Virus record (IMG/VR): IMGVR_UViG_3300011741_000001
Location: 1-64,000 of that record
Direction: 5' to 3' (one strand)
DNA length: 64,000 nucleotides
Origin: an uncultured virus (IMG/VR IMGVR_UViG_3300011741_000001)
Taxonomy: Duplodnaviria > Heunggongvirae > Uroviricota > Caudoviricetes
Both the position numbers and the translations under genes were made by a program. How positions within the stretch are numbered: the stretch's first letter is position 1; the number at the start of each line of letters is the position of its first letter. This document shows, in pieces, positions 1 to 64,000 of the stretch. The notes under the pieces are model-generated. The model did no database searches. It saw only the letters and a program-made list of their open reading frames with translations, and was not told the DNA's origin.

Positions 1-1076
1 TAGAGGTTGTAAATCAAATCTCCCATACAGACCGCACACACCCCTTGCTTCGCCATGTGGCGACACGTCATCGCACTGCGGAAGACCAGTGGTTTCCCAA
101 TCAGTCCTTCGTAATCGGCTTTCTCAAAACGACGCCACGGCCCTGTGGTGTCGTTCTCCAGTCGATAACGCATGCCTTCCATGGCCATAAACGAATCTTT
201 CGATACGTCGGTGTTCTGGAAGGTATGGCAGTGATGGTGCGTGGTACCACAGTCGCCGTAATAGAACGTCATCAACACGTTGGCCGCCAGCTGCAGTTTA
301 CGGGAACCGTATTCCGCTTCGGCGATGTTATCCGTGTTATACAGATGCGAACGAGAGGTAGCGCCGGCTTCTTTGATACGGGATGCCAAATCGTGCAGAC
401 CGTTGAAGAAACCTTCCCACACTTGGTTGGTGTACACACGGGAGTCAATCTCAGAGGTCTTACCACGCACATAGGCCTGGAGAATCTGGTTGATTTTGAC
501 CGTACCGTCTTTCACCGACATGACCAATGGATTGTACTTCAGCCGTTCATCGTTAGCGATAATGCTTTCGATAATCTGATAGGCTTTCTCCACCATGTCC
601 ACGCCTTCGTCATCGTAACCGGTCGGATACTGCACCGTCCAGTCGAGTACGATCTTGTAGTCAGGGTGTGCGTAGATCTCCATCATCGTGTCCACATCGA
701 TTGTCGTGCAATACGGCAACAGATGTTTCACGGTCAGGTTAAACGCATCCGCATAGATGTGCTGAGACAGGATGTAACGCGTATCCGGTAACTCCACACC
801 TGCTTCGCGTGCCAACACCGATGCTTTGGACATGAACCCGATGTGTTTATCATCGGTGGCCACTTCCCCGTGCTGGTAACACATTGATGAGGGGGTCGAC
901 ACGCTTGGATACAGTCGAGACAGTGCCCAATACGGCCAGCTCAACTTAATCTGGCGTGAAGCCAATTGCAACTCCACACCGTCATCAAACGTCACCCGAT
1001 ACATCCCGCGCATCTTCCACACTTTCTCTGCAGACAATGCACGCACATCACGAATATGAACCGGATGCCCCTTCAT
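1..1076 (-). CDS. Non-virion RNA polymerase beta'-like subunit (phiKZ gp74-like), runs off the left edge
   Basis: Absent from the ORF track because it has no stop in the window. ATG at 1076 overlaps the upstream TGA (TGATG). Manual translation MKGHPVHIRDV... contains beta'-type GDCGT and RSAMTC...GVCAVCMG Zn motifs; follows the beta-C subunit gene. Confidence 0.85.
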   Translation of the reverse strand, partial: MKGHPVHIRDVRALSAEKVWKMRGMYRVTFDDGVELQLASRQIKLSWPYWALSRLYPSVSTPSSMCYQHGEVATDDKHIGFMSKASVLAREAGVELPDTRYILSQHIYADAFNLTVKHLLPYCTTIDVDTMMEIYAHPDYKIVLDWTVQYPTGYDDEGVDMVEKAYQIIESIIANDERLKYNPLVMSVKDGTVKINQILQAYVRGKTSEIDSRVYTNQVWEGFFNGLHDLASRIKEAGATSRSHLYNTDNIAEAEYGSRKLQLAANVLMTFYYGDCGTTHHHCHTFQNTDVSKDSFMAMEGMRYRLENDTTGPWRRFEKADYEGLIGKPLVFRSAMTCRHMAKQGVCAVCMGDLIYNL

Positions 1077-3289
1077 CAATTCTCCTCCCGTTGCGGCCGC
1101 ACTAACACAAAGCCCTCACAACGATGCACGTTGCTGATCACTTTATCCACCTGAGACGTCCCAAGCGGAAACTTCTTACGATCGATGATATACCCCGGAT
1201 TTGTCGGTGTGTCCGACTCGTACAGTTTGGTCACCATCTCACGATGCACATCCGGCGAGTTCGCGCGGTTGTGGATTTCATCAATCAACTGTTTACCGTA
1301 ACCGGAACCCAGACGACGTTCCGACTCACCCAGCCATTTCTTCGCGCTGTAGTTAATCGGGTAGTTACCGCGACCGCTGCTGCTCGAATCAATACAACCG
1401 AGATAGTTCAGATACATCGATGAGATACTGGAGAACTCACGGCCGGTTTTATCCAGACGCAGGGTTTCCACATAGCCGGCGTAGAACTCGTTCTTCGTCC
1501 ACTCCTGCACACCGTCGTAGTTGGTGATCAGTAGCTTGGTTTTCTTCGGTTTGAATTCACCCAAACCTTCTACGATCCCAACCGGTGTGTTGTCCAGTTC
1601 ATGCGGGAGCCACAGACGGATGGTGAAGTCGTAGATCTCTTTGAAGAGTTCCAGACGTTTCGCATCGGTGTCGTGTTCTTCCATCAGGAAGTTCGCCCAG
1701 TCCGCATTGTAACGGGCACAGTAGTCCATCAGGATGTCCCATGCTTCCGTTAGCTGGTCAGCTTCCAGCATCGGTTTAAGGCGCATCTTCAGCTGCTCAG
1801 AGGCCGCAGACCAATAGATGTGGAACAGACCCGAATACGTTGAACGACGCACCACGGCGTTCTGAGAGCGCATCACGTGGATACGTTGACCCAGTTCGTT
1901 CAGTGGCATTTCGTGGTCAGGTTTCACCGCACCGACGATCCCCTTGGTACCCGAACGGTCAGTGATTTTCGAGGAGACCGTCACCGGGATCGGATAACGC
2001 ACCACGATACGCACGGTGTACGTATTGATGGGGTCGCGCAACGCACGTTCCACGGGATCTTTCAAACGAGACAGAATACGGTTATCCGCCGCTTCCTGCT
2101 TATACTCGTTACGACGCACGGCTTCCTGAATCTCTTTGCGCATCTCCTGCTGGAATTCCTGATACACTTCGTAAGTTTCCGAAGCGAACGCTTTGTCCAA
2201 CAGTTCTGCTGCACGAGGAGACCAGACCACATCTTCCTGCATCAGGAAGTAGAAACGAATCAGCTCACGATAAAACTGCTTCAACGCCAACGCATACTGG
2301 TCGAGAATCTTTTTGTTCTCTTCCGTCGCACGGATGTTGTTGTGGCCTTTATCGATGGAATACTCGTCACGCCACACCTGCAAGTCAATCACCCGTGAAC
2401 CGTTATAGTCCGTTGGGCACTCGTGGTGTTTCGGGTCAGCATCCACGTATTCGCAGTGGTCGTAGAACGGACTGGCGTGCATGGTCTCACCCATGTTCGC
2501 TGTGATAGCCGCGTACAACGGATCGAAACGACGGGCCGCACACACCAGACCATCATCGCGTACCGCTTCACCGATGTTTGGGAAATACTGCGGATAACGC
2601 ACACCGTCCACGGTCTTACCGTAGATGTCCAGCAAGAACTCGTCGTCACGCAACGACATCTCGATGGTACGATAACCCCAACCGTGCATCTTCTCTGCAG
2701 CGGTCTCGGAAATGGTGTAAGAATCCTCAATGATGTCCGGATGGGAAATGGACACCGTCATCAGATTCACCCCGTCCACAAACTCCCCGTCCTTCAGACA
2801 GTTCATCGTGGTCAGGATATCATCCCGCTCGAGGTCATCGGTTTCACCCCGCACGATACGACGCAGCATTTCCGTGGGACGTTTCTCGGAAGTGAACACG
2901 TTATCGTGTGCGGTATAGTTACTGGTTTCGATGAGATCAATCATCGGTTTCAACTGGGTACTGGCATCCCGTGCGGTACGACGTGTAAAGATAGCGTACT
3001 GCAAGACATTGGGATCGCCTACCCGCGCATGACGTGCAAACACCGCACGACGTTGCTTGCCTTTGTCATTATACTGCAACACCACACCCGTGTCTTCGAC
3101 GATGTCGTTGAACACCACGTTGGCGTATTCCGTGTCTGCACCCGTAAAGTGAATCGTTGGTTCTGGGGAATCAATCGGCACCGCCGATTTCATATGTCCG
3201 CCTACCATTGCCGCACGCGAACCCGATATTTCATTAATACCCGTTTCACGGTCAGCAGAGACGCCGGTAAATTCAGTAAAAGATTTCAT
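1076..3289 (-). CDS. Non-virion RNA polymerase beta C-terminal subunit (phiKZ gp71/73-like), intron-less
   Basis: Beta motifs SRAAMVGGHMKSAVP, IEDSYTISE, SKITDRSGTKGIV, KWLGESE. Start moved from track TTG 3319 to ATG 3289, which has a GGAG RBS. Confidence 0.9.
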   Translation of the reverse strand: MKSFTEFTGVSADRETGINEISGSRAAMVGGHMKSAVPIDSPEPTIHFTGADTEYANVVFNDIVEDTGVVLQYNDKGKQRRAVFARHARVGDPNVLQYAIFTRRTARDASTQLKPMIDLIETSNYTAHDNVFTSEKRPTEMLRRIVRGETDDLERDDILTTMNCLKDGEFVDGVNLMTVSISHPDIIEDSYTISETAAEKMHGWGYRTIEMSLRDDEFLLDIYGKTVDGVRYPQYFPNIGEAVRDDGLVCAARRFDPLYAAITANMGETMHASPFYDHCEYVDADPKHHECPTDYNGSRVIDLQVWRDEYSIDKGHNNIRATEENKKILDQYALALKQFYRELIRFYFLMQEDVVWSPRAAELLDKAFASETYEVYQEFQQEMRKEIQEAVRRNEYKQEAADNRILSRLKDPVERALRDPINTYTVRIVVRYPIPVTVSSKITDRSGTKGIVGAVKPDHEMPLNELGQRIHVMRSQNAVVRRSTYSGLFHIYWSAASEQLKMRLKPMLEADQLTEAWDILMDYCARYNADWANFLMEEHDTDAKRLELFKEIYDFTIRLWLPHELDNTPVGIVEGLGEFKPKKTKLLITNYDGVQEWTKNEFYAGYVETLRLDKTGREFSSISSMYLNYLGCIDSSSSGRGNYPINYSAKKWLGESERRLGSGYGKQLIDEIHNRANSPDVHREMVTKLYESDTPTNPGYIIDRKKFPLGTSQVDKVISNVHRCEGFVLVRPQREEN

Positions 3290-3360
3290 TATTAAAAGGC
3301 TCCTTTCGTGTTCCTGCAACTAGATAAAATCTATCTCTACTTATTTTAAAGGAGAGTTCC

Positions 3361-3690
3361 GTGCTCGACCAATTCATCACGTTGCCAGAGATTATCCCGC
3401 CACCTGAAACTAACAAGCAGCGTGTATTGCGGGACCACATCGACTTTATGCGCAATCACCCAGATACTAAAGACTTCAACGTCGACCCGGCTATCAGCTG
3501 GCCCGAAGTTGGTTACTTCTACATGTATTGTCGTACGGCAGGCTTCGACGACATACAGGTTTACCCCATCATGCTGTTGAACAATATGGTAGACACGTTC
3601 GACTTCAACCCGAGAACGGTTACCACGTTGCGTGTCCCTACTGCACCGGTTGTGCAGGGGATTATCGCCACACTCAACAACAATGTGTAG
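3361..3690 (+). CDS. Small protein, possibly T4 gp53/P2 gpX-like (LysM-type) baseplate protein
   Basis: AAGGAG RBS before GTG and its own terminator. IMLLNNM..DF....LRVP resembles gp53/gpX patterns (by eye only). Confidence 0.6.
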   Translation: MLDQFITLPEIIPPPETNKQRVLRDHIDFMRNHPDTKDFNVDPAISWPEVGYFYMYCRTAGFDDIQVYPIMLLNNMVDTFDFNPRTVTTLRVPTAPVVQGIIATLNNNV

Positions 3691-3733
3691 AAAAAAAGAA
3701 GGGGCCGGTAAGGCCCCTCTTTATTTTTTTTTT
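3691..3733. terminator. Bidirectional intrinsic terminator
   Basis: A-run, AGGGGCC-ggtaa-GGCCCCT hairpin, T-run, between convergent genes. Confidence 0.85.
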
Positions 3734-3740
3734 GTCCCGG

Positions 3741-5051
3741 TTAGAAACTGAACCCACCGTTCCCACCGCCGAGCAATGATCCGCCCAACAGAGAACCGCC
3801 GGAGTTTCCACCCAAGAGACTGCCACCGCTGTTACCGGTTGAGAATAAACTGCCCGAGGTACCACCACCCAGAATGCTTGGCGTATTAGAGCTACCACCC
3901 ATTGCCGCAGCAAGAGAGATATTGTTGATTGACTCAGTGGCCACGTTTGCCCGACCCGACTGCTCCAGATTACGCTGCTGGAGCGGCGTCAGGGTAGCAG
4001 GGTCTGGTGCGCCGAACAACGATGTGTTGTTGTTCTTACCGACACCGGCTTTACGGAAGAAGTCTGCCAGATCCTGCTCACTTTCATCCATCGTTGATGC
4101 CGACGGCGCAGCTTTAGGCTCGTTCGCCGGAGACGGTTGCAGACGGAAGTCTTGTTGAGAAGTATCTTTCTCACCTTCATTACGCGGGCCGACGTTAAAC
4201 GGCAGCGTCTGCACTTTGTTGTTGTACTGGGCGAGATGGTCGAGTTGACCAATCCACGCATCGTTCAACGGACGCAGTGCAGAGTGATCCTTTAACCCTT
4301 TCACAATCAGGTTATAGTTCACCACGTAGTTAGCCCATGCGCGCGACAGTGCACCGAAGTACGGACGGTCGTCGTTAGAGCCAGTGAGCGACGGAATCCA
4401 ATTGAACACAGTCTCAAGCAGGCGATGCAGAATCACCTTATCTTGTTTCCGGCCCAGTTTCGCTCCGAAGTACATTGCTGTGCCGTCTTCGCCCTCTTCT
4501 TCAAAGCAGTGGTGATAGTTCGCGGCACGGATGTATTTCACCCCTTCCACTTTCATCTCCGTTGCAATGAAGATCTGGATGCGCTTCTTGGCGTCAACAG
4601 AACTATTCACATAGTTCTCAATAGCGGTGAAGCTCGTTTGTAATCCTTTATCGAACTTCGGATCTTTGATCCCCTCGCAGATATCCGCGAGCCACTTTTT
4701 GTATCCCGCGAGGCGAATCGGCTTCCCTTCTGCCGCCACGTCGAGAATCACACGAATCAGCTCCATCGAGAGTGTCCACGCTCGGGAGATGATTGCTTTC
4801 TTCAGGAAACGGATAGTGCCCGATTCCCCGTACAACACCGACTCACACAGCGGATGGAAGGCATGGCATTCCAGCCCGTCTCCATCTTCCATGTCGGCTT
4901 TGATCATTGCCGAGGTCGGGAGTACCATACGACGCTTCACGCCGTTGTATTTAAAGTACGCTGGGACGGTACCGTCCATCAACAACTTATCATCTTCTAC
5001 AGAGAAACCCAGCGAAGCCAGTTCATCAGTATAGAACTCGAAAATATTCAT
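3741..5051 (-). CDS. Conserved nucleus-block protein (phiKZ gp70 position) with Gly/Ser/Leu repeat tail
   Basis: 436-aa ORF between the PicA candidate and nvRNAP beta-C; low-complexity C-terminus with GSLLGG repeats ending GFSF. Confidence 0.75.
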   Translation of the reverse strand: MNIFEFYTDELASLGFSVEDDKLLMDGTVPAYFKYNGVKRRMVLPTSAMIKADMEDGDGLECHAFHPLCESVLYGESGTIRFLKKAIISRAWTLSMELIRVILDVAAEGKPIRLAGYKKWLADICEGIKDPKFDKGLQTSFTAIENYVNSSVDAKKRIQIFIATEMKVEGVKYIRAANYHHCFEEEGEDGTAMYFGAKLGRKQDKVILHRLLETVFNWIPSLTGSNDDRPYFGALSRAWANYVVNYNLIVKGLKDHSALRPLNDAWIGQLDHLAQYNNKVQTLPFNVGPRNEGEKDTSQQDFRLQPSPANEPKAAPSASTMDESEQDLADFFRKAGVGKNNNTSLFGAPDPATLTPLQQRNLEQSGRANVATESINNISLAAAMGGSSNTPSILGGGTSGSLFSTGNSGGSLLGGNSGGSLLGGSLLGGGNGGFSF

Positions 5052-5065
5052 GTGGTAGATAATCC

Positions 5066-6745
5066 TTAGAAGTTAAAGCTGTCAGACCCACCACCCAGCG
5101 ATGTTAACCCGCTATCCGCGAGCAAACTACCGCCCGACGGCCCGGTTGGAATATTACTGAGGATACGACCCTTACCAATGGTACGTTCGTGGTCGTTGTA
5201 ACCCTCATCAATGGCTTTGGTCAATGTGTTGACATCTGATGCCAACTGACCGACGTACGACAGATCCGTGGTGTTACCCATGTGCAGACGGGAACTCAGG
5301 AACGACGCGAAGGTACGAGACTCTGGGAAGATTTCCCCATCGATTTGAATCTCGATACGGTTCACCACACCGAGTTTCGCGATACACCACACGCTGCAAC
5401 GAATCGCATTGTGTTTGGTCACGGTCAGCATCAGCGCATTCAGATCCCCAATCAACTGACTGGCGAGTTCCGGTGGCATCTGTGCACCCGCTACCCCACC
5501 AACAGACATTGGGTCAATCTGCAGCTGTGCTGGCGTCATGAAGTCTGCACTGCGGTTATCGAAGGTAAAGGACATCTCACCCACGAGGCTTTTCACCATG
5601 ATCGGTGCCAGCTGCATCGCCATGTCGTACTGCACCAGACTGCCCTGAGTGGCGTTACCTTTCGGCGTTAACCACGCATCGGTTTTATCCGCTTCCAGTG
5701 CAAAGCGAACACGATCGGCTTCACGCAGCGACGTACGAATGTCTTCGTCGAGCTTATACGTGTTGTCGATGGCATGACGCAAGTCCATCAGACGGAACTG
5801 TGCTTTGTTACTGTTACGCCAGTTGCCTTCGTTTTGTCCGGTGTTGCGCTGCAGCGCCGAACGCATCGCTTGCACGAAGTCATAGTTGTTGAACTGACGC
5901 ATCACGCCGAGCTGGGTTAACTCACGCTGAATCCCATACGCGCCACTGCCTTCGAAGAACGAATCAACCTGCGTCAGCGTGTCGTCGTTACCGAGGGTTT
6001 TCAAGTACGAGTTAGAGATAGCCGTCACGAAGTTATCCGGGCGGGTGAGCTTGTTCGACATCAACTGCGCAGTGGTCTGCGTGTTCGGTGCAAACAGTGT
6101 ATCGCCGGTTGGGATAAACTTCTCATTACCGGAGAGATTCATCTTGTTAACCATGTCTGCGGATTTCGCCACAGAGATTAAGTCGATGGTTGACTCCGGC
6201 ATGTACCCTTCGGCATTCAGCGCTTGTGACAACACGTAGTTGTCCATCATGCGGAACCCGACGGCTTTACGTTCGCCCAATGAACCGTACGCATACGTGA
6301 CACGCAGGCCATAGATGTCATTGATGTTCAACACCATGTCATCCGGTAACAGACCCGTAAGAGAACGGGTGGCTTGGCTGGTATACCCGGTTACGATGTA
6401 ACGCGTTTCCTGACTGCGGGTTTCATTGATCGGATTCGCCACGATGGTTGCGATGAAGTTGTACACACCGGTGTCTGCCGAGTTGTACGAGAACTCCACC
6501 ACTTTCTTATCGCTTTCACCGACGTTAATCAGTGGACGTTCCACACCCGCTGCCGTTTCATCAAAGCCCACGATACCGCTTAAGGCTGACTGATACTCCA
6601 CACTGCCGATAGCGCTTTTACCCCCACGGGCAACCACGTCAATCAGACTGTCTAAAGAAGACGTCGTACCGGCAAAACCAACACGACGACGAATTTGTTC
6701 CGGAATGTCGTATACCGGGTAGCACACCAAGCTTTCTAAGATCAT
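5066..6745 (-). CDS. picA: Candidate nuclear-shell protein import factor PicA/Imp1 (phiKZ gp69-like)
   Basis: 559 aa, AGGAG RBS, immediately downstream of the gp68-like gene as in phiKZ-like phages. Function inferred from synteny and size. Confidence 0.6.
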   Translation of the reverse strand: MILESLVCYPVYDIPEQIRRRVGFAGTTSSLDSLIDVVARGGKSAIGSVEYQSALSGIVGFDETAAGVERPLINVGESDKKVVEFSYNSADTGVYNFIATIVANPINETRSQETRYIVTGYTSQATRSLTGLLPDDMVLNINDIYGLRVTYAYGSLGERKAVGFRMMDNYVLSQALNAEGYMPESTIDLISVAKSADMVNKMNLSGNEKFIPTGDTLFAPNTQTTAQLMSNKLTRPDNFVTAISNSYLKTLGNDDTLTQVDSFFEGSGAYGIQRELTQLGVMRQFNNYDFVQAMRSALQRNTGQNEGNWRNSNKAQFRLMDLRHAIDNTYKLDEDIRTSLREADRVRFALEADKTDAWLTPKGNATQGSLVQYDMAMQLAPIMVKSLVGEMSFTFDNRSADFMTPAQLQIDPMSVGGVAGAQMPPELASQLIGDLNALMLTVTKHNAIRCSVWCIAKLGVVNRIEIQIDGEIFPESRTFASFLSSRLHMGNTTDLSYVGQLASDVNTLTKAIDEGYNDHERTIGKGRILSNIPTGPSGGSLLADSGLTSLGGGSDSFNF

Positions 6746-6759
6746 TTAGTAGATTCTCC

Positions 6760-8394
6760 TTACGAGTTAAACCAGTCAACTTCATTCAGTTTGTTACGTG
6801 CCTGAATGGTTAACATTTCTGCCAGTTGCGTTTGGATGGCACCACCCAGACGCATCTTTTCAATGGACGCTTCACACTGTAACAAGGCCGCGGCTTCTTC
6901 TGTCGCATTCAGGTTAAAGTAGTACGGCGCGATATGATTGCTCAACAACAAGTTCAATGATTCACGAGGCGTAGAATCAGTGCTGACACTGCCTCTCGAT
7001 GACTTGTAAGCATGAGGATAATATCTATCCATTTTAATTTTGATATCATTATCAATCGGTTGAATCGGATGACCGGTCATGTTCCCCGGAATCATCGTAC
7101 AGCTCAACAGACGGGCCACGTCATGCATTCCGTAATGCAGATACACTGCCTGTGCGATCGCCATGCCGTGTTTGAATGCATCCCGATGGATATCCTTAAA
7201 CGAGCGACAATCCACAAAGCGGTGAATCACCGACGCCACCAACCATTCGTGCAGTTCGTACGTTGGGCCGTTATGGTGCGTGAGTATGGAATCAATCAAG
7301 GTCTTCACCGTGCTCGGTGGGACGTCGATGCCATAACGTTTGATGAACCGACGATAGTCCATCATGGAGATCCCCCCACGAATCGGTTCTTTCGGGGGTG
7401 CGTCTTCACGTCCCTCGATTAAATCGATTGCAGTGACCTTTCCCTTTTCCCCGTTGTACACCACATTCACCGGGTGTTGTTTCAGCAACACGTTCTGACC
7501 CGAGATACGGGAAGCAAACCCGCCTTCCACTTCAGTACGAATCGCGTAGAAGATTTGCGAGATGGTGTTGTTCTCGTTCATGTCTGCCGTGCCGTAGTCC
7601 GCACCCACCGGATGCAAGCCCAACACGAACACCGCCGTGAACGCCATCTGATACTCTTCCAGCATGTCCGAACCGTAACCACAGACCGAGGCCAGTACCG
7701 ACAGACTCGTCCCGTTAGGGCCTTTGTTGCTTTCTTTCTGGAACTTCTCAACCAGACAATCCAGAAACACTTTCAGTTTCGGAATGGCCGGACTGCGAGA
7801 GAGATCCGTGCCGTGCAAGACGTTATAGCTGCGAATCATGTTGTACACAACTTTACGCTTGGTCTCTTGCGCCAGACCTTTGCCGTTGATGTACGCACCC
7901 AGCATGTTGAACAACGGCACATACGCTTTGATGGTCAACGAGTACATCAGCATCTCGTAATACTCATGGCGAATGTACGTCATCTCACGCGGATAATTCG
8001 GTGGCAGCGAATCAAAGTTCTCCTGAAGTTTCTCAGGAATCCACACTTTATCCATCGGATACAGCGCTTTGAAGTTGGAGATTTTGTGCAGGCTGTCCAG
8101 TACGCGCACGATACCCGGCAGGTATTCTTCTACCGTTTCCGGTTCTGCGCCACTCAGAGCAGCGATGGTGTCGTACGTTTCGTACAACTGATCCTGTTCG
8201 GCCGACGTGAGGGTCGTCCAATAACGTTCCAGCTCCACGAACAATAAGTCGTCACGGGTCATCACTTCACCGTTGGCGTTACGCGCACCAACGATGTTCT
8301 GCTTCTTGCGATTAATCGCCGGCAGACCTTCGAAGCGAACAGATTTGTCACGATGGGTAATCGTGATGACCTCTTTCACTTTAGCAATTTTCAT
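6760..8394 (-). CDS. Non-virion RNAP promoter-specificity (sigma-like) subunit, phiKZ gp68-like
   Basis: 544 aa, helical composition, GGAG RBS, syntenic position in the gp65-gp74 block. Confidence 0.65.
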   Translation of the reverse strand: MKIAKVKEVITITHRDKSVRFEGLPAINRKKQNIVGARNANGEVMTRDDLLFVELERYWTTLTSAEQDQLYETYDTIAALSGAEPETVEEYLPGIVRVLDSLHKISNFKALYPMDKVWIPEKLQENFDSLPPNYPREMTYIRHEYYEMLMYSLTIKAYVPLFNMLGAYINGKGLAQETKRKVVYNMIRSYNVLHGTDLSRSPAIPKLKVFLDCLVEKFQKESNKGPNGTSLSVLASVCGYGSDMLEEYQMAFTAVFVLGLHPVGADYGTADMNENNTISQIFYAIRTEVEGGFASRISGQNVLLKQHPVNVVYNGEKGKVTAIDLIEGREDAPPKEPIRGGISMMDYRRFIKRYGIDVPPSTVKTLIDSILTHHNGPTYELHEWLVASVIHRFVDCRSFKDIHRDAFKHGMAIAQAVYLHYGMHDVARLLSCTMIPGNMTGHPIQPIDNDIKIKMDRYYPHAYKSSRGSVSTDSTPRESLNLLLSNHIAPYYFNLNATEEAAALLQCEASIEKMRLGGAIQTQLAEMLTIQARNKLNEVDWFNS

Positions 8395-8525
8395 TTAGAA
8401 ACTCCGATACCAGTGGGGTTGTGCACTAAGATAATATCTGTCTCAGATATCATTCAGTACATCATTATTGTTGTGGAACACATATTCGTCAGACAGGCCA
8501 CAGGTCTCCCCGTGGCCGTCATTAA

Positions 8526-9194
8526 TTACAGTACGTCGTCGAACGTTTGGGTAGCTTGAGCCTGCTGCTGACCGCCGCCGCTATAACCACCGCGTTGCTG
8601 GTTATTGTTGCCGTAGCTGTTGTTACCGCCACGTTGCTGATAACCACCAGACTGCCCACCGAAGCCTTTCTTCTCGAAGTCACGTGGTTTGTACACTTCG
8701 CGCGTCCACTCGATGAACAGCTCGAAGTCACCCACGAACGAACGGGCACAACGCTCACGCAGTTCCAGATCGCTCAGTGGCTGGCCGTTACGCATGATGG
8801 TGAAGAACTTCGCCGGATACCAGAAGAACTTCTTGGACTTCTTCTGACCGTTAACATCGCCGGACAGGGCAATGAACGGCACCAGATCGTCGCCACGACC
8901 CACATGCAGCGTTGTCGGTGGTTTGTTACCACGGCTGTTTTCAAAGCTGAGCGTCTGCTTCTCAGACTTCTTCAACACGTCTTCCAGTGCTTCTTTGATC
9001 TGACGACAGGTGCCCAGCGGGGCATCAAAGTACAGACCTTCGCCTTTGCCAAAAGAGTAGGCAAATTTCAGACCTTCCACATCCCCGTTGAAATCGTTGG
9101 GTTCGATTTTCAACTTGGTTTGTTTGTTCGCATTATCCGGTTCGGTTAACGGAAACAGCGTACGGTCTTTAAAGATTTCTAAGTTCATGTTCAT
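8526..9194 (-). CDS. Candidate ChmC / phiKZ gp67-like single-stranded nucleic-acid-binding protein
   Basis: Basic/aromatic core plus G/Q/N-rich disordered tail ending TFDDVL; directly upstream of the gp68-like gene; start moved to ATG 9194 (AAGGA RBS). Confidence 0.6.
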   Translation of the reverse strand: MNMNLEIFKDRTLFPLTEPDNANKQTKLKIEPNDFNGDVEGLKFAYSFGKGEGLYFDAPLGTCRQIKEALEDVLKKSEKQTLSFENSRGNKPPTTLHVGRGDDLVPFIALSGDVNGQKKSKKFFWYPAKFFTIMRNGQPLSDLELRERCARSFVGDFELFIEWTREVYKPRDFEKKGFGGQSGGYQQRGGNNSYGNNNQQRGGYSGGGQQQAQATQTFDDVL

Positions 9195-9259
9195 TCTATT
9201 TTGTCCTTCGTAAATGCCAGCGGGCTTCACCTCAAATGAAGCCGCGGTAATGTAAAAAA

Positions 9260-10087
9260 TCAGTGACCCAGCTTATCCAGAAACGCCATCACGTGCGGTT
9301 CGTTCATGAGCTTTAGATTCAGTTTGATGCGATCCATGGTGGTGTCCGCACGCCAGTGGTATTTCTCCGCCGCTTTCAGTACCACCCGCCGGACTTTGAG
9401 GTCTTGGGGTGAGAACATAATCCCGTCACCGAACAGCGTTAAGAACGCTTTGTTAAACGGTACATTCAGCGGTTTGTTGTAGAGCTTGCTGTTCCACTCC
9501 AGATGGGTCTTCAGTTTCCCGGTGTGGGATTCTATCAACGCCAGTTTCGGGAAGTGTTTACGGCTCAGCAAGTCCAGTGGGAGGTGAGTGAGAATGACCG
9601 TATCCTGTTCGCCTTTTATTTCGCAGTCAAACAGTTGCGTGTCCCACAGTTTTTCGTTGCCTACCATGCGGTAAACATCCATTTCCAGACTGTTGTAGAA
9701 AATCTGGCTCTCGGTATTGGCGTTCTTAAACGCCGCTTCCGGGAACATTTTGTTCACCGTTTTGTACTGACACAGGTACGGGACACATACCATCGAAGGG
9801 GCCACTGCCTGAGCAGTGGCTATGATATTTTGGATATCTTCTTCGATGCATGTTCGTATAGTATCAGCCCGCAGGCTATCGCGATTCTCTTCGAACGCGT
9901 AAAACGCGTTACGGAACAACGTCCGGATGTTCAGGTAGAATGCCTGAAACTGATGGATGGGTGGCTGTTCTTTGCCACGGCTCCAGTCGGCGTATTCGCC
10001 GGTGTGGGTCAAGCCTTCCAAAGCCAGCGAACTGGCAATGGAGATAGGGTAATTCCCAAAAACGCGATCAACGCTAATGGGATTCAT
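9260..10087 (-). CDS. Conserved protein (phiKZ gp66 position) with 5'-3' exonuclease/FEN-like motifs, possibly degenerate
   Basis: YLNIRTLFRNAFYAF, VILTHLPLDLL and LFGDG resemble FEN/T4 RNase H motifs; ATGA-type overlap with the upstream nuclease gene. Confidence 0.6.
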   Translation of the reverse strand: MNPISVDRVFGNYPISIASSLALEGLTHTGEYADWSRGKEQPPIHQFQAFYLNIRTLFRNAFYAFEENRDSLRADTIRTCIEEDIQNIIATAQAVAPSMVCVPYLCQYKTVNKMFPEAAFKNANTESQIFYNSLEMDVYRMVGNEKLWDTQLFDCEIKGEQDTVILTHLPLDLLSRKHFPKLALIESHTGKLKTHLEWNSKLYNKPLNVPFNKAFLTLFGDGIMFSPQDLKVRRVVLKAAEKYHWRADTTMDRIKLNLKLMNEPHVMAFLDKLGH

Positions 10088-11244
10088 AACAGGCTCCTGA
10101 CAATATCAGAGGCAACATTGGCATCGTGATTAATCGACGCCATTCTTTCCATGGTAATACTTTCGATATTCTCGAGAGTAATACTGGGTTGGGCAGGCAT
10201 GTTGATATCAAACGCCTGCTGGAGCACCGCTTCCTCTTCAGGAGACGGCAGCTTCTTCCCTTCAATCAAGAAGGGGTACTCTTTCTTCCAGCGGATAACG
10301 TGCTCCGCCAGAGGAGAACCGGCGTGGTACTCTACCGCAAACCGGCCAATGTGCGATGAGGGGTGTTCATCGATAAAACGCAAGGCGTCCAGACAGGCTT
10401 GATATTGCTTGTCGTAGTCGTCCATCAACCCCACCTTACGGTGTGGGCACGCGTTGGGATTTTCATAGAACCAATTGCGAACAACGGTGTCGTTAAAGTC
10501 GACTATCGTCATGCCTTTGGTTTCTTCCTCGCCGTGGGAGAGCCTCTCGACTGATCCCGTTACGGTGATAGCATCCTTCGTCTTGCGACGATGGTCATGG
10601 CCGATATAGATGCCATGCTTCACACGTGACAGCCAGAACTCCTCGTTAAACGAGCGCGGTGACTCGACTGGGAGCTGAAAAGTGAAACAGCCGTGCATGA
10701 AAAAGAAATCGACTTTTTCCAGGCAGCGTGTGGCCATTAACTGCGCCATTTCCTGTTCCGTTGCTAAAGCATTGATCGTATCTGCATTGGCGGCTTTGTA
10801 TTCGTCCTGCACCCAGCCTACGGTCGCTTGAATCGCCTCATCGTAGAAGATACCGATTTTGTCCAAGAACAAACAATCTGCACCGATGGCTAGATTGGCG
10901 TGCTCGAGCATCTTCGACTGACCGTGGTCATGAGACGGCGTACCTTCGGTGACGCGCAGAGCGGTATTGGTGCTTTTACACCAAACCAGCAACCACGTGA
11001 TAAAGCCAATGGCTTCATGCGTGTCCGCCTGACGCAGATAACGGGAGTCTTCAAATAAGTCTCCTGCTATATAAATTGCATCAAGCGTATCGCCACATCC
11101 TTCAATCATTGCTTTAAGCACATTGACCATGTGCCATGTCGGAACACGTTTGTGTAACAGGTGCACATCACTGAGCGCCAGTATCCTCCGCATCCCGACC
11201 GCTTTGGCTATTGGGCTGTAACTATAGTTCGTCCCCGAGACCAT
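10084..11244 (-). CDS. Calcineurin-like metallophosphoesterase, SbcD/Mre11-like nuclease
   Basis: Motifs LSDVHL, AGDLFE, GTPSHD, FMHG, IGHDH, GSVERL. Confidence 0.9.
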   Translation of the reverse strand: MVSGTNYSYSPIAKAVGMRRILALSDVHLLHKRVPTWHMVNVLKAMIEGCGDTLDAIYIAGDLFEDSRYLRQADTHEAIGFITWLLVWCKSTNTALRVTEGTPSHDHGQSKMLEHANLAIGADCLFLDKIGIFYDEAIQATVGWVQDEYKAANADTINALATEQEMAQLMATRCLEKVDFFFMHGCFTFQLPVESPRSFNEEFWLSRVKHGIYIGHDHRRKTKDAITVTGSVERLSHGEEETKGMTIVDFNDTVVRNWFYENPNACPHRKVGLMDDYDKQYQACLDALRFIDEHPSSHIGRFAVEYHAGSPLAEHVIRWKKEYPFLIEGKKLPSPEEEAVLQQAFDINMPAQPSITLENIESITMERMASINHDANVASDIVRSLL

Positions 11245-11863
11245 CTTGACCCCATTTCTTCTTACCGACCGACTGTACGTTGGTCACCGGCTTATCTGCT
11301 TTCGCCAACACACCGGTTAAGCCTTCTGGCATCGGCACACGTCCGTGGACGTTGTAGCGTTCGAAGATGGCATTGATCGTGTTGATGGTGTTGACCGCGC
11401 GGTTCGCATTCTCCTGCGCCATCATCTGATCAATCCCGTCCAGCGTACCTTTAATCAGGCTCGCCATCGCCTCTTCCCCAACCTGCGTAATCAACTGACC
11501 GTGGTTAGAGATTTCCTGCGACTCTTCTGACAGACTCGGCTGGCCTTCCACCTGACGCAACGTCGGGCCGGTATACAACAGTGGTGGGAGTGTGAACAGG
11601 ACTTCTTTCAAATCGTCACTGACCACTTCCAGACCCACAAACATGCTACCGATGTACGTGCCCCAGAGCGTTTCATCAAACGTCCCGTCCACCAACCCTG
11701 ACAGAATCGGCAGACCCTGACGACGGAACTGGCTTTCCGGATAACGGGTGACGCCCTGCACCACGTTCTTCATGTCGCCTTCCATATCCAGCAACAGGTT
11801 CACATGGTAACGTTGTTGCGGGGACAGTTGTGCTAAAGCTTTATCAGCGTCTACACCACTCAT
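11222..11863 (-). CDS. Conserved hypothetical protein of the chimallin block
   Basis: 213-aa ORF translationally coupled to both neighbours. Confidence 0.75.
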   Translation of the reverse strand: MSGVDADKALAQLSPQQRYHVNLLLDMEGDMKNVVQGVTRYPESQFRRQGLPILSGLVDGTFDETLWGTYIGSMFVGLEVVSDDLKEVLFTLPPLLYTGPTLRQVEGQPSLSEESQEISNHGQLITQVGEEAMASLIKGTLDGIDQMMAQENANRAVNTINTINAIFERYNVHGRVPMPEGLTGVLAKADKPVTNVQSVGKKKWGQDGLGDEL

Positions 11864-12243
11864 GAGGTTGCGTCTCCATTCACGGTATACACGTATTGAG
11901 CGGCATCGTAATCTTTGCCATTCTCGGTAACCTTGAGTTCAATAATCAGTTTAAACTTAACATCGCTGTCTTCGACCCACGCCCAGTCGACATTACATTC
12001 GACGTTATCCGTGCCAAACACATTACCGTACAGCGCCAGCAGATCCGCATTCACCTGTTCGGCTAACGCATCCGGGTTCTGGCTGTGATCGGCTTGTGCA
12101 GCCGCCATGGAGCGGATGTTGCCACGGAACACGATGCTCTGGGACTGACCCGACTCGGTATAGTGGTTCATCAACTCACGGATTTTATCTTTCGGCGTCT
12201 TTGCCCATCCGCGGGTTGACACCGTTCCTACTGCAACGACCAT
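11860..12243 (-). CDS. Hypothetical protein, possibly gp25-like (baseplate/sheath initiator) fold
   Basis: 127 aa, GGAG RBS; helix followed by alternating beta strands reminiscent of gp25 (weak). Confidence 0.6.
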   Translation of the reverse strand: MVVAVGTVSTRGWAKTPKDKIRELMNHYTESGQSQSIVFRGNIRSMAAAQADHSQNPDALAEQVNADLLALYGNVFGTDNVECNVDWAWVEDSDVKFKLIIELKVTENGKDYDAAQYVYTVNGDATS

Positions 12244-12255
12244 ATTTCACTCCAA

Positions 12256-12287
12256 CAAAAAAAGAGGGGCGACCCCGCCCCCTCTTT
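12256..12287 (-). terminator. Intrinsic terminator
   Basis: AAAGAGGGG...CCCCTCTTT hairpin followed by a U-tract on the minus strand. Confidence 0.8.
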
Positions 12288-12293
12288 AATTTA

Positions 12294-12878
12294 TCAGCAC
12301 GACGCGTTGAGTTGCGAACACGGGTCAGCATCTTCCCAATCGAAGTCACGCATGGTACGCCAGTTCATCTGGATAATTTGCTTATCAAAGATGTCCGGAC
12401 GATTCACACGGGCTTCGTCGGTGACCCAGTTCCAAATCTTCTCGTCATACTCGGTTGACATGCCGCTGGTAATATCGCGATAGTTGGCATCAGTGTGCAT
12501 GTACGCACTACCACGATATTTATCCACTTTCGAATACCCGTTCTCATAGCCCGCCGCCATATTCTGATTATACAGATTACGGTACTCCGGCATCGCCACG
12601 AGATAACCCTGCATCGTTTCCGACGCATGTTGGAACTGACCGATATCTTCAATGATTCGAATGATATTGTCGTTCGCACCATGCAGCAGTTTACGCGCTG
12701 CAGCGTCTGTTTTACGGAACATATCCAGCGACACGATTTGCTCACGATGCTGTTGCACCCGGCCAAGCAGATCAGGAGCTAATGATGTCAAGTCGAACGT
12801 TTGTTTCACCGTTTCGAAAAAGCCACCACCTTCTGACTGTCGATGCCACGCAGAGAGCGATTGTGTCCACATACCCAT
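12294..12878 (-). CDS. Conserved protein downstream of nvRNAP beta'N (phiKZ gp59 position)
   Basis: 194 aa, AGGAG RBS, syntenic position. Confidence 0.7.
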   Translation of the reverse strand: MGMWTQSLSAWHRQSEGGGFFETVKQTFDLTSLAPDLLGRVQQHREQIVSLDMFRKTDAAARKLLHGANDNIIRIIEDIGQFQHASETMQGYLVAMPEYRNLYNQNMAAGYENGYSKVDKYRGSAYMHTDANYRDITSGMSTEYDEKIWNWVTDEARVNRPDIFDKQIIQMNWRTMRDFDWEDADPCSQLNASC

Positions 12879-12900
12879 TCAAATGACTCCTTACTGTTTA

Positions 12901-14490
12901 CTACAGGTTTTCTAACGCAATACCTACTTCATCATCCTCATCTGCTTCAATGAGGAACTGGTTCTGCATAGAGATGAGTTCGTTATGTAAAATCATGCCA
13001 TGTTCGACCTGATCCACATTCGTTGATGACATGAAGCCCTGATCCGGACGATACGCCTCGGCCAGTTCCATCTCCAGTTTGTCCACCGGACGGTACACCA
13101 TGAACTGGTCGCCATCGAAATCGCCGTTGGCCATCTTGATGACGCGATCGGAGATACGGATAGAACACTGGTTGACATCGGTGACAATCTCATCAATGTA
13201 CAACAACTGCATCGACAACTGTACCAGCGTCGGGTTACGTAACACCACGACCGGAATACCGATGCCGCCCGGGGTTTCGCGAATCAGTTCTTTTAAGATC
13301 TCATCCACTTCCGGCATGTACTGCATTGCGGCTTTCGCCACGATTCGTTCACACTCACGAGAGGAGTAGCCCCGACGTAAGAGTTTGTTTTCGATGTCCA
13401 CGGACATAATGCCAATGGTCCAGCGCCACGGTGCTTTGAGCTTCCACGCATCATGCGGTTCGGAGATAGGTGAGATTGTCGCACGACCCGACCACGGTAT
13501 GTGCGTTGAACTGACCTTACCACGATACATGCCCGGTTTCTGCTCGAGTACCTCACGACGGAAGTCCATGTGGAAATACGTGAGCTGACGGTTGGCCTTA
13601 ATCGCACGAGAGATTAAGTGACGCGGTTCCACTACACGGCCACGGGTATACAGCAGGCTGATGTTCTTCACGGCATCAATCGCACCGGTATAGACCGGGT
13701 CAATCATGATCCCACGACGCCCTTCTTCCGACACAATCAACTTCGATGAGATAACCGGCAAGTGCTGTGTCAGTACCGCATGACCCTGGGTTTCAAAGAA
13801 CTCCACCCATTGTGCCCGCAGCAGTTCACAGGTACCCGCATTCTGACGCTTCAGTGGGAACAACTGGTTCCAGTTATCCGGCTGGGTCAGGATCTTAAAG
13901 ATGCTGCGATGACGGTCCACGAAATTACCGATGCCGCGCTCGTAACCGTGCTCTTCCAGTATACGTTTCACTACCTGCATTCTTGCAGAGTCGTTATCGT
14001 CCGGACGGTAGTACGGGTCAAGCATCCACATCATCAAATCGGAACCACGATCAACCGTGACTTTGTTACGGTCGAACTTCTTCATTTTACCGCCGAAGAA
14101 CGCGTTGAACATTGCCCAGAAACGTGGGTTAACAAAATACCCCATCTCTTCCGGTGCGCGAATCCACACTTCTGATTCAATACGGTGTTCAGTCACCGAA
14201 TATCCGCAGGTTGGGCAGACGACACCGAGATTATAACGATGGGCAATCGGACGTTCGCAGGTGATACTACAGATAGGTGCGCTGTTGAGCTTTTCATCGA
14301 CGATGCGGTTCTGTACCAACTGGTCGATTTCTTCTGCAACCTGCACCGGGTCACCGGTTCGTGCGATATCGTTGATGATCGTCGGGGGCTTAATGTTCTT
14401 CGCCGCTGCTTCGATAAGAAGATCGCGCAGATAATTATCCTGACTCTCCAGACGGCCGGAGATTCCGTAATAAGTCGGCTGTTTATGCAC
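12901..14490 (-). CDS. Non-virion RNA polymerase beta' N-terminal catalytic subunit (phiKZ gp55/56.1-like), intron-less
   Basis: Zn ribbon C..C...CPTC, WSGRATI, LRNPTL, catalytic NGDFDGD; GAGGT RBS before GTG. Confidence 0.93.
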   Translation of the reverse strand: MHKQPTYYGISGRLESQDNYLRDLLIEAAAKNIKPPTIINDIARTGDPVQVAEEIDQLVQNRIVDEKLNSAPICSITCERPIAHRYNLGVVCPTCGYSVTEHRIESEVWIRAPEEMGYFVNPRFWAMFNAFFGGKMKKFDRNKVTVDRGSDLMMWMLDPYYRPDDNDSARMQVVKRILEEHGYERGIGNFVDRHRSIFKILTQPDNWNQLFPLKRQNAGTCELLRAQWVEFFETQGHAVLTQHLPVISSKLIVSEEGRRGIMIDPVYTGAIDAVKNISLLYTRGRVVEPRHLISRAIKANRQLTYFHMDFRREVLEQKPGMYRGKVSSTHIPWSGRATISPISEPHDAWKLKAPWRWTIGIMSVDIENKLLRRGYSSRECERIVAKAAMQYMPEVDEILKELIRETPGGIGIPVVVLRNPTLVQLSMQLLYIDEIVTDVNQCSIRISDRVIKMANGDFDGDQFMVYRPVDKLEMELAEAYRPDQGFMSSTNVDQVEHGMILHNELISMQNQFLIEADEDDEVGIALENL

Positions 14491-14573
14491 ACTTACCTCA
14501 CTGACAAAAAAAGATAGAGTGGGAAGGGGTGTTACCCCCTTCCCGGTTACTGCAATGTCTTACGACAGCTCAA

Positions 14574-16379
14574 TTAGAAATTGAAGCTGCTGGTACCGCC
14601 CAGGTTCAGGCCGAAGTCAGACAGAGCGCTGCCGTTGTTCGAACCAGACAGGGTCAGGTTGGTTTTGCCTTCGTCGAAGAACAGTGCGTTGGACGCAGAG
14701 TCGTACTCGTTCACGCCGTTCAGCTGGAAGGTACCGGCGTGTTTACGCACAGATTCCAGCAGGACTTTCGCGAACACTGGGTTGGTCGCCATATCCAGCG
14801 ATTCGCCCGTTGCACGGCCGTCACGTGAAGCGTACATGCTCACAGACAGACGCAGCAGGTACAGACGCTGCTGATGCTCATCCAGCTCACGGTTGTAGAA
14901 GGACTGCGCGTGCAGGTAGCGCACAACGTCAGCCTGCTTATCACCGAGGTGAGTCGCAACAGACACCAGATCCATATCCGCGTAAGAACGCTTCTGACCA
15001 TCCTGCACGTACTGACCAGCGATGGTCGGTACTGCTGCTGAGATGATGTGCTGTGCAACGATACGCTCTGGTTTACCCAGTGCGGCTGCCAGCCAGTTGC
15101 GGAACTTACCACCGTTCGCATCGGCAGGGAACATACCGTCCAGAATAGACAGCAGTTGCGCCAGTGCGTTGTCGCTACCTACAGCTACTTCAGCCATCAG
15201 CGTAGACAGGCCACCCAGACCGTTGGCCGCACGGTGAGAAATCACCAGCGCTGCCTGAGACGGGCAGAACATTTCCAGTGCAGACTTCAGCAGCTCTTTG
15301 TTGCCATCGAGTTTGCTTACGTCAACTTTGGTATCGGTACCCCACACCAGATACTGCGCCAGTGCTGAGAACTTACGATCGGATTTGTTCAGTTTGCCGA
15401 GGGCAATGTCACGCCAGCCGCCACGTGCCGCGATATCAGCGAAGCCTGCCAGAGTCAGGAGCTGACGCTCGTACGGTACAGAAGAACCTTCCTGCTGTGA
15501 ATCCATCAGAGACACAACCACTTCGCCCTGCATCTGGCGACGGTTGATAACGCCGTTCTCTTCTTTCTTCACACCGGTGAAGCGCAGGTTAACGAAGCCC
15601 GCCGCTTTGGTACGCGGTACCACTTTACCCTGACCGTCAGACAGCAGAGTCGCTTCGTTCTGATCGGTGTTCTGAGACTGGTGAGTCATCAGGATACCGA
15701 AGTCAGCACGCTGTGCGTGGCCGTTCGCATCAATCACAGAACCGCTGGAGATTTCAGCAACGTTCAGGTTGAAGCGGTCAGCTTTGCCCAGAGTCAGTTT
15801 ACCGAGGTAGCCCGGTGCACGACCGAAGATACCCATGAGCATCTGACCCATGATGCCGATAGCCCACTGCGGGTCCATGGTTTTACCCAGATCCGGAACA
15901 GTGTTCAGCGCCATGTGGTGCAGGTTGTCCATGCCGTAGTTTTTCTGCAGGTCAGCAGAAATCGCGTCACGCACTTTCTCATTCACCAGAGACGGAATGG
16001 TGTAGTAGCTTTCGACGTTGTTGTTGGTGGTGATACGGAAGCTGTCGCCTTTCTCGAACAGCACCAGACCGTACAGCCATGCGCCGTTATACTGGCCAGC
16101 AACGAATGCCGCAGAACCGAAGTCGGAGTTGCTGATAGATTCAACAACGCCGTATTTGAACTGGTTGAGGTTCGGGTTTTCTTTCTTCAGCTCATCGAGT
16201 GCTGCGCAGAAAGCGCCAGCCATGCTCGAGATTGAAACCAGACCGAAGGACTTATCCCATGAGGTGGCTGTACCCAAACCATTGAATGCGCCGGTGTTGT
16301 TCACAGTCGGCTGAACTTCTGGCTGTGCAGTAGCGGCAACACCAGCGTTTACTTTTGAAACTTCAACTTCTTTAACCAT
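14574..16379 (-). CDS. chmA: Chimallin, major phage nuclear shell protein (phiKZ gp54-like)
   Basis: 601 aa immediately upstream of nvRNAP beta'N; strongly biased codons, disordered N- and C-termini, early-type promoter motifs upstream, terminator downstream. Confidence 0.82.
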   Translation of the reverse strand: MVKEVEVSKVNAGVAATAQPEVQPTVNNTGAFNGLGTATSWDKSFGLVSISSMAGAFCAALDELKKENPNLNQFKYGVVESISNSDFGSAAFVAGQYNGAWLYGLVLFEKGDSFRITTNNNVESYYTIPSLVNEKVRDAISADLQKNYGMDNLHHMALNTVPDLGKTMDPQWAIGIMGQMLMGIFGRAPGYLGKLTLGKADRFNLNVAEISSGSVIDANGHAQRADFGILMTHQSQNTDQNEATLLSDGQGKVVPRTKAAGFVNLRFTGVKKEENGVINRRQMQGEVVVSLMDSQQEGSSVPYERQLLTLAGFADIAARGGWRDIALGKLNKSDRKFSALAQYLVWGTDTKVDVSKLDGNKELLKSALEMFCPSQAALVISHRAANGLGGLSTLMAEVAVGSDNALAQLLSILDGMFPADANGGKFRNWLAAALGKPERIVAQHIISAAVPTIAGQYVQDGQKRSYADMDLVSVATHLGDKQADVVRYLHAQSFYNRELDEHQQRLYLLRLSVSMYASRDGRATGESLDMATNPVFAKVLLESVRKHAGTFQLNGVNEYDSASNALFFDEGKTNLTLSGSNNGSALSDFGLNLGGTSSFNF

Positions 16380-16575
16380 GGTAAATATTCCTTAAGGATA
16401 GTAGATAGGTTGGTACATCACGGTAATAATATCTGCCTGTGATATTTTACAATGCAAGTAGCCGTCGCTAATCACAAACACATAGCAGATTCATTGACCG
16501 CTTTGTCACATAGATAATATACATCTGTATTTTTTTAGATTGTAGGATTTCCTATGTGTAGCCAAGGAGACTCTC

Positions 16576-17640
16576 ATGTTCACTCAAGCCGATTTAAACC
16601 AAGCAGCCGTCAAGGGACATAACCTCGACCAGTCTGCCATAGAGATAGCCCGTGCTGTAAAAAACAACCAACAGCGGATTCGCAACTATTTCGAATCGGT
16701 TGACAAACGTGTGATGTCCGGTGCGTTAATCCTGAAAGTGTTGGCCTCAGTCGGCTACGCTGCAGGAGAAGATAATTACGAAGACATTGAATGGGCCTGC
16801 CGTCGTAAGGTGGCGGGTATCGGGAGCGCGCTTAAGCTTAGCTCCGTCGGTGAGTTCGGCCAACTCCATAATGGCCAGTTCATCCCGAATCAGGATGAGT
16901 TGATTACGCTGGTTGCCAGACCCGTCGATCCTGACCTGCACTTTCAGGACTATACCCCGTGCACGTTCCTGTATCACGAGTACACCAATCTGAACTGGCA
17001 ACTCGGAAACAACAAACCACGTGGCTTAGCCATTATCGAAATCAATCTGGTTGCGCTGATTTGGCAATACACGAAAGCCGTCAGCTACTACCGTCGTAGT
17101 GGGATTCAGATTACCACGGGTGTCTACGCCGATCGCCACATCCTCTCAAGGATGCTGCCGTCGTACATGGACATCGCGTACCTGAACATTCACCGTCGAC
17201 TGGCAATGGAACTCGAGATTGAAGCCGACTTACCGACACGCGTCATCCCCGTCCCTGCATTACAGCGCCTCGCCATTAAGTCCGCCGAGAACATCCGTCG
17301 GAACTTATTGAACGGGTCACCGTTACCCGCAGTCGTGTTAATCCACATCCCACAGTTCTTTACGGAACCGGACAGGAATGCGGTTGACCGCGTGCTGTTT
17401 AAAGACGGGGGGATGACCATACAGGGGCAATGGCCACGGGAGATAGTGAACTGGTACTGGGCACTGTTCTGTTATCAGTACGATAACCCGGCCATGCAGA
17501 AGTTCAAGTCGAACCTACAGAACGACTTAGACCGCTTTGCTGACCTGAACGTATTGAACAAACTGCCGAAAGCAATGTACAACTACATTCGTCACAGCCT
17601 GTTGTTCCCCCTGTACACCGTTCTGGAAAATCAAAATTAA
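16576..17640 (+). CDS. Conserved protein divergent from chimallin (phiKZ gp52 position; likely virion-associated)
   Basis: 354 aa, AAGGAG RBS, TATG motif at 16553. Confidence 0.75.
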   Translation: MFTQADLNQAAVKGHNLDQSAIEIARAVKNNQQRIRNYFESVDKRVMSGALILKVLASVGYAAGEDNYEDIEWACRRKVAGIGSALKLSSVGEFGQLHNGQFIPNQDELITLVARPVDPDLHFQDYTPCTFLYHEYTNLNWQLGNNKPRGLAIIEINLVALIWQYTKAVSYYRRSGIQITTGVYADRHILSRMLPSYMDIAYLNIHRRLAMELEIEADLPTRVIPVPALQRLAIKSAENIRRNLLNGSPLPAVVLIHIPQFFTEPDRNAVDRVLFKDGGMTIQGQWPREIVNWYWALFCYQYDNPAMQKFKSNLQNDLDRFADLNVLNKLPKAMYNYIRHSLLFPLYTVLENQN

Positions 17641-17723
17641 CTCCCGTCGCAGAAACACCCCGTAGAGTGCTTCATAGTATATAGGTAAAACTCCTGCACC
17701 TTTCGGTGCAGGGTTACTTATTT

Positions 17724-18056
17724 TTATTTGTCGTTGCGCACGGTCATCACTGGCAGCCCGGATACGAAATCATCGTAGCTGAGGTTGCGGTAATACAGCA
17801 TGTTCACTTCACCCTGCTCCGTTACGACGTCTGTGGGTTCGTCAATCTCGACGGAACCATGGGCGTAGGAGTAAAGCTTGGCGGGGTCTTGTCCTTCGTA
17901 GACCTGCTTCCCCATGTAGCTACTTTCCAACCGTTTAAAGTCGGGGTGGTCTTCTAAGAACTTTACTGCGGCCTGATAGGGAGTACGGTGCAACGAGGCA
18001 CCTACTGGGCGTTCATCTTTTTCACCTGGTGTGACGCAGAAATACAGCTTAACCAT
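17724..18056 (-). CDS. Hypothetical protein
   Basis: 110 aa, AAGGAG RBS, terminator at about 17694-17713. Confidence 0.7.
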   Translation of the reverse strand: MVKLYFCVTPGEKDERPVGASLHRTPYQAAVKFLEDHPDFKRLESSYMGKQVYEGQDPAKLYSYAHGSVEIDEPTDVVTEQGEVNMLYYRNLSYDDFVSGLPVMTVRNDK

Positions 18057-18065
18057 GATTGCTCC

Positions 18066-18368
18066 TTACAGTTTAATTTCATAGAACGACATGATGCGCA
18101 ATTCAGCCCAGGTTCGTGCAGTGTGACCCACCACTTTTTTCTCGAACTCCACATCACCTTCCTCATTTTGAATGAAGAAAGTAAAGTCGGGCAGTGGGAC
18201 GTCTTTCGAATAAATGATGGGCATTCCGTCATCACGATGGTCGTAGTGTGCTAACTGATCCACCGGGTCGAACGCATGTAAGAGCGCGACGAATGTCTTT
18301 TCTTCCGATGGATGGGACGTGCAGAGAGAACGTCCGTCTTTTACAAAATGGATGGTGTAGCGTTTCAC
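18066..18368 (-). CDS. Hypothetical protein
   Basis: 100 aa, GAGGAG RBS, GTGA overlap. Confidence 0.7.
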   Translation of the reverse strand: MKRYTIHFVKDGRSLCTSHPSEEKTFVALLHAFDPVDQLAHYDHRDDGMPIIYSKDVPLPDFTFFIQNEEGDVEFEKKVVGHTARTWAELRIMSFYEIKL

Positions 18369-18562
18369 AGCATCTCCTCGGTCACAATCCCGTTGGACTG
18401 CACACTACGTTTCTTTTTCGGGTCATACGCCGTGAAGTGAATGTGGCGAGGGTGGATACGATGACAGATTATCTGTTCCAGTCCCCGCTCTTCTAACTCC
18501 TTGCGTATTTCCGACGCCTTGGCGGCAGCCGCAGCCACCGCCTTCTGATCGTTATAACTCAT
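18365..18562 (-). CDS. Hypothetical protein
   Basis: 65 aa, coupled overlaps on both sides. Confidence 0.6.
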   Translation of the reverse strand: MSYNDQKAVAAAAAKASEIRKELEERGLEQIICHRIHPRHIHFTAYDPKKKRSVQSNGIVTEEML

Positions 18563-18705
18563 TGGCGATGCTCAGGCAACGGACGGAGACCCCGCACCAC
18601 CACGCTGTTGTTGCTGGCCACTGATCCCATTTCCATTTCCACCACACGCTGCTGCAAATCAACCAGCACACTTTCCACCCGACGGCGGAACGCCTGCTCA
18701 ATCAT
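18559..18705 (-). CDS. Small hypothetical protein (48 aa, MIEQAF...)
   Basis: ATG 18705 overlaps the polymerase stop region; its stop overlaps the next ATG (ATGA). Confidence 0.5.
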   Translation of the reverse strand: MIEQAFRRRVESVLVDLQQRVVEMEMGSVASNNSVVVRGLRPLPEHRQ

Positions 18706-20992
18706 CGCTGCTCTCTTCTTCATCTTCATCGTCTTCTTCCTCATCATCCCAGAGCTCCACGTCCGCTGTAGCGGCTTCGAGTTGTGCCATGACGTCCGAT
18801 TCACTGGTGCCGTAGTAGTCTGACAACAGACGGCTGCGTTTCTTCTCAATCATGAACACACCCAAGCACTCAAGGATGTGGTAGTAAGGTTCTACGGTTG
18901 CAAATGCTGAACGACGCACGTTTGCCACTTTCGCGAGATCCGGCGGAATCCCTGCTTTATCCAACAGGTACTCCGGAACCACCAAGGTGGTGTACTTGCG
19001 GTAGTTAGTTTCTTCGAACCACTGCGTAGCACCATTGCGGATAATCGGGTCTTCGATACTGGCCAGCCAATCGTTGATGGCGGTTTTGTTCTCGAGGTTG
19101 ACCGGAAGTTTCACCGCGTCGTAAGGCGGTTCATCCAGATACCCGTACTTCGGTCCGAAGATGGTGTTGTACATGCGGTGGTAATGGTACTGCTTTTCAT
19201 CCTTCTCGTTGTACGCACTGCGGTCTTTGATGTTGGTGGTTTTCAGATACTCACCGGAACCCGAGACAATGGATTCCATTACGGTGTGTTCGATATTCGC
19301 CACTTTCTCCAACAGATCCAGAATGCGGATTTTCTCACCCGAGGCCACCTGCTGACAGAGTTGTTTGATGGTACGCTTAAACTCTTTCATGATAACCGGT
19401 GGAATGTTCGAGGTACGTAAGGACACACCCTTCACTTCCAGTTCCGGTTCTTTCTTCAGCTGGCCTTCTTGTCCGGTGATAATCGAGAAGTAGTGCTTGG
19501 CTTTGGTGGTCAGGGCAAACGAGTCAAACTTATACTCGTTCTTCATCGCGTACAGGAAGAAGCGTTTCTTCGCCACCCCAATGTTCGCTGACATACTGGC
19601 CATCAAATGACGCAGGTGCTGGGTCGCAATGTAAATCATTGCATCCGACACACGGGTGGCTTCTTCACCGTAATGCTGACCGGTGTACCACTGTGCCCAC
19701 CACTGTGCCGTCATCATCGTGGAGTCCGTATCGGAAACCACACCTACACGACGAATCACATCTGGCATACGCGCGATGTTAATCGGTAGGTTTTTGGTGG
19801 TCAGCACATTCTTAATCAGACGGGCGTACTCACCGATGGTGCGCTGCAGGAACAACGCTGAACGAATCAGCTCTTTGTACTTGGTCTGCTGCTCCCACGG
19901 TAACGGAACTTTGGTTTCTTTATCCGCCAGTTTCACGTCTTTGAACGATTTACCTTTCGGTACGATGTCCGTACGGAACTGGGAGATAATGATCTTCATG
20001 TCACCGTCAATGGACTTCTCGGCGGCTTTCCAGTCGGTGATATCCTCTTCACCGAACATCTCTTTGGAAATCAGCGCTTTGACGAAGCCACGCATGAACT
20101 GGTCGTTGTATTTCGCCAGATGGAAGAAGTCCCCCATGTAGACGAAAGCCGCACGTTCGATCGGGGTGGTGCGTTCCACGTAATGGCGAACACGTTCCAC
20201 ACCTTCGCCGCCACGCCAATAGTTCTGCGACGAATACAGGATAACATCCATGGTTTCGTCGACGGTTGGCAGGTGCAGACCGTAATGCTCCACACAGCCT
20301 TTGAACTCCACGAAGTCTGTCAGGGTAGAGATGGTCAGGAAGTGGTCAACCACACGGCCCGGTGTGTCGTAGTGGCGGTTGCCGCCCAACAGACGTTCGT
20401 TACCGGCGTTACCAAACGAGGTAGCGGTACGACAGGTCGATGTCAACACCGAGTGTGAGGACTGGTTAAAGATAATGGTGTACGGTGAACTGAATGCACC
20501 CGACATCCCGTTGTTCAGGGTCTTAACGGCGTTCTGCTCGTTCTTTTTGTTGGTACCCAATACCTTGTTACCGGCTGCAAAGGCATCCTGCATCTCACCT
20601 TTGATGATGCCACGTTTGGTCACGTTATCCGCGGTGAATTCAGAGAGCTTAGAACGCTTCATGGATTCCGGCAGATAGAACGTCAGTGACGGGGCCGAGA
20701 TAATCTCTTTCTCGATAACCTTACGGAAGAGTTTGTCCACCGTGGTGTATTTCTCTTCGCGGTCACCGGTCTGCTGGTTACGTACCCACATCTTACAGGT
20801 TGGGAACGTGTGTTCCAGCTCACCCCCTTTGGCAAACATCTCATCGAGTTCGGCACGGATAAAGGGGATATCGAATTTACGATCGGTCTCTACATGGATA
20901 AGCCATGCGACCTGTTCTAAGTACGCGTCCTGGACGTCAATGTCGCGGTGGTACTCGTCTTCAGTCAGACGAAAAGGTTCTTGGTAGGTCAC
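18698..20992 (-). CDS. Family-B DNA polymerase, polymerase subunit of a split enzyme (phiKZ gp50-like)
   Basis: QNAVKTLNNGMSG (motif B), VSDTDS (motif C), KAKHY, EVKGV; no N-terminal 3'-5' exonuclease motifs; acidic C-tail. Confidence 0.9.
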   Translation of the reverse strand: MTYQEPFRLTEDEYHRDIDVQDAYLEQVAWLIHVETDRKFDIPFIRAELDEMFAKGGELEHTFPTCKMWVRNQQTGDREEKYTTVDKLFRKVIEKEIISAPSLTFYLPESMKRSKLSEFTADNVTKRGIIKGEMQDAFAAGNKVLGTNKKNEQNAVKTLNNGMSGAFSSPYTIIFNQSSHSVLTSTCRTATSFGNAGNERLLGGNRHYDTPGRVVDHFLTISTLTDFVEFKGCVEHYGLHLPTVDETMDVILYSSQNYWRGGEGVERVRHYVERTTPIERAAFVYMGDFFHLAKYNDQFMRGFVKALISKEMFGEEDITDWKAAEKSIDGDMKIIISQFRTDIVPKGKSFKDVKLADKETKVPLPWEQQTKYKELIRSALFLQRTIGEYARLIKNVLTTKNLPINIARMPDVIRRVGVVSDTDSTMMTAQWWAQWYTGQHYGEEATRVSDAMIYIATQHLRHLMASMSANIGVAKKRFFLYAMKNEYKFDSFALTTKAKHYFSIITGQEGQLKKEPELEVKGVSLRTSNIPPVIMKEFKRTIKQLCQQVASGEKIRILDLLEKVANIEHTVMESIVSGSGEYLKTTNIKDRSAYNEKDEKQYHYHRMYNTIFGPKYGYLDEPPYDAVKLPVNLENKTAINDWLASIEDPIIRNGATQWFEETNYRKYTTLVVPEYLLDKAGIPPDLAKVANVRRSAFATVEPYYHILECLGVFMIEKKRSRLLSDYYGTSESDVMAQLEAATADVELWDDEEEDDEDEEESSDD

Positions 20993-21079
20993 GGTGACTC
21001 CCCGGAGTAATGCTCATCTATAAGACATCCCGCTGACGTGAAAAAAAAAATAACCTACCGCCGAAGCGGTAGGACTATT

Positions 21080-21496
21080 TCAACTCACCGGTGTGGTGGT
21101 ATCGACAATGTCGTACTTCACATCGTTGAGTCCACGGGCTGCCAATGCTTTGGTCAGCTGATCGATTTCATCGCGGTTGGTCAGGGTGACTGTGAAGTTC
21201 ACCTTGAGTTCCGAAACGATTGCAATCGAGCGAATCCACGCATCGGCTACCGCACGCAATTTCCCTTTGCTGTCTTTGAACAGCAGGTAGGTATATTTGC
21301 GCACATTGTTTTCCGGTTTCGCGGCAAGCGTAGAGTAGATGTTGTTGTGCGTGACAAACACATCCTCCACGGTTGACGCCAGTTCGAATCCGCACGTGCC
21401 CTGTACCACCACCCGTGTGTCTGAACCGAGTGCATCGGTATCGTACACAATGTTGATGGTGGTTCCCGCTTCTAGCGTTTTGACATCAACTGTCAT
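21080..21496 (-). CDS. Conserved hypothetical protein (phiKZ gp49 position)
   Basis: ATG 21496 with GAGGG RBS; UUCG terminator at 21053-21072. Confidence 0.75.
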   Translation of the reverse strand: MTVDVKTLEAGTTINIVYDTDALGSDTRVVVQGTCGFELASTVEDVFVTHNNIYSTLAAKPENNVRKYTYLLFKDSKGKLRAVADAWIRSIAIVSELKVNFTVTLTNRDEIDQLTKALAARGLNDVKYDIVDTTTPVS

Positions 21497-22097
21497 TTTC
21501 ACCCTCTTCGATTTCAATCAGCAGCTTCAACTCGAGTGTTCCCCGGTCAATGCCGCGTGTGTTACCTTTGACTTCCATCGACACGATTTTACCGCGGTGG
21601 CAATGCAGGAACGTCTGGATGACGTCACCGAATGCTTCCACCGTGTAGAACCCCAGATCGTTGGCAAAGCGATGCAACGCAAACTCCGTGAAGGCTTCCT
21701 GCGTGGCATCACCGTGCTGACGGATGTTGTTCACAATTTCCCCGATGGGTTCCAGCTCCGCACGCATCGCGTAGTCTGCGGTTGAGGTCTCCATCGCTTC
21801 TTCCATACGCCAACGGCGCAGCTCTTTGTTGAGCGTGAACAGCACGTCATTCATCTGGACTTGGTAAGCCCGTGTCCAGCGTGGAGCGGCGGCAGCGGCT
21901 TCAATCAGCCCTGCGATAATGTGTTGATACAAAGACTCTGCCGTCTGTGTCTCCTCATGAGGGACACGGTACGAAAAGGGCGCGAGACCCTTGAGAACAT
22001 CGTGAACACCGAGCGTGAGCACATGCCCGTTGTTCAGATAAGCCAGCACCCCTATATCCATCCGGTAGGAGACTGGAGAGAGAACTCTGTAAATCAT
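21486..22097 (-). CDS. Hypothetical protein
   Basis: 203 aa, part of an overlapping operon. Confidence 0.7.
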   Translation of the reverse strand: MIYRVLSPVSYRMDIGVLAYLNNGHVLTLGVHDVLKGLAPFSYRVPHEETQTAESLYQHIIAGLIEAAAAAPRWTRAYQVQMNDVLFTLNKELRRWRMEEAMETSTADYAMRAELEPIGEIVNNIRQHGDATQEAFTEFALHRFANDLGFYTVEAFGDVIQTFLHCHRGKIVSMEVKGNTRGIDRGTLELKLLIEIEEGENDS

Positions 22098-22106
22098 ACC
22101 TACCCC

Positions 22107-22607
22107 TTAAACTTCGATGAGGATAAACGCCGTCCTTATCTCGTTCATTTCTAATGTCACTTTAACCTGCTTTTGAAACGCCTCAGGGTCTAATCCCGAC
22201 TGATCGCGTAACGTACCTATCAGATTATAGAGCTCGTTAAACCGCACCAGCTCACCCGACGACACTTCCCACCACGCTTCAATACTCATGCGGACAACAA
22301 CCCAGTCCCCTTTAGAGTGGTGGGCCTGCTTGAGTAGCGCGAGGAGCCTGCGCAAGTCTGGCGGGTTGAACGTAATGAAGTTCCCGCCCGTACACCGTTG
22401 TTGGACTATCTGTTCCACACAAAGCTTTGCATACTCGCTCACGAAGATGTAAAAGAGTTCTGCATTGTTCACGTTATGTTCGTGAACGCGGTTCAAGGCA
22501 TCCTGAACCGTGGGTGAGTGATACACCTCACCCAAACTGAGGTAAAGTCGCATGACAAGACACCACCAAGTTGTGATAATCATCACCGTAGTAAGTGGAA
22601 TACTCAC
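22107..22607 (-). CDS. Hypothetical protein (start may be ATG 22553)
   Basis: ORF in an overlapping operon. Confidence 0.6.
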   Translation of the reverse strand: MSIPLTTVMIITTWWCLVMRLYLSLGEVYHSPTVQDALNRVHEHNVNNAELFYIFVSEYAKLCVEQIVQQRCTGGNFITFNPPDLRRLLALLKQAHHSKGDWVVVRMSIEAWWEVSSGELVRFNELYNLIGTLRDQSGLDPEAFQKQVKVTLEMNEIRTAFILIEV

Positions 22608-23097
22608 CCGGCATCAAATCCAACATCACACCATAGAGCCCGGTTAAGGTCTCCTGTTCGGTTGTGAACAGGTTCGCTATCACCTCCATCGCTTTCTGGT
22701 GTTGTTCGTCGTCCCCATAACAGAAAGGCAAGACCTGTGCCGCACTGAACGTTTTGGCAAAGGCGTCGGTCTGTAAACTGCTGACCGGTAGCCCGTTCTT
22801 TATCTGGTACGTCGAGATATCAATCCCGTCATCCAGAATCTGGGTTTCCCAACCACCTGTTGGGTCAAGGGAGTCTTCGAACAGCAACTCCATCAGCAAC
22901 GACACATCGTTGGCTTTGGAGGCCAGTACGTACGCGAAGATATAGCGCTGGTACAACCCCACAACAGAACGGTCATCCTCGTTAATCGATAAGTTGGACT
23001 CCGTCATAATTGTGCGGATGTGTTCCCCGACGTGATCTTTAATGCGTCCGGCACCGAACTCCATAATGCGGTCGCACAGACTGTAGAGCACAATCAT
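22528..23097 (-). CDS. Hypothetical protein
   Basis: 189 aa, ATGA overlap with the upstream gene. Confidence 0.7.
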   Translation of the reverse strand: MIVLYSLCDRIMEFGAGRIKDHVGEHIRTIMTESNLSINEDDRSVVGLYQRYIFAYVLASKANDVSLLMELLFEDSLDPTGGWETQILDDGIDISTYQIKNGLPVSSLQTDAFAKTFSAAQVLPFCYGDDEQHQKAMEVIANLFTTEQETLTGLYGVMLDLMPGEYSTYYGDDYHNLVVSCHATLPQFG

Positions 23098-23594
23098 AGT
23101 TTACCGCCTAAAGAGCCGATGAGTTGGGTGACCACATTGAGCATCCCCGGTGTCGCTTCCGAGGCGAGCAGCCCGTTGTCGAAGTCCGGGTATTTCACTG
23201 TACGAAAATCGACCAGACATTCCACGGAACCCACCGCGACGCTGGAGAACCGTGCACCCATCCATGTCGGGTAACGGGATATCCAGTGGGGTGAACCAGA
23301 CAGTGCAATCACATACTGCTTGGCCGTGTCTTGAATGGCGTTCATGTAGACCTGCGACTCACGCAAGTCCAGCACTTTACCGTGGGTGTTCAGTTCAGTG
23401 GTGATGTAATGCAGCGTGTTCGGCAGCATGTACACCAAATCACCGATACTGCCTTGTTGCATGAATTCAAACGCTTTGTTGATAATGTTGTTCACATCAT
23501 CGTTGATTTCGCGCAGCACCGCATTGGGGTCAAACTCCGAGAGTGGCCCAATGTAGCGCTGGTAATCAGGAATTAAGAAGTAGTGCTCGAACAT
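23094..23594 (-). CDS. Hypothetical protein
   Basis: Track ORF 23094-23699; ATG 23594 with GAGG RBS preferred. Confidence 0.65.
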   Translation of the reverse strand: MFEHYFLIPDYQRYIGPLSEFDPNAVLREINDDVNNIINKAFEFMQQGSIGDLVYMLPNTLHYITTELNTHGKVLDLRESQVYMNAIQDTAKQYVIALSGSPHWISRYPTWMGARFSSVAVGSVECLVDFRTVKYPDFDNGLLASEATPGMLNVVTQLIGSLGGKL

Positions 23595-23977
23595 ATCTCG
23601 TGCCTCAGCGTCAGCATCTTCCAGACCCCGCCACCTTTGTGCCATAACAGCGGATCGGTGTACGGGGTGACCGGGAGCTCTTCGCAGACTGTAGACCACA
23701 TCACTTGTGATTCAGCGATGCCGTTTATAATGGATATGGCTGTTGTGGGATCGGTATCCATGACCAGTGGATGTGTCCACAACAGATCTTTTAGCCAACG
23801 TTGTAAAGCAATTACAGGAATGCCGTAACGACGTCGGTTGAACTCCAACCGGATAACCTGTTCGACATACCAGTCAATCGTGTCCGCATCATCGAAGTAA
23901 CTGACATCGGTGTGTTTGCGGATGATTCCCAGTATCTCTTTATAGGTCTCCGGCATGTAGAGCAGAACCGTCAACAT
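23573..23977 (-). CDS. Hypothetical protein
   Basis: ATG 23977 with GAGGA RBS. Confidence 0.65.
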   Translation of the reverse strand: MLTVLLYMPETYKEILGIIRKHTDVSYFDDADTIDWYVEQVIRLEFNRRRYGIPVIALQRWLKDLLWTHPLVMDTDPTTAISIINGIAESQVMWSTVCEELPVTPYTDPLLWHKGGGVWKMLTLRHEICSSTTS

Positions 23978-24383
23978 GATTTTCAATCCTCATGGGAATA
24001 TAGTAGATGAACTCGCCATCGACGCGGTACCAGATACGGTAGTCCTTTTTCGGCAACACCAATTCTTCGCACAATGCTTCCCGCACTAAAGCCGTTATCA
24101 TCTGCGCTTCAATATGTGTTGTCTTCGGACGCCAGCTTCGACAGATGGTGACGACCACCCGAGAATCCCACACCCCCATTCGGTTATAGTTCGCTATCAA
24201 GTAATCCAGCAAATCCAGAATGATACGACGGACGCTGAACGAGACGTCATAGCCAGTAATCAGAAAGTCCTTGTCAAGAATCTTCTGGTACGCCAGGTTC
24301 GTCACGAACTTGAGACTGGTCACTCGTAGAGAACCGTCCCCGTGGGAACTTGGTTCTGAAATAAACGTGTCGGATATCTTCAC
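23940..24383 (-). CDS. Hypothetical protein (start uncertain)
   Basis: Fills the gap in the operon; overlaps both neighbours. Confidence 0.5.
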   Translation of the reverse strand: MKISDTFISEPSSHGDGSLRVTSLKFVTNLAYQKILDKDFLITGYDVSFSVRRIILDLLDYLIANYNRMGVWDSRVVVTICRSWRPKTTHIEAQMITALVREALCEELVLPKKDYRIWYRVDGEFIYYIPMRIENHVDGSALHAGDL

Positions 24384-24927
24384 CTAAAACAAGCTCCAGA
24401 GAAATGATGCCCCCGCGTGGACCGGTATGTGGAATAATTGTAACGGTCTGATACGGATTAAAGCGCTTGCCCAACCGCTTCAACGACACCATGATGATTT
24501 TCTCTACGTAGGTAGAGAATGCGATGAACTGCTCATCAAACGCCATCTGGGCGAGAGTGGCACGGGCAGGGTAGTTCGGACGATCCACAGCCCGGCGGTC
24601 AATCAGAGTTGGCCCAAAGTACGAGTCTTCACCCCGAATGTTCTGCACGGTGCTAATCAGCTCTACCGGTTCAATGAGACCGAACGCTTCCATCATGTTG
24701 GACATTTCGGCTTGGTTGACCACTTCTGCCAACAAGTCTTCATAACGCGACCCGATGCTCTCGGGGATACTCAGAAACAAATCTTCTAATGCTGTGTGAA
24801 AGAATTGAATGGTTAACTGCTCACGCTGCATACCTGTGGCGGTTATGCAGTGGCCATATAAGGACGATTGGATTGATTCCCAGATCTGACGATGGAGATC
24901 AGCTGGATCGATGAGTAGCTTGACCAC
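24274..24927 (-). CDS. Hypothetical protein
   Basis: 217-aa ORF in the operon. Confidence 0.65.
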   Translation of the reverse strand: MVKLLIDPADLHRQIWESIQSSLYGHCITATGMQREQLTIQFFHTALEDLFLSIPESIGSRYEDLLAEVVNQAEMSNMMEAFGLIEPVELISTVQNIRGEDSYFGPTLIDRRAVDRPNYPARATLAQMAFDEQFIAFSTYVEKIIMVSLKRLGKRFNPYQTVTIIPHTGPRGGIISLELVLGEDIRHVYFRTKFPRGRFSTSDQSQVRDEPGVPEDS

Positions 24928-25160
24928 GTTGTTACAACCCCATTGTAATAGGTAAACGGCTCGGTGTGCTCACGACCGAGAGCGAAAATGAAATCCCACG
25001 CTTGTGTGTCGAAGTACGCCTCCGCCACATTCAGCTCCGACCGTATAATGTCATCATGTTGACCGGGATACATGCTTTCCTGCATGGCGCGTATCAGACG
25101 GGCAGGTGACATATCCACGGGAAGCAGACCAATGTGGAATTCGAAGACAACTAACGTCAC
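24843..25160 (-). CDS. Hypothetical protein, first gene of the operon
   Basis: AAGGAG RBS before GTG. Confidence 0.65.
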   Translation of the reverse strand: MTLVVFEFHIGLLPVDMSPARLIRAMQESMYPGQHDDIIRSELNVAEAYFDTQAWDFIFALGREHTEPFTYYNGVVTTWSSYSSIQLISIVRSGNQSNRPYMATA

Positions 25161-25325
25161 GATAGATTCTCCTTACGGGTTAATACACAGGGATAAAATA
25201 TGTCTTAAATTAATTCGACTGTGCGGTACCGCACAGAATAGCGCTGTAACGTATTTTAAGTGTGGTTAAGGGGTTTGGATGGCGACATGCTATGAAGCCC
25301 GTATAATGAATCTGAGGAGCCTACA

Positions 25326-26138
25326 ATGAACGTTATCGACGCAATGTTGAGGTACGTCCGCAGGGATGTGCCGCAACCGATTCTGCGGGCGGCCTTTGTC
25401 CCTGATAACCTGCGCATGTTGGGTGTGGCCAGCAGCGTGGAAAATGAAGTCATGAACAAAGTCATCCGTCCGTTTGTTATTCCCGAGATTGCCGAAAAAG
25501 GGCAATACATGGAGGTGGACTTAACGTCTGCCAGTTACGAGATTGATAAAATCGATCAGTACAACCGCATCTATTACCTCAGTGAGCAAATCACCGGGGG
25601 TCGTGAACTGATTGCGGCCCACATCGCGGTTACTCCGGTGGCCGGGCAGGCGTACACGTTACCGCCGGCCGGTTCGTATCTCGACGGAACCAGTTCTGGG
25701 GTGCTGCTGTCTGCAAGCCGACTGGTTGACTCCAACTCCGCCCTACCGCGTATCTCGTCGGCTGAAGTGGATATCATGGGGCCAAATGCCGTGGCGATTA
25801 AAGACCCGGGGATGTTCGTGTACGCAACCAAGATTATGGCGCAGTTTGCCATGACCGAGGAGCTCAACGAAATCAAACCGGCGTTCTTCCCGCTGTTCGG
25901 GAAATTCGCGACATTGGCTGTAAAGCAGTATTGCTACCAGAGTCTGATGTTTGACATGGATGCCGGTAAACTCGAACACGGTGTGGAGTTCGGAGCGTTT
26001 AAGAGTAACGTCGAAAACTGGGCAGACGCAGGGGAAATGTTCATGGACATGATCCCGGCGATTACCCGTGCACTGGTGCACAACGACAACACCGGCGACC
26101 GTTACAACTACCTGTCCGGTGGTCGTTTCTCGGTCTAA
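25326..26138 (+). CDS. Conserved protein, probably virion structural (phiKZ gp42 position)
   Basis: 270 aa, GAGGAG RBS, bidirectional terminator at 26155-26180. Confidence 0.75.
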   Translation: MNVIDAMLRYVRRDVPQPILRAAFVPDNLRMLGVASSVENEVMNKVIRPFVIPEIAEKGQYMEVDLTSASYEIDKIDQYNRIYYLSEQITGGRELIAAHIAVTPVAGQAYTLPPAGSYLDGTSSGVLLSASRLVDSNSALPRISSAEVDIMGPNAVAIKDPGMFVYATKIMAQFAMTEELNEIKPAFFPLFGKFATLAVKQYCYQSLMFDMDAGKLEHGVEFGAFKSNVENWADAGEMFMDMIPAITRALVHNDNTGDRYNYLSGGRFSV

Positions 26139-26192
26139 GCAAACAAAAAGAAATACCCCACTTCCGAAAGGAGTGGGGTTTCTTTAATTTTT

Positions 26193-26582
26193 TCACTGCT
26201 GGTTTTGGAATACATCTTTAAGGTGACAGGTGGTGCCGTACTGCCACGCTTCACCGTTTCGCACCACGTCGTCTTGTGCATTCGTCAGACGACGCAGGGA
26301 AATAACGTGTTCTGCCGGTCCCGCGATAGGGAACAAAGGCGTGGTAGTCAAACTACGCACTGCCTGCTTCACGTCATCAAAACCATCTTTCTCTGACCAA
26401 TCGATTTCTGTCCCTTCAGCCAGCGATAGCTGTTGGGTATTGTTGGCCTCGTCCGGGTGCAGGGCAAATCCCCACTGCAGTGAATCCAATAATTGCTTGT
26501 CCAACTCACTGACCGGTTTAATCTTCGACAGTGAATCGGGGTGGGCTCGAATAACGTCTACAGGACGAATTTTGTTACTCAT
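26193..26582 (-). CDS. Hypothetical protein
   Basis: ATG 26582 with AAGGAG RBS; promoter-like motif at 26620-26646. Confidence 0.7.
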   Translation of the reverse strand: MSNKIRPVDVIRAHPDSLSKIKPVSELDKQLLDSLQWGFALHPDEANNTQQLSLAEGTEIDWSEKDGFDDVKQAVRSLTTTPLFPIAGPAEHVISLRRLTNAQDDVVRNGEAWQYGTTCHLKDVFQNQQ

Positions 26583-26647
26583 TTTTCCATCTCCTTCAGA
26601 GAAGCTTTGCACACTCCCCTATACAGAGACTTTGTGCTGTAAAAAAG

Positions 26648-27049
26648 TTAATGGACGTTTTCGAGGTTATTCCCGTAACACCATTGTTTCGACATAAACG
26701 CATCTACCAATAAGGCGAAGACTTCCTCACACGGGAGGGCTTTGTTTGCCAGTGCGGTGCCCATGTGCTCCATGAACTTCGCCAGATGCAAACGGTCTGC
26801 ACGGAGTGTTGGCACTTCCCATTTGGAGATGTTGTACGCGGTGGTAATTACTGGCACCTCTGCGCCCTCTCGAATCACGGGGGTGTCGGTAATCATCTTA
26901 CGGTTTAACCACAAATGGAACTGTGGCCACAATGGTAAGATAGCCAAAACATTGTCGTTCAAAATGGCATCGTAACGGTTGCGTTCCGCGAGGTCAGTCG
27001 GGAAGTATCCGTTATCTAATAAGTCGTACAGATTTGCTGTGTTCATCAT
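26648..27049 (-). CDS. Hypothetical protein
   Basis: 133 aa, AGGAG RBS. Confidence 0.7.
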   Translation of the reverse strand: MMNTANLYDLLDNGYFPTDLAERNRYDAILNDNVLAILPLWPQFHLWLNRKMITDTPVIREGAEVPVITTAYNISKWEVPTLRADRLHLAKFMEHMGTALANKALPCEEVFALLVDAFMSKQWCYGNNLENVH

Positions 27050-27125
27050 CGTCTCCTGTCGGTATCTATATTAAGCGTCCCACGTTGAAAAAAAAAAGAA
27101 AGGCACCCGAAGGTGCCCATCTCAA

Positions 27126-28139
27126 TCACTGGAGCTTGGCACGAATACCTTGCTTCCATTCATCCAACGGGAACAGGTTAAAGACTTCCGGTGGCATTTC
27201 CAGTACGAACACACCCGGGAACTGCTGGTCAGTCCAGAGTAAAGACATGCCCGGACGGAACGACCGCACTTCCGTCAGACGACGTTGCACTTTCTCGACC
27301 CCGTGCATACCCACCGTACCCACGCCCTGTACGTACAGATACGGGATGAGATTGTACATGTGGCGAATCGGTTTCGGTTCCACGTACAAGTCCAGCCACT
27401 TCATTCTCACCTGTTCAAACTCTGGTGACCCCAACATTGGGATGAGGTTGATGGCACGCGCCATTTGCACCGGCTCCATACTTGGGAGCTGACGGGTCAG
27501 GAACGGGGTCTCCACGTCGTGCAGGTTATGGCGAGTAACGTTGCTATGGATAAGCATGCTGATGTGGAGCATCAAACTGATGGCATCCGCTGCGGTGGTG
27601 GGGACTGCTGGAACAGGCAGTTCCGGACGTCCCATCTGGTACCCTATCCACGCACGACTCCGTGTCCACTCCTCCACGCTGTCTGGTTTAGGCGGATTCT
27701 CAAGTTGGCGTAGGCACATTTGTAGATCGCCACGACGGAGTTTAATCGCCCCGTTCATCATTTCAAAGTGGAATGCTTCGCCCGGCACACGCTTCAGGTT
27801 TTTGCTGATACACGGGCCAAAGTGACGGATGAACTCCAGTGCCAAGAAATCGGTTTTCAGGGTAGGACTTTCGTACACCAGACGGTCGTAGTTGTCGAAC
27901 GTGAAGAACGTACGCTGGCGACTGTGAGTCAGTTTAAAACGACCGGTCGGATAGTTCTGCATATCCATCACGGCTGCGTACGCGCGCCAGAACTCAATGT
28001 TCGTTGGCAGTAACGCACGTTGATGCATGTGGAAGTGCTGTGGCAACCAAGGGCGAATACGCTTGGCTTCTACACGGGTGTAGCCGGCTTGCATGATAGA
28101 TGATTCCGCGTCCATACGCGGTGGCTGGTAACGTGACAT
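27126..28139 (-). CDS. Hypothetical early protein
   Basis: ATG 28139 with GAGGA RBS; early promoter motif at 28201; UUCG terminator at 27102-27117. Confidence 0.75.
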   Translation of the reverse strand: MSRYQPPRMDAESSIMQAGYTRVEAKRIRPWLPQHFHMHQRALLPTNIEFWRAYAAVMDMQNYPTGRFKLTHSRQRTFFTFDNYDRLVYESPTLKTDFLALEFIRHFGPCISKNLKRVPGEAFHFEMMNGAIKLRRGDLQMCLRQLENPPKPDSVEEWTRSRAWIGYQMGRPELPVPAVPTTAADAISLMLHISMLIHSNVTRHNLHDVETPFLTRQLPSMEPVQMARAINLIPMLGSPEFEQVRMKWLDLYVEPKPIRHMYNLIPYLYVQGVGTVGMHGVEKVQRRLTEVRSFRPGMSLLWTDQQFPGVFVLEMPPEVFNLFPLDEWKQGIRAKLQ

Positions 28140-28200
28140 AGGTGTTCCTCTTATAGTCGACTGAAGGTAAACTGAGTTCTTAGATAGAACTCTCACTACG

Positions 28201-28212
28201 ATAATATCTATC
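28201..28212 (-). promoter_or_regulatory. Putative early (virion RNAP) promoter GATAGATATTAT
   Basis: Identical 12-mer at 7018, 28201, 35411, 49497 and 50263; variants at 3324, 8431, 16426, 16514. Confidence 0.75.
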
Positions 28213-28231
28213 CCAAATAAAATAGAGAATT

Positions 28232-28254
28232 CCCTACACCAAAAAGGTGTAGGG
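28232..28254. terminator. Hairpin closing the tRNA/ncRNA region
   Basis: CCCTACACC-aaaaa-GGTGTAGGG perfect 9-bp stem. Confidence 0.65.
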
Positions 28255-28257
28255 TTT

Positions 28258-28652
28258 CCCTGGGTGTTGGCTACATCGAGTCACTGCAGATGCCTTTTAC
28301 GGGATGGGTCAAGTCCCGACATCTTTTATTAGCTGGGTGCTAATTCGGTTTGAACTCCGTTGGGAGTTCAGCGGGTCGGCTGACACAGTTAGTATCCAAA
28401 GATAGAAACATACCGACCTGCTAAACGTAAGACAGACTGAGGTCCAGTAATGGCTCAGTGCGTTCGGCAAAATTAAAAACCTATTCAGCCTCAGTCTGAA
28501 TTTGAATCCGGAACAACGGACACACCGCGTGAGGTTACACGACGGTTTTGCAGGGTTCATTGTCCCGAAAGGGTATTGCTCTGAGATGACCTAGCACGCA
28601 TGTGTTAGTTGGAGTTTTTCCGGAACGTCAACCTTCGGAAACCTCAGTGCAA
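28258..28652. ncRNA. Candidate ~390-nt structured non-coding RNA
   Basis: No credible ORF; stems TGAACTCC/GGAGTTCA, GCGGGTCGG/CCGACCTGC, CAGACTGAGG/CCTCAGTCTG, CGGGAT/GTCCCG, CTAGCAC/GTGTTAG. Confidence 0.55.
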
Positions 28653-28655
28653 ATG

Positions 28656-28731
28656 TGGCGACTCTGGGAGGGCTCGAACCTCCGACATATGGATTAACAG
28701 TCCACCGTTCTACCGACTGAACTACAGAGTC
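28656..28731 (-). tRNA. tRNA-Asn(GTT)
   Basis: Full cloverleaf GACTCTG...GTGGA-CTGTTAA-TCCAT...CAGAGTC-G-CCA. Confidence 0.95.
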
Positions 28732-28851
28732 TAAATTAGTGGTCGCTTGCCCGCTGACATGTCAGCGGACTTCATCTGGGGCCTTGCCCCAAACGTTAAC
28801 ACCCCGCGAACCGAGGATTCGTCAAGAGGGGATGATCCTTTCAACGTGTGT

Positions 28852-28929
28852 AGGCGAGCACCTGGCTGGAATCGAACCAGCGAATATCCGATTATGAGTC
28901 GGGTGTTAACCAACTTAACAGCAGGGCTC
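28852..28929 (-). pseudogene. Degenerate tRNA with CAT anticodon (Met/Ile2-like)
   Basis: Intact T-arm GCTGG-TTCGATT-CCAGC and CCGA-CTCATAA-TCGG arm; bulged acceptor stem, atypical D-arm, ends CCT. Confidence 0.7.
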
Positions 28930-28930
28930 T

Positions 28931-29001
28931 TGCTCCAGCCGGAATCGAACCGGCGACCTCAGGGATTCTTCCCAGTATTCTACCAACAGAACTATGGAGC
29001 C
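28931..29001 (-). pseudogene. tRNA-like element with non-canonical anticodon loop, no CCA
   Basis: GCTCCA/TGGAGC acceptor, D-arm with TGGTAGAA, T-arm GCCGG-TTCGATT-CCGGC; anticodon arm GGGA-AGAA-TCCC lacks a 7-nt U33 loop. Confidence 0.7.
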
Positions 29002-29004
29002 TTA

Positions 29005-29224
29005 ATAGGGCGACACCGCTCCGAATCCCACGGAGTTATTTAGCTGCACTGAGCGACCTTTCCCATTTGTTGCCTCTGACGAGAATGGAAACGGTGGATG
29101 CTCTTATAGGCTGCCATCCCTCTAATGCCGCCGAAGCGCGCGATGGGGACAGTGTCATTGTAAGGTGAGCGCTCGGTATCTAAACCAGTTAACCAAATGG
29201 TGACACCCTGCAGAGTGTCTCTAT
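29005..29224. ncRNA. Candidate 220-nt structured RNA
   Basis: Ends pair (ATAGGGcGACAC/GTGTCTCTAT); internal CTGAGCG-ACCTT/AAGGT..CGCTCGG and CTCCG/CGGAG stems. Confidence 0.45.
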
Positions 29225-29247
29225 TCAGATTACACGCTCATTGATGC

Positions 29248-29323
29248 TGGTTGCATCTACTGGACTTGAACCAGTGACCTCACCCTTATCAGGGGTGCGC
29301 TCTACCAACTGAGCTAAGACGCA
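29248..29323 (-). tRNA. tRNA-Ile(GAT)
   Basis: Cloverleaf, CACCC-CTGATAA-GGGTG, encoded CCA. Confidence 0.95.
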
Positions 29324-29330
29324 AACGTAA

Positions 29331-29420
29331 TGGCGGAGAATGTTGGATTCGAACCAACGGTACCCTTACGGATACACTCCCTTAGCAGGGGAGCGACTTA
29401 AGCCACTCATCCAATTCTCC
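29331..29420 (-). tRNA. tRNA-Ser(GCT)
   Basis: Class II long variable arm, CTCCC-CTGCTAA-GGGAG, GCCA end. Confidence 0.95.
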
Positions 29421-29425
29421 AGATA

Positions 29426-29500
29426 TGGCAGGACTGACGGGTTTCGAACCCGCGACCTCCGCCGTGACAGGGCGGCGTTCTCCCACTGAACTACAGTCCT
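29426..29500 (-). tRNA. tRNA-Asp(GTC)
   Basis: CCGCC-CTGTCAC-GGCGG, GCCA end. Confidence 0.95.
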
Positions 29501-29651
29501 AAAGATGACGCTGCTTGCATGTTGTAGTCGACAACACACTCGAGTCAGGATTGTTTCGCCCCGACCGGACGATACTCCCCGCAGACAAAGGAATCCCGAC
29601 GGCGCTAGTAGAGGAGACTAATCCTTAACCGCAGGCCATCGTTCTTGTATT

Positions 29652-29736
29652 TGGTGGCGTGTGGTGGACTCGAACCACCGAAGACCGAAGTCAACAGATT
29701 TACAGTCTGCTCTCGTTGCCGCTTGAGTAACCCGCC
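29652..29736 (-). tRNA. tRNA-Tyr(GTA)
   Basis: GCAGA-CTGTAAA-TCTGT, long variable arm, ACCA end; one G.A mismatch in the acceptor stem. Confidence 0.92.
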
Positions 29737-29839
29737 GAATGGGTGCCAGCTACTGTGATGGTGTTGATAGAGGCGGTTGAACTCAGGAGAGGTAAACGCA
29801 CACACCAGTACAGCTGCCGACATAATAATTATTACAAGA

Positions 29840-29924
29840 GGGCTATGCTGTGGAATTGAACCACCACAACGCTGACGTCCATTTGCCTGCCGTCATTGTT
29901 GCATCACGCCGACGTGACATAACC
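29840..29924 (-). ncRNA. tRNA-shaped RNA with extended anticodon-position arm
   Basis: GGTTATG/CATAGCC acceptor, TCACG-TCGG-CGTGA arm, GCAAC..TGACG/CGTCA..GTTGT long arm, GTGG-TTCAATT-CCAC T-arm. Confidence 0.6.
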
Positions 29925-30022
29925 ATTGCACATATCTGATAAGATAAACTGTTGTAAGAACAACCACTTAGCTTATCACACATGCTCTTCGCATAATACT
30001 AGGTAAACCTGTAATTAAACTT

Positions 30023-30098
30023 TGGAGCGAGTGATGGGTTTCGAACCCACGGCCTTCTGGTTGGGAACCAGACGCTCTGCCGACTGAGCTACACTCGC
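30023..30098 (-). tRNA. tRNA-Gly(CCC)
   Basis: GCG start, TCTGG-TTCCCAA-CCAGA, U73 discriminator plus CCA. Confidence 0.95.
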
Positions 30099-30100
30099 AA

Positions 30101-30185
30101 TGGTACCGGAGGCGGGGGTCGAACCCGCATGACCTAAGCCGAGGGATTTTAAATCCCTTGTATATACCAATTTCACCACTCCGGT
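30101..30185 (-). tRNA. tRNA-Leu(TAA)
   Basis: AGGGA-TTTAAAA-TCCCT, long variable arm, ACCA end. Confidence 0.95.
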
Positions 30186-30276
30186 ATTAACTGGGGTTGA
30201 TGGACTTCTTCTTCTGAGCCTGTCCGCGGACAGGTCTTAGCGCCTCCAAGCACCAACCCCGATTACTTTTCAATTC

Positions 30277-30755
30277 GTGACGTCCCGGCCGTTTGAGGTA
30301 CCGCGTCAACTGCAGCACACAGCTGCTCGTTCGCATCTGGGAACTTAATCCCATCAGTTAGATTCAGATTGTGGGTTAGGGTTGCCTATGTCAGCGAGTC
30401 GGCTTAATGGGCCGGTGCTTGACCTTCGTCCGTAACGGACACCTGAGGTGAGGACTTGCGTCCTGAAACAGGTTTATGGCGTTCAGTCCCACTGCCTGCT
30501 AACCAATTGCTATCGAGTCGCCACATGCGCATGTTCGCCAGAACGCTTCTCAGCAGCCCCAGCGTGTGATGCACAAATGCTCGAAACATAAGTAAGTACC
30601 TAATGGTGACGTAACGGTCGGGGTACCTGCCTCCGCAGAAACAGTGCTTTGTGTACCCCGGCTAAACAGGACTTACGGGTGTGCCTGTTGTCTACGCTTG
30701 CTCCCCAGCACGAAAGCAGACCGTTCCGGCGGGTTATCAGCCCTGACCGGGAGTT
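30277..30755. ncRNA. Candidate ~480-nt structured non-coding RNA (possibly two domains)
   Basis: No credible ORF; stems GTCCG/CGGAC, ACCTG..AGGAC/GTCCT..CAGGT, CGGGGTAC/GTACCCCG, AACAGG/CCTGTT, TGGGA/TCCCA. Confidence 0.55.
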
Positions 30756-30766
30756 GTCCGAAAAAC

Positions 30767-31597
30767 CTATTTGTCGGTGCCGAGGATACGAGACTGATTC
30801 TTCAGCAGAATCGTCGACACCGCATCAAGCAGTTCATCACTGGCGTTGTTGTTGGCAACCACCAGAGTCGTGGTGCACGGAACGTCTACCTTACCGCCGA
30901 AGAAATCGCTGTTGACGCGCGCGGACTCTTTGGTGTACACGGATTGGCCGTTAGGCAGTTTGTCGTTCACGTTCCACGTGGACATGTCAATCAGTTGCAG
31001 CCCAGAGCTGTCCTGATTCACCGCGTCCAGAAACTTGTTATTCTTGCCCGCTGCAGAAACCCACAGGAACGCATCGTATTCGCCGGTGGCCACTTTGGCT
31101 AACGAACGGATACCGCCTTTGGCGTACGTTTCCGCTTTCGAGTATTCTTTCACCAGTTGCTGCAGATACTGCCAGCTGGCATACGAACCAGAGTCCGGGT
31201 CGCCCACGGCAATCTTCGCGCCGTTGGACAGGTCAGCAGCTTTGGTGATTTTGCCGTCTTTCTTCACGGCTACCCAGACGCACTCTTTGGAGAGCTGGCC
31301 GACGATGTCGACGTTCTGTGCTTCGTTCGGGTGCTTAGAGCGCCAGAACTGGAAAGCATCCGCCTGCGTGAAACCAATCTGCGCTTCGTTGGCGGCGACT
31401 TTGTCCAGATTGTCAATCGACCCTTTGGACGGGACAACCTGTGACTTGTTACCGAATTCGTTCAGGGCTCCGGCGAGGTTAACACCGTAAACCGAGTTGT
31501 ACGTCAAACCTTGCTGACCCGTGGTAATCACCACGTCTTCGCCGGCCACGACAGAAAAACTGAGGAACGCCAATACTCCAATGAGTAACTTTCTCAT
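30767..31597 (-). CDS. TAXI-family (TRAP-associated) periplasmic solute-binding protein
   Basis: Sec signal peptide; motifs ITTGQQGLTY, SKGSIDNL, IGFTQAD, AVGDPDSGS, GEYDAF. Confidence 0.85.
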   Translation of the reverse strand: MRKLLIGVLAFLSFSVVAGEDVVITTGQQGLTYNSVYGVNLAGALNEFGNKSQVVPSKGSIDNLDKVAANEAQIGFTQADAFQFWRSKHPNEAQNVDIVGQLSKECVWVAVKKDGKITKAADLSNGAKIAVGDPDSGSYASWQYLQQLVKEYSKAETYAKGGIRSLAKVATGEYDAFLWVSAAGKNNKFLDAVNQDSSGLQLIDMSTWNVNDKLPNGQSVYTKESARVNSDFFGGKVDVPCTTTLVVANNNASDELLDAVSTILLKNQSRILGTDK

Positions 31598-31652
31598 GAT
31601 TATACCTTTTTAAAATTGAGAAGCGGTGCGGGGGAACGTCCACGCACACGTA

Positions 31653-31835
31653 TCAGACTTTTGTTCGCTTTGCGGTCAGCTTGGCGAGCAACGGCCTGAT
31701 GAGGGGCCAACCAAAGTACGCTACTGCTGCCACCACCACGAGAATCGCGGTGAGGTACATAATGCGACCGATGAAATTGCCGAGCAACATCAGCAGCAAG
31801 GCTGCGACGATGTACAACTTGGTTTTCAGTTTCAT
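31653..31835 (-). CDS. Small membrane protein with two TM segments
   Basis: 60 aa, two hydrophobic segments, basic termini. Confidence 0.7.
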   Translation of the reverse strand: MKLKTKLYIVAALLLMLLGNFIGRIMYLTAILVVVAAVAYFGWPLIRPLLAKLTAKRTKV

Positions 31836-31884
31836 GTTACATCCCGTTAAGGATTGGGGGTGGTGGGCCGAAGCCCACCGTTAT

Positions 31885-32127
31885 CTAGCCATTGAGAAAC
31901 GACGTGTGTACGATGCCTTCCGGCAGGTCGCAAGTACCCAACAGCTTGCAGCTCAACTTCTCAGTATCATCGCATGCTCTGTCAGGACACCAACCACCGG
32001 GTGGACGAATTGCTCGGGCAGCGCCTTCCGAAGGAGCCGCGACCACTATGGAATCAAATTCGTCGTACCACATCTCGTCCAGTCGTTCCAGCAAATACAA
32101 GTTCATGTTAACCTCCGCAATTGACAA
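31885..32127 (-). CDS. Small phage hypothetical protein (start likely ATG 32106)
   Basis: GGAGG RBS before MNLYLLER; YDEFDSIVVAAPSE..AR pattern; UUCG hairpin downstream. Confidence 0.7.
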   Translation of the reverse strand: MSIAEVNMNLYLLERLDEMWYDEFDSIVVAAPSEGAARAIRPPGGWCPDRACDDTEKLSCKLLGTCDLPEGIVHTSFLNG

Positions 32128-32165
32128 TCAGGTCATCGCTGGGTTCTGGACTTGTAGGCTAAATT

Positions 32166-32366
32166 TTATTTGCTCTTGCCGCGTTTCTTCGGCTTGAGGA
32201 TAACCTGAATCGTGCCCACGGATTTCGCAGTCACGTTTGCAAACGTATCGTACAACGATTTGCCCTTGTCGGGTTCGTCGTCCAAACACAGACGGGCACC
32301 ACCGCGTTTTATAAACCGACGATTGGTCTCCGCGTCATGGATAAACACCATGTCGGTCTTTGCCAC
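32166..32366 (-). CDS. Small basic hypothetical protein
   Basis: GAGGT RBS 7 nt before GTG 32366; the track ATG at 32399 coincides with a TATG promoter motif. Confidence 0.6.
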   Translation of the reverse strand: MAKTDMVFIHDAETNRRFIKRGGARLCLDDEPDKGKSLYDTFANVTAKSVGTIQVILKPKKRGKSK

Positions 32367-32423
32367 GGGTAGTACCTCGCTCAATTGCGCTCTTCGCATA
32401 ACTTAGCGCAAGCTTGTAAAAAA

Positions 32424-32934
32424 TAATTCAGCTGGGTACCGGCGCTTCGCAGCGTGGGCACCCACCCCTCTCGTCTAGTTCCGAGCCGCCAAGATTGGAT
32501 CACTCTCCTCAGGTGATTCGTCTGGAAACTGGCCTCACTCTGGGGAACCGGATAACCACCGTGGGCTGCAACGCCACCACGGGCCCGAACGCAGACTCCT
32601 GCGTTGGTTACCCAATCAAATCCAAAGCTGCCACGGTACCGGCGCACGGACGACTCCGTGTGTGCCCAAACTGCCACGTCGCAACGAGCAGCCCGGCGGG
32701 CAGGTACCTGAAACTCCGCGCCCCCTAAGCGCGGTAACGTGTTGCCCCGTTTTCCAGTGTCCTCGTGGGAAGGCACTCGAAAAAGAGCCCGTGGCGAGAC
32801 GGGCAAGCGTAAGTGACTGGTGGAAAGGTCCAGTCGAAGTCTACCACTGGCTGGTAGTCGGAATCGGGTATGGCCATAGGTAATACCTAACCCGTGAATC
32901 GTGTCTCGGTTGTCGACTCAGGGGATTCGAATTG
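32424..32934 (-). ncRNA. Candidate ~510-nt highly structured non-coding RNA
   Basis: More than 12 stems tiling the interval; TATG promoter motif at the right boundary, U-tract at the left boundary. Confidence 0.65.
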
Positions 32935-32969
32935 CATAGTAATACCCACACCCCTGTAAAAAATCCACA

Positions 32970-33280
32970 GGGTACGATCCCGATCCTGATCTCGAACTAG
33001 TAATAAGGATCACACGCGCGGGGGCGCGGTTAAATGATCTTATTATTATAATTATAATAAATTATAATTAAATAATAATTTATATATAAAACAAAAAGAT
33101 CCCTGTAGGAAATGGCGTGTGCGCGCACACGCGTATATAGAAGAGATCCGATCGGTATCTAAGTGTTTGTTTTTAAAAGGTTTTTTGTTTAGTAGGATCG
33201 GTAAGGTTTAAGTAATTGATTTATAAGTATTTTTTAAGAAGGTTCTAGGAGAAAGGGTAGTGTAATCAATCACTTAGCCA
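32970..33280. other. Putative replication origin or packaging-initiation site
   Basis: 52-bp pure A/T tract 33040-33091, nine GATC, two perfect IHF consensus sites. Confidence 0.55.
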
Positions 33281-33687
33281 AAAGCTCAGAGAATCGCTTT
33301 TGAACGCTAAGCCAGTTAAGATCCCGAGAGACGCGCAAGCGCACCCCAACGTACGATCCTCGGCGTGGCGGCGGCCATCCGGACGGCTCGACGGCCAAAC
33401 GGGATTTCGCACCCCGGCGGATTTCGATTTGGCAAAATGCATCCCCGTCAACGCCCCCATACCCCCTCTCAGACGTCCTGTACGCCACGCTGTTGCATTT
33501 TCTCAGGGTAAGGAACCCAAACGTACCGGGTCAAAACTGCGCGTCTTAAATCGCGTTACAGACAGTCTTTTCAAGTGACTCAAATGTTGGTTAAAAAATG
33601 AGCAATCCTTAGTGCCACTAGGTGCCGGAGTCAAAAAAAAAATAAAGTGAGCTGGACCACCCACAAGGAGAGGTCCAGCATCGGCTT

Positions 33688-34191
33688 TTAGTCATGAATC
33701 ATGTTACCGTTCATCGCTAAGTGCACGGGTTTGACGTAGATACCCGCCTCCCCGAAGTGGTTGATTTCCCAACGGTTAAACGTCAACAGTTCCAGAGGAA
33801 CGTCGACACCATTCCGGTTAAGATACTCCCAGACACCTTCGAAGCGTTCTTTGGAGACAAACATCATCCCACCGGCAAAGCCTGAACCGAAGTCGAGAAA
33901 GTTCCCGAGTCCAGTTGCAAACGACCCGACACCGTCCTGTGTGAGCGCAATTGCCCCGGCAACGATCCCGGGTTGGTTGGTCATGAGGGCGCAGAGTTCT
34001 ACCACGGTCAAACGTCCTGCGATACGACGGAGAACCGCCGCAGCTGCTAACATCTGTGCTGTGTTAAACGTGCTGATAGACTGATGACTTAAGATTGCGG
34101 TGACGATATTAGTGTCACAGAGTTCCACCAGACGGCGGTCTTGACAAATAATGTTCACTGCCGGTTCCATGGTTGGTGTTGCAGCTAACAT
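33688..34191 (-). CDS. Hypothetical protein
   Basis: 167 aa, AGGAG RBS, terminator at about 33651-33679. Confidence 0.7.
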   Translation of the reverse strand: MLAATPTMEPAVNIICQDRRLVELCDTNIVTAILSHQSISTFNTAQMLAAAAVLRRIAGRLTVVELCALMTNQPGIVAGAIALTQDGVGSFATGLGNFLDFGSGFAGGMMFVSKERFEGVWEYLNRNGVDVPLELLTFNRWEINHFGEAGIYVKPVHLAMNGNMIHD

Positions 34192-34203
34192 GACGTTATA
34201 CTC

Positions 34204-35358
34204 CTATGCAATGAGAGGCTGCGCGCTCGGATCAGTGTGATCCGTGTATCTCAGGGCGATACGTCGCAGACTGTACCCCGTGGCGTAATAGATATTATCG
34301 CTTACGCTACGGATAAAGCCTTCTGGGTCTATTACGTCAACCGAGAAAGGCGAGTCAAATCTCCAGTGTTCGATTTTACCGCCCACTTCGAACTCCGCCC
34401 CATAAACACCGGGGGAGTCGTCTGGTCGGAAGGTGAACAGGGTCGTGCCGGATTCCTTATCCACGCCAGAAATTAACAGTGAAGGCTCATGATGTAGGGT
34501 GACTGTTGCTCGGGAACAACGCGTACTCGTGAGCGATGCACTGTACTTTTTCTCAGGTGCCGGGAACAAGTAATCGACATCGTATGGTGCCTGTTCGTAT
34601 TCGCCCATGTTGTCAAGGCTAATACTTCTGAACACGATTGGAGATTTGTAGTTGCACAGTCGATGCCCTTCCGTGAACATCGTGTACTGAACTTTTACCG
34701 CTGTACCGATAAGGTCAGCCGGCTTCAGTTTGTAATGCGTCAATTGACCTTGAATACGTTTGGAAACCTTGTTCACCAGAAAGACGTTATTGTTGGTGCA
34801 ACGAAGCACAAACCCGTTCTTAGTGACGTCGATGATAGTCGCGTCGATTTTTCTGGCAGGTTCCAACCGGTAACGCTGCCCGTTGTCACGCTCCACCTCA
34901 AACAGCGAGATGTGTTGACCACGGGATTTCATGCCAACGGTGCTTATCACATCGCTGGCGTGAATCTGAATCGGTTCGATCACTTCGACCTGAACCGGGA
35001 GAATGGAGGTCGGGCGCTGACTGAACGTCGTAACGGTAATCGTCTTGAGTTTCTTCTCAGCATCCTCGACAGGTTGACTTAACCACCACGTTAACCAACG
35101 CGCGGTGTTCTGCGGAATGATTTCGGTGGTGTGGACAATGATGTGTCCTTTGATGCCCGCGTCCAGTAGCATCTTGGCCAGCAAGGCGTTCACACACATG
35201 TGTTCACCGTTGACCAGTACAGGCAGTCCTTCCACCACGCGGACTTCGCAAATGCAGCCGTGCGGGTGTACCCACAGCTTCACCATTTCATCAGCGGGGA
35301 TAACCTGATTTCGCAGGTGGGCATGCCAATCGGCCTTGCGTAAGATTTCGTTGCTCAT
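34204..35358 (-). CDS. Hypothetical protein resembling a degenerate ATP-dependent DNA ligase (OB-fold-like segment)
   Basis: AAGGAG RBS, early promoter at 35411; LIGTAVKVQY..T.....SPIVFR resembles ligase OB/motif VI; no KxDG. Confidence 0.6.
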   Translation of the reverse strand: MSNEILRKADWHAHLRNQVIPADEMVKLWVHPHGCICEVRVVEGLPVLVNGEHMCVNALLAKMLLDAGIKGHIIVHTTEIIPQNTARWLTWWLSQPVEDAEKKLKTITVTTFSQRPTSILPVQVEVIEPIQIHASDVISTVGMKSRGQHISLFEVERDNGQRYRLEPARKIDATIIDVTKNGFVLRCTNNNVFLVNKVSKRIQGQLTHYKLKPADLIGTAVKVQYTMFTEGHRLCNYKSPIVFRSISLDNMGEYEQAPYDVDYLFPAPEKKYSASLTSTRCSRATVTLHHEPSLLISGVDKESGTTLFTFRPDDSPGVYGAEFEVGGKIEHWRFDSPFSVDVIDPEGFIRSVSDNIYYATGYSLRRIALRYTDHTDPSAQPLIA

Positions 35359-35445
35359 GATAAAAACTCCTTAAGTTTTAAAAAGATATATAGGCGATAC
35401 TATCACATGGATAATATCTATCCGTAAAAAGTTAGAGGTTGGGCT

Positions 35446-36819
35446 ATGTCTGAACTGAAATACAACTTTGCTGAAGGCGGGTATAGTCTGGCTAATCAGC
35501 AACTTGCCACAGAATCCCGCACGTTCGATGCAGATGCCGACACGTTCGACGGCGATGGCCTCATTTACGACTTCGGCTTCGGGGGCTATATCCCTGCCGG
35601 ACAGATTGTTGCTGGGGAATCCACAAAGAATGACTCGTTACGTAAAGTGTTTGACGAGGTGTTTAAAAAGGTTGAGTTCAACAAACAACTGTACAAACGC
35701 ATCATGTATTACGTCTCCGGGGTGTTCTCCCGTGAGGGTAACGTGGAATGGTTTGGTTCGAATCTGTTAGGGGTGCACACCATTCGCTTCTTCGACACCG
35801 ACCGTTACGCGTTGTTCGATCAGGTGTTCGTGGTGGACGAGGATTACCTCACCGAACGGATGCGCGAAACCAACGCCATTGACATGTCATGGAAAGTGGC
35901 GGCTGACCCGTTCAACATGATGATTGCGTATTCCATTCACCGCCTGATTCCGTTATTCGGTGACAAAGACGCCTACCGGGCAGCAGTGGAACTGGTGAAA
36001 CTCTTGCAGTTTAAATTCTACTCGAGTATCTACTACCACTTCTTCCCGAAACCGGTCGACATGCCCGCGGCGGAAGCCACGTACTCACAGCTCTCCCTGA
36101 AGTTTGACATCCGTCGCGTGGGGAACTGGGGCATGCACGTGCAGGAACGTGCGGAAGCGTTCGTGTCCAAAGACTACCCGAACTACGATGCGATTAAACG
36201 CTTTGACAACCCCGCGTTGCTGATTCGTTTTATCACGGACTTGAACACCCGTACCAAACAAACCGTGAAGGATTACTACGCAGTGTTAGACCGGGTGCGG
36301 CGTGAGAACAGCCGCGTGATTACCCAAAGCTCCCGTGTGGAACTCGACGGGGAATCCATTATCCGTGACAAAGTAACCGCGTTTAACACGGCCAAGCAAA
36401 ACCTGTTCGACGCCTCGTACAGCATCAACAACCTCTACAAAGAGGAGCTGGCGCGGGTGGTACTGGAGATGGTGCCGAAGGCATCCCCGAACGCCTTAAA
36501 AACGTTATTGCTGTATATTACGAAAGCCCCACTGGGCAAGAAACGTCAAGAGGTAGAGTCCATCATGGAAGACGCGATTTCCCATGCGTTTGACTTGATT
36601 GTGGCGAACCGGATTAACTTCACCGATGTCGCAGCTTTGCTCAATCGGATGCGGGCGCTGTACCAAGCGGCCAAGTCCTCGAACGAGCATGTGTTGTCGT
36701 TGCGTAAACGGATTGAAGCGTTAGCGAAAAAAGAGACCCACCTGACCCATGACTCTGCTCTGGGTGCTTTACGAACGGCGCTGTTGTTGTACTTTCTCGT
36801 GCGTGCTATTGCAGTCTAA
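35446..36819 (+). CDS. Conserved virion (probably head) protein
   Basis: 457 aa, GAGG RBS; N-terminal A-x-E sites (ATE, AGE); bidirectional terminator at 36833-36863. Confidence 0.7.
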   Translation: MSELKYNFAEGGYSLANQQLATESRTFDADADTFDGDGLIYDFGFGGYIPAGQIVAGESTKNDSLRKVFDEVFKKVEFNKQLYKRIMYYVSGVFSREGNVEWFGSNLLGVHTIRFFDTDRYALFDQVFVVDEDYLTERMRETNAIDMSWKVAADPFNMMIAYSIHRLIPLFGDKDAYRAAVELVKLLQFKFYSSIYYHFFPKPVDMPAAEATYSQLSLKFDIRRVGNWGMHVQERAEAFVSKDYPNYDAIKRFDNPALLIRFITDLNTRTKQTVKDYYAVLDRVRRENSRVITQSSRVELDGESIIRDKVTAFNTAKQNLFDASYSINNLYKEELARVVLEMVPKASPNALKTLLLYITKAPLGKKRQEVESIMEDAISHAFDLIVANRINFTDVAALLNRMRALYQAAKSSNEHVLSLRKRIEALAKKETHLTHDSALGALRTALLLYFLVRAIAV

Positions 36820-36889
36820 ATAAAAAAGAAGAAATACCCCTACCCCGTCATGGGTAGGGGTATTATATTTTTGTTTTGGTGGAACGACC

Positions 36890-37132
36890 TTATAAGCTGT
36901 TCGCCGCTAAGACCGCCGCCTGATGCAAGTGATAGATGTGGAGCATGCCAGTATTAATACCCATCCCGAAAGTCACAGCACCGAGCACCACAACCACACG
37001 GCTGCGGACGAGTACGGCTTGACCGAACCCTTCTCGTTTGCCTTGATCACGGATTGCCTGCAACATGTGGTACGTCATGGTAAACAATATACTCCAGAGT
37101 ACCACTGAGCAAAGCAGATAAGATACAGTCAT
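36890..37132 (-). CDS. Small membrane protein with two TM segments
   Basis: 80 aa, TAATG overlap with the terminase stop. Confidence 0.6.
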   Translation of the reverse strand: MTVSYLLCSVVLWSILFTMTYHMLQAIRDQGKREGFGQAVLVRSRVVVVLGAVTFGMGINTGMLHIYHLHQAAVLAANSL

Positions 37133-39237
37133 TATTTCATCCTTTGTCGCTGGAGCAGCTCTTTCAAGCTTTCCATAGATGCGACGTTCCTCATATCAGT
37201 GTTAAGTTGACCAACGAGCGATTGAAGTTGGTTATGTAACACCATAGACCGTACCGGGCACGTAACCCCCTGCGTAGCCCGCACGACCTCCTCAATCTCT
37301 CCCATTAGCCGCTGTTGTTTTTCTTCTTCTTCCACCAACAAGTCTTCGTCTTGGTCTTTACCGCCTTCGAGCATGGTTTTGTTGCGAATCATCAAACGGT
37401 TATTACTGAGACCGTAATGGCCTAAGTTGTTCCCGAAGATGAGCAGCCACATTGCCAGCAGCCAGGAGATTACCAAGTCATCGTGACCAGAACGTTGATG
37501 GTCGATGCGTCCATTACGCTCGACCAGCCCGAGGATTTGGTCGATCAGTTCCCCGGAACGGATGAGGTGCGCAGATATTCGCAGGGCCATGGTGAAAACT
37601 TCCCCATAAAGCTTACGGCGTTTATCCTGGTCCGTTGCAAAGCCGATGTATTTACGGAACTTATCCCAGAATTTCTCTGGGAAATTACCCGGCCCGCGAC
37701 GAAACTCTTTCAAGAGCTCATCGTTGCGGGAATGGTCCTGGGTAATGCGCACGTACAGACGTCGGTGTAGGTCAGGAATCTTCGATTGCAGCTGCAAGAT
37801 TATTGCATCGGCCACCGAGCTTCCTGTACTACGTCTTTCTAAAATGAGAACAGTGTTCTCATACTTTATCATGAAATTCGCAAGGTGGATTGCGAACCCG
37901 ATAACGTTGGTCTCGTTCACCGTCAATTTACCCGCATACTCTGCCGTTTCGCCATTTACAATGGACATGGCGATGGCATCGCGCCCTACCGCTTCGGAAG
38001 TATCCAATCCGATGATGTGGCGCGCACGCAGTTTCGACGACATCTCTTCTTGCTTGTAATACCAGTCGAGTACGTACCCTCCAGAAGAAATGTCTTTAAA
38101 CGTAGCGCGACGTCTGGACTTCGTCATACGGGCGGCGTCTTCTTCCGAGTAAGGTTTGTTCAATCCGCCGGTTGTCCATTGACCCCCGTAGTCACGACGG
38201 ATTTGGTCAGGTGTACCGGTGGCGTTCGAGATCATCCCAGCGAGTTCTTCGTCGCTGGTGCCAAGCTGACGGTGGTTGAATTTCACGTAGAACATCACAC
38301 GCGGAATCAGTGCCGTGGTGTTCTTCGCAATCAACTCAATCAACGCCGAACGTGACTGGATGTCAAGGTAGCGTTCATCCCACATAATCCCCGACGTCAT
38401 GATGTCGTACATGTACCGGCCTTCTGGCGTCGCCAAGTCGCCCGGCGTGGTAGCAAACACGTTACCGTAGGGTACGCCATTCTCTTCGTTGATACGACGT
38501 GCTGCGGTACCCGACCCCAGCGCCGCGGGCAGGATGTGGTGAATGTTTTTGGTGAACGGGCCTTCATCCGAGAACAGACGGCCGGCGGTGAGTCCACGAC
38601 CCACGCCGTTGGCAGACTGCTCGTCGTTCTGACCAATCGCCGTGATGAGTTTGTTACCCATCGCCAGACACGCAAAGGCTTCTTTGTTGTCCGGGTCATC
38701 TTCGTGCATCGGCCACAGGAATGGTGGTAGACCGTCACGCAAACGCTTCAGGGTGGTGATGGTTTCTTCACGCAGCACCGGGCCTTTGGTGATGTGAATA
38801 GTACGGGAGTTCTCGAGGAAGCGTAACAACCACGATTCCAGTGAGGCGACACCGATGGTTTTACCGTGCTGACGGAGGAACTCCAACGCGACGTCAATGT
38901 TGTTGAAGAAAATCCAGTACAGGGCAAAGTTACCGCGGTCGATTTTGAACGGTACACCGTTGGTACCATCGGCCGGGATGCGTAAGCACTCACGGAAGTA
39001 ATACCATGGGTTCTCGGCACACTCCTGAATGATGTCCGCCTGTTGGGCCGGTGTCAGGTTCGGGTCGAACGGGTCGACGTCTTTCAACGCCGGGTTGTGT
39101 AAGGCCAGGTGCACGTAGTAATGCCGTACCCCGAGCTTCTGCAACGTTTTGGCAAACTTGATGAAGTGTTTGTTCTTGGTTGTGTCGTGCACCACCGAGC
39201 CGGGGTAATACGCCCAGTCACTTTCACGTAATATCAT
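37132..39237 (-). CDS. terL: Terminase large subunit
   Basis: Walker A LRQHGKT, Walker B LFSDEG, coupling motif ATT, nuclease motifs IGLDTS, ILERRS, HDDLVIS. Confidence 0.95.
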   Translation of the reverse strand: MILRESDWAYYPGSVVHDTTKNKHFIKFAKTLQKLGVRHYYVHLALHNPALKDVDPFDPNLTPAQQADIIQECAENPWYYFRECLRIPADGTNGVPFKIDRGNFALYWIFFNNIDVALEFLRQHGKTIGVASLESWLLRFLENSRTIHITKGPVLREETITTLKRLRDGLPPFLWPMHEDDPDNKEAFACLAMGNKLITAIGQNDEQSANGVGRGLTAGRLFSDEGPFTKNIHHILPAALGSGTAARRINEENGVPYGNVFATTPGDLATPEGRYMYDIMTSGIMWDERYLDIQSRSALIELIAKNTTALIPRVMFYVKFNHRQLGTSDEELAGMISNATGTPDQIRRDYGGQWTTGGLNKPYSEEDAARMTKSRRRATFKDISSGGYVLDWYYKQEEMSSKLRARHIIGLDTSEAVGRDAIAMSIVNGETAEYAGKLTVNETNVIGFAIHLANFMIKYENTVLILERRSTGSSVADAIILQLQSKIPDLHRRLYVRITQDHSRNDELLKEFRRGPGNFPEKFWDKFRKYIGFATDQDKRRKLYGEVFTMALRISAHLIRSGELIDQILGLVERNGRIDHQRSGHDDLVISWLLAMWLLIFGNNLGHYGLSNNRLMIRNKTMLEGGKDQDEDLLVEEEEKQQRLMGEIEEVVRATQGVTCPVRSMVLHNQLQSLVGQLNTDMRNVASMESLKELLQRQRMK

Positions 39238-39281
39238 ACTGACCTCCTGACCCTCCTGCCCGAAGGCAGGAGGGCGCAGTA

Positions 39282-40925
39282 TTATTCGATGTGGTGAGCC
39301 AGCATCGGGGTCGCAGCAAGCTGCAGGGTATCGGTCGGGCCACGTTTCAACCAGCGAATCACCAGTGAGGCATTCAAGCCCACTTTGTAGTTCACGGTTT
39401 TCTTACTGAGCCACTCGTCGACGCTGTAGGTGTAAATGTTACCCCCTACGTGAATCTCAAAGTGGGTCGGTACCGGTGGGGCATCTTCGTTACGGCGATC
39501 GTACAGCGGGTACGCGGTGTCATACAGCGCAGCCAACCATTCGGCTTTCGACGTCTTCTTACAACTGACGTCGAGTTCGGAATAGGTGACGTTGGAGTAT
39601 TTGAACTCGGCCCAGATGTTCTCACCGAGCACCAGACCATTCGGCAGGTACGACAGCAAGAAGTTGGTGTTGAGTTCGGTACCCGGATTGATCAGCGTAA
39701 TGTCAAACGACTGTGCGTGAATGAACGTCCGGTATTGCGCGTTCACTTTGCTGATGTCACACTGCACGTTCAGGCGTTGTTTCACCCCGTACAACAGCGG
39801 GTCAAACGTGTTGCCGGTCGTGTAGAGGACATACGCCGTCGCGTCGTAGACTTGACCACGGGTCAGGTTGTACAACAGATACTGCAAACGATAACCGCGA
39901 GTAGCATCAAGCCATGTTGGAATCGCAAACAGTTTCATGGAGTACGCTCCGTCCACCGCTTCCGTAGACGCCACGTAGTCTTTCACGATGACGTTGCCGT
40001 TCACCAAATCATCACCGACGTAGGATTCCCCTTTCGCCAGTTGATAACTCAACACACACGGCAACTCATTACCCGCGTTACTCGCGATGTAATAGGTGTC
40101 ATGTGCCCCGGCATTACGCAAGCCATTGAACTTGACACGGGTACCGTCTACCGCCAGACGTTTACTGCCGTCGCTGTACTGCACCACACACCACAACGGG
40201 ATCGATTCCAGTGGCATGTTAATCGGCAGGGTCAGCACGTTGGAATTCTCATCCACAATGAACGGGGATTCCAGTTTGATGCCGAGCACCTGACGAGCCG
40301 GTGTTTCCAGCGCCATCACCAGACTGGTGAGGATGAAATAGCCCACGCCCATGGCGACACCGTTACCGACGTCGTCGTAGACGATAAAGCTGAACATCTC
40401 ACCGTGACTGACCGCGGCCAGACATGCCCCGTTCATCGCCTGCTTCACCACGGTCTCTGCACCGGCCACCGAGATGGTTGCCATCGGCAGGTAGGTCGAA
40501 TCCAGTCGGCCATTTTTGTAATAGCCCGACAGAATCTCGCCAGTGTCCGTGATGTCCGTGCCACGGAACACACGCACCGCGTGCACATCCGCCCCGTTCC
40601 AGTTGACGTTGTTATCAAACACCATCGTCGCCGGGTTTTTACTGGTGTCGACGTAGATACGGAATTTATCCGAGCGCAATGGATAGTGACCGCCCAGCGG
40701 CGTCCCGTCATTCACGACCGGGATACCGTTGATGGCTTTCTCTGTCCACGTTAGATGGGTGTAGTCCGCGTTGGTGACTTCAAAAGTCAGCCCCAGCGTT
40801 TTACGCCAAATCCAGTCGCCGTTGTTCGGCATATAGCCGGTACCGGTCGCTGCATCGTAGAAGTCGCCTTCACCCCATACTCGGAACCCGCGATCTCTAT
40901 CGACAATGTTGGTAGATAAAGCCAT
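39282..40925 (-). CDS. Virion structural protein (phiKZ gp26 position)
   Basis: 547 aa, beta-rich, between terminase and sheath. Confidence 0.75.
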   Translation of the reverse strand: MALSTNIVDRDRGFRVWGEGDFYDAATGTGYMPNNGDWIWRKTLGLTFEVTNADYTHLTWTEKAINGIPVVNDGTPLGGHYPLRSDKFRIYVDTSKNPATMVFDNNVNWNGADVHAVRVFRGTDITDTGEILSGYYKNGRLDSTYLPMATISVAGAETVVKQAMNGACLAAVSHGEMFSFIVYDDVGNGVAMGVGYFILTSLVMALETPARQVLGIKLESPFIVDENSNVLTLPINMPLESIPLWCVVQYSDGSKRLAVDGTRVKFNGLRNAGAHDTYYIASNAGNELPCVLSYQLAKGESYVGDDLVNGNVIVKDYVASTEAVDGAYSMKLFAIPTWLDATRGYRLQYLLYNLTRGQVYDATAYVLYTTGNTFDPLLYGVKQRLNVQCDISKVNAQYRTFIHAQSFDITLINPGTELNTNFLLSYLPNGLVLGENIWAEFKYSNVTYSELDVSCKKTSKAEWLAALYDTAYPLYDRRNEDAPPVPTHFEIHVGGNIYTYSVDEWLSKKTVNYKVGLNASLVIRWLKRGPTDTLQLAATPMLAHHIE

Positions 40926-40928
40926 GGA

Positions 40929-43442
40929 TTAGCCCTTAATTTTCAGATACTGGTTAAGCTGTACGTTGCCTTGCAGATAGCGCTGGTTTACACGGTCGCA
41001 GAACGCAAACGTCAGCTCATCCACTTCCATTACGGTGTACTGCATGTGCGGGTGCACCTTGACGAAGATTTTGTCGTACCCGAAATACGCCGGGTCGAAC
41101 TTCAGCAGGTTTTCATAACCGGCTTTCATGATCTCGTCGAGCTGCTTTGTGGAGATACGCACATCGGGATCGTCTTCCACCAAATCCAGCAACCCTTGTT
41201 TCCGATCCCAGAGGATTTTGTTCAGCACTGGCGAGAACAGATGGTACCAGTTAGCCAAATCCACAATCGGGTTCGGCGGCGGGGTTGGAATCCAGTTACT
41301 GAGGTAGTCCTCAATACGCCTGTCCTGATCACGTGCTTTATCCCGCAACACATACGTGTCCCCTGAGGCGACGTCCCGCAGCGGAATCGTGGGGTCGTCT
41401 ACCGAGAACGGGAAACCGTCTGCCACGACATCAGAACCCACAGTGGCGTCTTCACGGAACACCACGTCTTCACGCAGTAACAACCCGCCGCCGGCCACGA
41501 TGCGAATGACTTTGTCATCCCGCACGTCAAAGTGGGAGTTGTTGGAGAACAGTCCGTTGGCCACGAATCCGCATTTCGGAATCTTCAGCTCACCGGTCAC
41601 TCCACGTACACGCACCGCAATACGGTTAGTGTCGGTGTCAGACGTCCACGCTTTGCACACCACCACAAACTCCGGCCACGAAGACACGTAGTCGATAGAG
41701 TGTACCAACGGGTGTCCGTTCATCCACACTTCCACGGTTTCCATTGGAATCCACAGCGTGCGTTGCTCACCCGTTTGGTTCTCCGCCAGAATCGGCACCC
41801 GGATAACCCCTTCGGTGACTTTGACATCGTACTCGAAGAACAGGTGCTGGGAATCGTAAATCACGGTTGGGGCACGACGGGTACGGTCAACTTTCCACGT
41901 GATGAGATCCCCGTTACGGGTGTAGTCGGTGTCTTCCACCGCTTTCTCATACACGTCCTGCGGCACACCGCTTTTCACGGTACGCAGGTACAGCGACACG
42001 TTTTCCCCGTGGACTAAGGTAAAGTCCGGTGCGTTGTCGACAATCTTCACACTCTTGCCTGCCGTCCCCACAATCGCTTCCACCATACGGGCTTTGCTGT
42101 TGCGGGCGTAGTACAAGGTGTTATTGACATTCGGGTACGCACCCAACAACAACCCATCTGCGTCGTACTCGTAGACCGTGGATTCTACCGCGAGTAACGC
42201 CGGCAACGAACAACCCCAACCGCGTGCATCCAACACCAGACGTTGTGGCGTGTCAGCACAGTAGCGGGTGATCGCGTTGTAACCGTAGGCATCGGTTGCC
42301 AAATCCCGGGTGATGTTCTTGCGCTGTGCGGCGGCTAAACGGTTGGCTGCAGACTGTTCTAAGTTTGCCGCTTGCCATTCCACCACGTTGGCGTTCGCCC
42401 CCACCATGGCACTGATAATCCCGGCATCGTCGAGACGGTACAAATCCTGCACGTGGTCGGTGTTAAACAGCGGAGCCAAGTCCAGGAAATCGTCACGAAT
42501 CAACAGACGGATTTTCAGGGTGTCGATGTCCGGCACGGTGTCAAACGCGTTACGCAATTGGGCAATGCGTTCGGTCGGGATAGCCACGTCGTTGAACGTC
42601 AGATTACGAATCGCCTGATGGCGGTGCAGATGGTAGTAACGGATTTCCCGTCCGTTCATCACCTGAATTTCGATATCGTTGTTAAACGTCCACTCGATGG
42701 ATTGTTTCGGCAGGTGCAGCAGATACTTACGTTTGCTGTCGAGTGTAGAGAGATACGTTTGCAAATCCCCACAGACGAAATCCACCACCCTTTTCACACG
42801 CCCGTCGATACGGATCTCCACGTCGTCCCACAACGCGATATCGTTGGCGGTCGGGGCATCCAGACACTTCCCGTTAATCCAGAACGTGACCCAGCCTTTC
42901 GCAGAACTGCGCAGGGCGTAATACTGGTCGAGCGCATCCTGACGCTTTTTGATGCTCGGGATTTCCAGATACTGTACCGACGTGGGGTTAATCAGGGGCG
43001 CGTTCGCACCGCCGTTGTAGCCCGGATAGAAACGGATGTAGAGCGTATCGTTTTCCACCCAGTTGTAACGTTCGGCTTGCGGCACGGCCAACACAACTTC
43101 GCCGTTACCGCGACGGTACAGCCACGCGCTGTGTGCCGGCAGGCTGATACCCGCTTCGTTGTAAAGTAAGATGAATGCACTGAAAGCATTGATGCAGGTG
43201 GAGACCCGCGTCCACAAATTCGCCCCCAGGGCGAGGTTGCCGTAATTCAGATGCAGTTTGCCCAGATGGTAAATGTGCCAATAACCCGGCCCCGGCATCG
43301 GGGTACGGGTGATGGATTCGCGGACAAACGATGTCCCACCCCGACGTGGGGTCAGACGCCGTCCGGCGATAATCAGCTGGCCATCCAAATAAGGGCGTTG
43401 CCACGCGTGGGACGCTGCGTGGTTTGAGAGCCAAGTCTCCAT
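40929..43442 (-). CDS. Virion structural protein (phiKZ gp27 position)
   Basis: 837 aa, GAGG RBS, synteny. Confidence 0.75.
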   Translation of the reverse strand: METWLSNHAASHAWQRPYLDGQLIIAGRRLTPRRGGTSFVRESITRTPMPGPGYWHIYHLGKLHLNYGNLALGANLWTRVSTCINAFSAFILLYNEAGISLPAHSAWLYRRGNGEVVLAVPQAERYNWVENDTLYIRFYPGYNGGANAPLINPTSVQYLEIPSIKKRQDALDQYYALRSSAKGWVTFWINGKCLDAPTANDIALWDDVEIRIDGRVKRVVDFVCGDLQTYLSTLDSKRKYLLHLPKQSIEWTFNNDIEIQVMNGREIRYYHLHRHQAIRNLTFNDVAIPTERIAQLRNAFDTVPDIDTLKIRLLIRDDFLDLAPLFNTDHVQDLYRLDDAGIISAMVGANANVVEWQAANLEQSAANRLAAAQRKNITRDLATDAYGYNAITRYCADTPQRLVLDARGWGCSLPALLAVESTVYEYDADGLLLGAYPNVNNTLYYARNSKARMVEAIVGTAGKSVKIVDNAPDFTLVHGENVSLYLRTVKSGVPQDVYEKAVEDTDYTRNGDLITWKVDRTRRAPTVIYDSQHLFFEYDVKVTEGVIRVPILAENQTGEQRTLWIPMETVEVWMNGHPLVHSIDYVSSWPEFVVVCKAWTSDTDTNRIAVRVRGVTGELKIPKCGFVANGLFSNNSHFDVRDDKVIRIVAGGGLLLREDVVFREDATVGSDVVADGFPFSVDDPTIPLRDVASGDTYVLRDKARDQDRRIEDYLSNWIPTPPPNPIVDLANWYHLFSPVLNKILWDRKQGLLDLVEDDPDVRISTKQLDEIMKAGYENLLKFDPAYFGYDKIFVKVHPHMQYTVMEVDELTFAFCDRVNQRYLQGNVQLNQYLKIKG

Positions 43443-43452
43443 GTCATGCCTC

Positions 43453-44361
43453 TTACTGTATGTTAGTCGGTTTGGAGTTCTGGTTCAAAATGGTGTTATA
43501 GGTGAACAAGAACTTGTCACTGCGCTTGCCGGTCTGCGACTTCTTCACGACGCCGCCGATACGGCAGCGGTTGAACATGTTGTTCTGCATACACGCTTTG
43601 ATAATCACCAGCAGACTTGGCGGGTACTCGATAGCACTGGTACACAGTTGCTTTTCGAAACTCACACCGAAGAAACTGGTGTTCAGCGCTTGTTGCAGCG
43701 TCAACACCGAGAAGTCTTTCAGACGGGAACTGATGTCAGCGGCCTGCACCATCTCCACGAATTCTTCCGCGTTACGCGGGAACAGGAACTCGGTGTGGCC
43801 GGTCGCCGACTCGAACAATTCCATCGGAATCGTGAGTTCACGACTCAGGAATTGCTGCAAACGCATCAGGTGCAGGTCATCGGAAAAGTTGTTATAGAAC
43901 TGTCCGACAGAGAACAGCGCCGCCAGTGCCTGTATCTGACCGCTTTGATATGGAGTGAGTGCGTACGTGTGCGTAATGGCATCCGACACCCATTTACTAT
44001 ATATCTCGTGGTGATACGGGAGTTGTGCCATCAGTGCACCGAGCTTACTACTGTTCCGTTTCCACACTAATTCCCATCGTGCCTGATCGAGACGCAATGC
44101 GTGTTCGATTGGGTTACGAATTTTTAGCTCGCCGGCTCTGTCCAGCGTGGTAAATGTACGTGCATCCACATACACGTCACTCTCGACAACAATCGGGAGA
44201 GGAAACGGTTTCACATCGGCGGCAGTCTCAATCACGTAATGCACTTCTTCAGACTGGGCGACCGTTTGATTTAATTTACGTGCCAGCTCCAGCTGGGCTT
44301 TGAGAGAAACCAGGTCAAAGCTGCGAAAGACATTGCCTGTGTAAGCGTTTTCAAGTGCCAT
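43453..44361 (-). CDS. Virion structural protein (phiKZ gp28 position)
   Basis: 302 aa, AAGGT RBS, divergent from the sheath gene. Confidence 0.72.
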   Translation of the reverse strand: MALENAYTGNVFRSFDLVSLKAQLELARKLNQTVAQSEEVHYVIETAADVKPFPLPIVVESDVYVDARTFTTLDRAGELKIRNPIEHALRLDQARWELVWKRNSSKLGALMAQLPYHHEIYSKWVSDAITHTYALTPYQSGQIQALAALFSVGQFYNNFSDDLHLMRLQQFLSRELTIPMELFESATGHTEFLFPRNAEEFVEMVQAADISSRLKDFSVLTLQQALNTSFFGVSFEKQLCTSAIEYPPSLLVIIKACMQNNMFNRCRIGGVVKKSQTGKRSDKFLFTYNTILNQNSKPTNIQ

Positions 44362-44421
44362 GAGAGATTACCTTAGTATGACCAACTGGTCTTTAAAAGA
44401 CGAATATATGGAGAAGCGTCC

Positions 44422-46467
44422 ATGAGTACCTTTATTGCACGGAATGGCGCGCCGTTGAATGACAAGCAGGGGTGGCAGGACAACTCTGTTGCCGAGCTTG
44501 TGCGGTCACCCACGGGCGATCCGATTCATAAGCCGCTGACCTTTACCTTCGCCCAGCGCGGGGTAGAAAACGAAGCGTTCCCAGTCGTTGGGGACAATGC
44601 GTTATCCATCTTTGGTCGTAACCTCTTCGATTTACGTGGAGACTACGTGACGTTCAACACGCCATTCATGGCGATGTTCAATGCCAATGCCAACGAGCAG
44701 ATGATGCAGCGTGTGTGTGCCGATGACGCCGCACTCGCAACCCACCGTCTGGTGGCGGACGTTCTGGAAACAGATACGCCGAAATACGTGCGTGATGCTA
44801 ACGGTAACATCGAATACGATGCGACCGGTAAGCCAAAAGTTGATTCGCAGATCTCTGGCGTGCAGATTGTATTCCGTGTAGTAGAAATCAATGAAACCAC
44901 CGGGCTGTTCGGCGCGGGCAAAGTCATTGACGGCTCACTCGAAGGTGCCGGTGGCGTGAAATCGAAGCTGTATCCGATTCACGACATCAAAGCCCCGTAC
45001 CGCGGTAAAGATGCGAATGGTTTCGGCTATCGCCTGATCCCACTGAACGCTAAGTCATCACCACAACTGTCAGCCTCTTACCAGAGCGCGGTCGGTGGTC
45101 GTGTGTACAGCTTGCAGTGGTTTGAAAAGCTGCAAGGCGTAACCTCTCCAGTTATCTGGAAAACCACAGGCGGTCTGAACAGCATTAACTTCAGCTTCAA
45201 GCCGGATGCATACTATTTGCCGATGAAAGTCGATCTGGACTTCGATAATATCGTAAAAGATAGCTATCGTAACACGTTGCCGGACTACGGTAACCTGCCA
45301 GACTACGGCCCATTCGAAGAGTGGTACGTGTACCGTGAGAACCTCGAAGCAGTGCTGACGCTGGCGCAGTCTAAGATTGTCAACGGCCCGAACGACCCGT
45401 ACCTCGTCGATATCTTCGGCGGTGTGGATCTGAACGGTCAGCTGTATGACGGTCTGGTGGTCAACCCGGCTACTGTCACCGGTAAAGTCAGCTTCAACGG
45501 CAGCAGCGTCCTGTACCTGTCTGGCGGTAGCGACGGCACCATGGGCGATGACAAATACGATGAACTGGTTCGTCGTGAAATGTCACTGTTCCCGGACGGT
45601 GGTCTGGTGCGTTACGACAACGAGTTGAAATACTCGCTGGGTTGCTTCTGGGATTCGGGCTTCTCGTTCGATACCAAAGAAGCGCTGCGTAACCTGATTG
45701 CCGGTTCACGCAACACATTCCTCGCCCTGTGTACTTACGTGTACAACGAAGGCCGTAATGACTCGCAGACTGAAGAAGCTGCGAAGATTGCACTGAACGA
45801 GCTTATCACTGCGATTCCAGAATCGGACTACTACGGTACTCCGGCTGCGCGTGGTATGATCGCCGGTCAAACGGGCTTGCTGCGTAACTCCTCGTGGAAG
45901 AAACCGGTTCCGATGCTGTATAGCCTCGCGAGCTTCTTCTCCAAATACATGGGGTCAGACGAAGGCACGTGTAAACCAGAATACCGCTTCAACCGTGGTT
46001 CTAAAACCATTATTGAAGATCTGGCGGATCTGTCTGAGCCGTGGAAAGGTAACGAGCAGTATGCGAATGACTGGGATACCAATCTCATCACCGCACGCAG
46101 CTACGATTACTACCGTCTGTTCATCCCGGCGATTCAGTCTATCTATTCTGAAGACCGCTCGGTGCTGAACAACGCGGTGTTCAACTTCATCATGACGTAC
46201 GTCTACCGTGTCTCTGACCGTGTGTGGGCTGACACCACTGGTGAAGATCGCATGACCCGTGAAGAAATCGCGAAGGATATTGAAAACAATATCATTGAGC
46301 GCTTGGCGGGTAAACTGGATGGTATCGCTGACATCACGCCGTCAGCGTACTTCACCGCAGAAGACATTGCCAACGGCTTCTCAGTCCATCTGGATCTGAA
46401 CGCTTTCGGCGGCGTCCTGCTGACCCAGTTCAAAACCACCATTCGCGTGTTCCGTCGGGAGGGCTAA
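44422..46467 (+). CDS. Contractile tail sheath protein (phiKZ gp29-like)
   Basis: 681 aa, strongly biased codons, YLSGGSDG and FWDSGF motifs, followed by a tube-sized gene. Confidence 0.9.
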   Translation: MSTFIARNGAPLNDKQGWQDNSVAELVRSPTGDPIHKPLTFTFAQRGVENEAFPVVGDNALSIFGRNLFDLRGDYVTFNTPFMAMFNANANEQMMQRVCADDAALATHRLVADVLETDTPKYVRDANGNIEYDATGKPKVDSQISGVQIVFRVVEINETTGLFGAGKVIDGSLEGAGGVKSKLYPIHDIKAPYRGKDANGFGYRLIPLNAKSSPQLSASYQSAVGGRVYSLQWFEKLQGVTSPVIWKTTGGLNSINFSFKPDAYYLPMKVDLDFDNIVKDSYRNTLPDYGNLPDYGPFEEWYVYRENLEAVLTLAQSKIVNGPNDPYLVDIFGGVDLNGQLYDGLVVNPATVTGKVSFNGSSVLYLSGGSDGTMGDDKYDELVRREMSLFPDGGLVRYDNELKYSLGCFWDSGFSFDTKEALRNLIAGSRNTFLALCTYVYNEGRNDSQTEEAAKIALNELITAIPESDYYGTPAARGMIAGQTGLLRNSSWKKPVPMLYSLASFFSKYMGSDEGTCKPEYRFNRGSKTIIEDLADLSEPWKGNEQYANDWDTNLITARSYDYYRLFIPAIQSIYSEDRSVLNNAVFNFIMTYVYRVSDRVWADTTGEDRMTREEIAKDIENNIIERLAGKLDGIADITPSAYFTAEDIANGFSVHLDLNAFGGVLLTQFKTTIRVFRREG

Positions 46468-46470
46468 TTA

Positions 46471-47349
46471 ATGTCCATTAAAGATCGTTTAATCCTTCCT
46501 GATCAGGGTCTGCACGTAGACGGCGGTAGCTACGACATGGTTAACCCGTTCTCCTCGGGCCAAAACGGCCCGGTTGGACAGGTTGGTAAGTTTGTAACGA
46601 ACGCGCACCGTCTGCGTCGTAACGTCATCGCACGTGTGATGGAGTTCCCGAAATGGGTTGACTACATGCCAAATCCCGCCATCTGGCGCTTGGCCATTAA
46701 GTCATTCATCGAAGTGCACTCCACCATCTCTGGTCTGGATAAGACCCTGAGCGCTGATTACGTTCAGACTCAGCAGGGTCGTAACAACCGCATCCAGTAT
46801 GAAGCTGGTATGGTGACAGAAGCTATTTCGTCTGTGACCCACACCTCACCGGATAAACACGGTAAGGTGTTCCAGAACATGCTGTGGGCGTGGTTGGTCT
46901 ACGGCGTTATGGACCCGAACACCGGCCACCCCGGTATCGTTGCCATTAACCCGAACGTACCTGACCACCTCCCGGATATGTACAGCATGACCGTGCTGTA
47001 TATCGAACCGGATGCGTACCAGCGTAAAGCGCAGAACGCCTTCTGGCTGACGAACATGTCACCAGAAACCGCGGGTTCTGATACCGGTGATCGTGATCCG
47101 AACACTGGGCCGCAGACCAACGAACTGTCCATCACCTTTACCTCCCAGCAATGGACAGGTTGGGGCCCGATGCAGGCAGCGACTGCGGAACTGGAGCGTA
47201 TGAAGCTCTACGGCCTGCGTCCTTACGAGCGTAAGCTGTGGCTGACTCCGTCTCAGCAGACCGATGGGTTCAACCCAGACGTCAATGCGACGGCCGGCGG
47301 GTACCGTACGGTGTCCGACGAGTTCATGGCGAACCAGTTGTCTCGCTAA
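46471..47349 (+). CDS. Tail tube protein (phiKZ gp30-like)
   Basis: 292 aa directly after the sheath; AFWLTNMSP...ELSITFT tube-like motif; terminator at 47367-47392. Confidence 0.85.
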   Translation: MSIKDRLILPDQGLHVDGGSYDMVNPFSSGQNGPVGQVGKFVTNAHRLRRNVIARVMEFPKWVDYMPNPAIWRLAIKSFIEVHSTISGLDKTLSADYVQTQQGRNNRIQYEAGMVTEAISSVTHTSPDKHGKVFQNMLWAWLVYGVMDPNTGHPGIVAINPNVPDHLPDMYSMTVLYIEPDAYQRKAQNAFWLTNMSPETAGSDTGDRDPNTGPQTNELSITFTSQQWTGWGPMQAATAELERMKLYGLRPYERKLWLTPSQQTDGFNPDVNATAGGYRTVSDEFMANQLSR

Positions 47350-47397
47350 GCAAAAAAAAAGAAAGTACCCAACTCCTTCACGGGAGTTGGGTTGCTT

Positions 47398-47904
47398 TTA
47401 TTTTTTCGCATCAGCAGTCGGCTGACCGGAAACCTGTGCACGCACGGTTGTCCACTTCAGACGTTGCAGGAACAGATACGTGACCAGTGCATCAAATTCA
47501 GGACGCGGTGACGCATCGTTGTATTTCTGGTACGCGAGTTCCCACAGCGACAGGCTGTTATCGCGACTGGTGTCCGGCGCTTCGACAGGTGTGGCACTGA
47601 ACAGTTCGTTCTTCAGCTTCTCCAGCACGCTCTTACCGAACTCCAGTTTCAGGTGCACACGCAGGTTAATGATGAACCCGGCGGTGGCGTTGCCTTTCTG
47701 GTCACCCTGAATCTGTTCAGAGAGGAAACGTTGGTAACCGTTGGTGGTGTGTGCAATGATCTCCATGGGAAAATCTGCCACGTTATCTACCACGGCTTCG
47801 TCACAGGCGTCCATCCACGCCGCAACATAGATTTCGGTGATGTTACCCACACCCTCAATGATTTCCGCACGGGTACGGGATTCTTGCATCAGTTCCATTA
47901 TCAT
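47398..47904 (-). CDS. Hypothetical protein
   Basis: 168 aa, ATGA overlap. Confidence 0.7.
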   Translation of the reverse strand: MIMELMQESRTRAEIIEGVGNITEIYVAAWMDACDEAVVDNVADFPMEIIAHTTNGYQRFLSEQIQGDQKGNATAGFIINLRVHLKLEFGKSVLEKLKNELFSATPVEAPDTSRDNSLSLWELAYQKYNDASPRPEFDALVTYLFLQRLKWTTVRAQVSGQPTADAKK

Positions 47905-48182
47905 TCCTTCACATAGTGGCTGACGCGCAGGGCACAGTACGGCACCGAAGGAGACATCGGAACGTGGTAGACGTTCTCCACGATACGGAACCCAGGACGC
48001 GGCAGACGGGATTTAGAAAACGAGAAGTCAATACCGACTTCGATGACAGCTTCCGGCGGTAAGTCACTGCCGATTTTGTGGTTCTTGGTGTTGAGGATGC
48101 GTAAGACCTCTAAGGCAATCGGGTCTTCATACATGGCTTTGATTTCGGTGAGGCTACCCAAGATAGGCATTTGTGGCTCCAA
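47901..48182 (-). CDS. Hypothetical protein (start likely ATG 48170)
   Basis: GGAG RBS before MPILG; promoter motif at 48199-48224. Confidence 0.65.
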   Translation of the reverse strand: MEPQMPILGSLTEIKAMYEDPIALEVLRILNTKNHKIGSDLPPEAVIEVGIDFSFSKSRLPRPGFRIVENVYHVPMSPSVPYCALRVSHYVKE

Positions 48183-48254
48183 AAGTTTGCTGTGTTGTCA
48201 TACAACAATAGTCGTGTGTAAAAACAAAAAAAAGAGCGCCCCGAAGGGCACCCA

Positions 48255-48890
48255 TTATTTCTTGACAATCCAGCTGATGAACACCTGCTCCTGTTCCATC
48301 CCTGCTATCTCCCGCGCCCGTGGGTTAATCGGAACTCCCATCTGCGCCACGAAGTCGCGGCCTTCTACCTGAAGTTTAATGTCGTCAGGCAGCGGAGAGA
48401 TATGCACCCACGCAGTCCCCGGAATATCGAAGTGCGTGATATACCCGTAGTTCATGATGGTACCTTTTATCACCGATGTGAAATCAGAATCTGGTTTTGG
48501 GCTCTGCCAGTGTACCAGCTTATCCATTTGCATGGGAAAGCCGAATCTGTCCAGTGGGTAATCGGGTAACCCTGTGGGGTTTGCAATGTAGGCGCGTACG
48601 GCGTCTCCTGCCGGTTCCAGCTTCACTGACAGGATGATGTAATCGTACGCCAAGGATAACGGTTCCATTACTCCGTACGGTTTGTCTAAGTGCTCGTAAC
48701 CTTCCAGTAAATACACCTTGGCATCCGGATGGATGAACGTGGTGTCGTCAGGTGTCCACTCTACTTTGCAGTTAATGCCGGTGCCACCAACGGGCACCCC
48801 ACGGTTGTGAAGAACGATTGCTGTGGCGATGGCCAGACGATCACGATAGTCCGTATGGTGCAGTTCTTTAACTAATCCCAGTTCTATCAT
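48255..48890 (-). CDS. Hypothetical protein
   Basis: 211 aa, GGGAG RBS. Confidence 0.7.
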   Translation of the reverse strand: MIELGLVKELHHTDYRDRLAIATAIVLHNRGVPVGGTGINCKVEWTPDDTTFIHPDAKVYLLEGYEHLDKPYGVMEPLSLAYDYIILSVKLEPAGDAVRAYIANPTGLPDYPLDRFGFPMQMDKLVHWQSPKPDSDFTSVIKGTIMNYGYITHFDIPGTAWVHISPLPDDIKLQVEGRDFVAQMGVPINPRAREIAGMEQEQVFISWIVKK

Positions 48891-48942
48891 TGTATCTCCC
48901 TAACAAAAAAAGAAGACCCCACACGTGTGGGGTCAGTTAATC

Positions 48943-49440
48943 TTATTCGTCGTCTTCAGTTTCGAAGAACGATGCACCGAAGGCTTTACGCACTGCGCCT
49001 TCCAGTGACTTCGGTTTCGGTGAGCTCATGCCAAAGCCGATAGACGAGTTATAGTCTTTCTGCGTTGGGGTTTCGTTGGTCGGACGAGACCAAACGGTTG
49101 AGTATTGGGTAGAGCCCGCGGTGTGGGTCAGGTCGAGTGCGGCAATCTCTTCGTTGCCACGCGCCAGCTCACCCACGTGGGTGGCGGCCAGCGTACCGAA
49201 CGCGCCCAGATAGTTGGCTTTGAATTTATCAATACCGTCCATGTCCGCGGTGGTCAGCTGATACTCCAGCTTGCCTTTGTGGTCTTCCGGTACCGTCAGG
49301 TTCAGCGTTGGCAGCAGGGTGCCATACAGGTCGTTCAGCGGCGCTTCAACCAGCTTGTTGTTCTCATCGACAGCGATGATGTTGTCAACAGCAGACAGGG
49401 CATTGATAAGTTCTTTTTCGGAAAGGATCTTGATTGACAT
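48943..49440 (-). CDS. Abundant early hypothetical protein
   Basis: AAGGA RBS, early promoter at 49497, biased codons, own terminator. Confidence 0.75.
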   Translation of the reverse strand: MSIKILSEKELINALSAVDNIIAVDENNKLVEAPLNDLYGTLLPTLNLTVPEDHKGKLEYQLTTADMDGIDKFKANYLGAFGTLAATHVGELARGNEEIAALDLTHTAGSTQYSTVWSRPTNETPTQKDYNSSIGFGMSSPKPKSLEGAVRKAFGASFFETEDDE

Positions 49441-49522
49441 TTAAATATTCCTTACGGGTTGATGGGTAAAATGATTACATTGGTAATCTCACTGAAATAA
49501 TATCTATCCCAATGGATTTACA

Positions 49523-50209
49523 TTACAGGGTGGCTTCGTACTTCGCTTCTAACTCAGCCGTGAATTCAGGGGTGTAGTAACTGATGTCCAGACTTTCAAT
49601 CAGTTCCAGTCTCTTAGCCAGTCGTTCAGCAAAGAGCTTGCCGTACCATTCCGGCACTCGACCGTAGCCGTTACGTCCAAACTTTTCCTGGATGTGGGTA
49701 ATGGAATGGAACTTGGCATCGGTAGAAGATTTGCCGTGGGAGCGTGCGTAGAGATAGCTACGCCCAAGATAGTTACCGACCTCATCTGTGGACGGAATTC
49801 CACGGTCGGCGGCTGCCACGATTTCGGAGATGATACCATTGTAGTTTGCACCGGTGTAACTCCCGCGGTGTTCAAGGACAGCGTAAGCGACAATCTCAAT
49901 GTCTTTCTTCGTCAGTCCGAATTTATGTTCCAGCACAGCGGCGTTATCGTATACCCAGTTGAACGCGAGGATGTGATGACGGCTGCGCAGCTCAGTGGTG
50001 CTGTAGATGTCGTGAATACCAATCGCGACAATCGCCAGCGGAAGATGTTCTTGCCATTCCATCAGGTGACAGATACGGATGGCGTTACTCATCACCGAAT
50101 CGATGTGGTCGAGACGATGGGCTGAATCGGTCTTCAGGTAAAACGGTTTGAAATACTTCTTCAGTTTTTCGCGCAAGGCAGATAACTCTTTACCAGAAAC
50201 ATGTTCCAC
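49523..50209 (-). CDS. HD-domain phosphohydrolase
   Basis: AHRLDHI...IHDI...HH...EHR...AAD; early promoter at 50263. Confidence 0.85.
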   Translation of the reverse strand: MEHVSGKELSALREKLKKYFKPFYLKTDSAHRLDHIDSVMSNAIRICHLMEWQEHLPLAIVAIGIHDIYSTTELRSRHHILAFNWVYDNAAVLEHKFGLTKKDIEIVAYAVLEHRGSYTGANYNGIISEIVAAADRGIPSTDEVGNYLGRSYLYARSHGKSSTDAKFHSITHIQEKFGRNGYGRVPEWYGKLFAERLAKRLELIESLDISYYTPEFTAELEAKYEATL

Positions 50210-50346
50210 TGTGATACTCCAATAGTCGACTAGGGATTTGATTAAGATGGTACATCACAACAATAATATCTATCTGTGAATTTTTCGAATAGGGGCAAAC
50301 AAAATACGGTAAGCGAACACCCCGAAAGGTGCTCGCGCGGAACCGT

Positions 50347-50898
50347 TTAACGAATCTGTAAAATGAACCCGGTACTGGCGTTCGGATCTTCCTGATACTC
50401 TGCAATGTGTTGAACGAGAGCCTCAACGTTCGGGGCATCTGCCAACGTCCACAGTGCGAAACCGCCCTTGAGTGCCCATTCATTGCAGTTGCGGCGATAA
50501 TCATCAACCAGCAAATGTCCGCGTCCTGCGTATTCTTTTTTAGCTGCTGAGTTCTCAGTTACGATCAACCGGTCAGCAGAAATGCCAAAGTGTTTCTTGT
50601 ACCACGCTTCCTTTCCTTCTTTGCAACGGTCGAAGTCCGGATGGTCTTCAGCTGCCGAGGTCAGAATGCGCCAGCCACAGTCATTGCGATCTGCAGCCTC
50701 CAGAAGTAACTCTGCACCCGGTAACGGGTCTAGCTTGTAGAACAAGTCAGGGTCTTTCTGGTAAATCTCGCGGAAGATTCCACGTCTTTTTGTTTCTGGG
50801 ATTTTGTGGAACTCTTCCCAGTTGACATTGTGCAGGTGATGTCGCTCGACATATTTGCGCCAGCCTGCCATCACGCCGTCGCTATCCAAATTCAACAT
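50347..50898 (-). CDS. HAD-family 5'(3')-deoxyribonucleotidase (NT5C-like)
   Basis: LDSDGV, ILTS, K..W, LLVDD motifs. Confidence 0.85.
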   Translation of the reverse strand: MLNLDSDGVMAGWRKYVERHHLHNVNWEEFHKIPETKRRGIFREIYQKDPDLFYKLDPLPGAELLLEAADRNDCGWRILTSAAEDHPDFDRCKEGKEAWYKKHFGISADRLIVTENSAAKKEYAGRGHLLVDDYRRNCNEWALKGGFALWTLADAPNVEALVQHIAEYQEDPNASTGFILQIR

Positions 50899-51003
50899 TT
50901 CAACAAATCCTATTCTTGATAAAACCCCCGACTACACACCAACTGCGTGTGCAGTAAAAAGTAACAGCCCCCACCGTCACTGATGTCTCGAGTCAACAAT
51001 CGG

Positions 51004-51300
51004 TCACTGTTTCACCGAAAGTATTCCTCGAAGGGGTTCACTCAATAAAAAGTATGCCTTGCTGAAATCGATGCTCACCCCCGCAGTGCGTAAATCCAAT
51101 GCGAAGGCTGCCAACTCCATTGGCATGATGCCGGCGATGACGTTGTTGATTTTACGCTTGGTGTCCAACCGCGCGCTTAACACTTCTGCCAATACCTCCT
51201 TACCCCCACGACCGTTGATCGTGTAGATAGCGAGGAGCTTCAACTCTTCGGAAGAAAGCCCCCGCAGTGTAGGAGGTACTGTAACGTTAACGACATTCAT
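51004..51300 (-). CDS. Hypothetical protein
   Basis: 98 aa, GGGGGA RBS. Confidence 0.6.
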   Translation of the reverse strand: MNVVNVTVPPTLRGLSSEELKLLAIYTINGRGGKEVLAEVLSARLDTKRKINNVIAGIMPMELAAFALDLRTAGVSIDFSKAYFLLSEPLRGILSVKQ

Positions 51301-51345
51301 ACGTCCCCCTTCAGTACGGTCAGTGATTGCAGACCACGAACTGAC

Positions 51346-51978
51346 TTATACGGTGACGGTGTACCCGTTTAGCGCTTTGGCAAAAGACTCCGCCGCAATC
51401 TCTTTGGCGTCAGACACAGACGCAATTCCGTTGCTTTGGTTCACCCGAACTTTCAGCTGGTAAGTGCGATCTGCTTTTAACTGTTGGTTGGCCGTAAACG
51501 TCAGGTCACGGTTTGTCCGCACCACGAACACAAAGTGTCCGCCGTTGGTCCCCATTTCCATCAGTCGCATCTCACCGTACACCTTGGCCGGGATTTCCCA
51601 GTTAGACATACGGTGAGGGACAACCCACACTTCCCCCGCACGTACCGGTTCCTGACTCAACTCAATCGACGGCTGAACCACAGAGCGTTCGTCAAAGCCG
51701 TAGATATAGACCCGAGAGGGAACTTCAATTGTCGAGAGAACGTGACGGGCCGATTCAATACAGCGCACGAGGTCTAGCGAACAGCAGACCCGTGGCACCG
51801 TTTTGTCTTCGTCCGGCATCGCCGACAACGGGATACGTGGGCTAAACGTTCGAATCGTCCCCACACTGATGTGGAGCGGTGGAACGGATACCAACTTCGG
51901 GGCCAATTTCTTGACCACCCGAGGCATCTGGTTTTGCAACCAGCGGTCTAAGGAAGCGTCGTATGTGTTCATTACCAA
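51346..51978 (-). CDS. Virion (head) protein (phiKZ gp174 position)
   Basis: FSPRIP...EDKTVPRVCCS motif; downstream of the protease. Confidence 0.7.
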   Translation of the reverse strand: MVMNTYDASLDRWLQNQMPRVVKKLAPKLVSVPPLHISVGTIRTFSPRIPLSAMPDEDKTVPRVCCSLDLVRCIESARHVLSTIEVPSRVYIYGFDERSVVQPSIELSQEPVRAGEVWVVPHRMSNWEIPAKVYGEMRLMEMGTNGGHFVFVVRTNRDLTFTANQQLKADRTYQLKVRVNQSNGIASVSDAKEIAAESFAKALNGYTVTV

Positions 51979-52775
51979 GTCCCTGCGCCTAAGCCCATGA
52001 CGCGCACGTTAGAGCGCACCTCGGTATATTGCAGGTACTCTTGTGCGATGGCACGGACATTGGAGCGGCGCGATTCAGTTGCCACGGACGCAGTCGCCTG
52101 TGGATTGAAAATGATGTCTTCCAGTGTCTGACGTGTGATCGGACGATCCACGTAAGTACGGGTTGACTCCTGCGCAACTTTACTGCCACGTTGCATCGCA
52201 GAGTATTTGTTGCAAATCTGCAAGCCGTCTTCGATGACCCAGTCAAACGTGACCAGTTTATCGATACGGCGGGTAACAGACCCACCCTGGCGTTTCTCAC
52301 GCACAATCGCACGCAACGAGAAACACACGTTCTGGTGTGGGTTATCCAGACCGGCCTGCAGGTATTGACCCCGCTCACGGTCAGGCTTAATCCAGCCCCA
52401 GATTTCCACCACCGGTAACCCGTTACACACCTGATCGGTTTGCTTCAGCTCGACCTCACGGATGTGGTGCGAAACGTTTTTGGTTTCAATCCACTCGTTA
52501 CGTTCGATGAAGGCCGCTTCCGACATGTCGTTTTCCCACGGCGGGTGATCCTCTTCGCCGTACAGGTTCCCGGCTAAGACTTTGCGCATAAAGATGTTGC
52601 TGCGATCAAACACGTGCTTGGATTCATTGAACGCGTAAAAAATCCCTTCGGAGTTAAACACGTTCAGTGCTGCCAGTAGCACGTAGTAATAGCCATCTTT
52701 ATCTTTTTTCAGTTGGGCGGCGTTATTTACGCCCGCCAGCGCCACACAATTGTAGCGCACGGATAAGTCACTCAT
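51972..52775 (-). CDS. Prohead protease (phiKZ gp175 / T4 gp21-like)
   Basis: LYGEEDHP, NVSHHI, CFSLRA, VTFDWV motifs; C-terminal AQE/ATE/AQE candidate self-cleavage sites. Confidence 0.9.
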   Translation of the reverse strand: MSDLSVRYNCVALAGVNNAAQLKKDKDGYYYVLLAALNVFNSEGIFYAFNESKHVFDRSNIFMRKVLAGNLYGEEDHPPWENDMSEAAFIERNEWIETKNVSHHIREVELKQTDQVCNGLPVVEIWGWIKPDRERGQYLQAGLDNPHQNVCFSLRAIVREKRQGGSVTRRIDKLVTFDWVIEDGLQICNKYSAMQRGSKVAQESTRTYVDRPITRQTLEDIIFNPQATASVATESRRSNVRAIAQEYLQYTEVRSNVRVMGLGAGTW

Positions 52776-52787
52776 GGCAGCTCCTGA

Positions 52788-53510
52788 TTACCGCATAAAG
52801 AGATCTTCCAGAGGCTCCGCTCGAATTGGGTCGACGTTCAAGGCTGACATAATGCCGCGCTTGAGTTCGACGTCCGCGAGTTTCGCCAGACGAGAAGTTT
52901 TGTTAAGACTACCGTCACGCAACGGAATAAACTGAACCGGTTTAAACAAGTCCGAGTCTTTCTTAAGCGAGTTCCGAAAGAATTGACGTGGGTCACCCTG
53001 AACACGCTGCGTGTGAGCCGCATAACAGTCAGCAGTAATCTGGTCAGCAAACACCCGGAAGCCATTCCACTTCTGGGTCTCTGAGAGGAGCTCCGCATCT
53101 TCCACCGCAGTCGCCCAGAACGGACGGTTACCAAAGTCGTACCAATACGACGCGATGTTGTACACGTGGTTAGAAACAACCTGCAGCATCCGGTTCGGGA
53201 ACACAACAGTCCCCGGATCAAATCGAAATTCGTAATACGGCTCACCGTGAACCGTAATCTCCTCAAACGAGGAGGGCGTGATTTCAATCAACGTTGTGAC
53301 GTTACTCACCCCGTACGTTTTTCGGTCTGTCGAAATCGCAAACAGACCGATAATTTCAATCGAGCTTGAGATGAAAGCCAGATCTTTGGAGGTGAACCCA
53401 ACGGGGATGTAAATGTAACACCCCCCTTTGGTTATCGACGCAACGCCCTGATTGACCAAATCAGCATGAACCTTGGCTCCGTTCCGCTGTGCGGTTTCAA
53501 TGACGCTCAC
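52788..53510 (-). CDS. Virion protein, possible vRNAP-associated subunit (phiKZ gp176 position)
   Basis: 240 aa, AGGAGG RBS, synteny. Confidence 0.65.
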   Translation of the reverse strand: MSVIETAQRNGAKVHADLVNQGVASITKGGCYIYIPVGFTSKDLAFISSSIEIIGLFAISTDRKTYGVSNVTTLIEITPSSFEEITVHGEPYYEFRFDPGTVVFPNRMLQVVSNHVYNIASYWYDFGNRPFWATAVEDAELLSETQKWNGFRVFADQITADCYAAHTQRVQGDPRQFFRNSLKKDSDLFKPVQFIPLRDGSLNKTSRLAKLADVELKRGIMSALNVDPIRAEPLEDLFMR

Positions 53511-53521
53511 GTGCTACCTCC

Positions 53522-54994
53522 TTACGCGTGGGATGCATCCACCGTGACGCCTTGCAGCAGCCAGTCGGTGACGTAGTTGATGGTCCACTCAGTGGCCACT
53601 TCGTCAGGTTGACGTTTTTCCAGCATCCCATCGTGGATGGCAACCAGCAAGCTGGTGACGTTGTGTTCACCAAACACTTCCTGTCCGGCCGTCTCAATGA
53701 TGAAACGGGTGAGGTCAGTGGTGTCGCGGTGGAACAGGAAGTCGATACGGGAGTTCACCGCCAGGGTGATTTCCTGCACAGACATCAGGTTACCTTGCAG
53801 GTCGTGCCCGTAGGTTTCCTTGTCGCCGGTACCGAGTGCCACGTTGAACGCCTGTTTCAACGCCTGACGGTTTTTCGCTAACCAGTCAGTGTCTTCGTTC
53901 ATGCGGGAGATAACCCCACGACGTTCCCAGGCTGCCACGTACTTCTCGTTGTTGGCAATCAACTGGTTGGCGTTCAGGCTTACCCCTTTGGCACCGTCAT
54001 CCAGCAGGTACAGGGCACCGTACAGCGCTTCAGGACAACCGCCTTTATCGATGTAGGCGTCAAACGCCTCCTGACACACGTAGACGCGTTTTTGGGCGTA
54101 GTCATAGCTGTAGACCACTTGACCCCCTTCCGTGCGTTCTACGATGTTCTGAGCGAACATATAGAGCCAACCCACAGACGTATAGAATATACGGTTAAAC
54201 ACGTTCTCCCATGCGTTGCTGCTGAGGCCAGAATCGGCCCACGGGTTTTCCGCGTAGTAAGACGACAGCAACAGGCTGAGAATCTTACCGCGTGCCGCCA
54301 CCGGGGCATTGTCCGCCGCCGGCGAAATCACCGTTTCGGCCAGCATCATTTCCAGCGCATCACGCAGTGAGATCCCGGCGTCGTTCAGCAAACGCCCCAG
54401 CAGGTCATCAAACGCTTTGCTGCCCGTGACCGGCACTTGCAGATCGTCAGGGATGCTTACCTGATACGCTTCGTGCACAAAGCCGTTACCGGTTTTGTTG
54501 GCCACACTGTCAATCAGGGCTTTCACCACCGGCTCATCAAACGCCGGGTCTAAGCCCACAGGCTCCAGTGCCCAATCCTCTTTGGTTTCTTCAACCGGTG
54601 CCATAGTGGCGTTCTTCACCACTTCCGACACAAACGGTTGTACCACGTTGCGGGCAAAGTCCAGTAAACCGTCCACACGCGATACGGCAATACCCTTCAA
54701 CTGCTGCAGGGTTTTTTCGTGGTCGTCCACCGACAGCACATCTGCGCCGGCAGCGGTATCAATTACCACGGACTCTTCACCGGTACCGGATGACGGTTTC
54801 ACCAGCGCGGTCACTTTAGGCAGGTCTTGATAGAACTGCTCATCGGTAATCGCACTGTCGTAGACCGTGCGGGTGTTGGTCGCTTTGTTCATCAACCCCA
54901 CGATAGACTCGTCGTCTGCCGCGATGTTCATGTTGTACTGCTTGGCCAAACGCATGGCGTTGGTGGTGGCATTGAGCGAATACAGGTTAATCAC
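53522..54994 (-). CDS. Virion head protein (phiKZ gp177 position)
   Basis: 490 aa, synteny between vRNAP beta and the protease. Confidence 0.7.
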   Translation of the reverse strand: MINLYSLNATTNAMRLAKQYNMNIAADDESIVGLMNKATNTRTVYDSAITDEQFYQDLPKVTALVKPSSGTGEESVVIDTAAGADVLSVDDHEKTLQQLKGIAVSRVDGLLDFARNVVQPFVSEVVKNATMAPVEETKEDWALEPVGLDPAFDEPVVKALIDSVANKTGNGFVHEAYQVSIPDDLQVPVTGSKAFDDLLGRLLNDAGISLRDALEMMLAETVISPAADNAPVAARGKILSLLLSSYYAENPWADSGLSSNAWENVFNRIFYTSVGWLYMFAQNIVERTEGGQVVYSYDYAQKRVYVCQEAFDAYIDKGGCPEALYGALYLLDDGAKGVSLNANQLIANNEKYVAAWERRGVISRMNEDTDWLAKNRQALKQAFNVALGTGDKETYGHDLQGNLMSVQEITLAVNSRIDFLFHRDTTDLTRFIIETAGQEVFGEHNVTSLLVAIHDGMLEKRQPDEVATEWTINYVTDWLLQGVTVDASHA

Positions 54995-55284
54995 ACTACA
55001 CCCCCTTTGGCAGTGTCCACGGCACGTTGCAGTTTGGCAGTAAGCTTGCCGCCCAGCATGTCCGCGATATCGCGTTTGAGCAAGCGCTGATCGCCCACCT
55101 GATTTGACAGGCCATCACAGCGACGCAACAGTTCATGGATAATCTCGGTACCCAATTCAATGGTGTTGCCGAGCACAACGTAGTTAAGACGTGACTGGGC
55201 ACTAAAGCCGTCCGTATTCCGATCCTGATTCTGACGCGAGACCGGCAAACCGTTACGCGCACGAATTTCATCCAAAATGCTCAT
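54991..55284 (-). CDS. Small conserved hypothetical protein
   Basis: 97 aa, GGAG RBS, GTGA overlap. Confidence 0.7.
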   Translation of the reverse strand: MSILDEIRARNGLPVSRQNQDRNTDGFSAQSRLNYVVLGNTIELGTEIIHELLRRCDGLSNQVGDQRLLKRDIADMLGGKLTAKLQRAVDTAKGGVV

Positions 55285-55336
55285 GTTGACTCCGGAGTGT
55301 TATGGTCTCGGTGGGAGCGACCCACCGAGGGATTTT

Positions 55337-58300
55337 TTAACTGACTTTGGGGAGTTTGGGAACCGGTTTCCCGTCCAGAATATCCCCGACACATGTCCCC
55401 CCGACGATCGCTACGCCGTTGGTGGTGCCGATACGCATAAAGGAACCGACGATACGCGCGTCTACGGAGTTACGGCCGAATTTCGAATCGACCGGTTCAC
55501 CGTCCTCGGTGTGGTTCTCACCCGTCATGACCTGATACACGGTGGTTTTCAGCTGGTTCACGAGAACCATCTTGTCCGCCGCCGCCATCGGAGCACGGTG
55601 GGTAATGTAGAATTTCACCACGAGGTTCTGGTATGCCAGTGGCACGCCTTCCACACGGTAGTCCCCGTTGACGCTACCTGACGTTGGAATGTCGCCGCCG
55701 ATAGCTGTCGCTTTACGTTTACGTGCCCGGTCGTATTTCGTGACCAGTGCCGCCAAACTGGGGGTCAAATCCTCAGGCTCTCCGTGGTACACCACTTCGA
55801 TTTTGTCGATGTGGCCACGGACACCTGCACGTGGAGCAAACGAACTCAATTCGTACAATGTGGCGGCTGCCTCTTTCGAGAAGCCTTCCACATCCCCTGA
55901 CAGGTTGTCACTGAAGGTGCATAGGATACTGTCCACCTCTACGTGGTCGCCCTCTTTCAGACTTTCCATCAAGTTCTGGTTGAAGCCAATGGTCACCTCT
56001 TTGACTTTGGTTACGTCAGCTGCTAACTGGTCAGCGATCCGCTGACTGATTGTGCAGGAGTCCTCAATAACCTCTTCGCCTTCGATAAGTGCCACCCACG
56101 CCACAACACCGTCTTTCAGGTTCACCTGATACGGGTCCAACAGGTCAGGTTCGAAGTGGGCTTCGTTATAAGTGACGATCGCTCCGGCCGGAAGCTTGTC
56201 ACCCTTTTTCCACTTGGTCACCAGTGTGTGGGGATAATAACTCCCCTCGTGCGGGCCAAACCAGCGTCCCAGTTCAAACGCTTCTTCGGTACCGTCTTTG
56301 TATTTCACTTTCACGTGCACGTCATCAACTTCGGTGACGGTGCAGTCCTGATCGGTACGACGGGCATGTTTCACCGAGGTACGGTGTGCCACCACCTTCC
56401 CGCCTTCGGTACGGTATGGCATGACGGTCGCACCCGTACACGCCATCGCTGACCCCCACTGGATACCCACGAAGTTTTGACGTTTCGCATCATCCATCAA
56501 GGTATCCGGTACCAAGCCGTCCACAAAGGACAACAGTTGGCCCGGCTTCAGGTCTTCGACTTTCCCACGGTTAGTGGTGCCGTCAATCGTATCAAAGCCC
56601 GGGTTTGCCGTCAGGAACGCGGTAATCCCTACATCACCGTTATCCACGGTGTTACCGGACACAATCCCTAAGTCCGATTCCTGGAACTGACGGGTATGGT
56701 AAACCATGGTTTTGCGGTTGCGTCCCCCGGTACCCCCCATCGTAATCACATCACGTTCTTTGGTGCACTGAATCGGGTTAGCGCCCGGTGCCAGCAGCAC
56801 AGACGGGTCGGAGTTGATTGCGCCCCAGACCATATCCGGTGTCAGCTCGAAACGACGGGAACTGCCCGGTGCGTTACGGTAGTTACGCATCGCTCGCACC
56901 ATCGCCGTGTAGACGTGATAGGCAATACGCTGGTTCCCAACAAACATCATCTCCTCGCCGTTGATTTCCGGTTTGGAGAAGTCGTTCTGCAGCATCTCGT
57001 TCGAGCGCTCCAGCAGACCAATGAATGTTTCCGGCTCGCCCATCTTACGCAGAACACGTGCATGCATGTCATCCACAAACGCGAACCGCATTTGTGTCAG
57101 CTCGTTGATATACCTCGGAGTGAGTTTATCGGCATCACGAATCAGGTTAAGATAGATATCCTCGCGCTCCACTTCGGACTCGGTATAAGCCACAAAGAGT
57201 TTGAGGTATTTGTCCAAGCCATGGACAATCATGCGTTGTTGGTCGTTGTCACACATCACGACCACTTTGGCGTCCGCTAAACGAATCACCGAATCGAAAC
57301 CGGTCTTATCAACCCGTTGCCCCGGTGGGAGAATCTCGTAGCGAATCCCAAAGTGTTTGAGCATCCCGGTTAACCCGAGATAGAAAGAGAACACCAGACC
57401 CAACGACAGGGCTTGCCCCATCAGTGAGAGTTCAGTGCATTCACGCTTGGCATCCGATTGGTCAATGGCCAGGGTATCAGCCAGTGTACCCAACGGTTCC
57501 AGCTTGTCGCCTTTCACGCGATACACCTGCGAGTGCGAGTCCATCCCCAGTACACCGTTACGACCGGTTGCCACCGGAATCAACTCTTTGGTCTGGAAGT
57601 CGTCGACTACTTCTTTTCCGTAGAACTGTTCCGCTGACGCATGATCGAAGTTCCAGCGATAGCCGATAGCGTTAAACGTCGACACGCGGCGCGCAACCAT
57701 CGTGTAATGCCGTGGCAGCGGCACTAACGGGTTGAACACATTGGCGAGTTTCGCATCGGTAATCTCGGTGTTCTTTGGATCAACTGCCCGCGTAATAATC
57801 GCGTTGGTAAGCCAACGACCGTAATCGTTAACCACCTTATCACTGCGACGGACAAAGTTCTTGCCGTACGCCGTGGTCAAGGCCACCGTGTCGTAGCTGA
57901 CTTTACGAATCGGGACATCTACACGCTGCTGACGCATGGTGTATTCGGTGCCGTTCGCCACCCACGTACCGTCTGCGGTCAGGGAAGGGACACTGAAACG
58001 AACCGTTACAGGTTCCCCGCCAACAGGTTGCAGGCGAAGTTGGTGGTGCTCGACGTTCCCGGTCGGAGAGACTTCTTTCTCCACGGTGTGGTTGTGAACG
58101 ACCAGACCCAGACGTTGGGACGAGGCGACTGCACCCAGAATATCCTTCGGCAGGACTTTCTGGTTGTAGCGACGTACCTTGTCGTCGGTGGTGTTCTTCG
58201 TCCATGACTCGTCCGTGATGTGTGGTTCCGGAAGCAGGGTCACTTCCTTCACAGCGATGTCCTTCGCCTCAATCTTCAGTGCTTCACCGTACGACTCTTT

Positions 58301-59512
58301 CGGGTTGTACGGGTTCGGTAAGTTATTGAACGCCTCGGTAGAGTCATTCAGGAACTTGTAGGCTTTGGCAGACATCCGGCCTGCTTCCGCCATTTTCTCA
58401 ACCTGCTGCTTAATCACGTCACCGTGGTTGATGGTTTTCTCCACCACAATGGTGGTTGGCTTCACATCTTCCTTCACGTCCTGCACCACGATGTCTTCTT
58501 TCTCATCGAAGTGCTCGTCGTCTTCCACGGTGTCTTCAACGTCGAGGTCATCGTCTTCATCGATCCCGTCGACATTGTCTTCGACCGGGTTCGGTTCAGA
58601 AATCACCACATCGTCGGTAGTGTCAGAAGAGGCAGGTTGTTCAAAGTCGATATCGGCTGCCGGATCAGGGCTGCGCATCATCACCTGTACCAGCAAGTTA
58701 AAGAACTTACGAGACAGTTGGTCGTCTGGCATACGTCCGCCAGAGGATTTGCGCATCGCCTCCACCACACCCATGTTCATCACGGTGAAACCCGCGTTGT
58801 GGGTGAAGATGAAGTTCATGCGACCGAGTTCGGTGTTCGACCACTCAGCAAACACTGAGTCTTCTTTCCGACCAATCGCCCACGCAAAGATTTCCAGCAA
58901 CCACTGAAGTTCAAAGCTCTGGAAGCGCTCCAGTTTGGTTTTGATGCGATCGCTGCAGGTGTTCTTGAACTTGTCGTACGCCGGCAGTACCGGGCCTACG
59001 TTCAGAATGTAATAGTTCTGACGCGGGAAGGTCTGGGCATCCTGACGCATCTGGTTTGCCATCGTCACCACGACGTTGTGCAGACGGTCGTACCACGCGA
59101 GCTGCGTATCCGCATAGCGGTAGTGCGGCAGCATCGGGGTGTAGTTTTCAATCAGCAGGGTTTTCAGGTCTTTCTGTACCAGAGCATCCGTCTGCATGCG
59201 ACGGAAGTTACGGTTCGCACGGTGGTACGTCAGAATCGAACGCTCTTGCCCTTGCACCGGTACCGGGATCGGTTTCCCGGTAATGCCGTCGGTCGCCAGA
59301 CGAAAATGGTGACGTACCTGTGCAGGTTTTTCTAACCCCTGCAGATACGGTAACGTATTCGGCGGGGCCAATACCACCTGGTCTAAGTCGACCGTGTGGA
59401 ACACAGACCCACGGGGGATCTGCAGCTTCTCCAGCGGGATAATACGCGGCTTACTGAATTCCTCAGTACGGCGTATGGAGAAGTGTTGGTTAAATTGGCG
59501 GATTAACAGCAT
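55337..59512 (-). CDS. Virion RNA polymerase beta subunit (phiKZ gp178-like)
   Basis: GGTGG, DNGDVG, DDAKRQ, IEDSCTISQ, ADKM...NQLKTTV motifs; long N-terminal extension with acidic linker. Confidence 0.92.
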   Translation of the reverse strand: MLLIRQFNQHFSIRRTEEFSKPRIIPLEKLQIPRGSVFHTVDLDQVVLAPPNTLPYLQGLEKPAQVRHHFRLATDGITGKPIPVPVQGQERSILTYHRANRNFRRMQTDALVQKDLKTLLIENYTPMLPHYRYADTQLAWYDRLHNVVVTMANQMRQDAQTFPRQNYYILNVGPVLPAYDKFKNTCSDRIKTKLERFQSFELQWLLEIFAWAIGRKEDSVFAEWSNTELGRMNFIFTHNAGFTVMNMGVVEAMRKSSGGRMPDDQLSRKFFNLLVQVMMRSPDPAADIDFEQPASSDTTDDVVISEPNPVEDNVDGIDEDDDLDVEDTVEDDEHFDEKEDIVVQDVKEDVKPTTIVVEKTINHGDVIKQQVEKMAEAGRMSAKAYKFLNDSTEAFNNLPNPYNPKESYGEALKIEAKDIAVKEVTLLPEPHITDESWTKNTTDDKVRRYNQKVLPKDILGAVASSQRLGLVVHNHTVEKEVSPTGNVEHHQLRLQPVGGEPVTVRFSVPSLTADGTWVANGTEYTMRQQRVDVPIRKVSYDTVALTTAYGKNFVRRSDKVVNDYGRWLTNAIITRAVDPKNTEITDAKLANVFNPLVPLPRHYTMVARRVSTFNAIGYRWNFDHASAEQFYGKEVVDDFQTKELIPVATGRNGVLGMDSHSQVYRVKGDKLEPLGTLADTLAIDQSDAKRECTELSLMGQALSLGLVFSFYLGLTGMLKHFGIRYEILPPGQRVDKTGFDSVIRLADAKVVVMCDNDQQRMIVHGLDKYLKLFVAYTESEVEREDIYLNLIRDADKLTPRYINELTQMRFAFVDDMHARVLRKMGEPETFIGLLERSNEMLQNDFSKPEINGEEMMFVGNQRIAYHVYTAMVRAMRNYRNAPGSSRRFELTPDMVWGAINSDPSVLLAPGANPIQCTKERDVITMGGTGGRNRKTMVYHTRQFQESDLGIVSGNTVDNGDVGITAFLTANPGFDTIDGTTNRGKVEDLKPGQLLSFVDGLVPDTLMDDAKRQNFVGIQWGSAMACTGATVMPYRTEGGKVVAHRTSVKHARRTDQDCTVTEVDDVHVKVKYKDGTEEAFELGRWFGPHEGSYYPHTLVTKWKKGDKLPAGAIVTYNEAHFEPDLLDPYQVNLKDGVVAWVALIEGEEVIEDSCTISQRIADQLAADVTKVKEVTIGFNQNLMESLKEGDHVEVDSILCTFSDNLSGDVEGFSKEAAATLYELSSFAPRAGVRGHIDKIEVVYHGEPEDLTPSLAALVTKYDRARKRKATAIGGDIPTSGSVNGDYRVEGVPLAYQNLVVKFYITHRAPMAAADKMVLVNQLKTTVYQVMTGENHTEDGEPVDSKFGRNSVDARIVGSFMRIGTTNGVAIVGGTCVGDILDGKPVPKLPKVS

Positions 59513-59521
59513 TCTAAGACC

Positions 59522-61135
59522 TTAGCGTAAAAGTGCATTAAGTGAACGGGCAATCACGTCGTTCACAGGGCTAACCTTAAAGCTGCCGTCTGTCGCAAAC
59601 CAGTAGTTCTTGGAGTTTACCCAGCGCCGGTTCTCTTCCAGCGCCTCCATGCTCATCGCGGAGTTCGCTGAACCGGTGTCGCCGTCGTAGTCACCACCCA
59701 GCCCCGCTAAGCGGGAAGGGTGCGGTGCCATTGATTCCACAAACGTCTCCACAGTACGATCTGGGAAGCTCACCGCCGGTTTCGGCTTGATGGTTGTCCA
59801 GTCGTCTTCCAGCTCGCGCAGGAATAAAGAAGAGGTTGTGGTCTCCAATCTTATGGTCGAGGCATACGTAGACCCCCTACCCGCTACCGGGTATCGGGTG
59901 ATATCTGAGAAATAGCTGTTCCACAGATCGTAGCCGGACAGATACAGCAGCTCAGCCAAACTGAGCCCACGCACCAACCCACGGTCAAACGTTTTCGGCA
60001 TCTCTTCGATGTCAAAGAAAACCTTGAAGTTGTGTTTGTCCTGATAGATGAGCGCAACGTAATGCGTAGCATCAATCATCAATGGTTGGTGGCGGAGTTC
60101 ACGTGCTTCCATACGGTTGATCAGGGTTTCAATCCCGTCGTCCGTGGTAAAGAGGTCGTACACCTTGCCGCGGACTTCCATGAATTCGCGTCGCAGCGTT
60201 TTCGTGTTGACCCCGTACAGGTTGCCGTCACCGGCGCGGATGTTGCTTAAGTAACGCTCGCGAATGTGGTATTGCGCCACCGGTAACAGCGCTTTGAGAG
60301 TCTGATACAATCCCATACGGGTATCGGTGGGTCGCACCTCATCTTCACGCCCCATGACTTTCGACCCGGTCGGGAACGAGGACAGCACGTTACGTGTCCC
60401 GTTCATCAGACGACGTCGTGTCACCTTCCTACGGGCGAAGCCGCCTTTCCCATCGAGGATGTTAAAGAAGTACATCCAGATGTCGTTAAACGTGCTCTGC
60501 AATTTCCAGCGTACCGGGTCGGTTAAATCGACACGCGCGTTACGGTCTGGAATGGCACGGGATAACGAAATCAGTCGGCGGTATAATCCCCCAATGTCTT
60601 CTTCCTGGTCGCGGCCGTCTTGACGCACCACCAAATCACGTAACCCCGCGGGAAGCACGAGCGCATAGCGGCTCAGTGACACATCGCGGAATTTAAAGAA
60701 GAAGTCAAGGGAGTCGTCACGACGCATCGAGTCGTTACGGGCGGGGTTGAGCTCTTTGTAATGCGCCAGAAAGAAATTGAAACCGGTGTCAGCGTTCTTG
60801 TCACCGCTTAACGCTGGCTCGAAATCTTTCTCTTTGGCATTCCACGTCGCGAAGCGTTTACCGGCACAGATATCACCGTACAACGCTTTTAATTTAAACA
60901 GGCCCAAACAGACTGTCGGGGAAATGATGTCCAGTTTTAAGTCAATGTACGAAAACGTGGCATCACGTTCCTCACTGCCCACGAGGCCGAAAATTTCGGT
61001 AGAGTACAATCCTTCAGGGTGAAAGTTTTTCGTCATCCCTTGAAACGTATCCGTCGCCGTTATCGGTTTCAGACGGTTCACAAGGGAGGAATTGACATTC
61101 AATAAATAGAAGTCAATCCAGTTTAGCTTTTTCAT
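59522..61135 (-). CDS. Virion RNA polymerase beta' N-terminal catalytic subunit (phiKZ gp180-like)
   Basis: EGLYSTEIFG, VLPAGLRD, TRYP, catalytic GGDYDGD; ATG 61135 with GGGAG RBS. Confidence 0.93.
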   Translation of the reverse strand: MKKLNWIDFYLLNVNSSLVNRLKPITATDTFQGMTKNFHPEGLYSTEIFGLVGSEERDATFSYIDLKLDIISPTVCLGLFKLKALYGDICAGKRFATWNAKEKDFEPALSGDKNADTGFNFFLAHYKELNPARNDSMRRDDSLDFFFKFRDVSLSRYALVLPAGLRDLVVRQDGRDQEEDIGGLYRRLISLSRAIPDRNARVDLTDPVRWKLQSTFNDIWMYFFNILDGKGGFARRKVTRRRLMNGTRNVLSSFPTGSKVMGREDEVRPTDTRMGLYQTLKALLPVAQYHIRERYLSNIRAGDGNLYGVNTKTLRREFMEVRGKVYDLFTTDDGIETLINRMEARELRHQPLMIDATHYVALIYQDKHNFKVFFDIEEMPKTFDRGLVRGLSLAELLYLSGYDLWNSYFSDITRYPVAGRGSTYASTIRLETTTSSLFLRELEDDWTTIKPKPAVSFPDRTVETFVESMAPHPSRLAGLGGDYDGDTGSANSAMSMEALEENRRWVNSKNYWFATDGSFKVSPVNDVIARSLNALLR

Positions 61136-61163
61136 TAGTAGCTCCCGAATTGGAAAAAGAATC

Positions 61164-64000
61164 ATGGCTAAGAAAGGTGATTTTGACGATATCGATCTCG
61201 ACGATTTTAATTGGGATGATTTCGATGATCCACCGCGTCAAAAAGACAAGACGCGCAACCCGATAATAGAAACCGGCAACACGATTCGCAAATCAGCACT
61301 TGCCACGATTTGGCCAAAACACCAACGTGACCAAGTCATCCTGAAGGGGATGCCGAAGCCGGCCGCTGACGCCTACGCAGGCTATGCCAATGCGCGGGAT
61401 GCGACAAAGGACGTCTTCGCTCATACCAAAGAGGAGCTGGTCAAAACCAACCGTATTGTCAAACAGCAGGCCCGACAACTGGCCCCGACATTACGGAAGT
61501 ACCTGCCGGAAGGGCTGACCAAACGCATTGATAAATGGTCGAAGTCGGACATGGATCAGTCCATGCCGTACGACCCACGTCAAGCACAACTGGATCGCGA
61601 GTTAGGTTCGATTTTCTCCGGCCCGGGTGACAGCTCACCGCAGGACATGCGCGATGCCCGTAATGCCCAACGCGATGCGGCGGATCAAGCCACCACTGAC
61701 ATGATTCGCGACTCCGTACGCGACATGAAAGCCGATGCGTTGTTACAGACGACCATCGGGATGGCGAAGGACGTACACCTGCAGACGTCGCTTGCGAAAG
61801 GTGTGATGCTCAACGTCCAGCGTAAGCAGTTGGAACTGTCGTACCGTCAATTGTTCGCGTTGGAAGACCTGACCAAACTGACGCAGGCCCAGTACGAGCG
61901 TAACACCCCGGCACTGGAAGCCATCGTTAAGAACACCGCGTTACCGGACTACGCCAAAGAGGACTTCTCGGAAATCCACTGGGCGAACATCAAACGTAAA
62001 GCTGCAGAGTGGATGAACCCCCTGCGGTACGCGGAAGGGTTTGTTGAACAAATCCGTGAGAACACCAAAAAGAAAATCTCCCAAGGGTTTGGGGATCTTC
62101 GTGGGTTCCTGGAGATGGGCCTGAGTTCGATGCACGAAGACGACTTCGGCATGGAAGACAACTCAACCATCACCGCGGATAAACGGAAAAGCAACGCTGC
62201 CCAAAAGGCTGCCGGGTTAGCCGGTAAGCAGATTGGTAAACGGTTGCTCGGGCCGCAGGTCGAGAAGCTGCAGGGCAAAAGCCGGGAGTGGTTAGAAGCC
62301 AACCCGGAAATCATGAAGCAGCTGCAACGCGGGAAATACTTTGCGCAGAACGCCTCCTCTATTTCTAACTCCGGTATTGACGGGGAAGACATGGGGGTGG
62401 CGGGTAACCTGTTCCGAATGCTTAACGCCTTCGGGATTATCCAACCTTTCCGCCGTGAAGCGGGGATGCTGGATGAGCGTAACCCGGAGATGCTTTCGCG
62501 TGCCGCGAAGTTCGACCACCGTACGTGGCTCAGTATTAATGAAATCATTCCGGCATGGCTTGGGGAAATCAACAAGTCGATTCGTCGCGGTTACGGGGAA
62601 CATGCCAACCTGACGTACGACATCACCAGCCGTGGGTTCGTCGACCGCAAGGTGGTGGCGAACCGTGTCCGTGAATCGGTCGCCAACGACGGTGAGCGTA
62701 AACGTCTGTCTGCGTCCATTGACAAAACCGTGGACTTCATTGACCACAACAAGTCATTGAACCAGAAAGAGCGTGCGGCGTTAGCCGGCTATATCGAAGA
62801 GCGTGCCTCTACCGGGAAAGCGTTTGACATCAACGCGTTAACCCGCGATGCGTCGTCCATGAATCGGTTTATGTCACAAGAAGCCCAGTCGAAAGTCATG
62901 GGGTTACTCGGGTCGCACCCTGAGCAACGTCAAGGCGGTTCGTACGAGCTGTCGAATGCCTTAGCCGATCGCATGCGCGTCATCCAGTCCAGTATCTCGC
63001 GTCGTCAAGGGCGTATTGATGCGGCGGTGGGTGTCTACGGTGAACGCGCACTGCGCGATGCCGGCATCTTTAACTACGATGCGAAGAAAGACACCTTCGG
63101 GGTTGACCGTGACCTCAGTGACCCGTTGACGTTGTTCAACTCTCTGGAGATGGGCAAAACACGCAGTGGGCGTGCCCTGACCCGCGAACAGGAGATCCGG
63201 CGTAAGCTGGGTAACGGTTCTGCAGCCGGGGACTACCTGCGTCGTCTGGGACTGGACAGTGACCCGACCAACGACCTGTTGGGTGGCGAGTCGGCTTCTA
63301 AAGGGTTTGGTTCAGGCAAGTTCAGCCTGAGCGGGTTGAGTCTGTCGCATGTGCTGTACGGTGACAAACCGACCACGTTCCCACAGCTGTTCGAGGAATA
63401 CTCGAAACGCAAAGAAGGTACCACGGACACGAGCGATCGTATCATTGAGGCCATTCGTAGCGCTGACCCTAATCAGCTGCTGATTAAAATACTCGACCAT
63501 GTTCGTGACATGAACGAGGACGGGATTTATCTGTTAGGTCATCGGGGTGGCGGTTATGATGAAGATGAAGACGCCGAAGGTGGCGGCGGTGGTTCTGGTG
63601 GCCCTGGTCCTGGCGGGGGCGGCGGTCGAGGCCGTTGGCGTGATAGAGGTCGTCGTGCCGGTGACCAGGCTCGCGGACTCCTAAGCCGCTGGGGTGGGTT
63701 GATTAAAGACACCACCGGACGTGGTTACCGTTTTGGTAAGCGTCAAGCCCAACAAGGTTGGCGTCGGGGCAGAGCGTCGTGGAACTGGTTGCGCAGTAAA
63801 ATGCCGACCGGTGGCCCGAGTCTGTTCAGTCGCTTGCAGGGTACCGCAGCGAATATGTTCTCAGGAGCCCGGACGTTTGGGCGTAACCTGATGGGTGCCA
63901 AAGACATCTACAATGCACAAGGCAAAGTGGTGTTGAACGGCAAACGCTTAGCGGCAGGGGAATACTACCAGATTGGTAAAGGTCAGTCCGGGAAGATGAC
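61164..64000 (+). CDS. Tape-measure-like large tail protein (phiKZ gp181-like), runs off the right edge
   Basis: Frame from ATG 61164 (MAKKGDFDDIDLDDFNWDDF...) appears open to the window end, so it is missing from the track; helical composition; divergent from vRNAP beta'N as in phiKZ. Confidence 0.8.
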   Translation, partial: MAKKGDFDDIDLDDFNWDDFDDPPRQKDKTRNPIIETGNTIRKSALATIWPKHQRDQVILKGMPKPAADAYAGYANARDATKDVFAHTKEELVKTNRIVKQQARQLAPTLRKYLPEGLTKRIDKWSKSDMDQSMPYDPRQAQLDRELGSIFSGPGDSSPQDMRDARNAQRDAADQATTDMIRDSVRDMKADALLQTTIGMAKDVHLQTSLAKGVMLNVQRKQLELSYRQLFALEDLTKLTQAQYERNTPALEAIVKNTALPDYAKEDFSEIHWANIKRKAAEWMNPLRYAEGFVEQIRENTKKKISQGFGDLRGFLEMGLSSMHEDDFGMEDNSTITADKRKSNAAQKAAGLAGKQIGKRLLGPQVEKLQGKSREWLEANPEIMKQLQRGKYFAQNASSISNSGIDGEDMGVAGNLFRMLNAFGIIQPFRREAGMLDERNPEMLSRAAKFDHRTWLSINEIIPAWLGEINKSIRRGYGEHANLTYDITSRGFVDRKVVANRVRESVANDGERKRLSASIDKTVDFIDHNKSLNQKERAALAGYIEERASTGKAFDINALTRDASSMNRFMSQEAQSKVMGLLGSHPEQRQGGSYELSNALADRMRVIQSSISRRQGRIDAAVGVYGERALRDAGIFNYDAKKDTFGVDRDLSDPLTLFNSLEMGKTRSGRALTREQEIRRKLGNGSAAGDYLRRLGLDSDPTNDLLGGESASKGFGSGKFSLSGLSLSHVLYGDKPTTFPQLFEEYSKRKEGTTDTSDRIIEAIRSADPNQLLIKILDHVRDMNEDGIYLLGHRGGGYDEDEDAEGGGGGSGGPGPGGGGGRGRWRDRGRRAGDQARGLLSRWGGLIKDTTGRGYRFGKRQAQQGWRRGRASWNWLRSKMPTGGPSLFSRLQGTAANMFSGARTFGRNLMGAKDIYNAQGKVVLNGKRLAAGEYYQIGKGQSGKM

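Follow-up and report, generated by a model that had tools for sequence, protein, structure and literature searches.

A low-complexity tail on a gp70-family protein of a nucleus-forming jumbo phage follows the chemistry of the import-factor tail

The low-complexity carboxyl-terminal tail of gp70-family proteins tracks, within a phage, the flavour of the tail of the nuclear import factor Imp1/PicA and does not track that of the tail of ChmC/Imp6. The gp70-family protein at the centre of this analysis is encoded by an uncultured tailed virus (IMG/VR record IMGVR_UViG_3300011741_000001, positions 1 to 64,000, a stretch of 64,000 nucleotides called the window below), in which the tail also ends like the lattice-docking peptide of the shell protein chimallin (ChmA). 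The central problem of phage-nucleus biology is how proteins and mRNA get through a closed lattice of chimallin; genetics has defined Imp1/PicA as the import factor but leaves the physical route to be found. The analysis shows that a shell-associated protein present family-wide has a tail, predicted to be disordered, that follows the chemistry of the import-factor tail, and this offers a testable idea for attachment to, or gating of, the phage nucleus. The reading favoured here, held at a probability somewhat below one half (about 0.45), is that the gp70 tail acts as a multivalent docking or cohesion device at the shell and partly copies the carboxyl-terminal docking segment of chimallin.

The open reading frame at 3741-5051 is the gp70/gp64-family gene of an SPN3US-like nucleus-forming jumbo phage (Table 1). 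Its product matches phrog_3520 (E 7.7e-110 in the PHROG search), as does phiKZ gp70 (E 4.1e-122), and it aligns with phiKZ gp70 by BLASTP across 283 amino acids at an E of 1e-6. The gene lies directly downstream of the one coding for Imp1/PicA and upstream of the non-virion RNA polymerase beta genes, the same order as in relatives. Imp1/PicA (5066-6745) matches phrog_3141 at E 2.4e-113, to be compared with 2.7e-179 for phiKZ gp69; pairwise BLASTP between Imp1 and its phiKZ counterpart gave no match, and its identity rests on the PHROG family. A preliminary description of this DNA, made from the letters alone, had placed the gene at the gp70 position next to the nuclear import factor, and the two PHROG families together with the matching gene order bear this out. 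Megablast of positions 3300-7000 against phage records returned zero matches, Pfam had zero families for the 3741-5051 protein (E<=0.01), Imp1, gp68, ChmC or ChmA, and a PDB profile search with the 3741-5051 protein gave a single match at chance level (E 1).

PhiPA3 gp64 is reported on the phage nuclear shell (PMC10643120), and phiKZ gp70 is classed as a nuclear protein (10.1101/2024.03.27.586873). The orthologue of phiKZ gp68, which is a non-virion RNA polymerase subunit according to the same phiKZ report (10.1101/2024.03.27.586873), is located at 6760-8394 between ChmC/Imp6 and Imp1. On the other side of the gp70 orthologue, the hairpin at 3699-3719 separates the convergent genes 3361-3690 (+) and 3741-5051 (-).

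Table 1. Features of the gp70-orthologue gene and of the nuclear-block genes of the window.
Feature	Position	Strand	Basis
Hairpin with T-runs on both strands, likely two-way terminator	3699..3719	.	pattern match only
CDS, 436 aa, orthologue of phiKZ gp70 / PhiPA3 gp64 / SPN3US gp32	3741..5051	-	ORF list, phrog_3520
Carboxyl-terminal tip LLGGGNGGFSF, F-x-F end, free carboxylate	3744..3776	-	genome-wide end comparison
Uncharged G/S/N tail with L/F motifs, residues 374-436	3744..3932	-	motif, composition and repeat analyses
Carboxyl-terminal region predicted disordered, residues ~286-436	3744..4196	-	pLDDT
Conserved ISLAAAMGG motif, residues 378-386, just ahead of the repeat part	3894..3920	-	conservation in 40 homologues
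Amino-terminal domain predicted folded, residues 1 to ~285	4197..5051	-	AlphaFold2 pLDDT
Imp1/PicA orthologue, 559 aa	5066..6745	-	phrog_3141
phiKZ gp68 orthologue	6760..8394	-	phrog_3209, shared with phiKZ gp68
ChmC/Imp6 orthologue, 234 aa, G/N/Q-rich tail with acidic tip	8526..9230	-	phrog_3284, shared with phiKZ gp67
Imp3 orthologue (phiKZ gp59 family)	12294..12878	-	phrog_3254, shared with phiKZ gp59
Chimallin (ChmA), 601 aa	14574..16379	-	hhalign, Foldseek

The gp70 orthologue has two parts. The amino-terminal domain is predicted with confidence to be folded (AlphaFold2 pLDDT block means of 77-98 through residue 280 of the 436) and has no recognisable fold, a set of null searches that does not prove novelty: Foldseek against the PDB found none at E<=0.001 (best E 0.27), the ESM Atlas held no usable match (TM <=0.27), and the best wide Z of VIA-align, 5.8, was to a designed helical protein. 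All 13 BFVD matches are uncharacterised jumbo-phage proteins, and a profile search with the domain collected 1782 cluster representatives. The carboxyl-terminal ~150 residues are predicted to be disordered, with AlphaFold2 pLDDT block means of 33-66 from residue 281, values below 50 over most of 287-436 and short helices alone at 328-334, 356-365 and 380-383.

The end of this region has an unusual composition. The span originally singled out, 3741-4040, comprises the stop codon and residues 338-436, and it had been described as rich in N, S, G and T, nearly free of charge at the end and punctuated by hydrophobic motifs. This description holds. Residues 337-436 are 23% G, 16% S, 13% L, 11% N and 7% T, the last 60 residues 33% G, 22% S and 8% N, and the final 63 are uncharged since D, E, K and R are absent after E373. 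Every motif named earlier is found in the translation: SLFG at residue 344, SILG(G) at 392, (G)SLFS at 401, SLLG at 411, 420 and 425, and the terminal GFSF, with seven L/F motifs within residues 374-436. The 239.5-kb genome has 995 ORFs with a length of 60 aa or more, of which this one has the highest share of G/S/N/T/Q in the last 40 residues (0.75), and the pattern S[LI][LF][GSD] occurs six times in its last 100 amino acids, to be compared with at most once in every other of 264 non-overlapping ORFs. The repetition exceeds chance expectation.

The three SLLG copies are coded AGT CTC TTG, TCT CTG TTG and TCA TTG CTC, exactly the synonymous differences listed in the preliminary description. 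Tandem Repeats Finder detected no DNA repeats in 3700-4200 at a minimum score of 30, and the gp70 tail has no run of more than 12 nt in common with the tail of either Imp1 or ChmA, so the repetition exists at the protein level only. Recent slippage as the source of the repeats, also discounted in the preliminary description, is ruled out by the codon differences and the Tandem Repeats Finder result.

A tail of this kind is a constant of the family. It is present in all 40 close homologues (38-100% identity), where the portion following the ISL motif has 51-83 residues, 44-75% of them G/S/N/T/Q, and is dominated by L in 30, by F in nine and by neither in one that ties. Among the best 150 of the 1782 representatives, every protein combines a domain at ~1-290 with a tail of 97-261 aa (median 157). 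The orthologue comparison proposed earlier as a check on tail conservation therefore gives a tail kept in kind in 40/40 close and, for the best of the 1782, 150/150 distant relatives. S379 and L380 reach 90% conservation or more among the 40 homologues, and 117 of 151 family members have I, L, V, F, W, Y or M as their carboxyl-terminal residue. An ISL-related pattern in mid-tail was considered as a family-wide feature and dropped: with 17 occurrences in 151 tails to be compared with 1.5 expected from shuffles it is enriched and not universal. What varies by lineage is the flavour of the tail, which can be L-G, F-G/NPF, M/Q/P or mixed R/D charge. The papers searched contain no experiment on any gp70-family tail.

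Constancy of the build combined with wholesale switching of flavour among lineages, the repeat-part sequence itself being unconserved, is what would be expected of an inert flexible spacer. The tail would then be a drifting entropic linker, and the ISL motif and the hydrophobic tip, short elements that do persist, would bind a partner other than chimallin or Imp1. This is an unlikely explanation, as it does not account for the regular interspersion of hydrophobic residues in the uncharged flavours, and drift leaves unexplained why the Imp1 tail should match the gp70 flavour while the ChmC tail does not follow.

That match was observed across phages. The final ~25 residues of Imp1 in the window (~5069-5143) are rich in G, S and L and end in GGSDSFNF. 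Of 20 phages, 14 have Imp1 and gp70 tails of one and the same composition class; the Imp1 tail is 'other' in the remaining six, and two differing named classes were found in 0/20. Over the same 20 phages Pearson r between the two tails is 0.90 for the charged fraction, 0.77 for G and 0.76 for Q/P/M, values that represent roughly four independent flavour switches in related phages and come from statistics that ignore kinship. Short words are also held in common: with 10 clade representatives the two tails share 34 4-mers and 20 5-mers, while deranged pairings share on average 15.7 4-mers (at most 30) and 6.2 5-mers (at most 18). ChmC/Imp6 served as control. Its tail shows r of -0.15 with the gp70 tail for charge and 0.10 for G (16 phages) and remains G/N/Q-rich where the gp70 tail is 61% charged, which makes a genome-wide compositional bias an unlikely cause of the Imp1-gp70 co-variation.

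The third protein to be considered is chimallin, whose gene in the window sits between those of a DNA polymerase and the RNA polymerase beta subunit. Its identity rests on hhalign and fold. Hhalign against the phiKZ gp54 group gave a probability of 96.3% (E 1.6e-9, 394 columns), and chimallin fills the top nine places among the Foldseek matches of the ChmA model in the PDB (E 3.1e-21 to 3.8e-17), the best being 7sqv_A (E 3.1e-21, TM 0.62/0.70). Pairwise BLASTP with the phiKZ counterpart was null and a sequence search of the PDB gave zero matches. A search of the genome with phrog_4795 (nuclear shell protein) gave zero matches in a run in which the positive controls were silent too, and PF25677, a precomputed label on some ChmA homologues, was not reproduced by Pfam search. 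The carboxyl-terminal segment of ChmA, residues ~555-601 (~14577-14717), is predicted disordered (pLDDT <50 at 561-601) and ends in GGTSSFNF.

This end is closely resembled by two others. An F-x-F terminus is found in 3 of the 264 non-overlapping ORFs only, those of ChmA (GGTSSFNF), Imp1 (GGSDSFNF) and the gp70 orthologue (GGNGGFSF). When the last eight residues of the other 263 ORFs were scored against the ChmA end with BLOSUM62, Imp1 reached 35, the gp70 orthologue 25 and the next ORF 13; with the last 12 residues Imp1 was again first and the gp70 orthologue second. Gene conversion as the source of the common ends is excluded because their codons differ. The inert spacer would leave unexplained the restriction of the F-x-F end to three shell proteins in this phage.

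The likeness is not general, a point that agrees with the inert spacer. At the loci of 11 relatives Imp1 ranks first for resemblance to the ChmA end in three and 13th or lower in six, while the gp70 orthologue ranks first or second in only two. In Wellington-like relatives the Imp1 end tracks the ChmA end in its change from F to L, and in phiKZ the ends do not match one another. Mimicry of the ChmA end was therefore rejected as a general rule: apart from this phage, it extends to the Wellington-like clade, and there to Imp1 alone.

Non-polar carboxyl termini are recognised by some bacterial proteases. The hydrophobic last residue of 117/151 family members, borne on a disordered tail, could accordingly be a turnover signal that targets the protein to host proteases and limits its level or lifetime outside the nucleus. 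This is very improbable: such a signal would leave unaccounted for the length of the repeat part, the way the tail varies with that of Imp1 and the match to the end of chimallin, a very abundant and stable protein with the same ending.

The docking and cohesion reading draws on what is established for chimallin, whose segments CTS1 and CTS2 are reported to dock onto neighbouring protomers and to be required for self-assembly (10.1101/2022.02.14.480162). The spaced L/F motifs of the gp70 tail, set in uncharged G/S/N sequence, and its hydrophobic F-x-F end would provide many weak contacts of low affinity. The partners might be the chimallin surfaces that normally take chimallin's own carboxyl-terminal segments, or the Imp1/PicA tail, which is similar, or the two together. 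Such contacts would keep the folded domain at the shell and might aid clustering of the import factor there. Binding by the tail, its partners and its weight for shell localisation or transport are all putative at this point. Flavours as unlike as R/D and M/Q/P cannot share a hydrophobic groove, which makes it unlikely that the repeat part docks at one conserved site.

The failure of PicA carrying a carboxyl-terminal sfGFP tag to rescue, as reported (PMC11087766), fits with a need for a free carboxyl terminus in the sister tail. Against the docking reading stand the restriction of the ChmA-end likeness to this lineage, the mismatched ends in phiKZ, the diversity of tail flavours, the small number of flavour switches behind the co-variation, and the phiKZ report, which classes gp70 as nuclear and in which gp70-FLAG did not co-purify with Imp1 in E. 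coli (10.1101/2024.03.27.586873). Modelling of the ChmA core (residues 1-556) in complex with the final 60 residues of the gp70 orthologue gave no verdict (score 0.00, run without controls) and counts neither way. The idea of a multivalent tether in the nuclear shell, advanced in the preliminary description, gains support from the co-variation with the Imp1 tail and from the ChmA-like carboxyl terminus, its binding being putative.

The other proposal made there, an analogue of FG nucleoporins, is weakened, though true repeats occur in some relatives: GLFG, SLFG, TLFG and GFG in Phabio, four SLFG in P0092, MFG in P0077 and NPFG in P0084. In the window the tail has a single FG and its motifs are mostly LLG. 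As a description of the whole family the analogy fails, because only 10 of the best 150 of the 1782 representatives have tails with at least three FG and others are of the M/Q/P or R/D flavour. Searches of Pfam and of PDB profiles found no nucleoporin homology for the gp70 orthologue. Of the features typical of FG domains it thus has disorder, as predicted, and very low charge, and lacks multiple FG and homology.

The functional version of this analogy is a selective phase. The gp70 and Imp1/PicA tails, anchored at discrete sites of the lattice, would cohere into a small condensed phase that lets licensed cargo or mRNA pass and excludes other macromolecules, a convergent equivalent of what FG domains do in nuclear pores. 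A disordered tail whose last 63 residues are uncharged and carry hydrophobic motifs every 5-10 residues is compatible with it, as are the FG-type repeats of the four relatives, and the 'like with like' matching of flavour to the Imp1 tail is expected of cohesive domains. FG-like motifs of Nup98 are described to include GLLG, GMLG and LG (PMC8245513), the tail of the adjoining ChmC is reported to drive condensates with RNA in vitro (10.1101/2023.09.22.559000), and Imp1 puncta were seen at the nuclear periphery (10.1101/2024.03.27.586873).

The selective phase is nevertheless a doubtful proposition. The tail offers one FG dipeptide in a repeat part of ~60 residues, tails with three or more FG are the small minority given above, and 28 of the same best 150 tails are at least 30% charged over their last 80 residues. 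The literature consulted carries no report of a pore-sized opening or phase at the shell. It is equally a long shot that the gp70 and Imp1/PicA tails together are a convergent viral counterpart of the FG phase, a small cohesive mesh that is anchored by chimallin-docking mimics and whose co-evolving chemistry (L-G, F-G, M/Q/P or R/D) sets passage through the shell. If true, the barrier principle of the nuclear pore would have been invented a second time and independently.

With Nup98-type GLFG domains the gp70 tail has in common its predicted disorder, near absence of charge, richness in N/S/T/G, short hydrophobic motifs at regular spacing and attachment to a folded domain at a nuclear boundary, the localisation being that reported for PhiPA3 gp64 (PMC10643120). 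In the FG domain of Nup98, depletion is reported for D, E, R, H, K, C, Y, W, M, I and V (PMC8245513). The gp70 tail differs in its single FG (SLFG at 344), in its use of mainly leucine rather than phenylalanine and in a repeat part of tens rather than hundreds of residues; the family has no known transport receptors, pore or phase, and some of its members are charged or of M/Q/P flavour.

The resemblance to CTS1/CTS2 of chimallin lies in a flexible, G/S/N-rich carboxyl-terminal extension with hydrophobic motifs and the same kind of end peptide. In contrast to chimallin, the gp70 tail is borne on an unrelated fold and repeats its hydrophobic motif many times, its end likeness is missing in most relatives, and docking is putative.

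ChmC/Imp6 is likewise a shell-associated protein, encoded nearby in a conserved gene block and built of a folded domain and a disordered low-complexity tail. In every lineage this tail is rich in G/N/Q and acidic at its tip, and it shows no co-variation with that of gp70. The folded domain of ChmC is reported to bind RNA (10.1101/2023.09.22.559000), unlike the gp70 orthologue, in which no nucleic-acid-binding feature was found.

Within the gp70 family the closest comparisons are with the orthologues themselves. The phage of the window is the only one in which both the gp70 orthologue and Imp1 end like ChmA, while in Wellington-like relatives Imp1 alone does so. The protein of phiKZ has the same build of folded domain and low-complexity tail in the M/Q/P flavour, the PCH45 orthologue has an R/D/E/Y tail and that of Phabio GLFG-type repeats, whereas the tail described here is uncharged, rich in G/S/N and carries L/F motifs.

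The virus record spans 239,534 bp with an estimated completeness of 99%, and its first 64 kb make up the window, where the order of minus-strand genes is that of phiKZ gp50-gp74. The 436-residue target protein matches phiKZ gp70 over 283 residues (BLASTP, E 1e-6). Its closest relatives in tblastn searches, at 50-65% identity, belong to jumbo phages of Erwinia and Salmonella of the SPN3US/Wellington/Asesino kind. The gene is a new member of a known, uncharacterised family.

Features of the gp70 region and of the virus genome
Feature	Position	Strand	Assignment
RNA polymerase beta and beta' genes	1076-3319 and 3-1079	minus	
Gene convergent with the target	3361-3690	plus	
GC-rich hairpin	3699-3719		
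Target	3741-5051	minus	phrog_3520, as phiKZ gp70
CHAFHPLC motif, target residues 62-69	~4845-4868	minus	
Imp1/PicA	5066-6745	minus	phrog_3141, as phiKZ gp69
gp68 orthologue	6760-8394	minus	phrog_3209
ChmC/Imp6	8526-9230	minus	phrog_3284, as phiKZ gp67
SbcD-like nuclease	10084-11244	minus	
Imp3	12294-12878	minus	phrog_3254, as phiKZ gp59
Non-virion RNA polymerase subunit	12901-14490	minus	
Chimallin, 601 aa	14574-16379	minus	hhalign and Foldseek
DNA polymerase	18698-20992	minus	
Two to three adjacent ORFs (129, 142 and 81 aa)	130243-131287 (genome contig G000:C1, outside the window)		

The hairpin between the target and its convergent neighbour is flanked by T-runs on both strands and looks like a two-way terminator shared by the two genes. 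Elsewhere in the genome, the adjacent short ORFs are rich in cysteine, glycine and serine and consist almost entirely of C-S-G-G-type repeats.

AlphaFold2, supplied with an alignment of 40 homologues, models residues 1 to ~280 of the target as a domain with high confidence, followed from residue 287 by a low-confidence region in which just three short helices are predicted. The domain matched no solved fold in Foldseek searches of the PDB (best E 0.27) or in VIA-align comparisons (best wide Z 5.8), no Pfam family was found for the protein, and all 13 BFVD matches are uncharacterised jumbo-phage proteins. The domain carries a C-H-x2-H-x2-C motif, CHAFHPLC, in which H66, P67 and C69 do not vary among the 40 close homologues and H63 is kept in at least 90% of them. 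The phiKZ-like members have IAFHPLSE at this position, without the cysteines; one branch of the gp70/gp64 family may possess a metal site here.

The span 3741-4040, on which the preliminary description focused, comprises the stop codon and residues 338-436. The features attributed to it, including three SLLG copies written with differing codons, are all present. Charged residues end at E373, leaving the final 63 residues uncharged. Among the 995 ORFs of the genome the target has the tail richest in G/S/N/T/Q, and this tail holds six S[LI][LF][GSD] motifs; the set of 264 non-overlapping ORFs has no other member with more than one. No tandem repeat was found in the DNA encoding it, and the longest sequence that it shares with the neighbouring tails is no more than 12 nt.

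Conservation of the tail among orthologues, proposed as a check, was borne out in kind. In all 40 close homologues, whose identity to the target is 38-100%, a conserved ISL motif is followed by 51-83 tail residues, with 44-75% G/S/N/T/Q and 0-14 charged residues; 30 tails are dominated by leucine, nine by phenylalanine and one is a tie. A profile search with the N-terminal domain retrieved 1782 cluster representatives at E<=0.001 (1510 at E<=1e-10), and in each of the best 150 of them the domain lies at the N-terminus and is followed by 97-261 residues (median 157). A rough classification of the last 80 residues of these 150 gave 46 Q/P-rich, 28 mixed-charge, 21 M/Q/P-rich, 15 F-type and 5 L-type tails and 35 others. 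FG dipeptides number at least three in 10 and at least four in 8 of the same 150, some of the FG-bearing tails having regular SLFG, MFG or NPFG repeats. The tail of Phabio has GLFG/SLFG-type repeats, those of phiKZ and Ea35-70 are of M/Q/P composition, and those of PCH45, Xoo-sp14 and 2050HW of R/D/E/Y. The last residue is I/L/V/F/W/Y/M in 117 of 151 family members and arginine in 25. What the family shares is thus a long, disordered, low-complexity tail and, in most members, a hydrophobic end; the chemistry of the tail varies. Several flavours exist, of which the FG-like one is present in this phage in a leucine-glycine version.

A short low-complexity tail likewise closes the Imp1/PicA orthologues, and its flavour tracks that of the gp70 orthologue of the same phage. 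Both tails have GGLGG-type repeats in Asesino and pEa_SNUABM_29, NSLLD/SLLD motifs in the group of Caitlin and ChrisDB, and F-based motifs in Phobos; both are R/D-rich in Xoo-sp14 and in L013, the locus of a PCH45-like metagenomic phage, and Q/P-rich in phiKZ. Shared k-mers were counted, in same-phage and in deranged pairs, between the C-terminal 45 residues of Imp1 and the C-terminal 70 of gp70. For 10 clade representatives 34 4-mers were shared (deranged mean 15.7, maximum 30) and 20 5-mers (mean 6.2, maximum 18), values that no derangement reached; for all 13 phages the 37 shared 4-mers (mean 20.1, maximum 38) were reached by 0.03% of 7324 derangements. In 14 of 20 phages both tails belong to one composition class; in the remaining six the Imp1 tail was classed as 'other'. 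Across the 20, charged fraction gives a Pearson correlation of 0.90 between the tails, G one of 0.77 and Q/P/M one of 0.76. These statistics come from related phages with only about four independent flavour switches and are uncorrected for kinship. The ChmC/Imp6 tail, used as a control, does not follow that of gp70 (r -0.15 for charge and 0.10 for G in 16 phages), which argues against genome-wide compositional drift; it is G/N/Q-rich and acid-tipped in all 16. It is improbable that the gp70 tail is no more than a spacer whose end motifs are unrelated, which would explain the free drift of its sequence but not its specific co-variation with Imp1.

The ChmC/Imp6 tail of this phage has R-G-G-like spots and an acidic-hydrophobic tip, TFDDVL. 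The PCH45 orthologue ends in DEDIPF, which looks like the C-terminal tip of bacterial SSB. In L013 (1489-3354, 11450-13033 and 13034-14332) an arginine-rich chimallin tail accompanies the R/D-rich tails of Imp1 and gp70, and chimallin may, to judge from these tails, join the co-variation outside the SPN3US group.

The 601-residue protein in the place of gp54 was identified as chimallin by hhalign against the phiKZ gp54 group (96.3% probability, E 1.6e-9, 394 columns) and by Foldseek with its predicted model, whose top nine PDB matches are all chimallins (E 3.1e-21 to 3.8e-17, TM 0.59-0.71). The chimallin preprint names SPN3US 'gp244' as the homologue (10.1101/2022.02.14.480162). This designation seems to come from another numbering because SPN3US_0244 in JN641803 has only 240 residues; the SPN3US gene that fits chimallin occupies the conserved gp54 position (L011:1910-3763) and has the first non-virion RNA polymerase subunit directly downstream of it. 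The Goslar shell protein at the same position has the RefSeq locus tag gp246. Residues 561-601 of the chimallin studied here are disordered in the predicted monomer and correspond by position to the C-terminal segments CTS1 and CTS2, which in solved chimallins are described as docking on neighbouring protomers and being needed for self-assembly (10.1101/2022.02.14.480162). Family consensus and individual tails show a G/S/N-rich segment with spaced hydrophobic motifs, the same kind of sequence as the target tail.

Chimallin, Imp1 and the target end in GGTSSFNF, GGSDSFNF and GGNGGFSF, encoded by differing codons, and are the only three of 264 ORFs with an F-x-F end. In BLOSUM62 likeness to the chimallin end Imp1 ranks first and the target second among 263 (scores of 35 and 25 over 8 residues, next best 13; 24 and 22 over 12 residues, next best 12). 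In the closest clade (Wellington, pEa_SNUABM_11 and the related locus L006) Imp1 follows chimallin, their ends being F-[KTS]-L and F-T-L, respectively, while the gp70 orthologue ends in W-G-L-[GN]-I, which recalls an inner chimallin motif. Across 11 relatives' loci Imp1 ranks first in three, second in two and 13th or lower in six, and the gp70 orthologue first or second in two. All three Goslar proteins (L025 6217-7497, 7553-9139 and 21004-22899) end in F (FNLF, KGNF and VNRF for chimallin, Imp1 and gp70), the gp70 tail being far less repetitive than that of the target; no matching ends were found in phiKZ. A family rule was rejected, as the ends are unmatched in most relatives. The likeness is therefore real in this phage but lineage-specific.

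The most economical reading is that a multivalent and weakly adhesive tail, with a chemistry in step with that of the import-factor tail, would keep the folded domain at the shell; we infer each binding step. In this phage the tip of the target could substitute for a chimallin tail on the lattice. The family member PhiPA3 gp64 is reported at the phage nuclear shell (PMC10643120). The phiKZ import preprint lists gp70 among nuclear proteins; in its E. coli experiments gp67 (Imp6) co-purified with Imp1, and gp70-FLAG did not (10.1101/2024.03.27.586873). PicA tagged with sfGFP at its C-terminus gave no rescue, according to PMC11087766. No mention of the gp70-family tail was found in the sections consulted of the phage-nucleus literature, including PMC10643120 and the 2025 review PMC12908238, nor were its co-variation with Imp1/PicA and the chimallin-like ending in the literature searched. 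These tail properties are directly relevant to the furnishing of the phage nucleus and to passage across it.

The preliminary description had offered an FG-nucleoporin analogue or a multivalent tether in the shell. This interpretation is supported in part. The tether is its better half; membership among FG nucleoporins does not hold, and a working resemblance does for some lineages. The gp70 and Imp1 tails might stick together as a small selective phase resembling the FG mesh of the nuclear pore, an unlikely arrangement for which the pairing of like with like and the true FG repeats of some family members speak, but the target itself is FG-like only. For the Nup98 FG domain, GLLG and LG are included among the FG-like motifs (PMC8245513), and the residues absent from the target tail are absent from this domain too.

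Follow-up and report, generated by a model that had tools for sequence, protein, structure and literature searches.

The locus and the question it raises

Does the GC-rich, stem-rich stretch on the minus strand of the window (the whole 64,000-nt stretch of DNA analysed here) encode a discrete RNA and, if so, what would this RNA do? A first-pass annotation had placed a large non-coding RNA gene of no known class at 32424-32934 and had named BLASTN across Chimalliviridae, covariation, and RNA-seq as ways of checking it. After our analysis, the minus strand of 32428-32935 can be regarded with high confidence as the gene for a large, compactly folded non-coding RNA of about 508 nt, and the ends originally given lie within a few bases of the predicted +1 (G 32935) and of the last conserved element (GCUGA, 32428-32432). 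We consider it fairly probable that a real structured RNA gene, a promoter of the phage non-virion RNA polymerase (nvRNAP), and a fold acting in trans, taken as a whole, are the best explanation. The features are listed in the direction of transcription.

32983-33260, no strand assigned: conserved AT-rich block preceding the RNA promoter, containing GATC sites and GC-rich palindromes
32935-32970, minus strand: promoter-like element, T-run/TTACA box with TATG 16 nt later (TATG 32935-32938; T-run 32958-32963)
32935-32963, minus strand: TTTTTTACA...TATG motif
32428-32935, minus strand: structured non-coding RNA from the predicted +1 to the conserved GCUGA, based on conservation, covariation, no Rfam match, and no conserved reading frame
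32786-32934, minus strand: variable 5' domain with hairpins CUACCA/UGGUAG and GACUGG/CCAGUC, from segment comparison and alignment
32745-32804, minus strand: core domain 1, found in each of the 17 sequences, its stems differing in sequence
32703-32744, minus strand: conserved single-stranded motifs CAACAC (32739-32744) and UUCAGGUACC (32703-32712) with a local hairpin (32717-32733) between them, anchors in all members
32627-32640, minus strand: conserved junction strand GGUACCGUGGCAGC
32538-32626, minus strand: variable peripheral domain, GGGUAACC/GGUUAUCC around AACGCAG/CUGCGUU and CCGUGG/CCACGG
32495-32519, minus strand: hairpin B, GAUCAC/GUGAUC with a purine-rich loop
32465-32494, minus strand: near-invariant block UCUUGGCGGCUCGGAA(CU)AGACGAGAGGGG with small hairpin CUCG/CGAG, invariant columns in 17 sequences
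32433-32464, minus strand: 3' hairpin (8 + 4 bp, 2x2 internal loop, tetraloop GCGA at 32447-32450)
32418-32432, minus strand: conserved GCUGA (32428-32432), then AUUAUUUUUU
32397-32419, minus strand: a further promoter-like motif (TTACAAG-N14-TATG), for the 77-aa ORF downstream

Comparison with Rfam 15 supported the assignment to no known class. Using cmscan, positions 30000-36000 revealed only tRNAs at E<=1, as did the whole 64-kb window at the gathering score and the SPN3US, Huxley, and L053 homologues of the RNA, while positions 32380-33000 at E<=10 resulted in a lone chance match to mir-202 (17 bits vs a gathering score of 51). The families covered by this search include RNase P, tmRNA, SRP, 6S, group I/II introns, GOLLD, ROOL, OLE, HEARO, and riboswitches, and ARAGORN detected no tmRNA either, in line with the earlier statement that hallmarks of RNase P, tmRNA, SRP, or introns are not seen. 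No description of the RNA was found in the literature, though the 10,006 candidate viral RNAs of PMC10690425 may include the region.

Distribution and size of the family

The suggested BLASTN comparison matched the left ~95 nt of the interval in 50 phage records (26 Salmonella, 20 Erwinia, two Escherichia, one Proteus, and one Enterobacteria). Motif scans gave 12 IMG/VR loci and eight true members among 28 metagenome loci, in both cases with the near-invariant block as pattern, as well as one genome contig; the other 20 metagenome loci were chance matches without the hairpin. Altogether, 18 distinct family sequences of 282-757 nt were obtained (282 nt in pEa_SNUABM_6), with peripheral domains gained or lost between genera, namely Seoulvirus, Erskinevirus, Machinavirus, and Wellingtonvirus of the Chimalliviridae (SPN3US-, Erskine-, Machina-, and Wellington-type).

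Covariance model R1, whose controls matched at E 2e-22 and 9e-27, did not detect the 3' domain in three Derbicusvirus records, a Vibrio phage, and one record each of phiKZ type, Agricanvirus, and Siatvirus (negative genomes: Derbicus, CR5, Phobos, Vibrio pVa-21, fnug of the phiKZ type, Ea35-70, and KpLz-2_45). Thus, the RNA is not a universal component of chimalliviruses. A match of phage Yaphecito to the same model (14.5 bits, E 0.15) was taken as noise, and a search of IMG/VR for related loci via the neighbouring 384-aa protein gave 27 pattern matches, none of which was confirmed. To look for host mimicry or a target of antisense pairing, 5,426 E. coli genomes were compared by blastn; no chromosome matched, and the sole match, a 222-kb 'plasmid', itself belongs to the family.

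Fold and covariation

Every stem proposed from the single sequence was found in the minus-strand sequence at the place given for it.

32606-32613 / 32550-32557, minus strand: stem GGGUAACC / GGUUAUCC
32599-32605 / 32588-32594, minus strand: stem AACGCAG / CUGCGUU
32645-32660, minus strand: stem CACGGA/UCCGUG
32787-32804, minus strand: stem GCCCGU/ACGGGC
32815-32835, minus strand: stem GACUGG/CCAGUC
32841-32857, minus strand: stem CUACCA/UGGUAG
32877-32889, minus strand: stem UAGGU/ACCUA
32858-32863 / 32479-32484, minus strand: stem UUCCGA / UCGGAA
32435 and 32635: repeat GGTACCGGCGC

Though all pairing elements are present in the window, relatives do not retain UAGGU/ACCUA, UUCCGA/UCGGAA, the paired ends AAUUC/GAAUU, or the GGTACCGGCGC repeat, all of which may therefore be due to chance. 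The folding signal of the single sequence is modest (MFE z-score -2.1 for the minus strand and -1.5 for the plus strand), and it is the comparative data that are decisive for structure beyond chance. The 3' domain was 98.5% paired in 17 sequences (slid controls 34-50%; reached by 0/500 shuffles), with two-sided changes in eight of the 12 pairs of the GNRA hairpin. In the 3' half, aligned for 12 sequences, 98.1% were paired and 18/45 pairs revealed two-sided changes (slid controls 33-47%); none of 500 shuffles reached these values on any of the five measures, but as this alignment also supplied the structure, the controls are inflated. Core domain 1 (RNAalifold) revealed two-sided changes in six of 18 pairs, and 20/128 pairs covary within the W group, which comprises four sequences including the window. 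Thus, heavy compensatory change was detected in two alignments, each with 0/500 shuffles. Minus is the selected strand, since 39 G.U cells of the 3' hairpin would be A.C mismatches if read on the opposite strand.

Aligned members indicate that a common core is kept across the family, while peripheral domains vary between genera. Its 5' part consists of a GC hairpin plus a U-run/A-run helix, CAACAC, and UUCAGGU...GGUACCGYGGYAGC, and its 3' part of a YGGY/RCCR junction helix, the near-invariant block of 28-30 nt, and the GNRA-capped 3' hairpin followed by GCUGA. The 5' 150 nt of the RNA show no conservation beyond Wellington-type relatives, which alone partly share the variable 5' domain; in Machinavirus, this domain measures ~40 nt. 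Core domain 1 starts with the GC hairpin GCCCG/CGGGC (32787-32804), followed by CUUUUUCGAG (32776-32785) paired with GGAAAACG (32748-32755), which encloses an inner hairpin. In the junction strand GGUACCGUGGCAGC, GGUACC closes the helix begun at 32703-32712 and UGGC pairs with GCCA (32530-32533), a pairing predicted in the W group. In the corresponding YGGY/RCCR helix, 100% of the positions pair and two pairs covary (UA:9 CG:3; CG:6 UA:5 UG:1); a CCGY/RCGG helix suggested by RNAalifold was dropped, as its only variable pair was lost to this better-supported helix. SPN3US-type relatives carry another peripheral domain at the equivalent of 32538-32626, with a conserved AACUUAC loop.

In the near-invariant block, the window has a 2-nt insertion in the loop of the small hairpin and three SPN3US-type sequences have 1-nt insertions. 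The GNRA-capped stem noted before lies at 32433-32464, and its loop reads GCGA, GAGA, GUGA, or GGGA in all 18 sequences, so that N is represented by all four bases. The CU of GCUGA pairs with the GG of the invariant block (GU:12, GC:12). The global fold is resolved in part: for the invariant GGCGG, both the CCG of ACCG and a 5' CGCU are candidate partners, and neither pairing covaries.

These data also bear on a protein-coding reading of the region, represented by small hypothetical ORFs over the homologues and a 141-aa ORF at 32381-32806. Open frames of 35-165 codons do exist in all six frames of the GC-rich stretch, and ORFs are annotated there in the Kwan, Huxley, Asesino, and phiEaH2 records. 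However, the similarities switch frame between relatives in a six-frame comparison, the 141-aa ORF has no Pfam or PHROG match, substitutions track base-pairing instead of codons, and the 1- and 2-nt indels within an otherwise invariant 28-30-nt block rule out coding, so that this reading can be considered refuted for practical purposes.

One insertion deserves mention with respect to a self-splicing or mobile ribozyme. Exclusively in Kwan/Wellington, the loop of hairpin B harbors an HNH ORF (~0.6 kb) with all core motifs intact, while the window has none. If the RNA were a relic of a group I/II-like ribozyme, the HNH protein would be its homing endonuclease, and both the position of the ORF in a terminal loop of an intact core, as in intron-encoded homing endonucleases, and the patchy occurrence among related genera would fit. 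Nevertheless, there was no Rfam intron match even at E 10, flanking exons are missing, promoters lie directly upstream and downstream, and four RNA-seq contig sets over the SPN3US homologue revealed no joints, bearing in mind that contigs can miss rare forms. Moreover, the 3' hairpin differs from group II domain V in its 2x2 internal loop and in having no AGC triad. A ribozyme origin is thus largely refuted.

Promoters and expression

The motif that had been noticed at the right edge of the RNA, TTTTTTACA...TATG (32935-32963), belongs to a pattern enriched in the window: TTACR-N13-18-TATG matched 11 times, all on the minus strand, compared to 3.9 expected matches, and 0/100 shuffles reached 11. 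The same motif marks the 5' edge of the RNA in every relative examined. GATCCTTATTAC, considered as a recurring early-promoter box, was found in one exact copy only and rejected. According to PMC7598289, phiKZ late promoters read T(-3)ATG(+1) and middle promoters carry an AT-rich box near -24. Similar to such phiKZ-type nvRNAP promoters, the element has TATG at the predicted start and a T-run/TTACA box 14-16 nt upstream; what sets it apart from them is a clade-specific TTACR box at a fixed distance, and the start is a prediction. The phage nvRNAP would transcribe the RNA from this AT-box/TATG promoter, starting at G 32935, and as a product of this polymerase it would be a middle or late RNA.

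A second promoter-like motif follows directly 3' of the RNA in every relative; in SPN3US, its equivalent precedes a 5' UTR with a GGAG box and an hslV-like gene. The U tract reported beyond the left edge was found as a U-run at 32418-32426 after GCUGA, which could possibly be both a termination signal and the AT box of this next promoter, while no canonical terminator follows the 3' hairpin in the window sequence.

With regard to the RNA-seq check, the homologous region is present in contigs of an SPN3US-type relative, not of the phage of this window. Contigs from four runs of one study cover the RNA homologue of this SPN3US-like phage (L015 547-1136) without joints. They start between L015 327 and 335, where they carry loose, adapter-like ends and lie 10-18 nt past a homologous TGTG motif, though contigs cannot map a start. 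They begin at an extra upstream promoter that is absent from the window and extend into downstream genes, but cannot show ends, strand, or abundance. Positions 1-326 of L015 were not covered, which is no evidence of silence.

Neighbourhood and the AT-rich block

Upstream of the promoter, the AT-rich block is 90% identical to phage pEa_SNUABM_11 over 32983-33147. No iterons were detected in it, and the palindromes found were AT only. As a weak observation, no RNA-seq contig was present for the homologous SPN3US stretch. The first-pass annotation had seen the RNA as a possible primer or regulator of an adjacent origin, i.e., it would prime or regulate replication at the AT-rich block in the manner of ColE1 RNA II, which is likewise long and highly structured. 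This idea draws on the length and structure of the RNA and its position beside conserved AT-rich DNA that contains GATC sites and GC-rich palindromes, but it was not supported, since transcription runs away from the block: the promoter lies between block and RNA, and the 3' end abuts a gene instead of AT-rich DNA. Furthermore, iterons are lacking, and Derbicusvirus keeps the flanking genes without the 3' domain. A role of the RNA as primer for the AT-rich DNA beside it is therefore improbable, and an origin-associated RNA is very improbable overall.

Downstream on the same strand, tRNA genes are located at 28656-30185 of the window. Same-strand tRNAs were also detected 0.6-1.5 kb downstream in four of 17 relatives' loci scanned (L002, L007, L009, and L010), and L053 harbors a tRNA-Ile downstream of the RNA. 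The gene directly downstream differs between genera. Based on this variation and on the HNH ORF tolerated in the hairpin B loop, sequence comparison suggests that the RNA is an independent module. Neighbouring proteins gave no functional clue in Pfam and PHROG searches.

Action in trans or in cis

We lean slightly towards an RNA that acts in trans. It would do so through its fold, as a scaffold or a component of a ribonucleoprotein, and possibly as a self-assembling particle, like other large phage RNAs beside tRNA genes. Alternatively, the RNA could be a cis-acting leader, the folded 5' part of a long leftward transcript running through small genes into the tRNA island, which would act on its own transcript or on the polymerase transcribing it, for instance by offering a platform for processing, by stabilising the transcript, or by processive antitermination like that of HK022 put RNA. 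Such a leader agrees with RNA-seq contigs that begin in the promoter region, cross the RNA without a break, and reach the downstream genes and the tRNA-Trp region, with the constant place of the RNA at the head of a same-strand block with tRNAs, and with the absence of a canonical terminator past the 3' hairpin. On the other hand, the second promoter motif directly after the RNA in every relative implies that the downstream genes do not depend on the RNA promoter, the downstream gene differs between genera, and contigs cannot reveal if the read-through product predominates. In addition, the RNA spans 280-760 nt with ornate peripheral domains, and to our knowledge cis antiterminator RNAs are far smaller. 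A leader function thus appears unlikely.

A possible contact with the ribosome

For the RNA acting in trans, the most concrete molecular lead came from the segment CUGAGGAGAGUGAUCCAA (32495-32512, hairpin B), which is complementary to the 3' tail of 16S rRNA with an RNAduplex energy of -23.1 kcal/mol, using as query a 15-nt motif of this tail. It is the strongest such site on both strands of the 64 kb (next -20.2). In 17 of 18 RNAs, the best complement occupies one common position, with -17.7 to -26.2 kcal/mol vs about -14 +/- 2 for shuffles, and is lacking in the divergent member L053 and in L054. The conserved complement comprises 13-17 nt directly 5' of the invariant block and is kept both in a loop (window, Kwan) and in a stem (SPN3US type), but its predicted accessibility is not raised (0.07-0.42 vs an RNA mean of 0.32-0.39). 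A 20-codon ORF (UUG...UGA) that follows the Shine-Dalgarno-like motif was rejected, being broken by the 2-nt insertion of the window and by the 1-nt insertions of three SPN3US-type sequences.

Such a complement could dock the RNA on 30S subunits. The purine-rich segment would pair with the whole single-stranded 16S tail and the core would sit on the 30S platform, serving as an initiation decoy or sponge or as a modulator favouring phage messages. Position and energies of the complement beyond shuffles and its rank in the 64 kb speak for this, as do A/G changes in GUGAUC/GUGGUC that retain pairing to a fixed U, and the retention of the motif in loop or stem with no conserved ORF behind it. Against it stand the accessibility, the two members without the site, the fact that the motif was noticed post hoc among sequences that are not independent, and the frequency of conserved junction purines in structured RNAs. 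We therefore regard a ribosome-docking RNA as doubtful and docking as the mechanism as a tentative idea, on the unlikely side. Equally doubtful is a phage-made particle anchored to the host 30S, with the invariant block and the GNRA hairpin occupying the mRNA-binding platform; if true, such a particle would give a nucleus-forming phage a means of sequestering cytoplasmic ribosomes, or of reprogramming them, at late stages of infection.

Significance

Nucleus-forming jumbo phages, in which transcription is separate from translation, are intensely studied, and no characterised large structured RNA was found in the literature on them. A conserved RNA of ~0.3-0.75 kb with ribozyme-grade architecture would be a new class among the few large structured RNAs of bacteria and phages and would give phage biologists a new player in host take-over, directly testable as SPN3US is a genetic model phage. 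As by-products, TTACR-N13-18-TATG is a candidate promoter consensus of the clade, covariance model R1 can be used for finding the family, and several GenBank records in which small ORFs are annotated across the RNA can be corrected.

Comparison with known systems

The purine-rich motif resembles GGAGGUGAUCC and, like a Shine-Dalgarno sequence, complements the 3' tail of 16S rRNA, but unlike working ribosome-binding sites it is far longer (13-17 nt), partly held in a hairpin, and not followed by a conserved ORF. As in group I introns with homing-endonuclease ORFs, a terminal loop can hold an HNH ORF of 0.6 kb that leaves the structured core intact (Kwan/Wellington), and peripheral domains vary; in contrast to these introns, the RNA has its own promoter and neither exons, splice joints, nor an Rfam intron match. 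ColE1 RNA II is similar in size (~0.5 kb), in its high degree of structure, and in adjoining AT-rich DNA, whereas the RNA described here is transcribed away from its AT-rich block, which is only a putative origin. The large phage RNAs GOLLD and ROOL (the latter presumably Rfam RF03087) differ in that the RNA matched neither covariance model and occurs in Enterobacterales jumbo phages, i.e., in other hosts and another phage type. GOLLD and ROOL form multimeric cages according to 10.1101/2024.12.08.627333. Apart from that, the RNA resembles both in being phage-borne, in its size of ~0.5-0.8 kb, in its many helices with conserved junctions, in a function that is likewise unassigned, and in its location beside same-strand tRNA genes, as seen in the window and in L002, L007, L009, L010, and L053.

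Genomic context of the RNA region

The virus record comprises 239.5 kb in all, the window being its first 64 kb. Its closest named relatives are the Erwinia phages Kwan, Wellington, and pEa_SNUABM_11 (Wellingtonvirus), followed by the SPN3US group; Wellingtonvirus and the SPN3US-group genera are placed in the Chimalliviridae (NCBI taxonomy). The RNA region lies in 1.29 kb devoid of credible genes (32400-33687), a stretch that consists of three parts, namely the GC-rich RNA region itself, an AT-rich block, and a second GC-rich part.

Gene-free stretch and its flanks
32166-32399, minus strand: 77-aa ORF, left flank
32424-32934: GC-rich part, the RNA region
about 32983-33260: AT-rich block
33688-34191, minus strand: 167-aa gene, right flank

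The AT-rich block harbors AT palindromes, flanking GC-rich palindromes (e.g., CGCGTGTGCGCGCACACGCG near 33115-33135), and numerous GATC sites, and its part 32983-33147 revealed 90% identity to pEa_SNUABM_11, a higher conservation than that of the RNA interior. It may putatively serve as an origin, an early-promoter hub, or in another role. No iterons were found in the block. The promoter lies between it and the RNA, the wrong orientation for an origin primer; the primer role proposed in the first-pass annotation was therefore dropped.

A conserved RNA structure on the minus strand

All stems listed in the first-pass annotation were found at their positions, and both edge features were confirmed, namely TTTTTTACA...TATG on the right and a U-run on the left. 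Taken by themselves, the stems of the window sequence would not prove much, and the single-sequence folding energy surpassed that of shuffles only modestly (z of -2.1 for the minus and -1.5 for the plus strand). Comparison with homologous loci showed that the region encodes an RNA on the minus strand. In an alignment of 17 sequences (A2), the 3' domain was 98.5% paired, with two-sided changes in 8 of the 12 pairs of the GNRA-capped 3' hairpin; none of 500 shuffles equaled the alignment in pairing or in covariation score, and pairing fell to 34-50% when the partner was slid by 1-3 columns. Read on the minus strand, the loop of this hairpin is GCGA, GAGA, GUGA, or GGGA in 18/18 sequences, i.e., GNRA with a free N, while the plus strand would give UCNC. 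G.U pairs occur in 39 cells of the hairpin and would become A.C mismatches on the opposite strand. A second alignment (A5), covering 12 sequences from the junction strand to the 3' end, revealed 98.1% of cells paired and two-sided changes in 18/45 pairs, with all five measures beyond the reach of every shuffle and slid controls at 33-47%, in a test that favours its structure since the fold was derived from the same alignment. Covariation was also detected in the 5' core domain, formed by a GC hairpin and a U-run/A-run helix (6/18 pairs), and among the four sequences of the Wellington type, the window being one of them (20/128 pairs).

A protein-coding signature was looked for as well and not found. 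Insertions interrupt the most conserved block, of 2 nt in the window and of 1 nt in the three SPN3US-type sequences, six-frame local similarities between relatives represented all frames and shifted frame from relative to relative, and a 141-aa ORF over the RNA had no match in Pfam or PHROG. A protein-coding reading was thus rejected. Since the region is non-coding, the small ORFs annotated on the homologous stretch in the records of Kwan, Huxley, Asesino, and phiEaH2 are probably spurious.

Anatomy and size variation

Elements of the window RNA, 5' to 3' (all minus strand)
32935: G, predicted RNA start (+1)
32786-32934: variable 5' domain
32787-32804: GC hairpin
32745-32785: helix of CUUUUUCGAG and GGAAAACG enclosing an inner hairpin
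after the CUUUUUCGAG/GGAAAACG helix: CAACAC, then a local hairpin
32627-32640: GGUACCGUGGCAGC, whose GGUACC closes the helix opened by UUCAGGUACC
32538-32626: variable domain, closed by a YGGY/RCCR helix (UGGC/GCCA)
32497-32519: hairpin B (GAUCAC/GUGAUC)
32465-32494: near-invariant block UCUUGGCGGCUCGGAA..AGACGAGAGGGG with a small CUCG/CGAG hairpin
32433-32464: GNRA hairpin
32428-32432: GCUGA, then a U-run

Counted from the promoter TATG to slightly beyond GCUGA, members range from 282 nt (pEa_SNUABM_6) over about 420 nt (Machinavirus), 516 nt (window), and 554-607 nt (Erskine and SPN3US types) to 730-757 nt (other Wellington types), the differences being confined to peripheral domains. The pEa_SNUABM_6 copy (L008 263-542), a single record in which an assembly error is possible, represents a natural minimal form: roughly 139 nt separating two UAGCCCC repeats are gone, and with them two hairpins and the complete AACUUAC domain. 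AACUUAC itself is a 7-nt loop, as long as an anticodon loop, that is strictly conserved on a covarying stem in SPN3US, Erskine, and Machina types (L002, L005, L007, L009, L013 with the variant AGCUUAC, L016, L006, L037, L045, and L053; A5 columns 65-77); it is missing from the Wellington-type RNA of the window.

Kwan and Wellington harbor an HNH endonuclease ORF within the hairpin B loop, with all core motifs intact. This gene (L001 1205-1714 in Kwan; also Wellington L019, L011, and L034) adjoins the invariant block, has its own Shine-Dalgarno box, and looks like a free-standing homing endonuclease using the conserved RNA gene as a landing site.

Promoter and expression

The right edge of the RNA displays a T-run/TTACA followed after 16 nt by TATG, and the same layout was identified at the RNA 5' edge in all relatives. 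In phiKZ, late promoters are described as T(-3)ATG(+1), with all four bases needed in vitro, and middle promoters as having a weak AT-rich motif near -24 (PMC7598289). TTACR-N13-18-TATG occurs 11 times in the window versus 3.9 expected, always on the minus strand, and 0/100 shuffles reached 11. We regard it as a candidate consensus of middle/late promoters in this phage clade. The sites span 752-48221, two of them (29931-29957 and 29992-30014) falling within the tRNA island. Based on motif layout, enrichment, and the phiKZ promoter rules, we infer that the non-virion phage polymerase transcribes the RNA from G 32935, which agrees with the earlier proposal of an own promoter at this edge.

The promoter-type motif is repeated directly after the RNA, ahead of the next gene. 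At 32397-32400, the annotated start ATG of the 77-aa ORF is the ATG of this TATG; translation begins either there, on a leaderless mRNA, or at a Met 16 codons further in. In SPN3US, a GGAG-containing UTR and then an hslV-like gene come after the equivalent TATG.

Expression was judged from the SPN3US copy (L015) using four true RNA-seq runs of one study. Contigs of all four runs start at 327-335 with adapter-like loose ends, 10-18 nt after the homologous T-run/TGTG motif, span the RNA (547-1136), and run on into downstream genes without joints. They show that the RNA region is present in RNA libraries and hint at a start site, while being mute on a discrete 3' end, strand, and abundance and coming from a relative with an extra upstream unit. 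This unit of about 230 nt, located upstream of the core RNA in the SPN3US and Erskine types (SPN3US, L015 295-547; Asesino, L005), has its own promoter-like motif, at which the SPN3US contigs begin, and two GC hairpins followed by U-runs. One run (X5) contained a separate 79-nt high-depth record (L015 1862-1940) with adapter-like letters on both sides, covering a hairpin and the start of a small gene after tRNA-Trp (fold z -2.6), which may represent a stable fragment or reflect a break in the assembly.

Distribution of the RNA

BLASTn detected 50 phage records matching the left c. 95 nt of the RNA region (32415-32511), the interior being alignable only with the nearest relatives. Scanning with the invariant motif yielded 12 IMG/VR loci and, in a metagenome collection, 28 loci comprising 8 true members and 20 chance matches. 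Species-representative genomes gave one contig with a family member, and the single match among E. coli genomes was a divergent member on a 222-kb 'plasmid'. Once duplicates were dropped, 18 distinct sequences remained. The circular 'plasmid' (L053, NZ_CP173450.1) reveals a jumbo-phage gene order, namely a 384-aa homolog, an AT-rich gap, the RNA, a gene, and tRNA-Ile; its divergent copy shares an identical 3' domain with that of L054, a contig of a MAG labelled Bacillota that probably derives from a phage and was mis-binned.

A covariance model built on the 3' domain (R1) recovered the window (94 bits) and SPN3US (E 9e-27). It found no match in three Derbicusvirus records or Vibrio phage pVa-21, which keep a homolog of the 384-aa gene located next but one to the RNA, nor in one phiKZ-type, one Agricanvirus, and one Siatvirus record. 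Thus, the RNA, present in 4/8 named genera tested from a family with 33 taxa directly under it (31 genera), is an accessory of one Enterobacterales-infecting clade.

Class and possible function

Rfam 15 revealed no family match for the window RNA or three homologs, even at E 10 on a short stretch, and ARAGORN found no tmRNA, in line with the earlier remark that hallmarks of RNase P, tmRNA, SRP, and introns are missing. An intron was rejected, as there are no exons and no joints in the RNA-seq contigs. Our literature searches revealed no published description of this RNA; a 2026 review goes no further than noting that non-coding RNAs are expressed by phiKZ (PMC13282480), and the main text of a catalogue of 10,006 viral RNA candidates makes no mention of jumbo phages, Erwinia, or SPN3US (PMC10690425).

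Neighboring genes gave no functional clue. Between the RNA and the tRNA island lies an unusual cargo gene (30767-31597, minus strand) whose 276-aa product displays a signal-like segment at its N-terminus and matches NMT1-like and phosphonate-type periplasmic substrate-binding families. Two tRNA-model matches between tRNA-Asn and tRNA-Ile (28857-28927 and 28930-29001; 36 and 42 bits), not called by ARAGORN, may be degenerate or unusual tRNAs.

In 17/18 members, the best complement to the 15-nt 16S rRNA 3' tail sits directly 5' of the invariant block, with energies of -17.7 to -26.2 kcal/mol versus about -14 for shuffles, and no site in the entire 64 kb is stronger than that of the window. The complement is not followed by a conserved ORF. 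It offers a concrete lead towards docking of the RNA to the ribosome, but we consider such docking unlikely, given that the predicted accessibility of the complement is not raised, that a divergent member lacks it, and that it was spotted after the fact.

Like GOLLD and ROOL, the RNA is phage-borne and heads a same-strand block with tRNA genes. Because its context recalls these two RNAs, we favour a trans-acting folded RNA, which might act as a scaffold, form part of an RNP, or assemble by itself into a particle.
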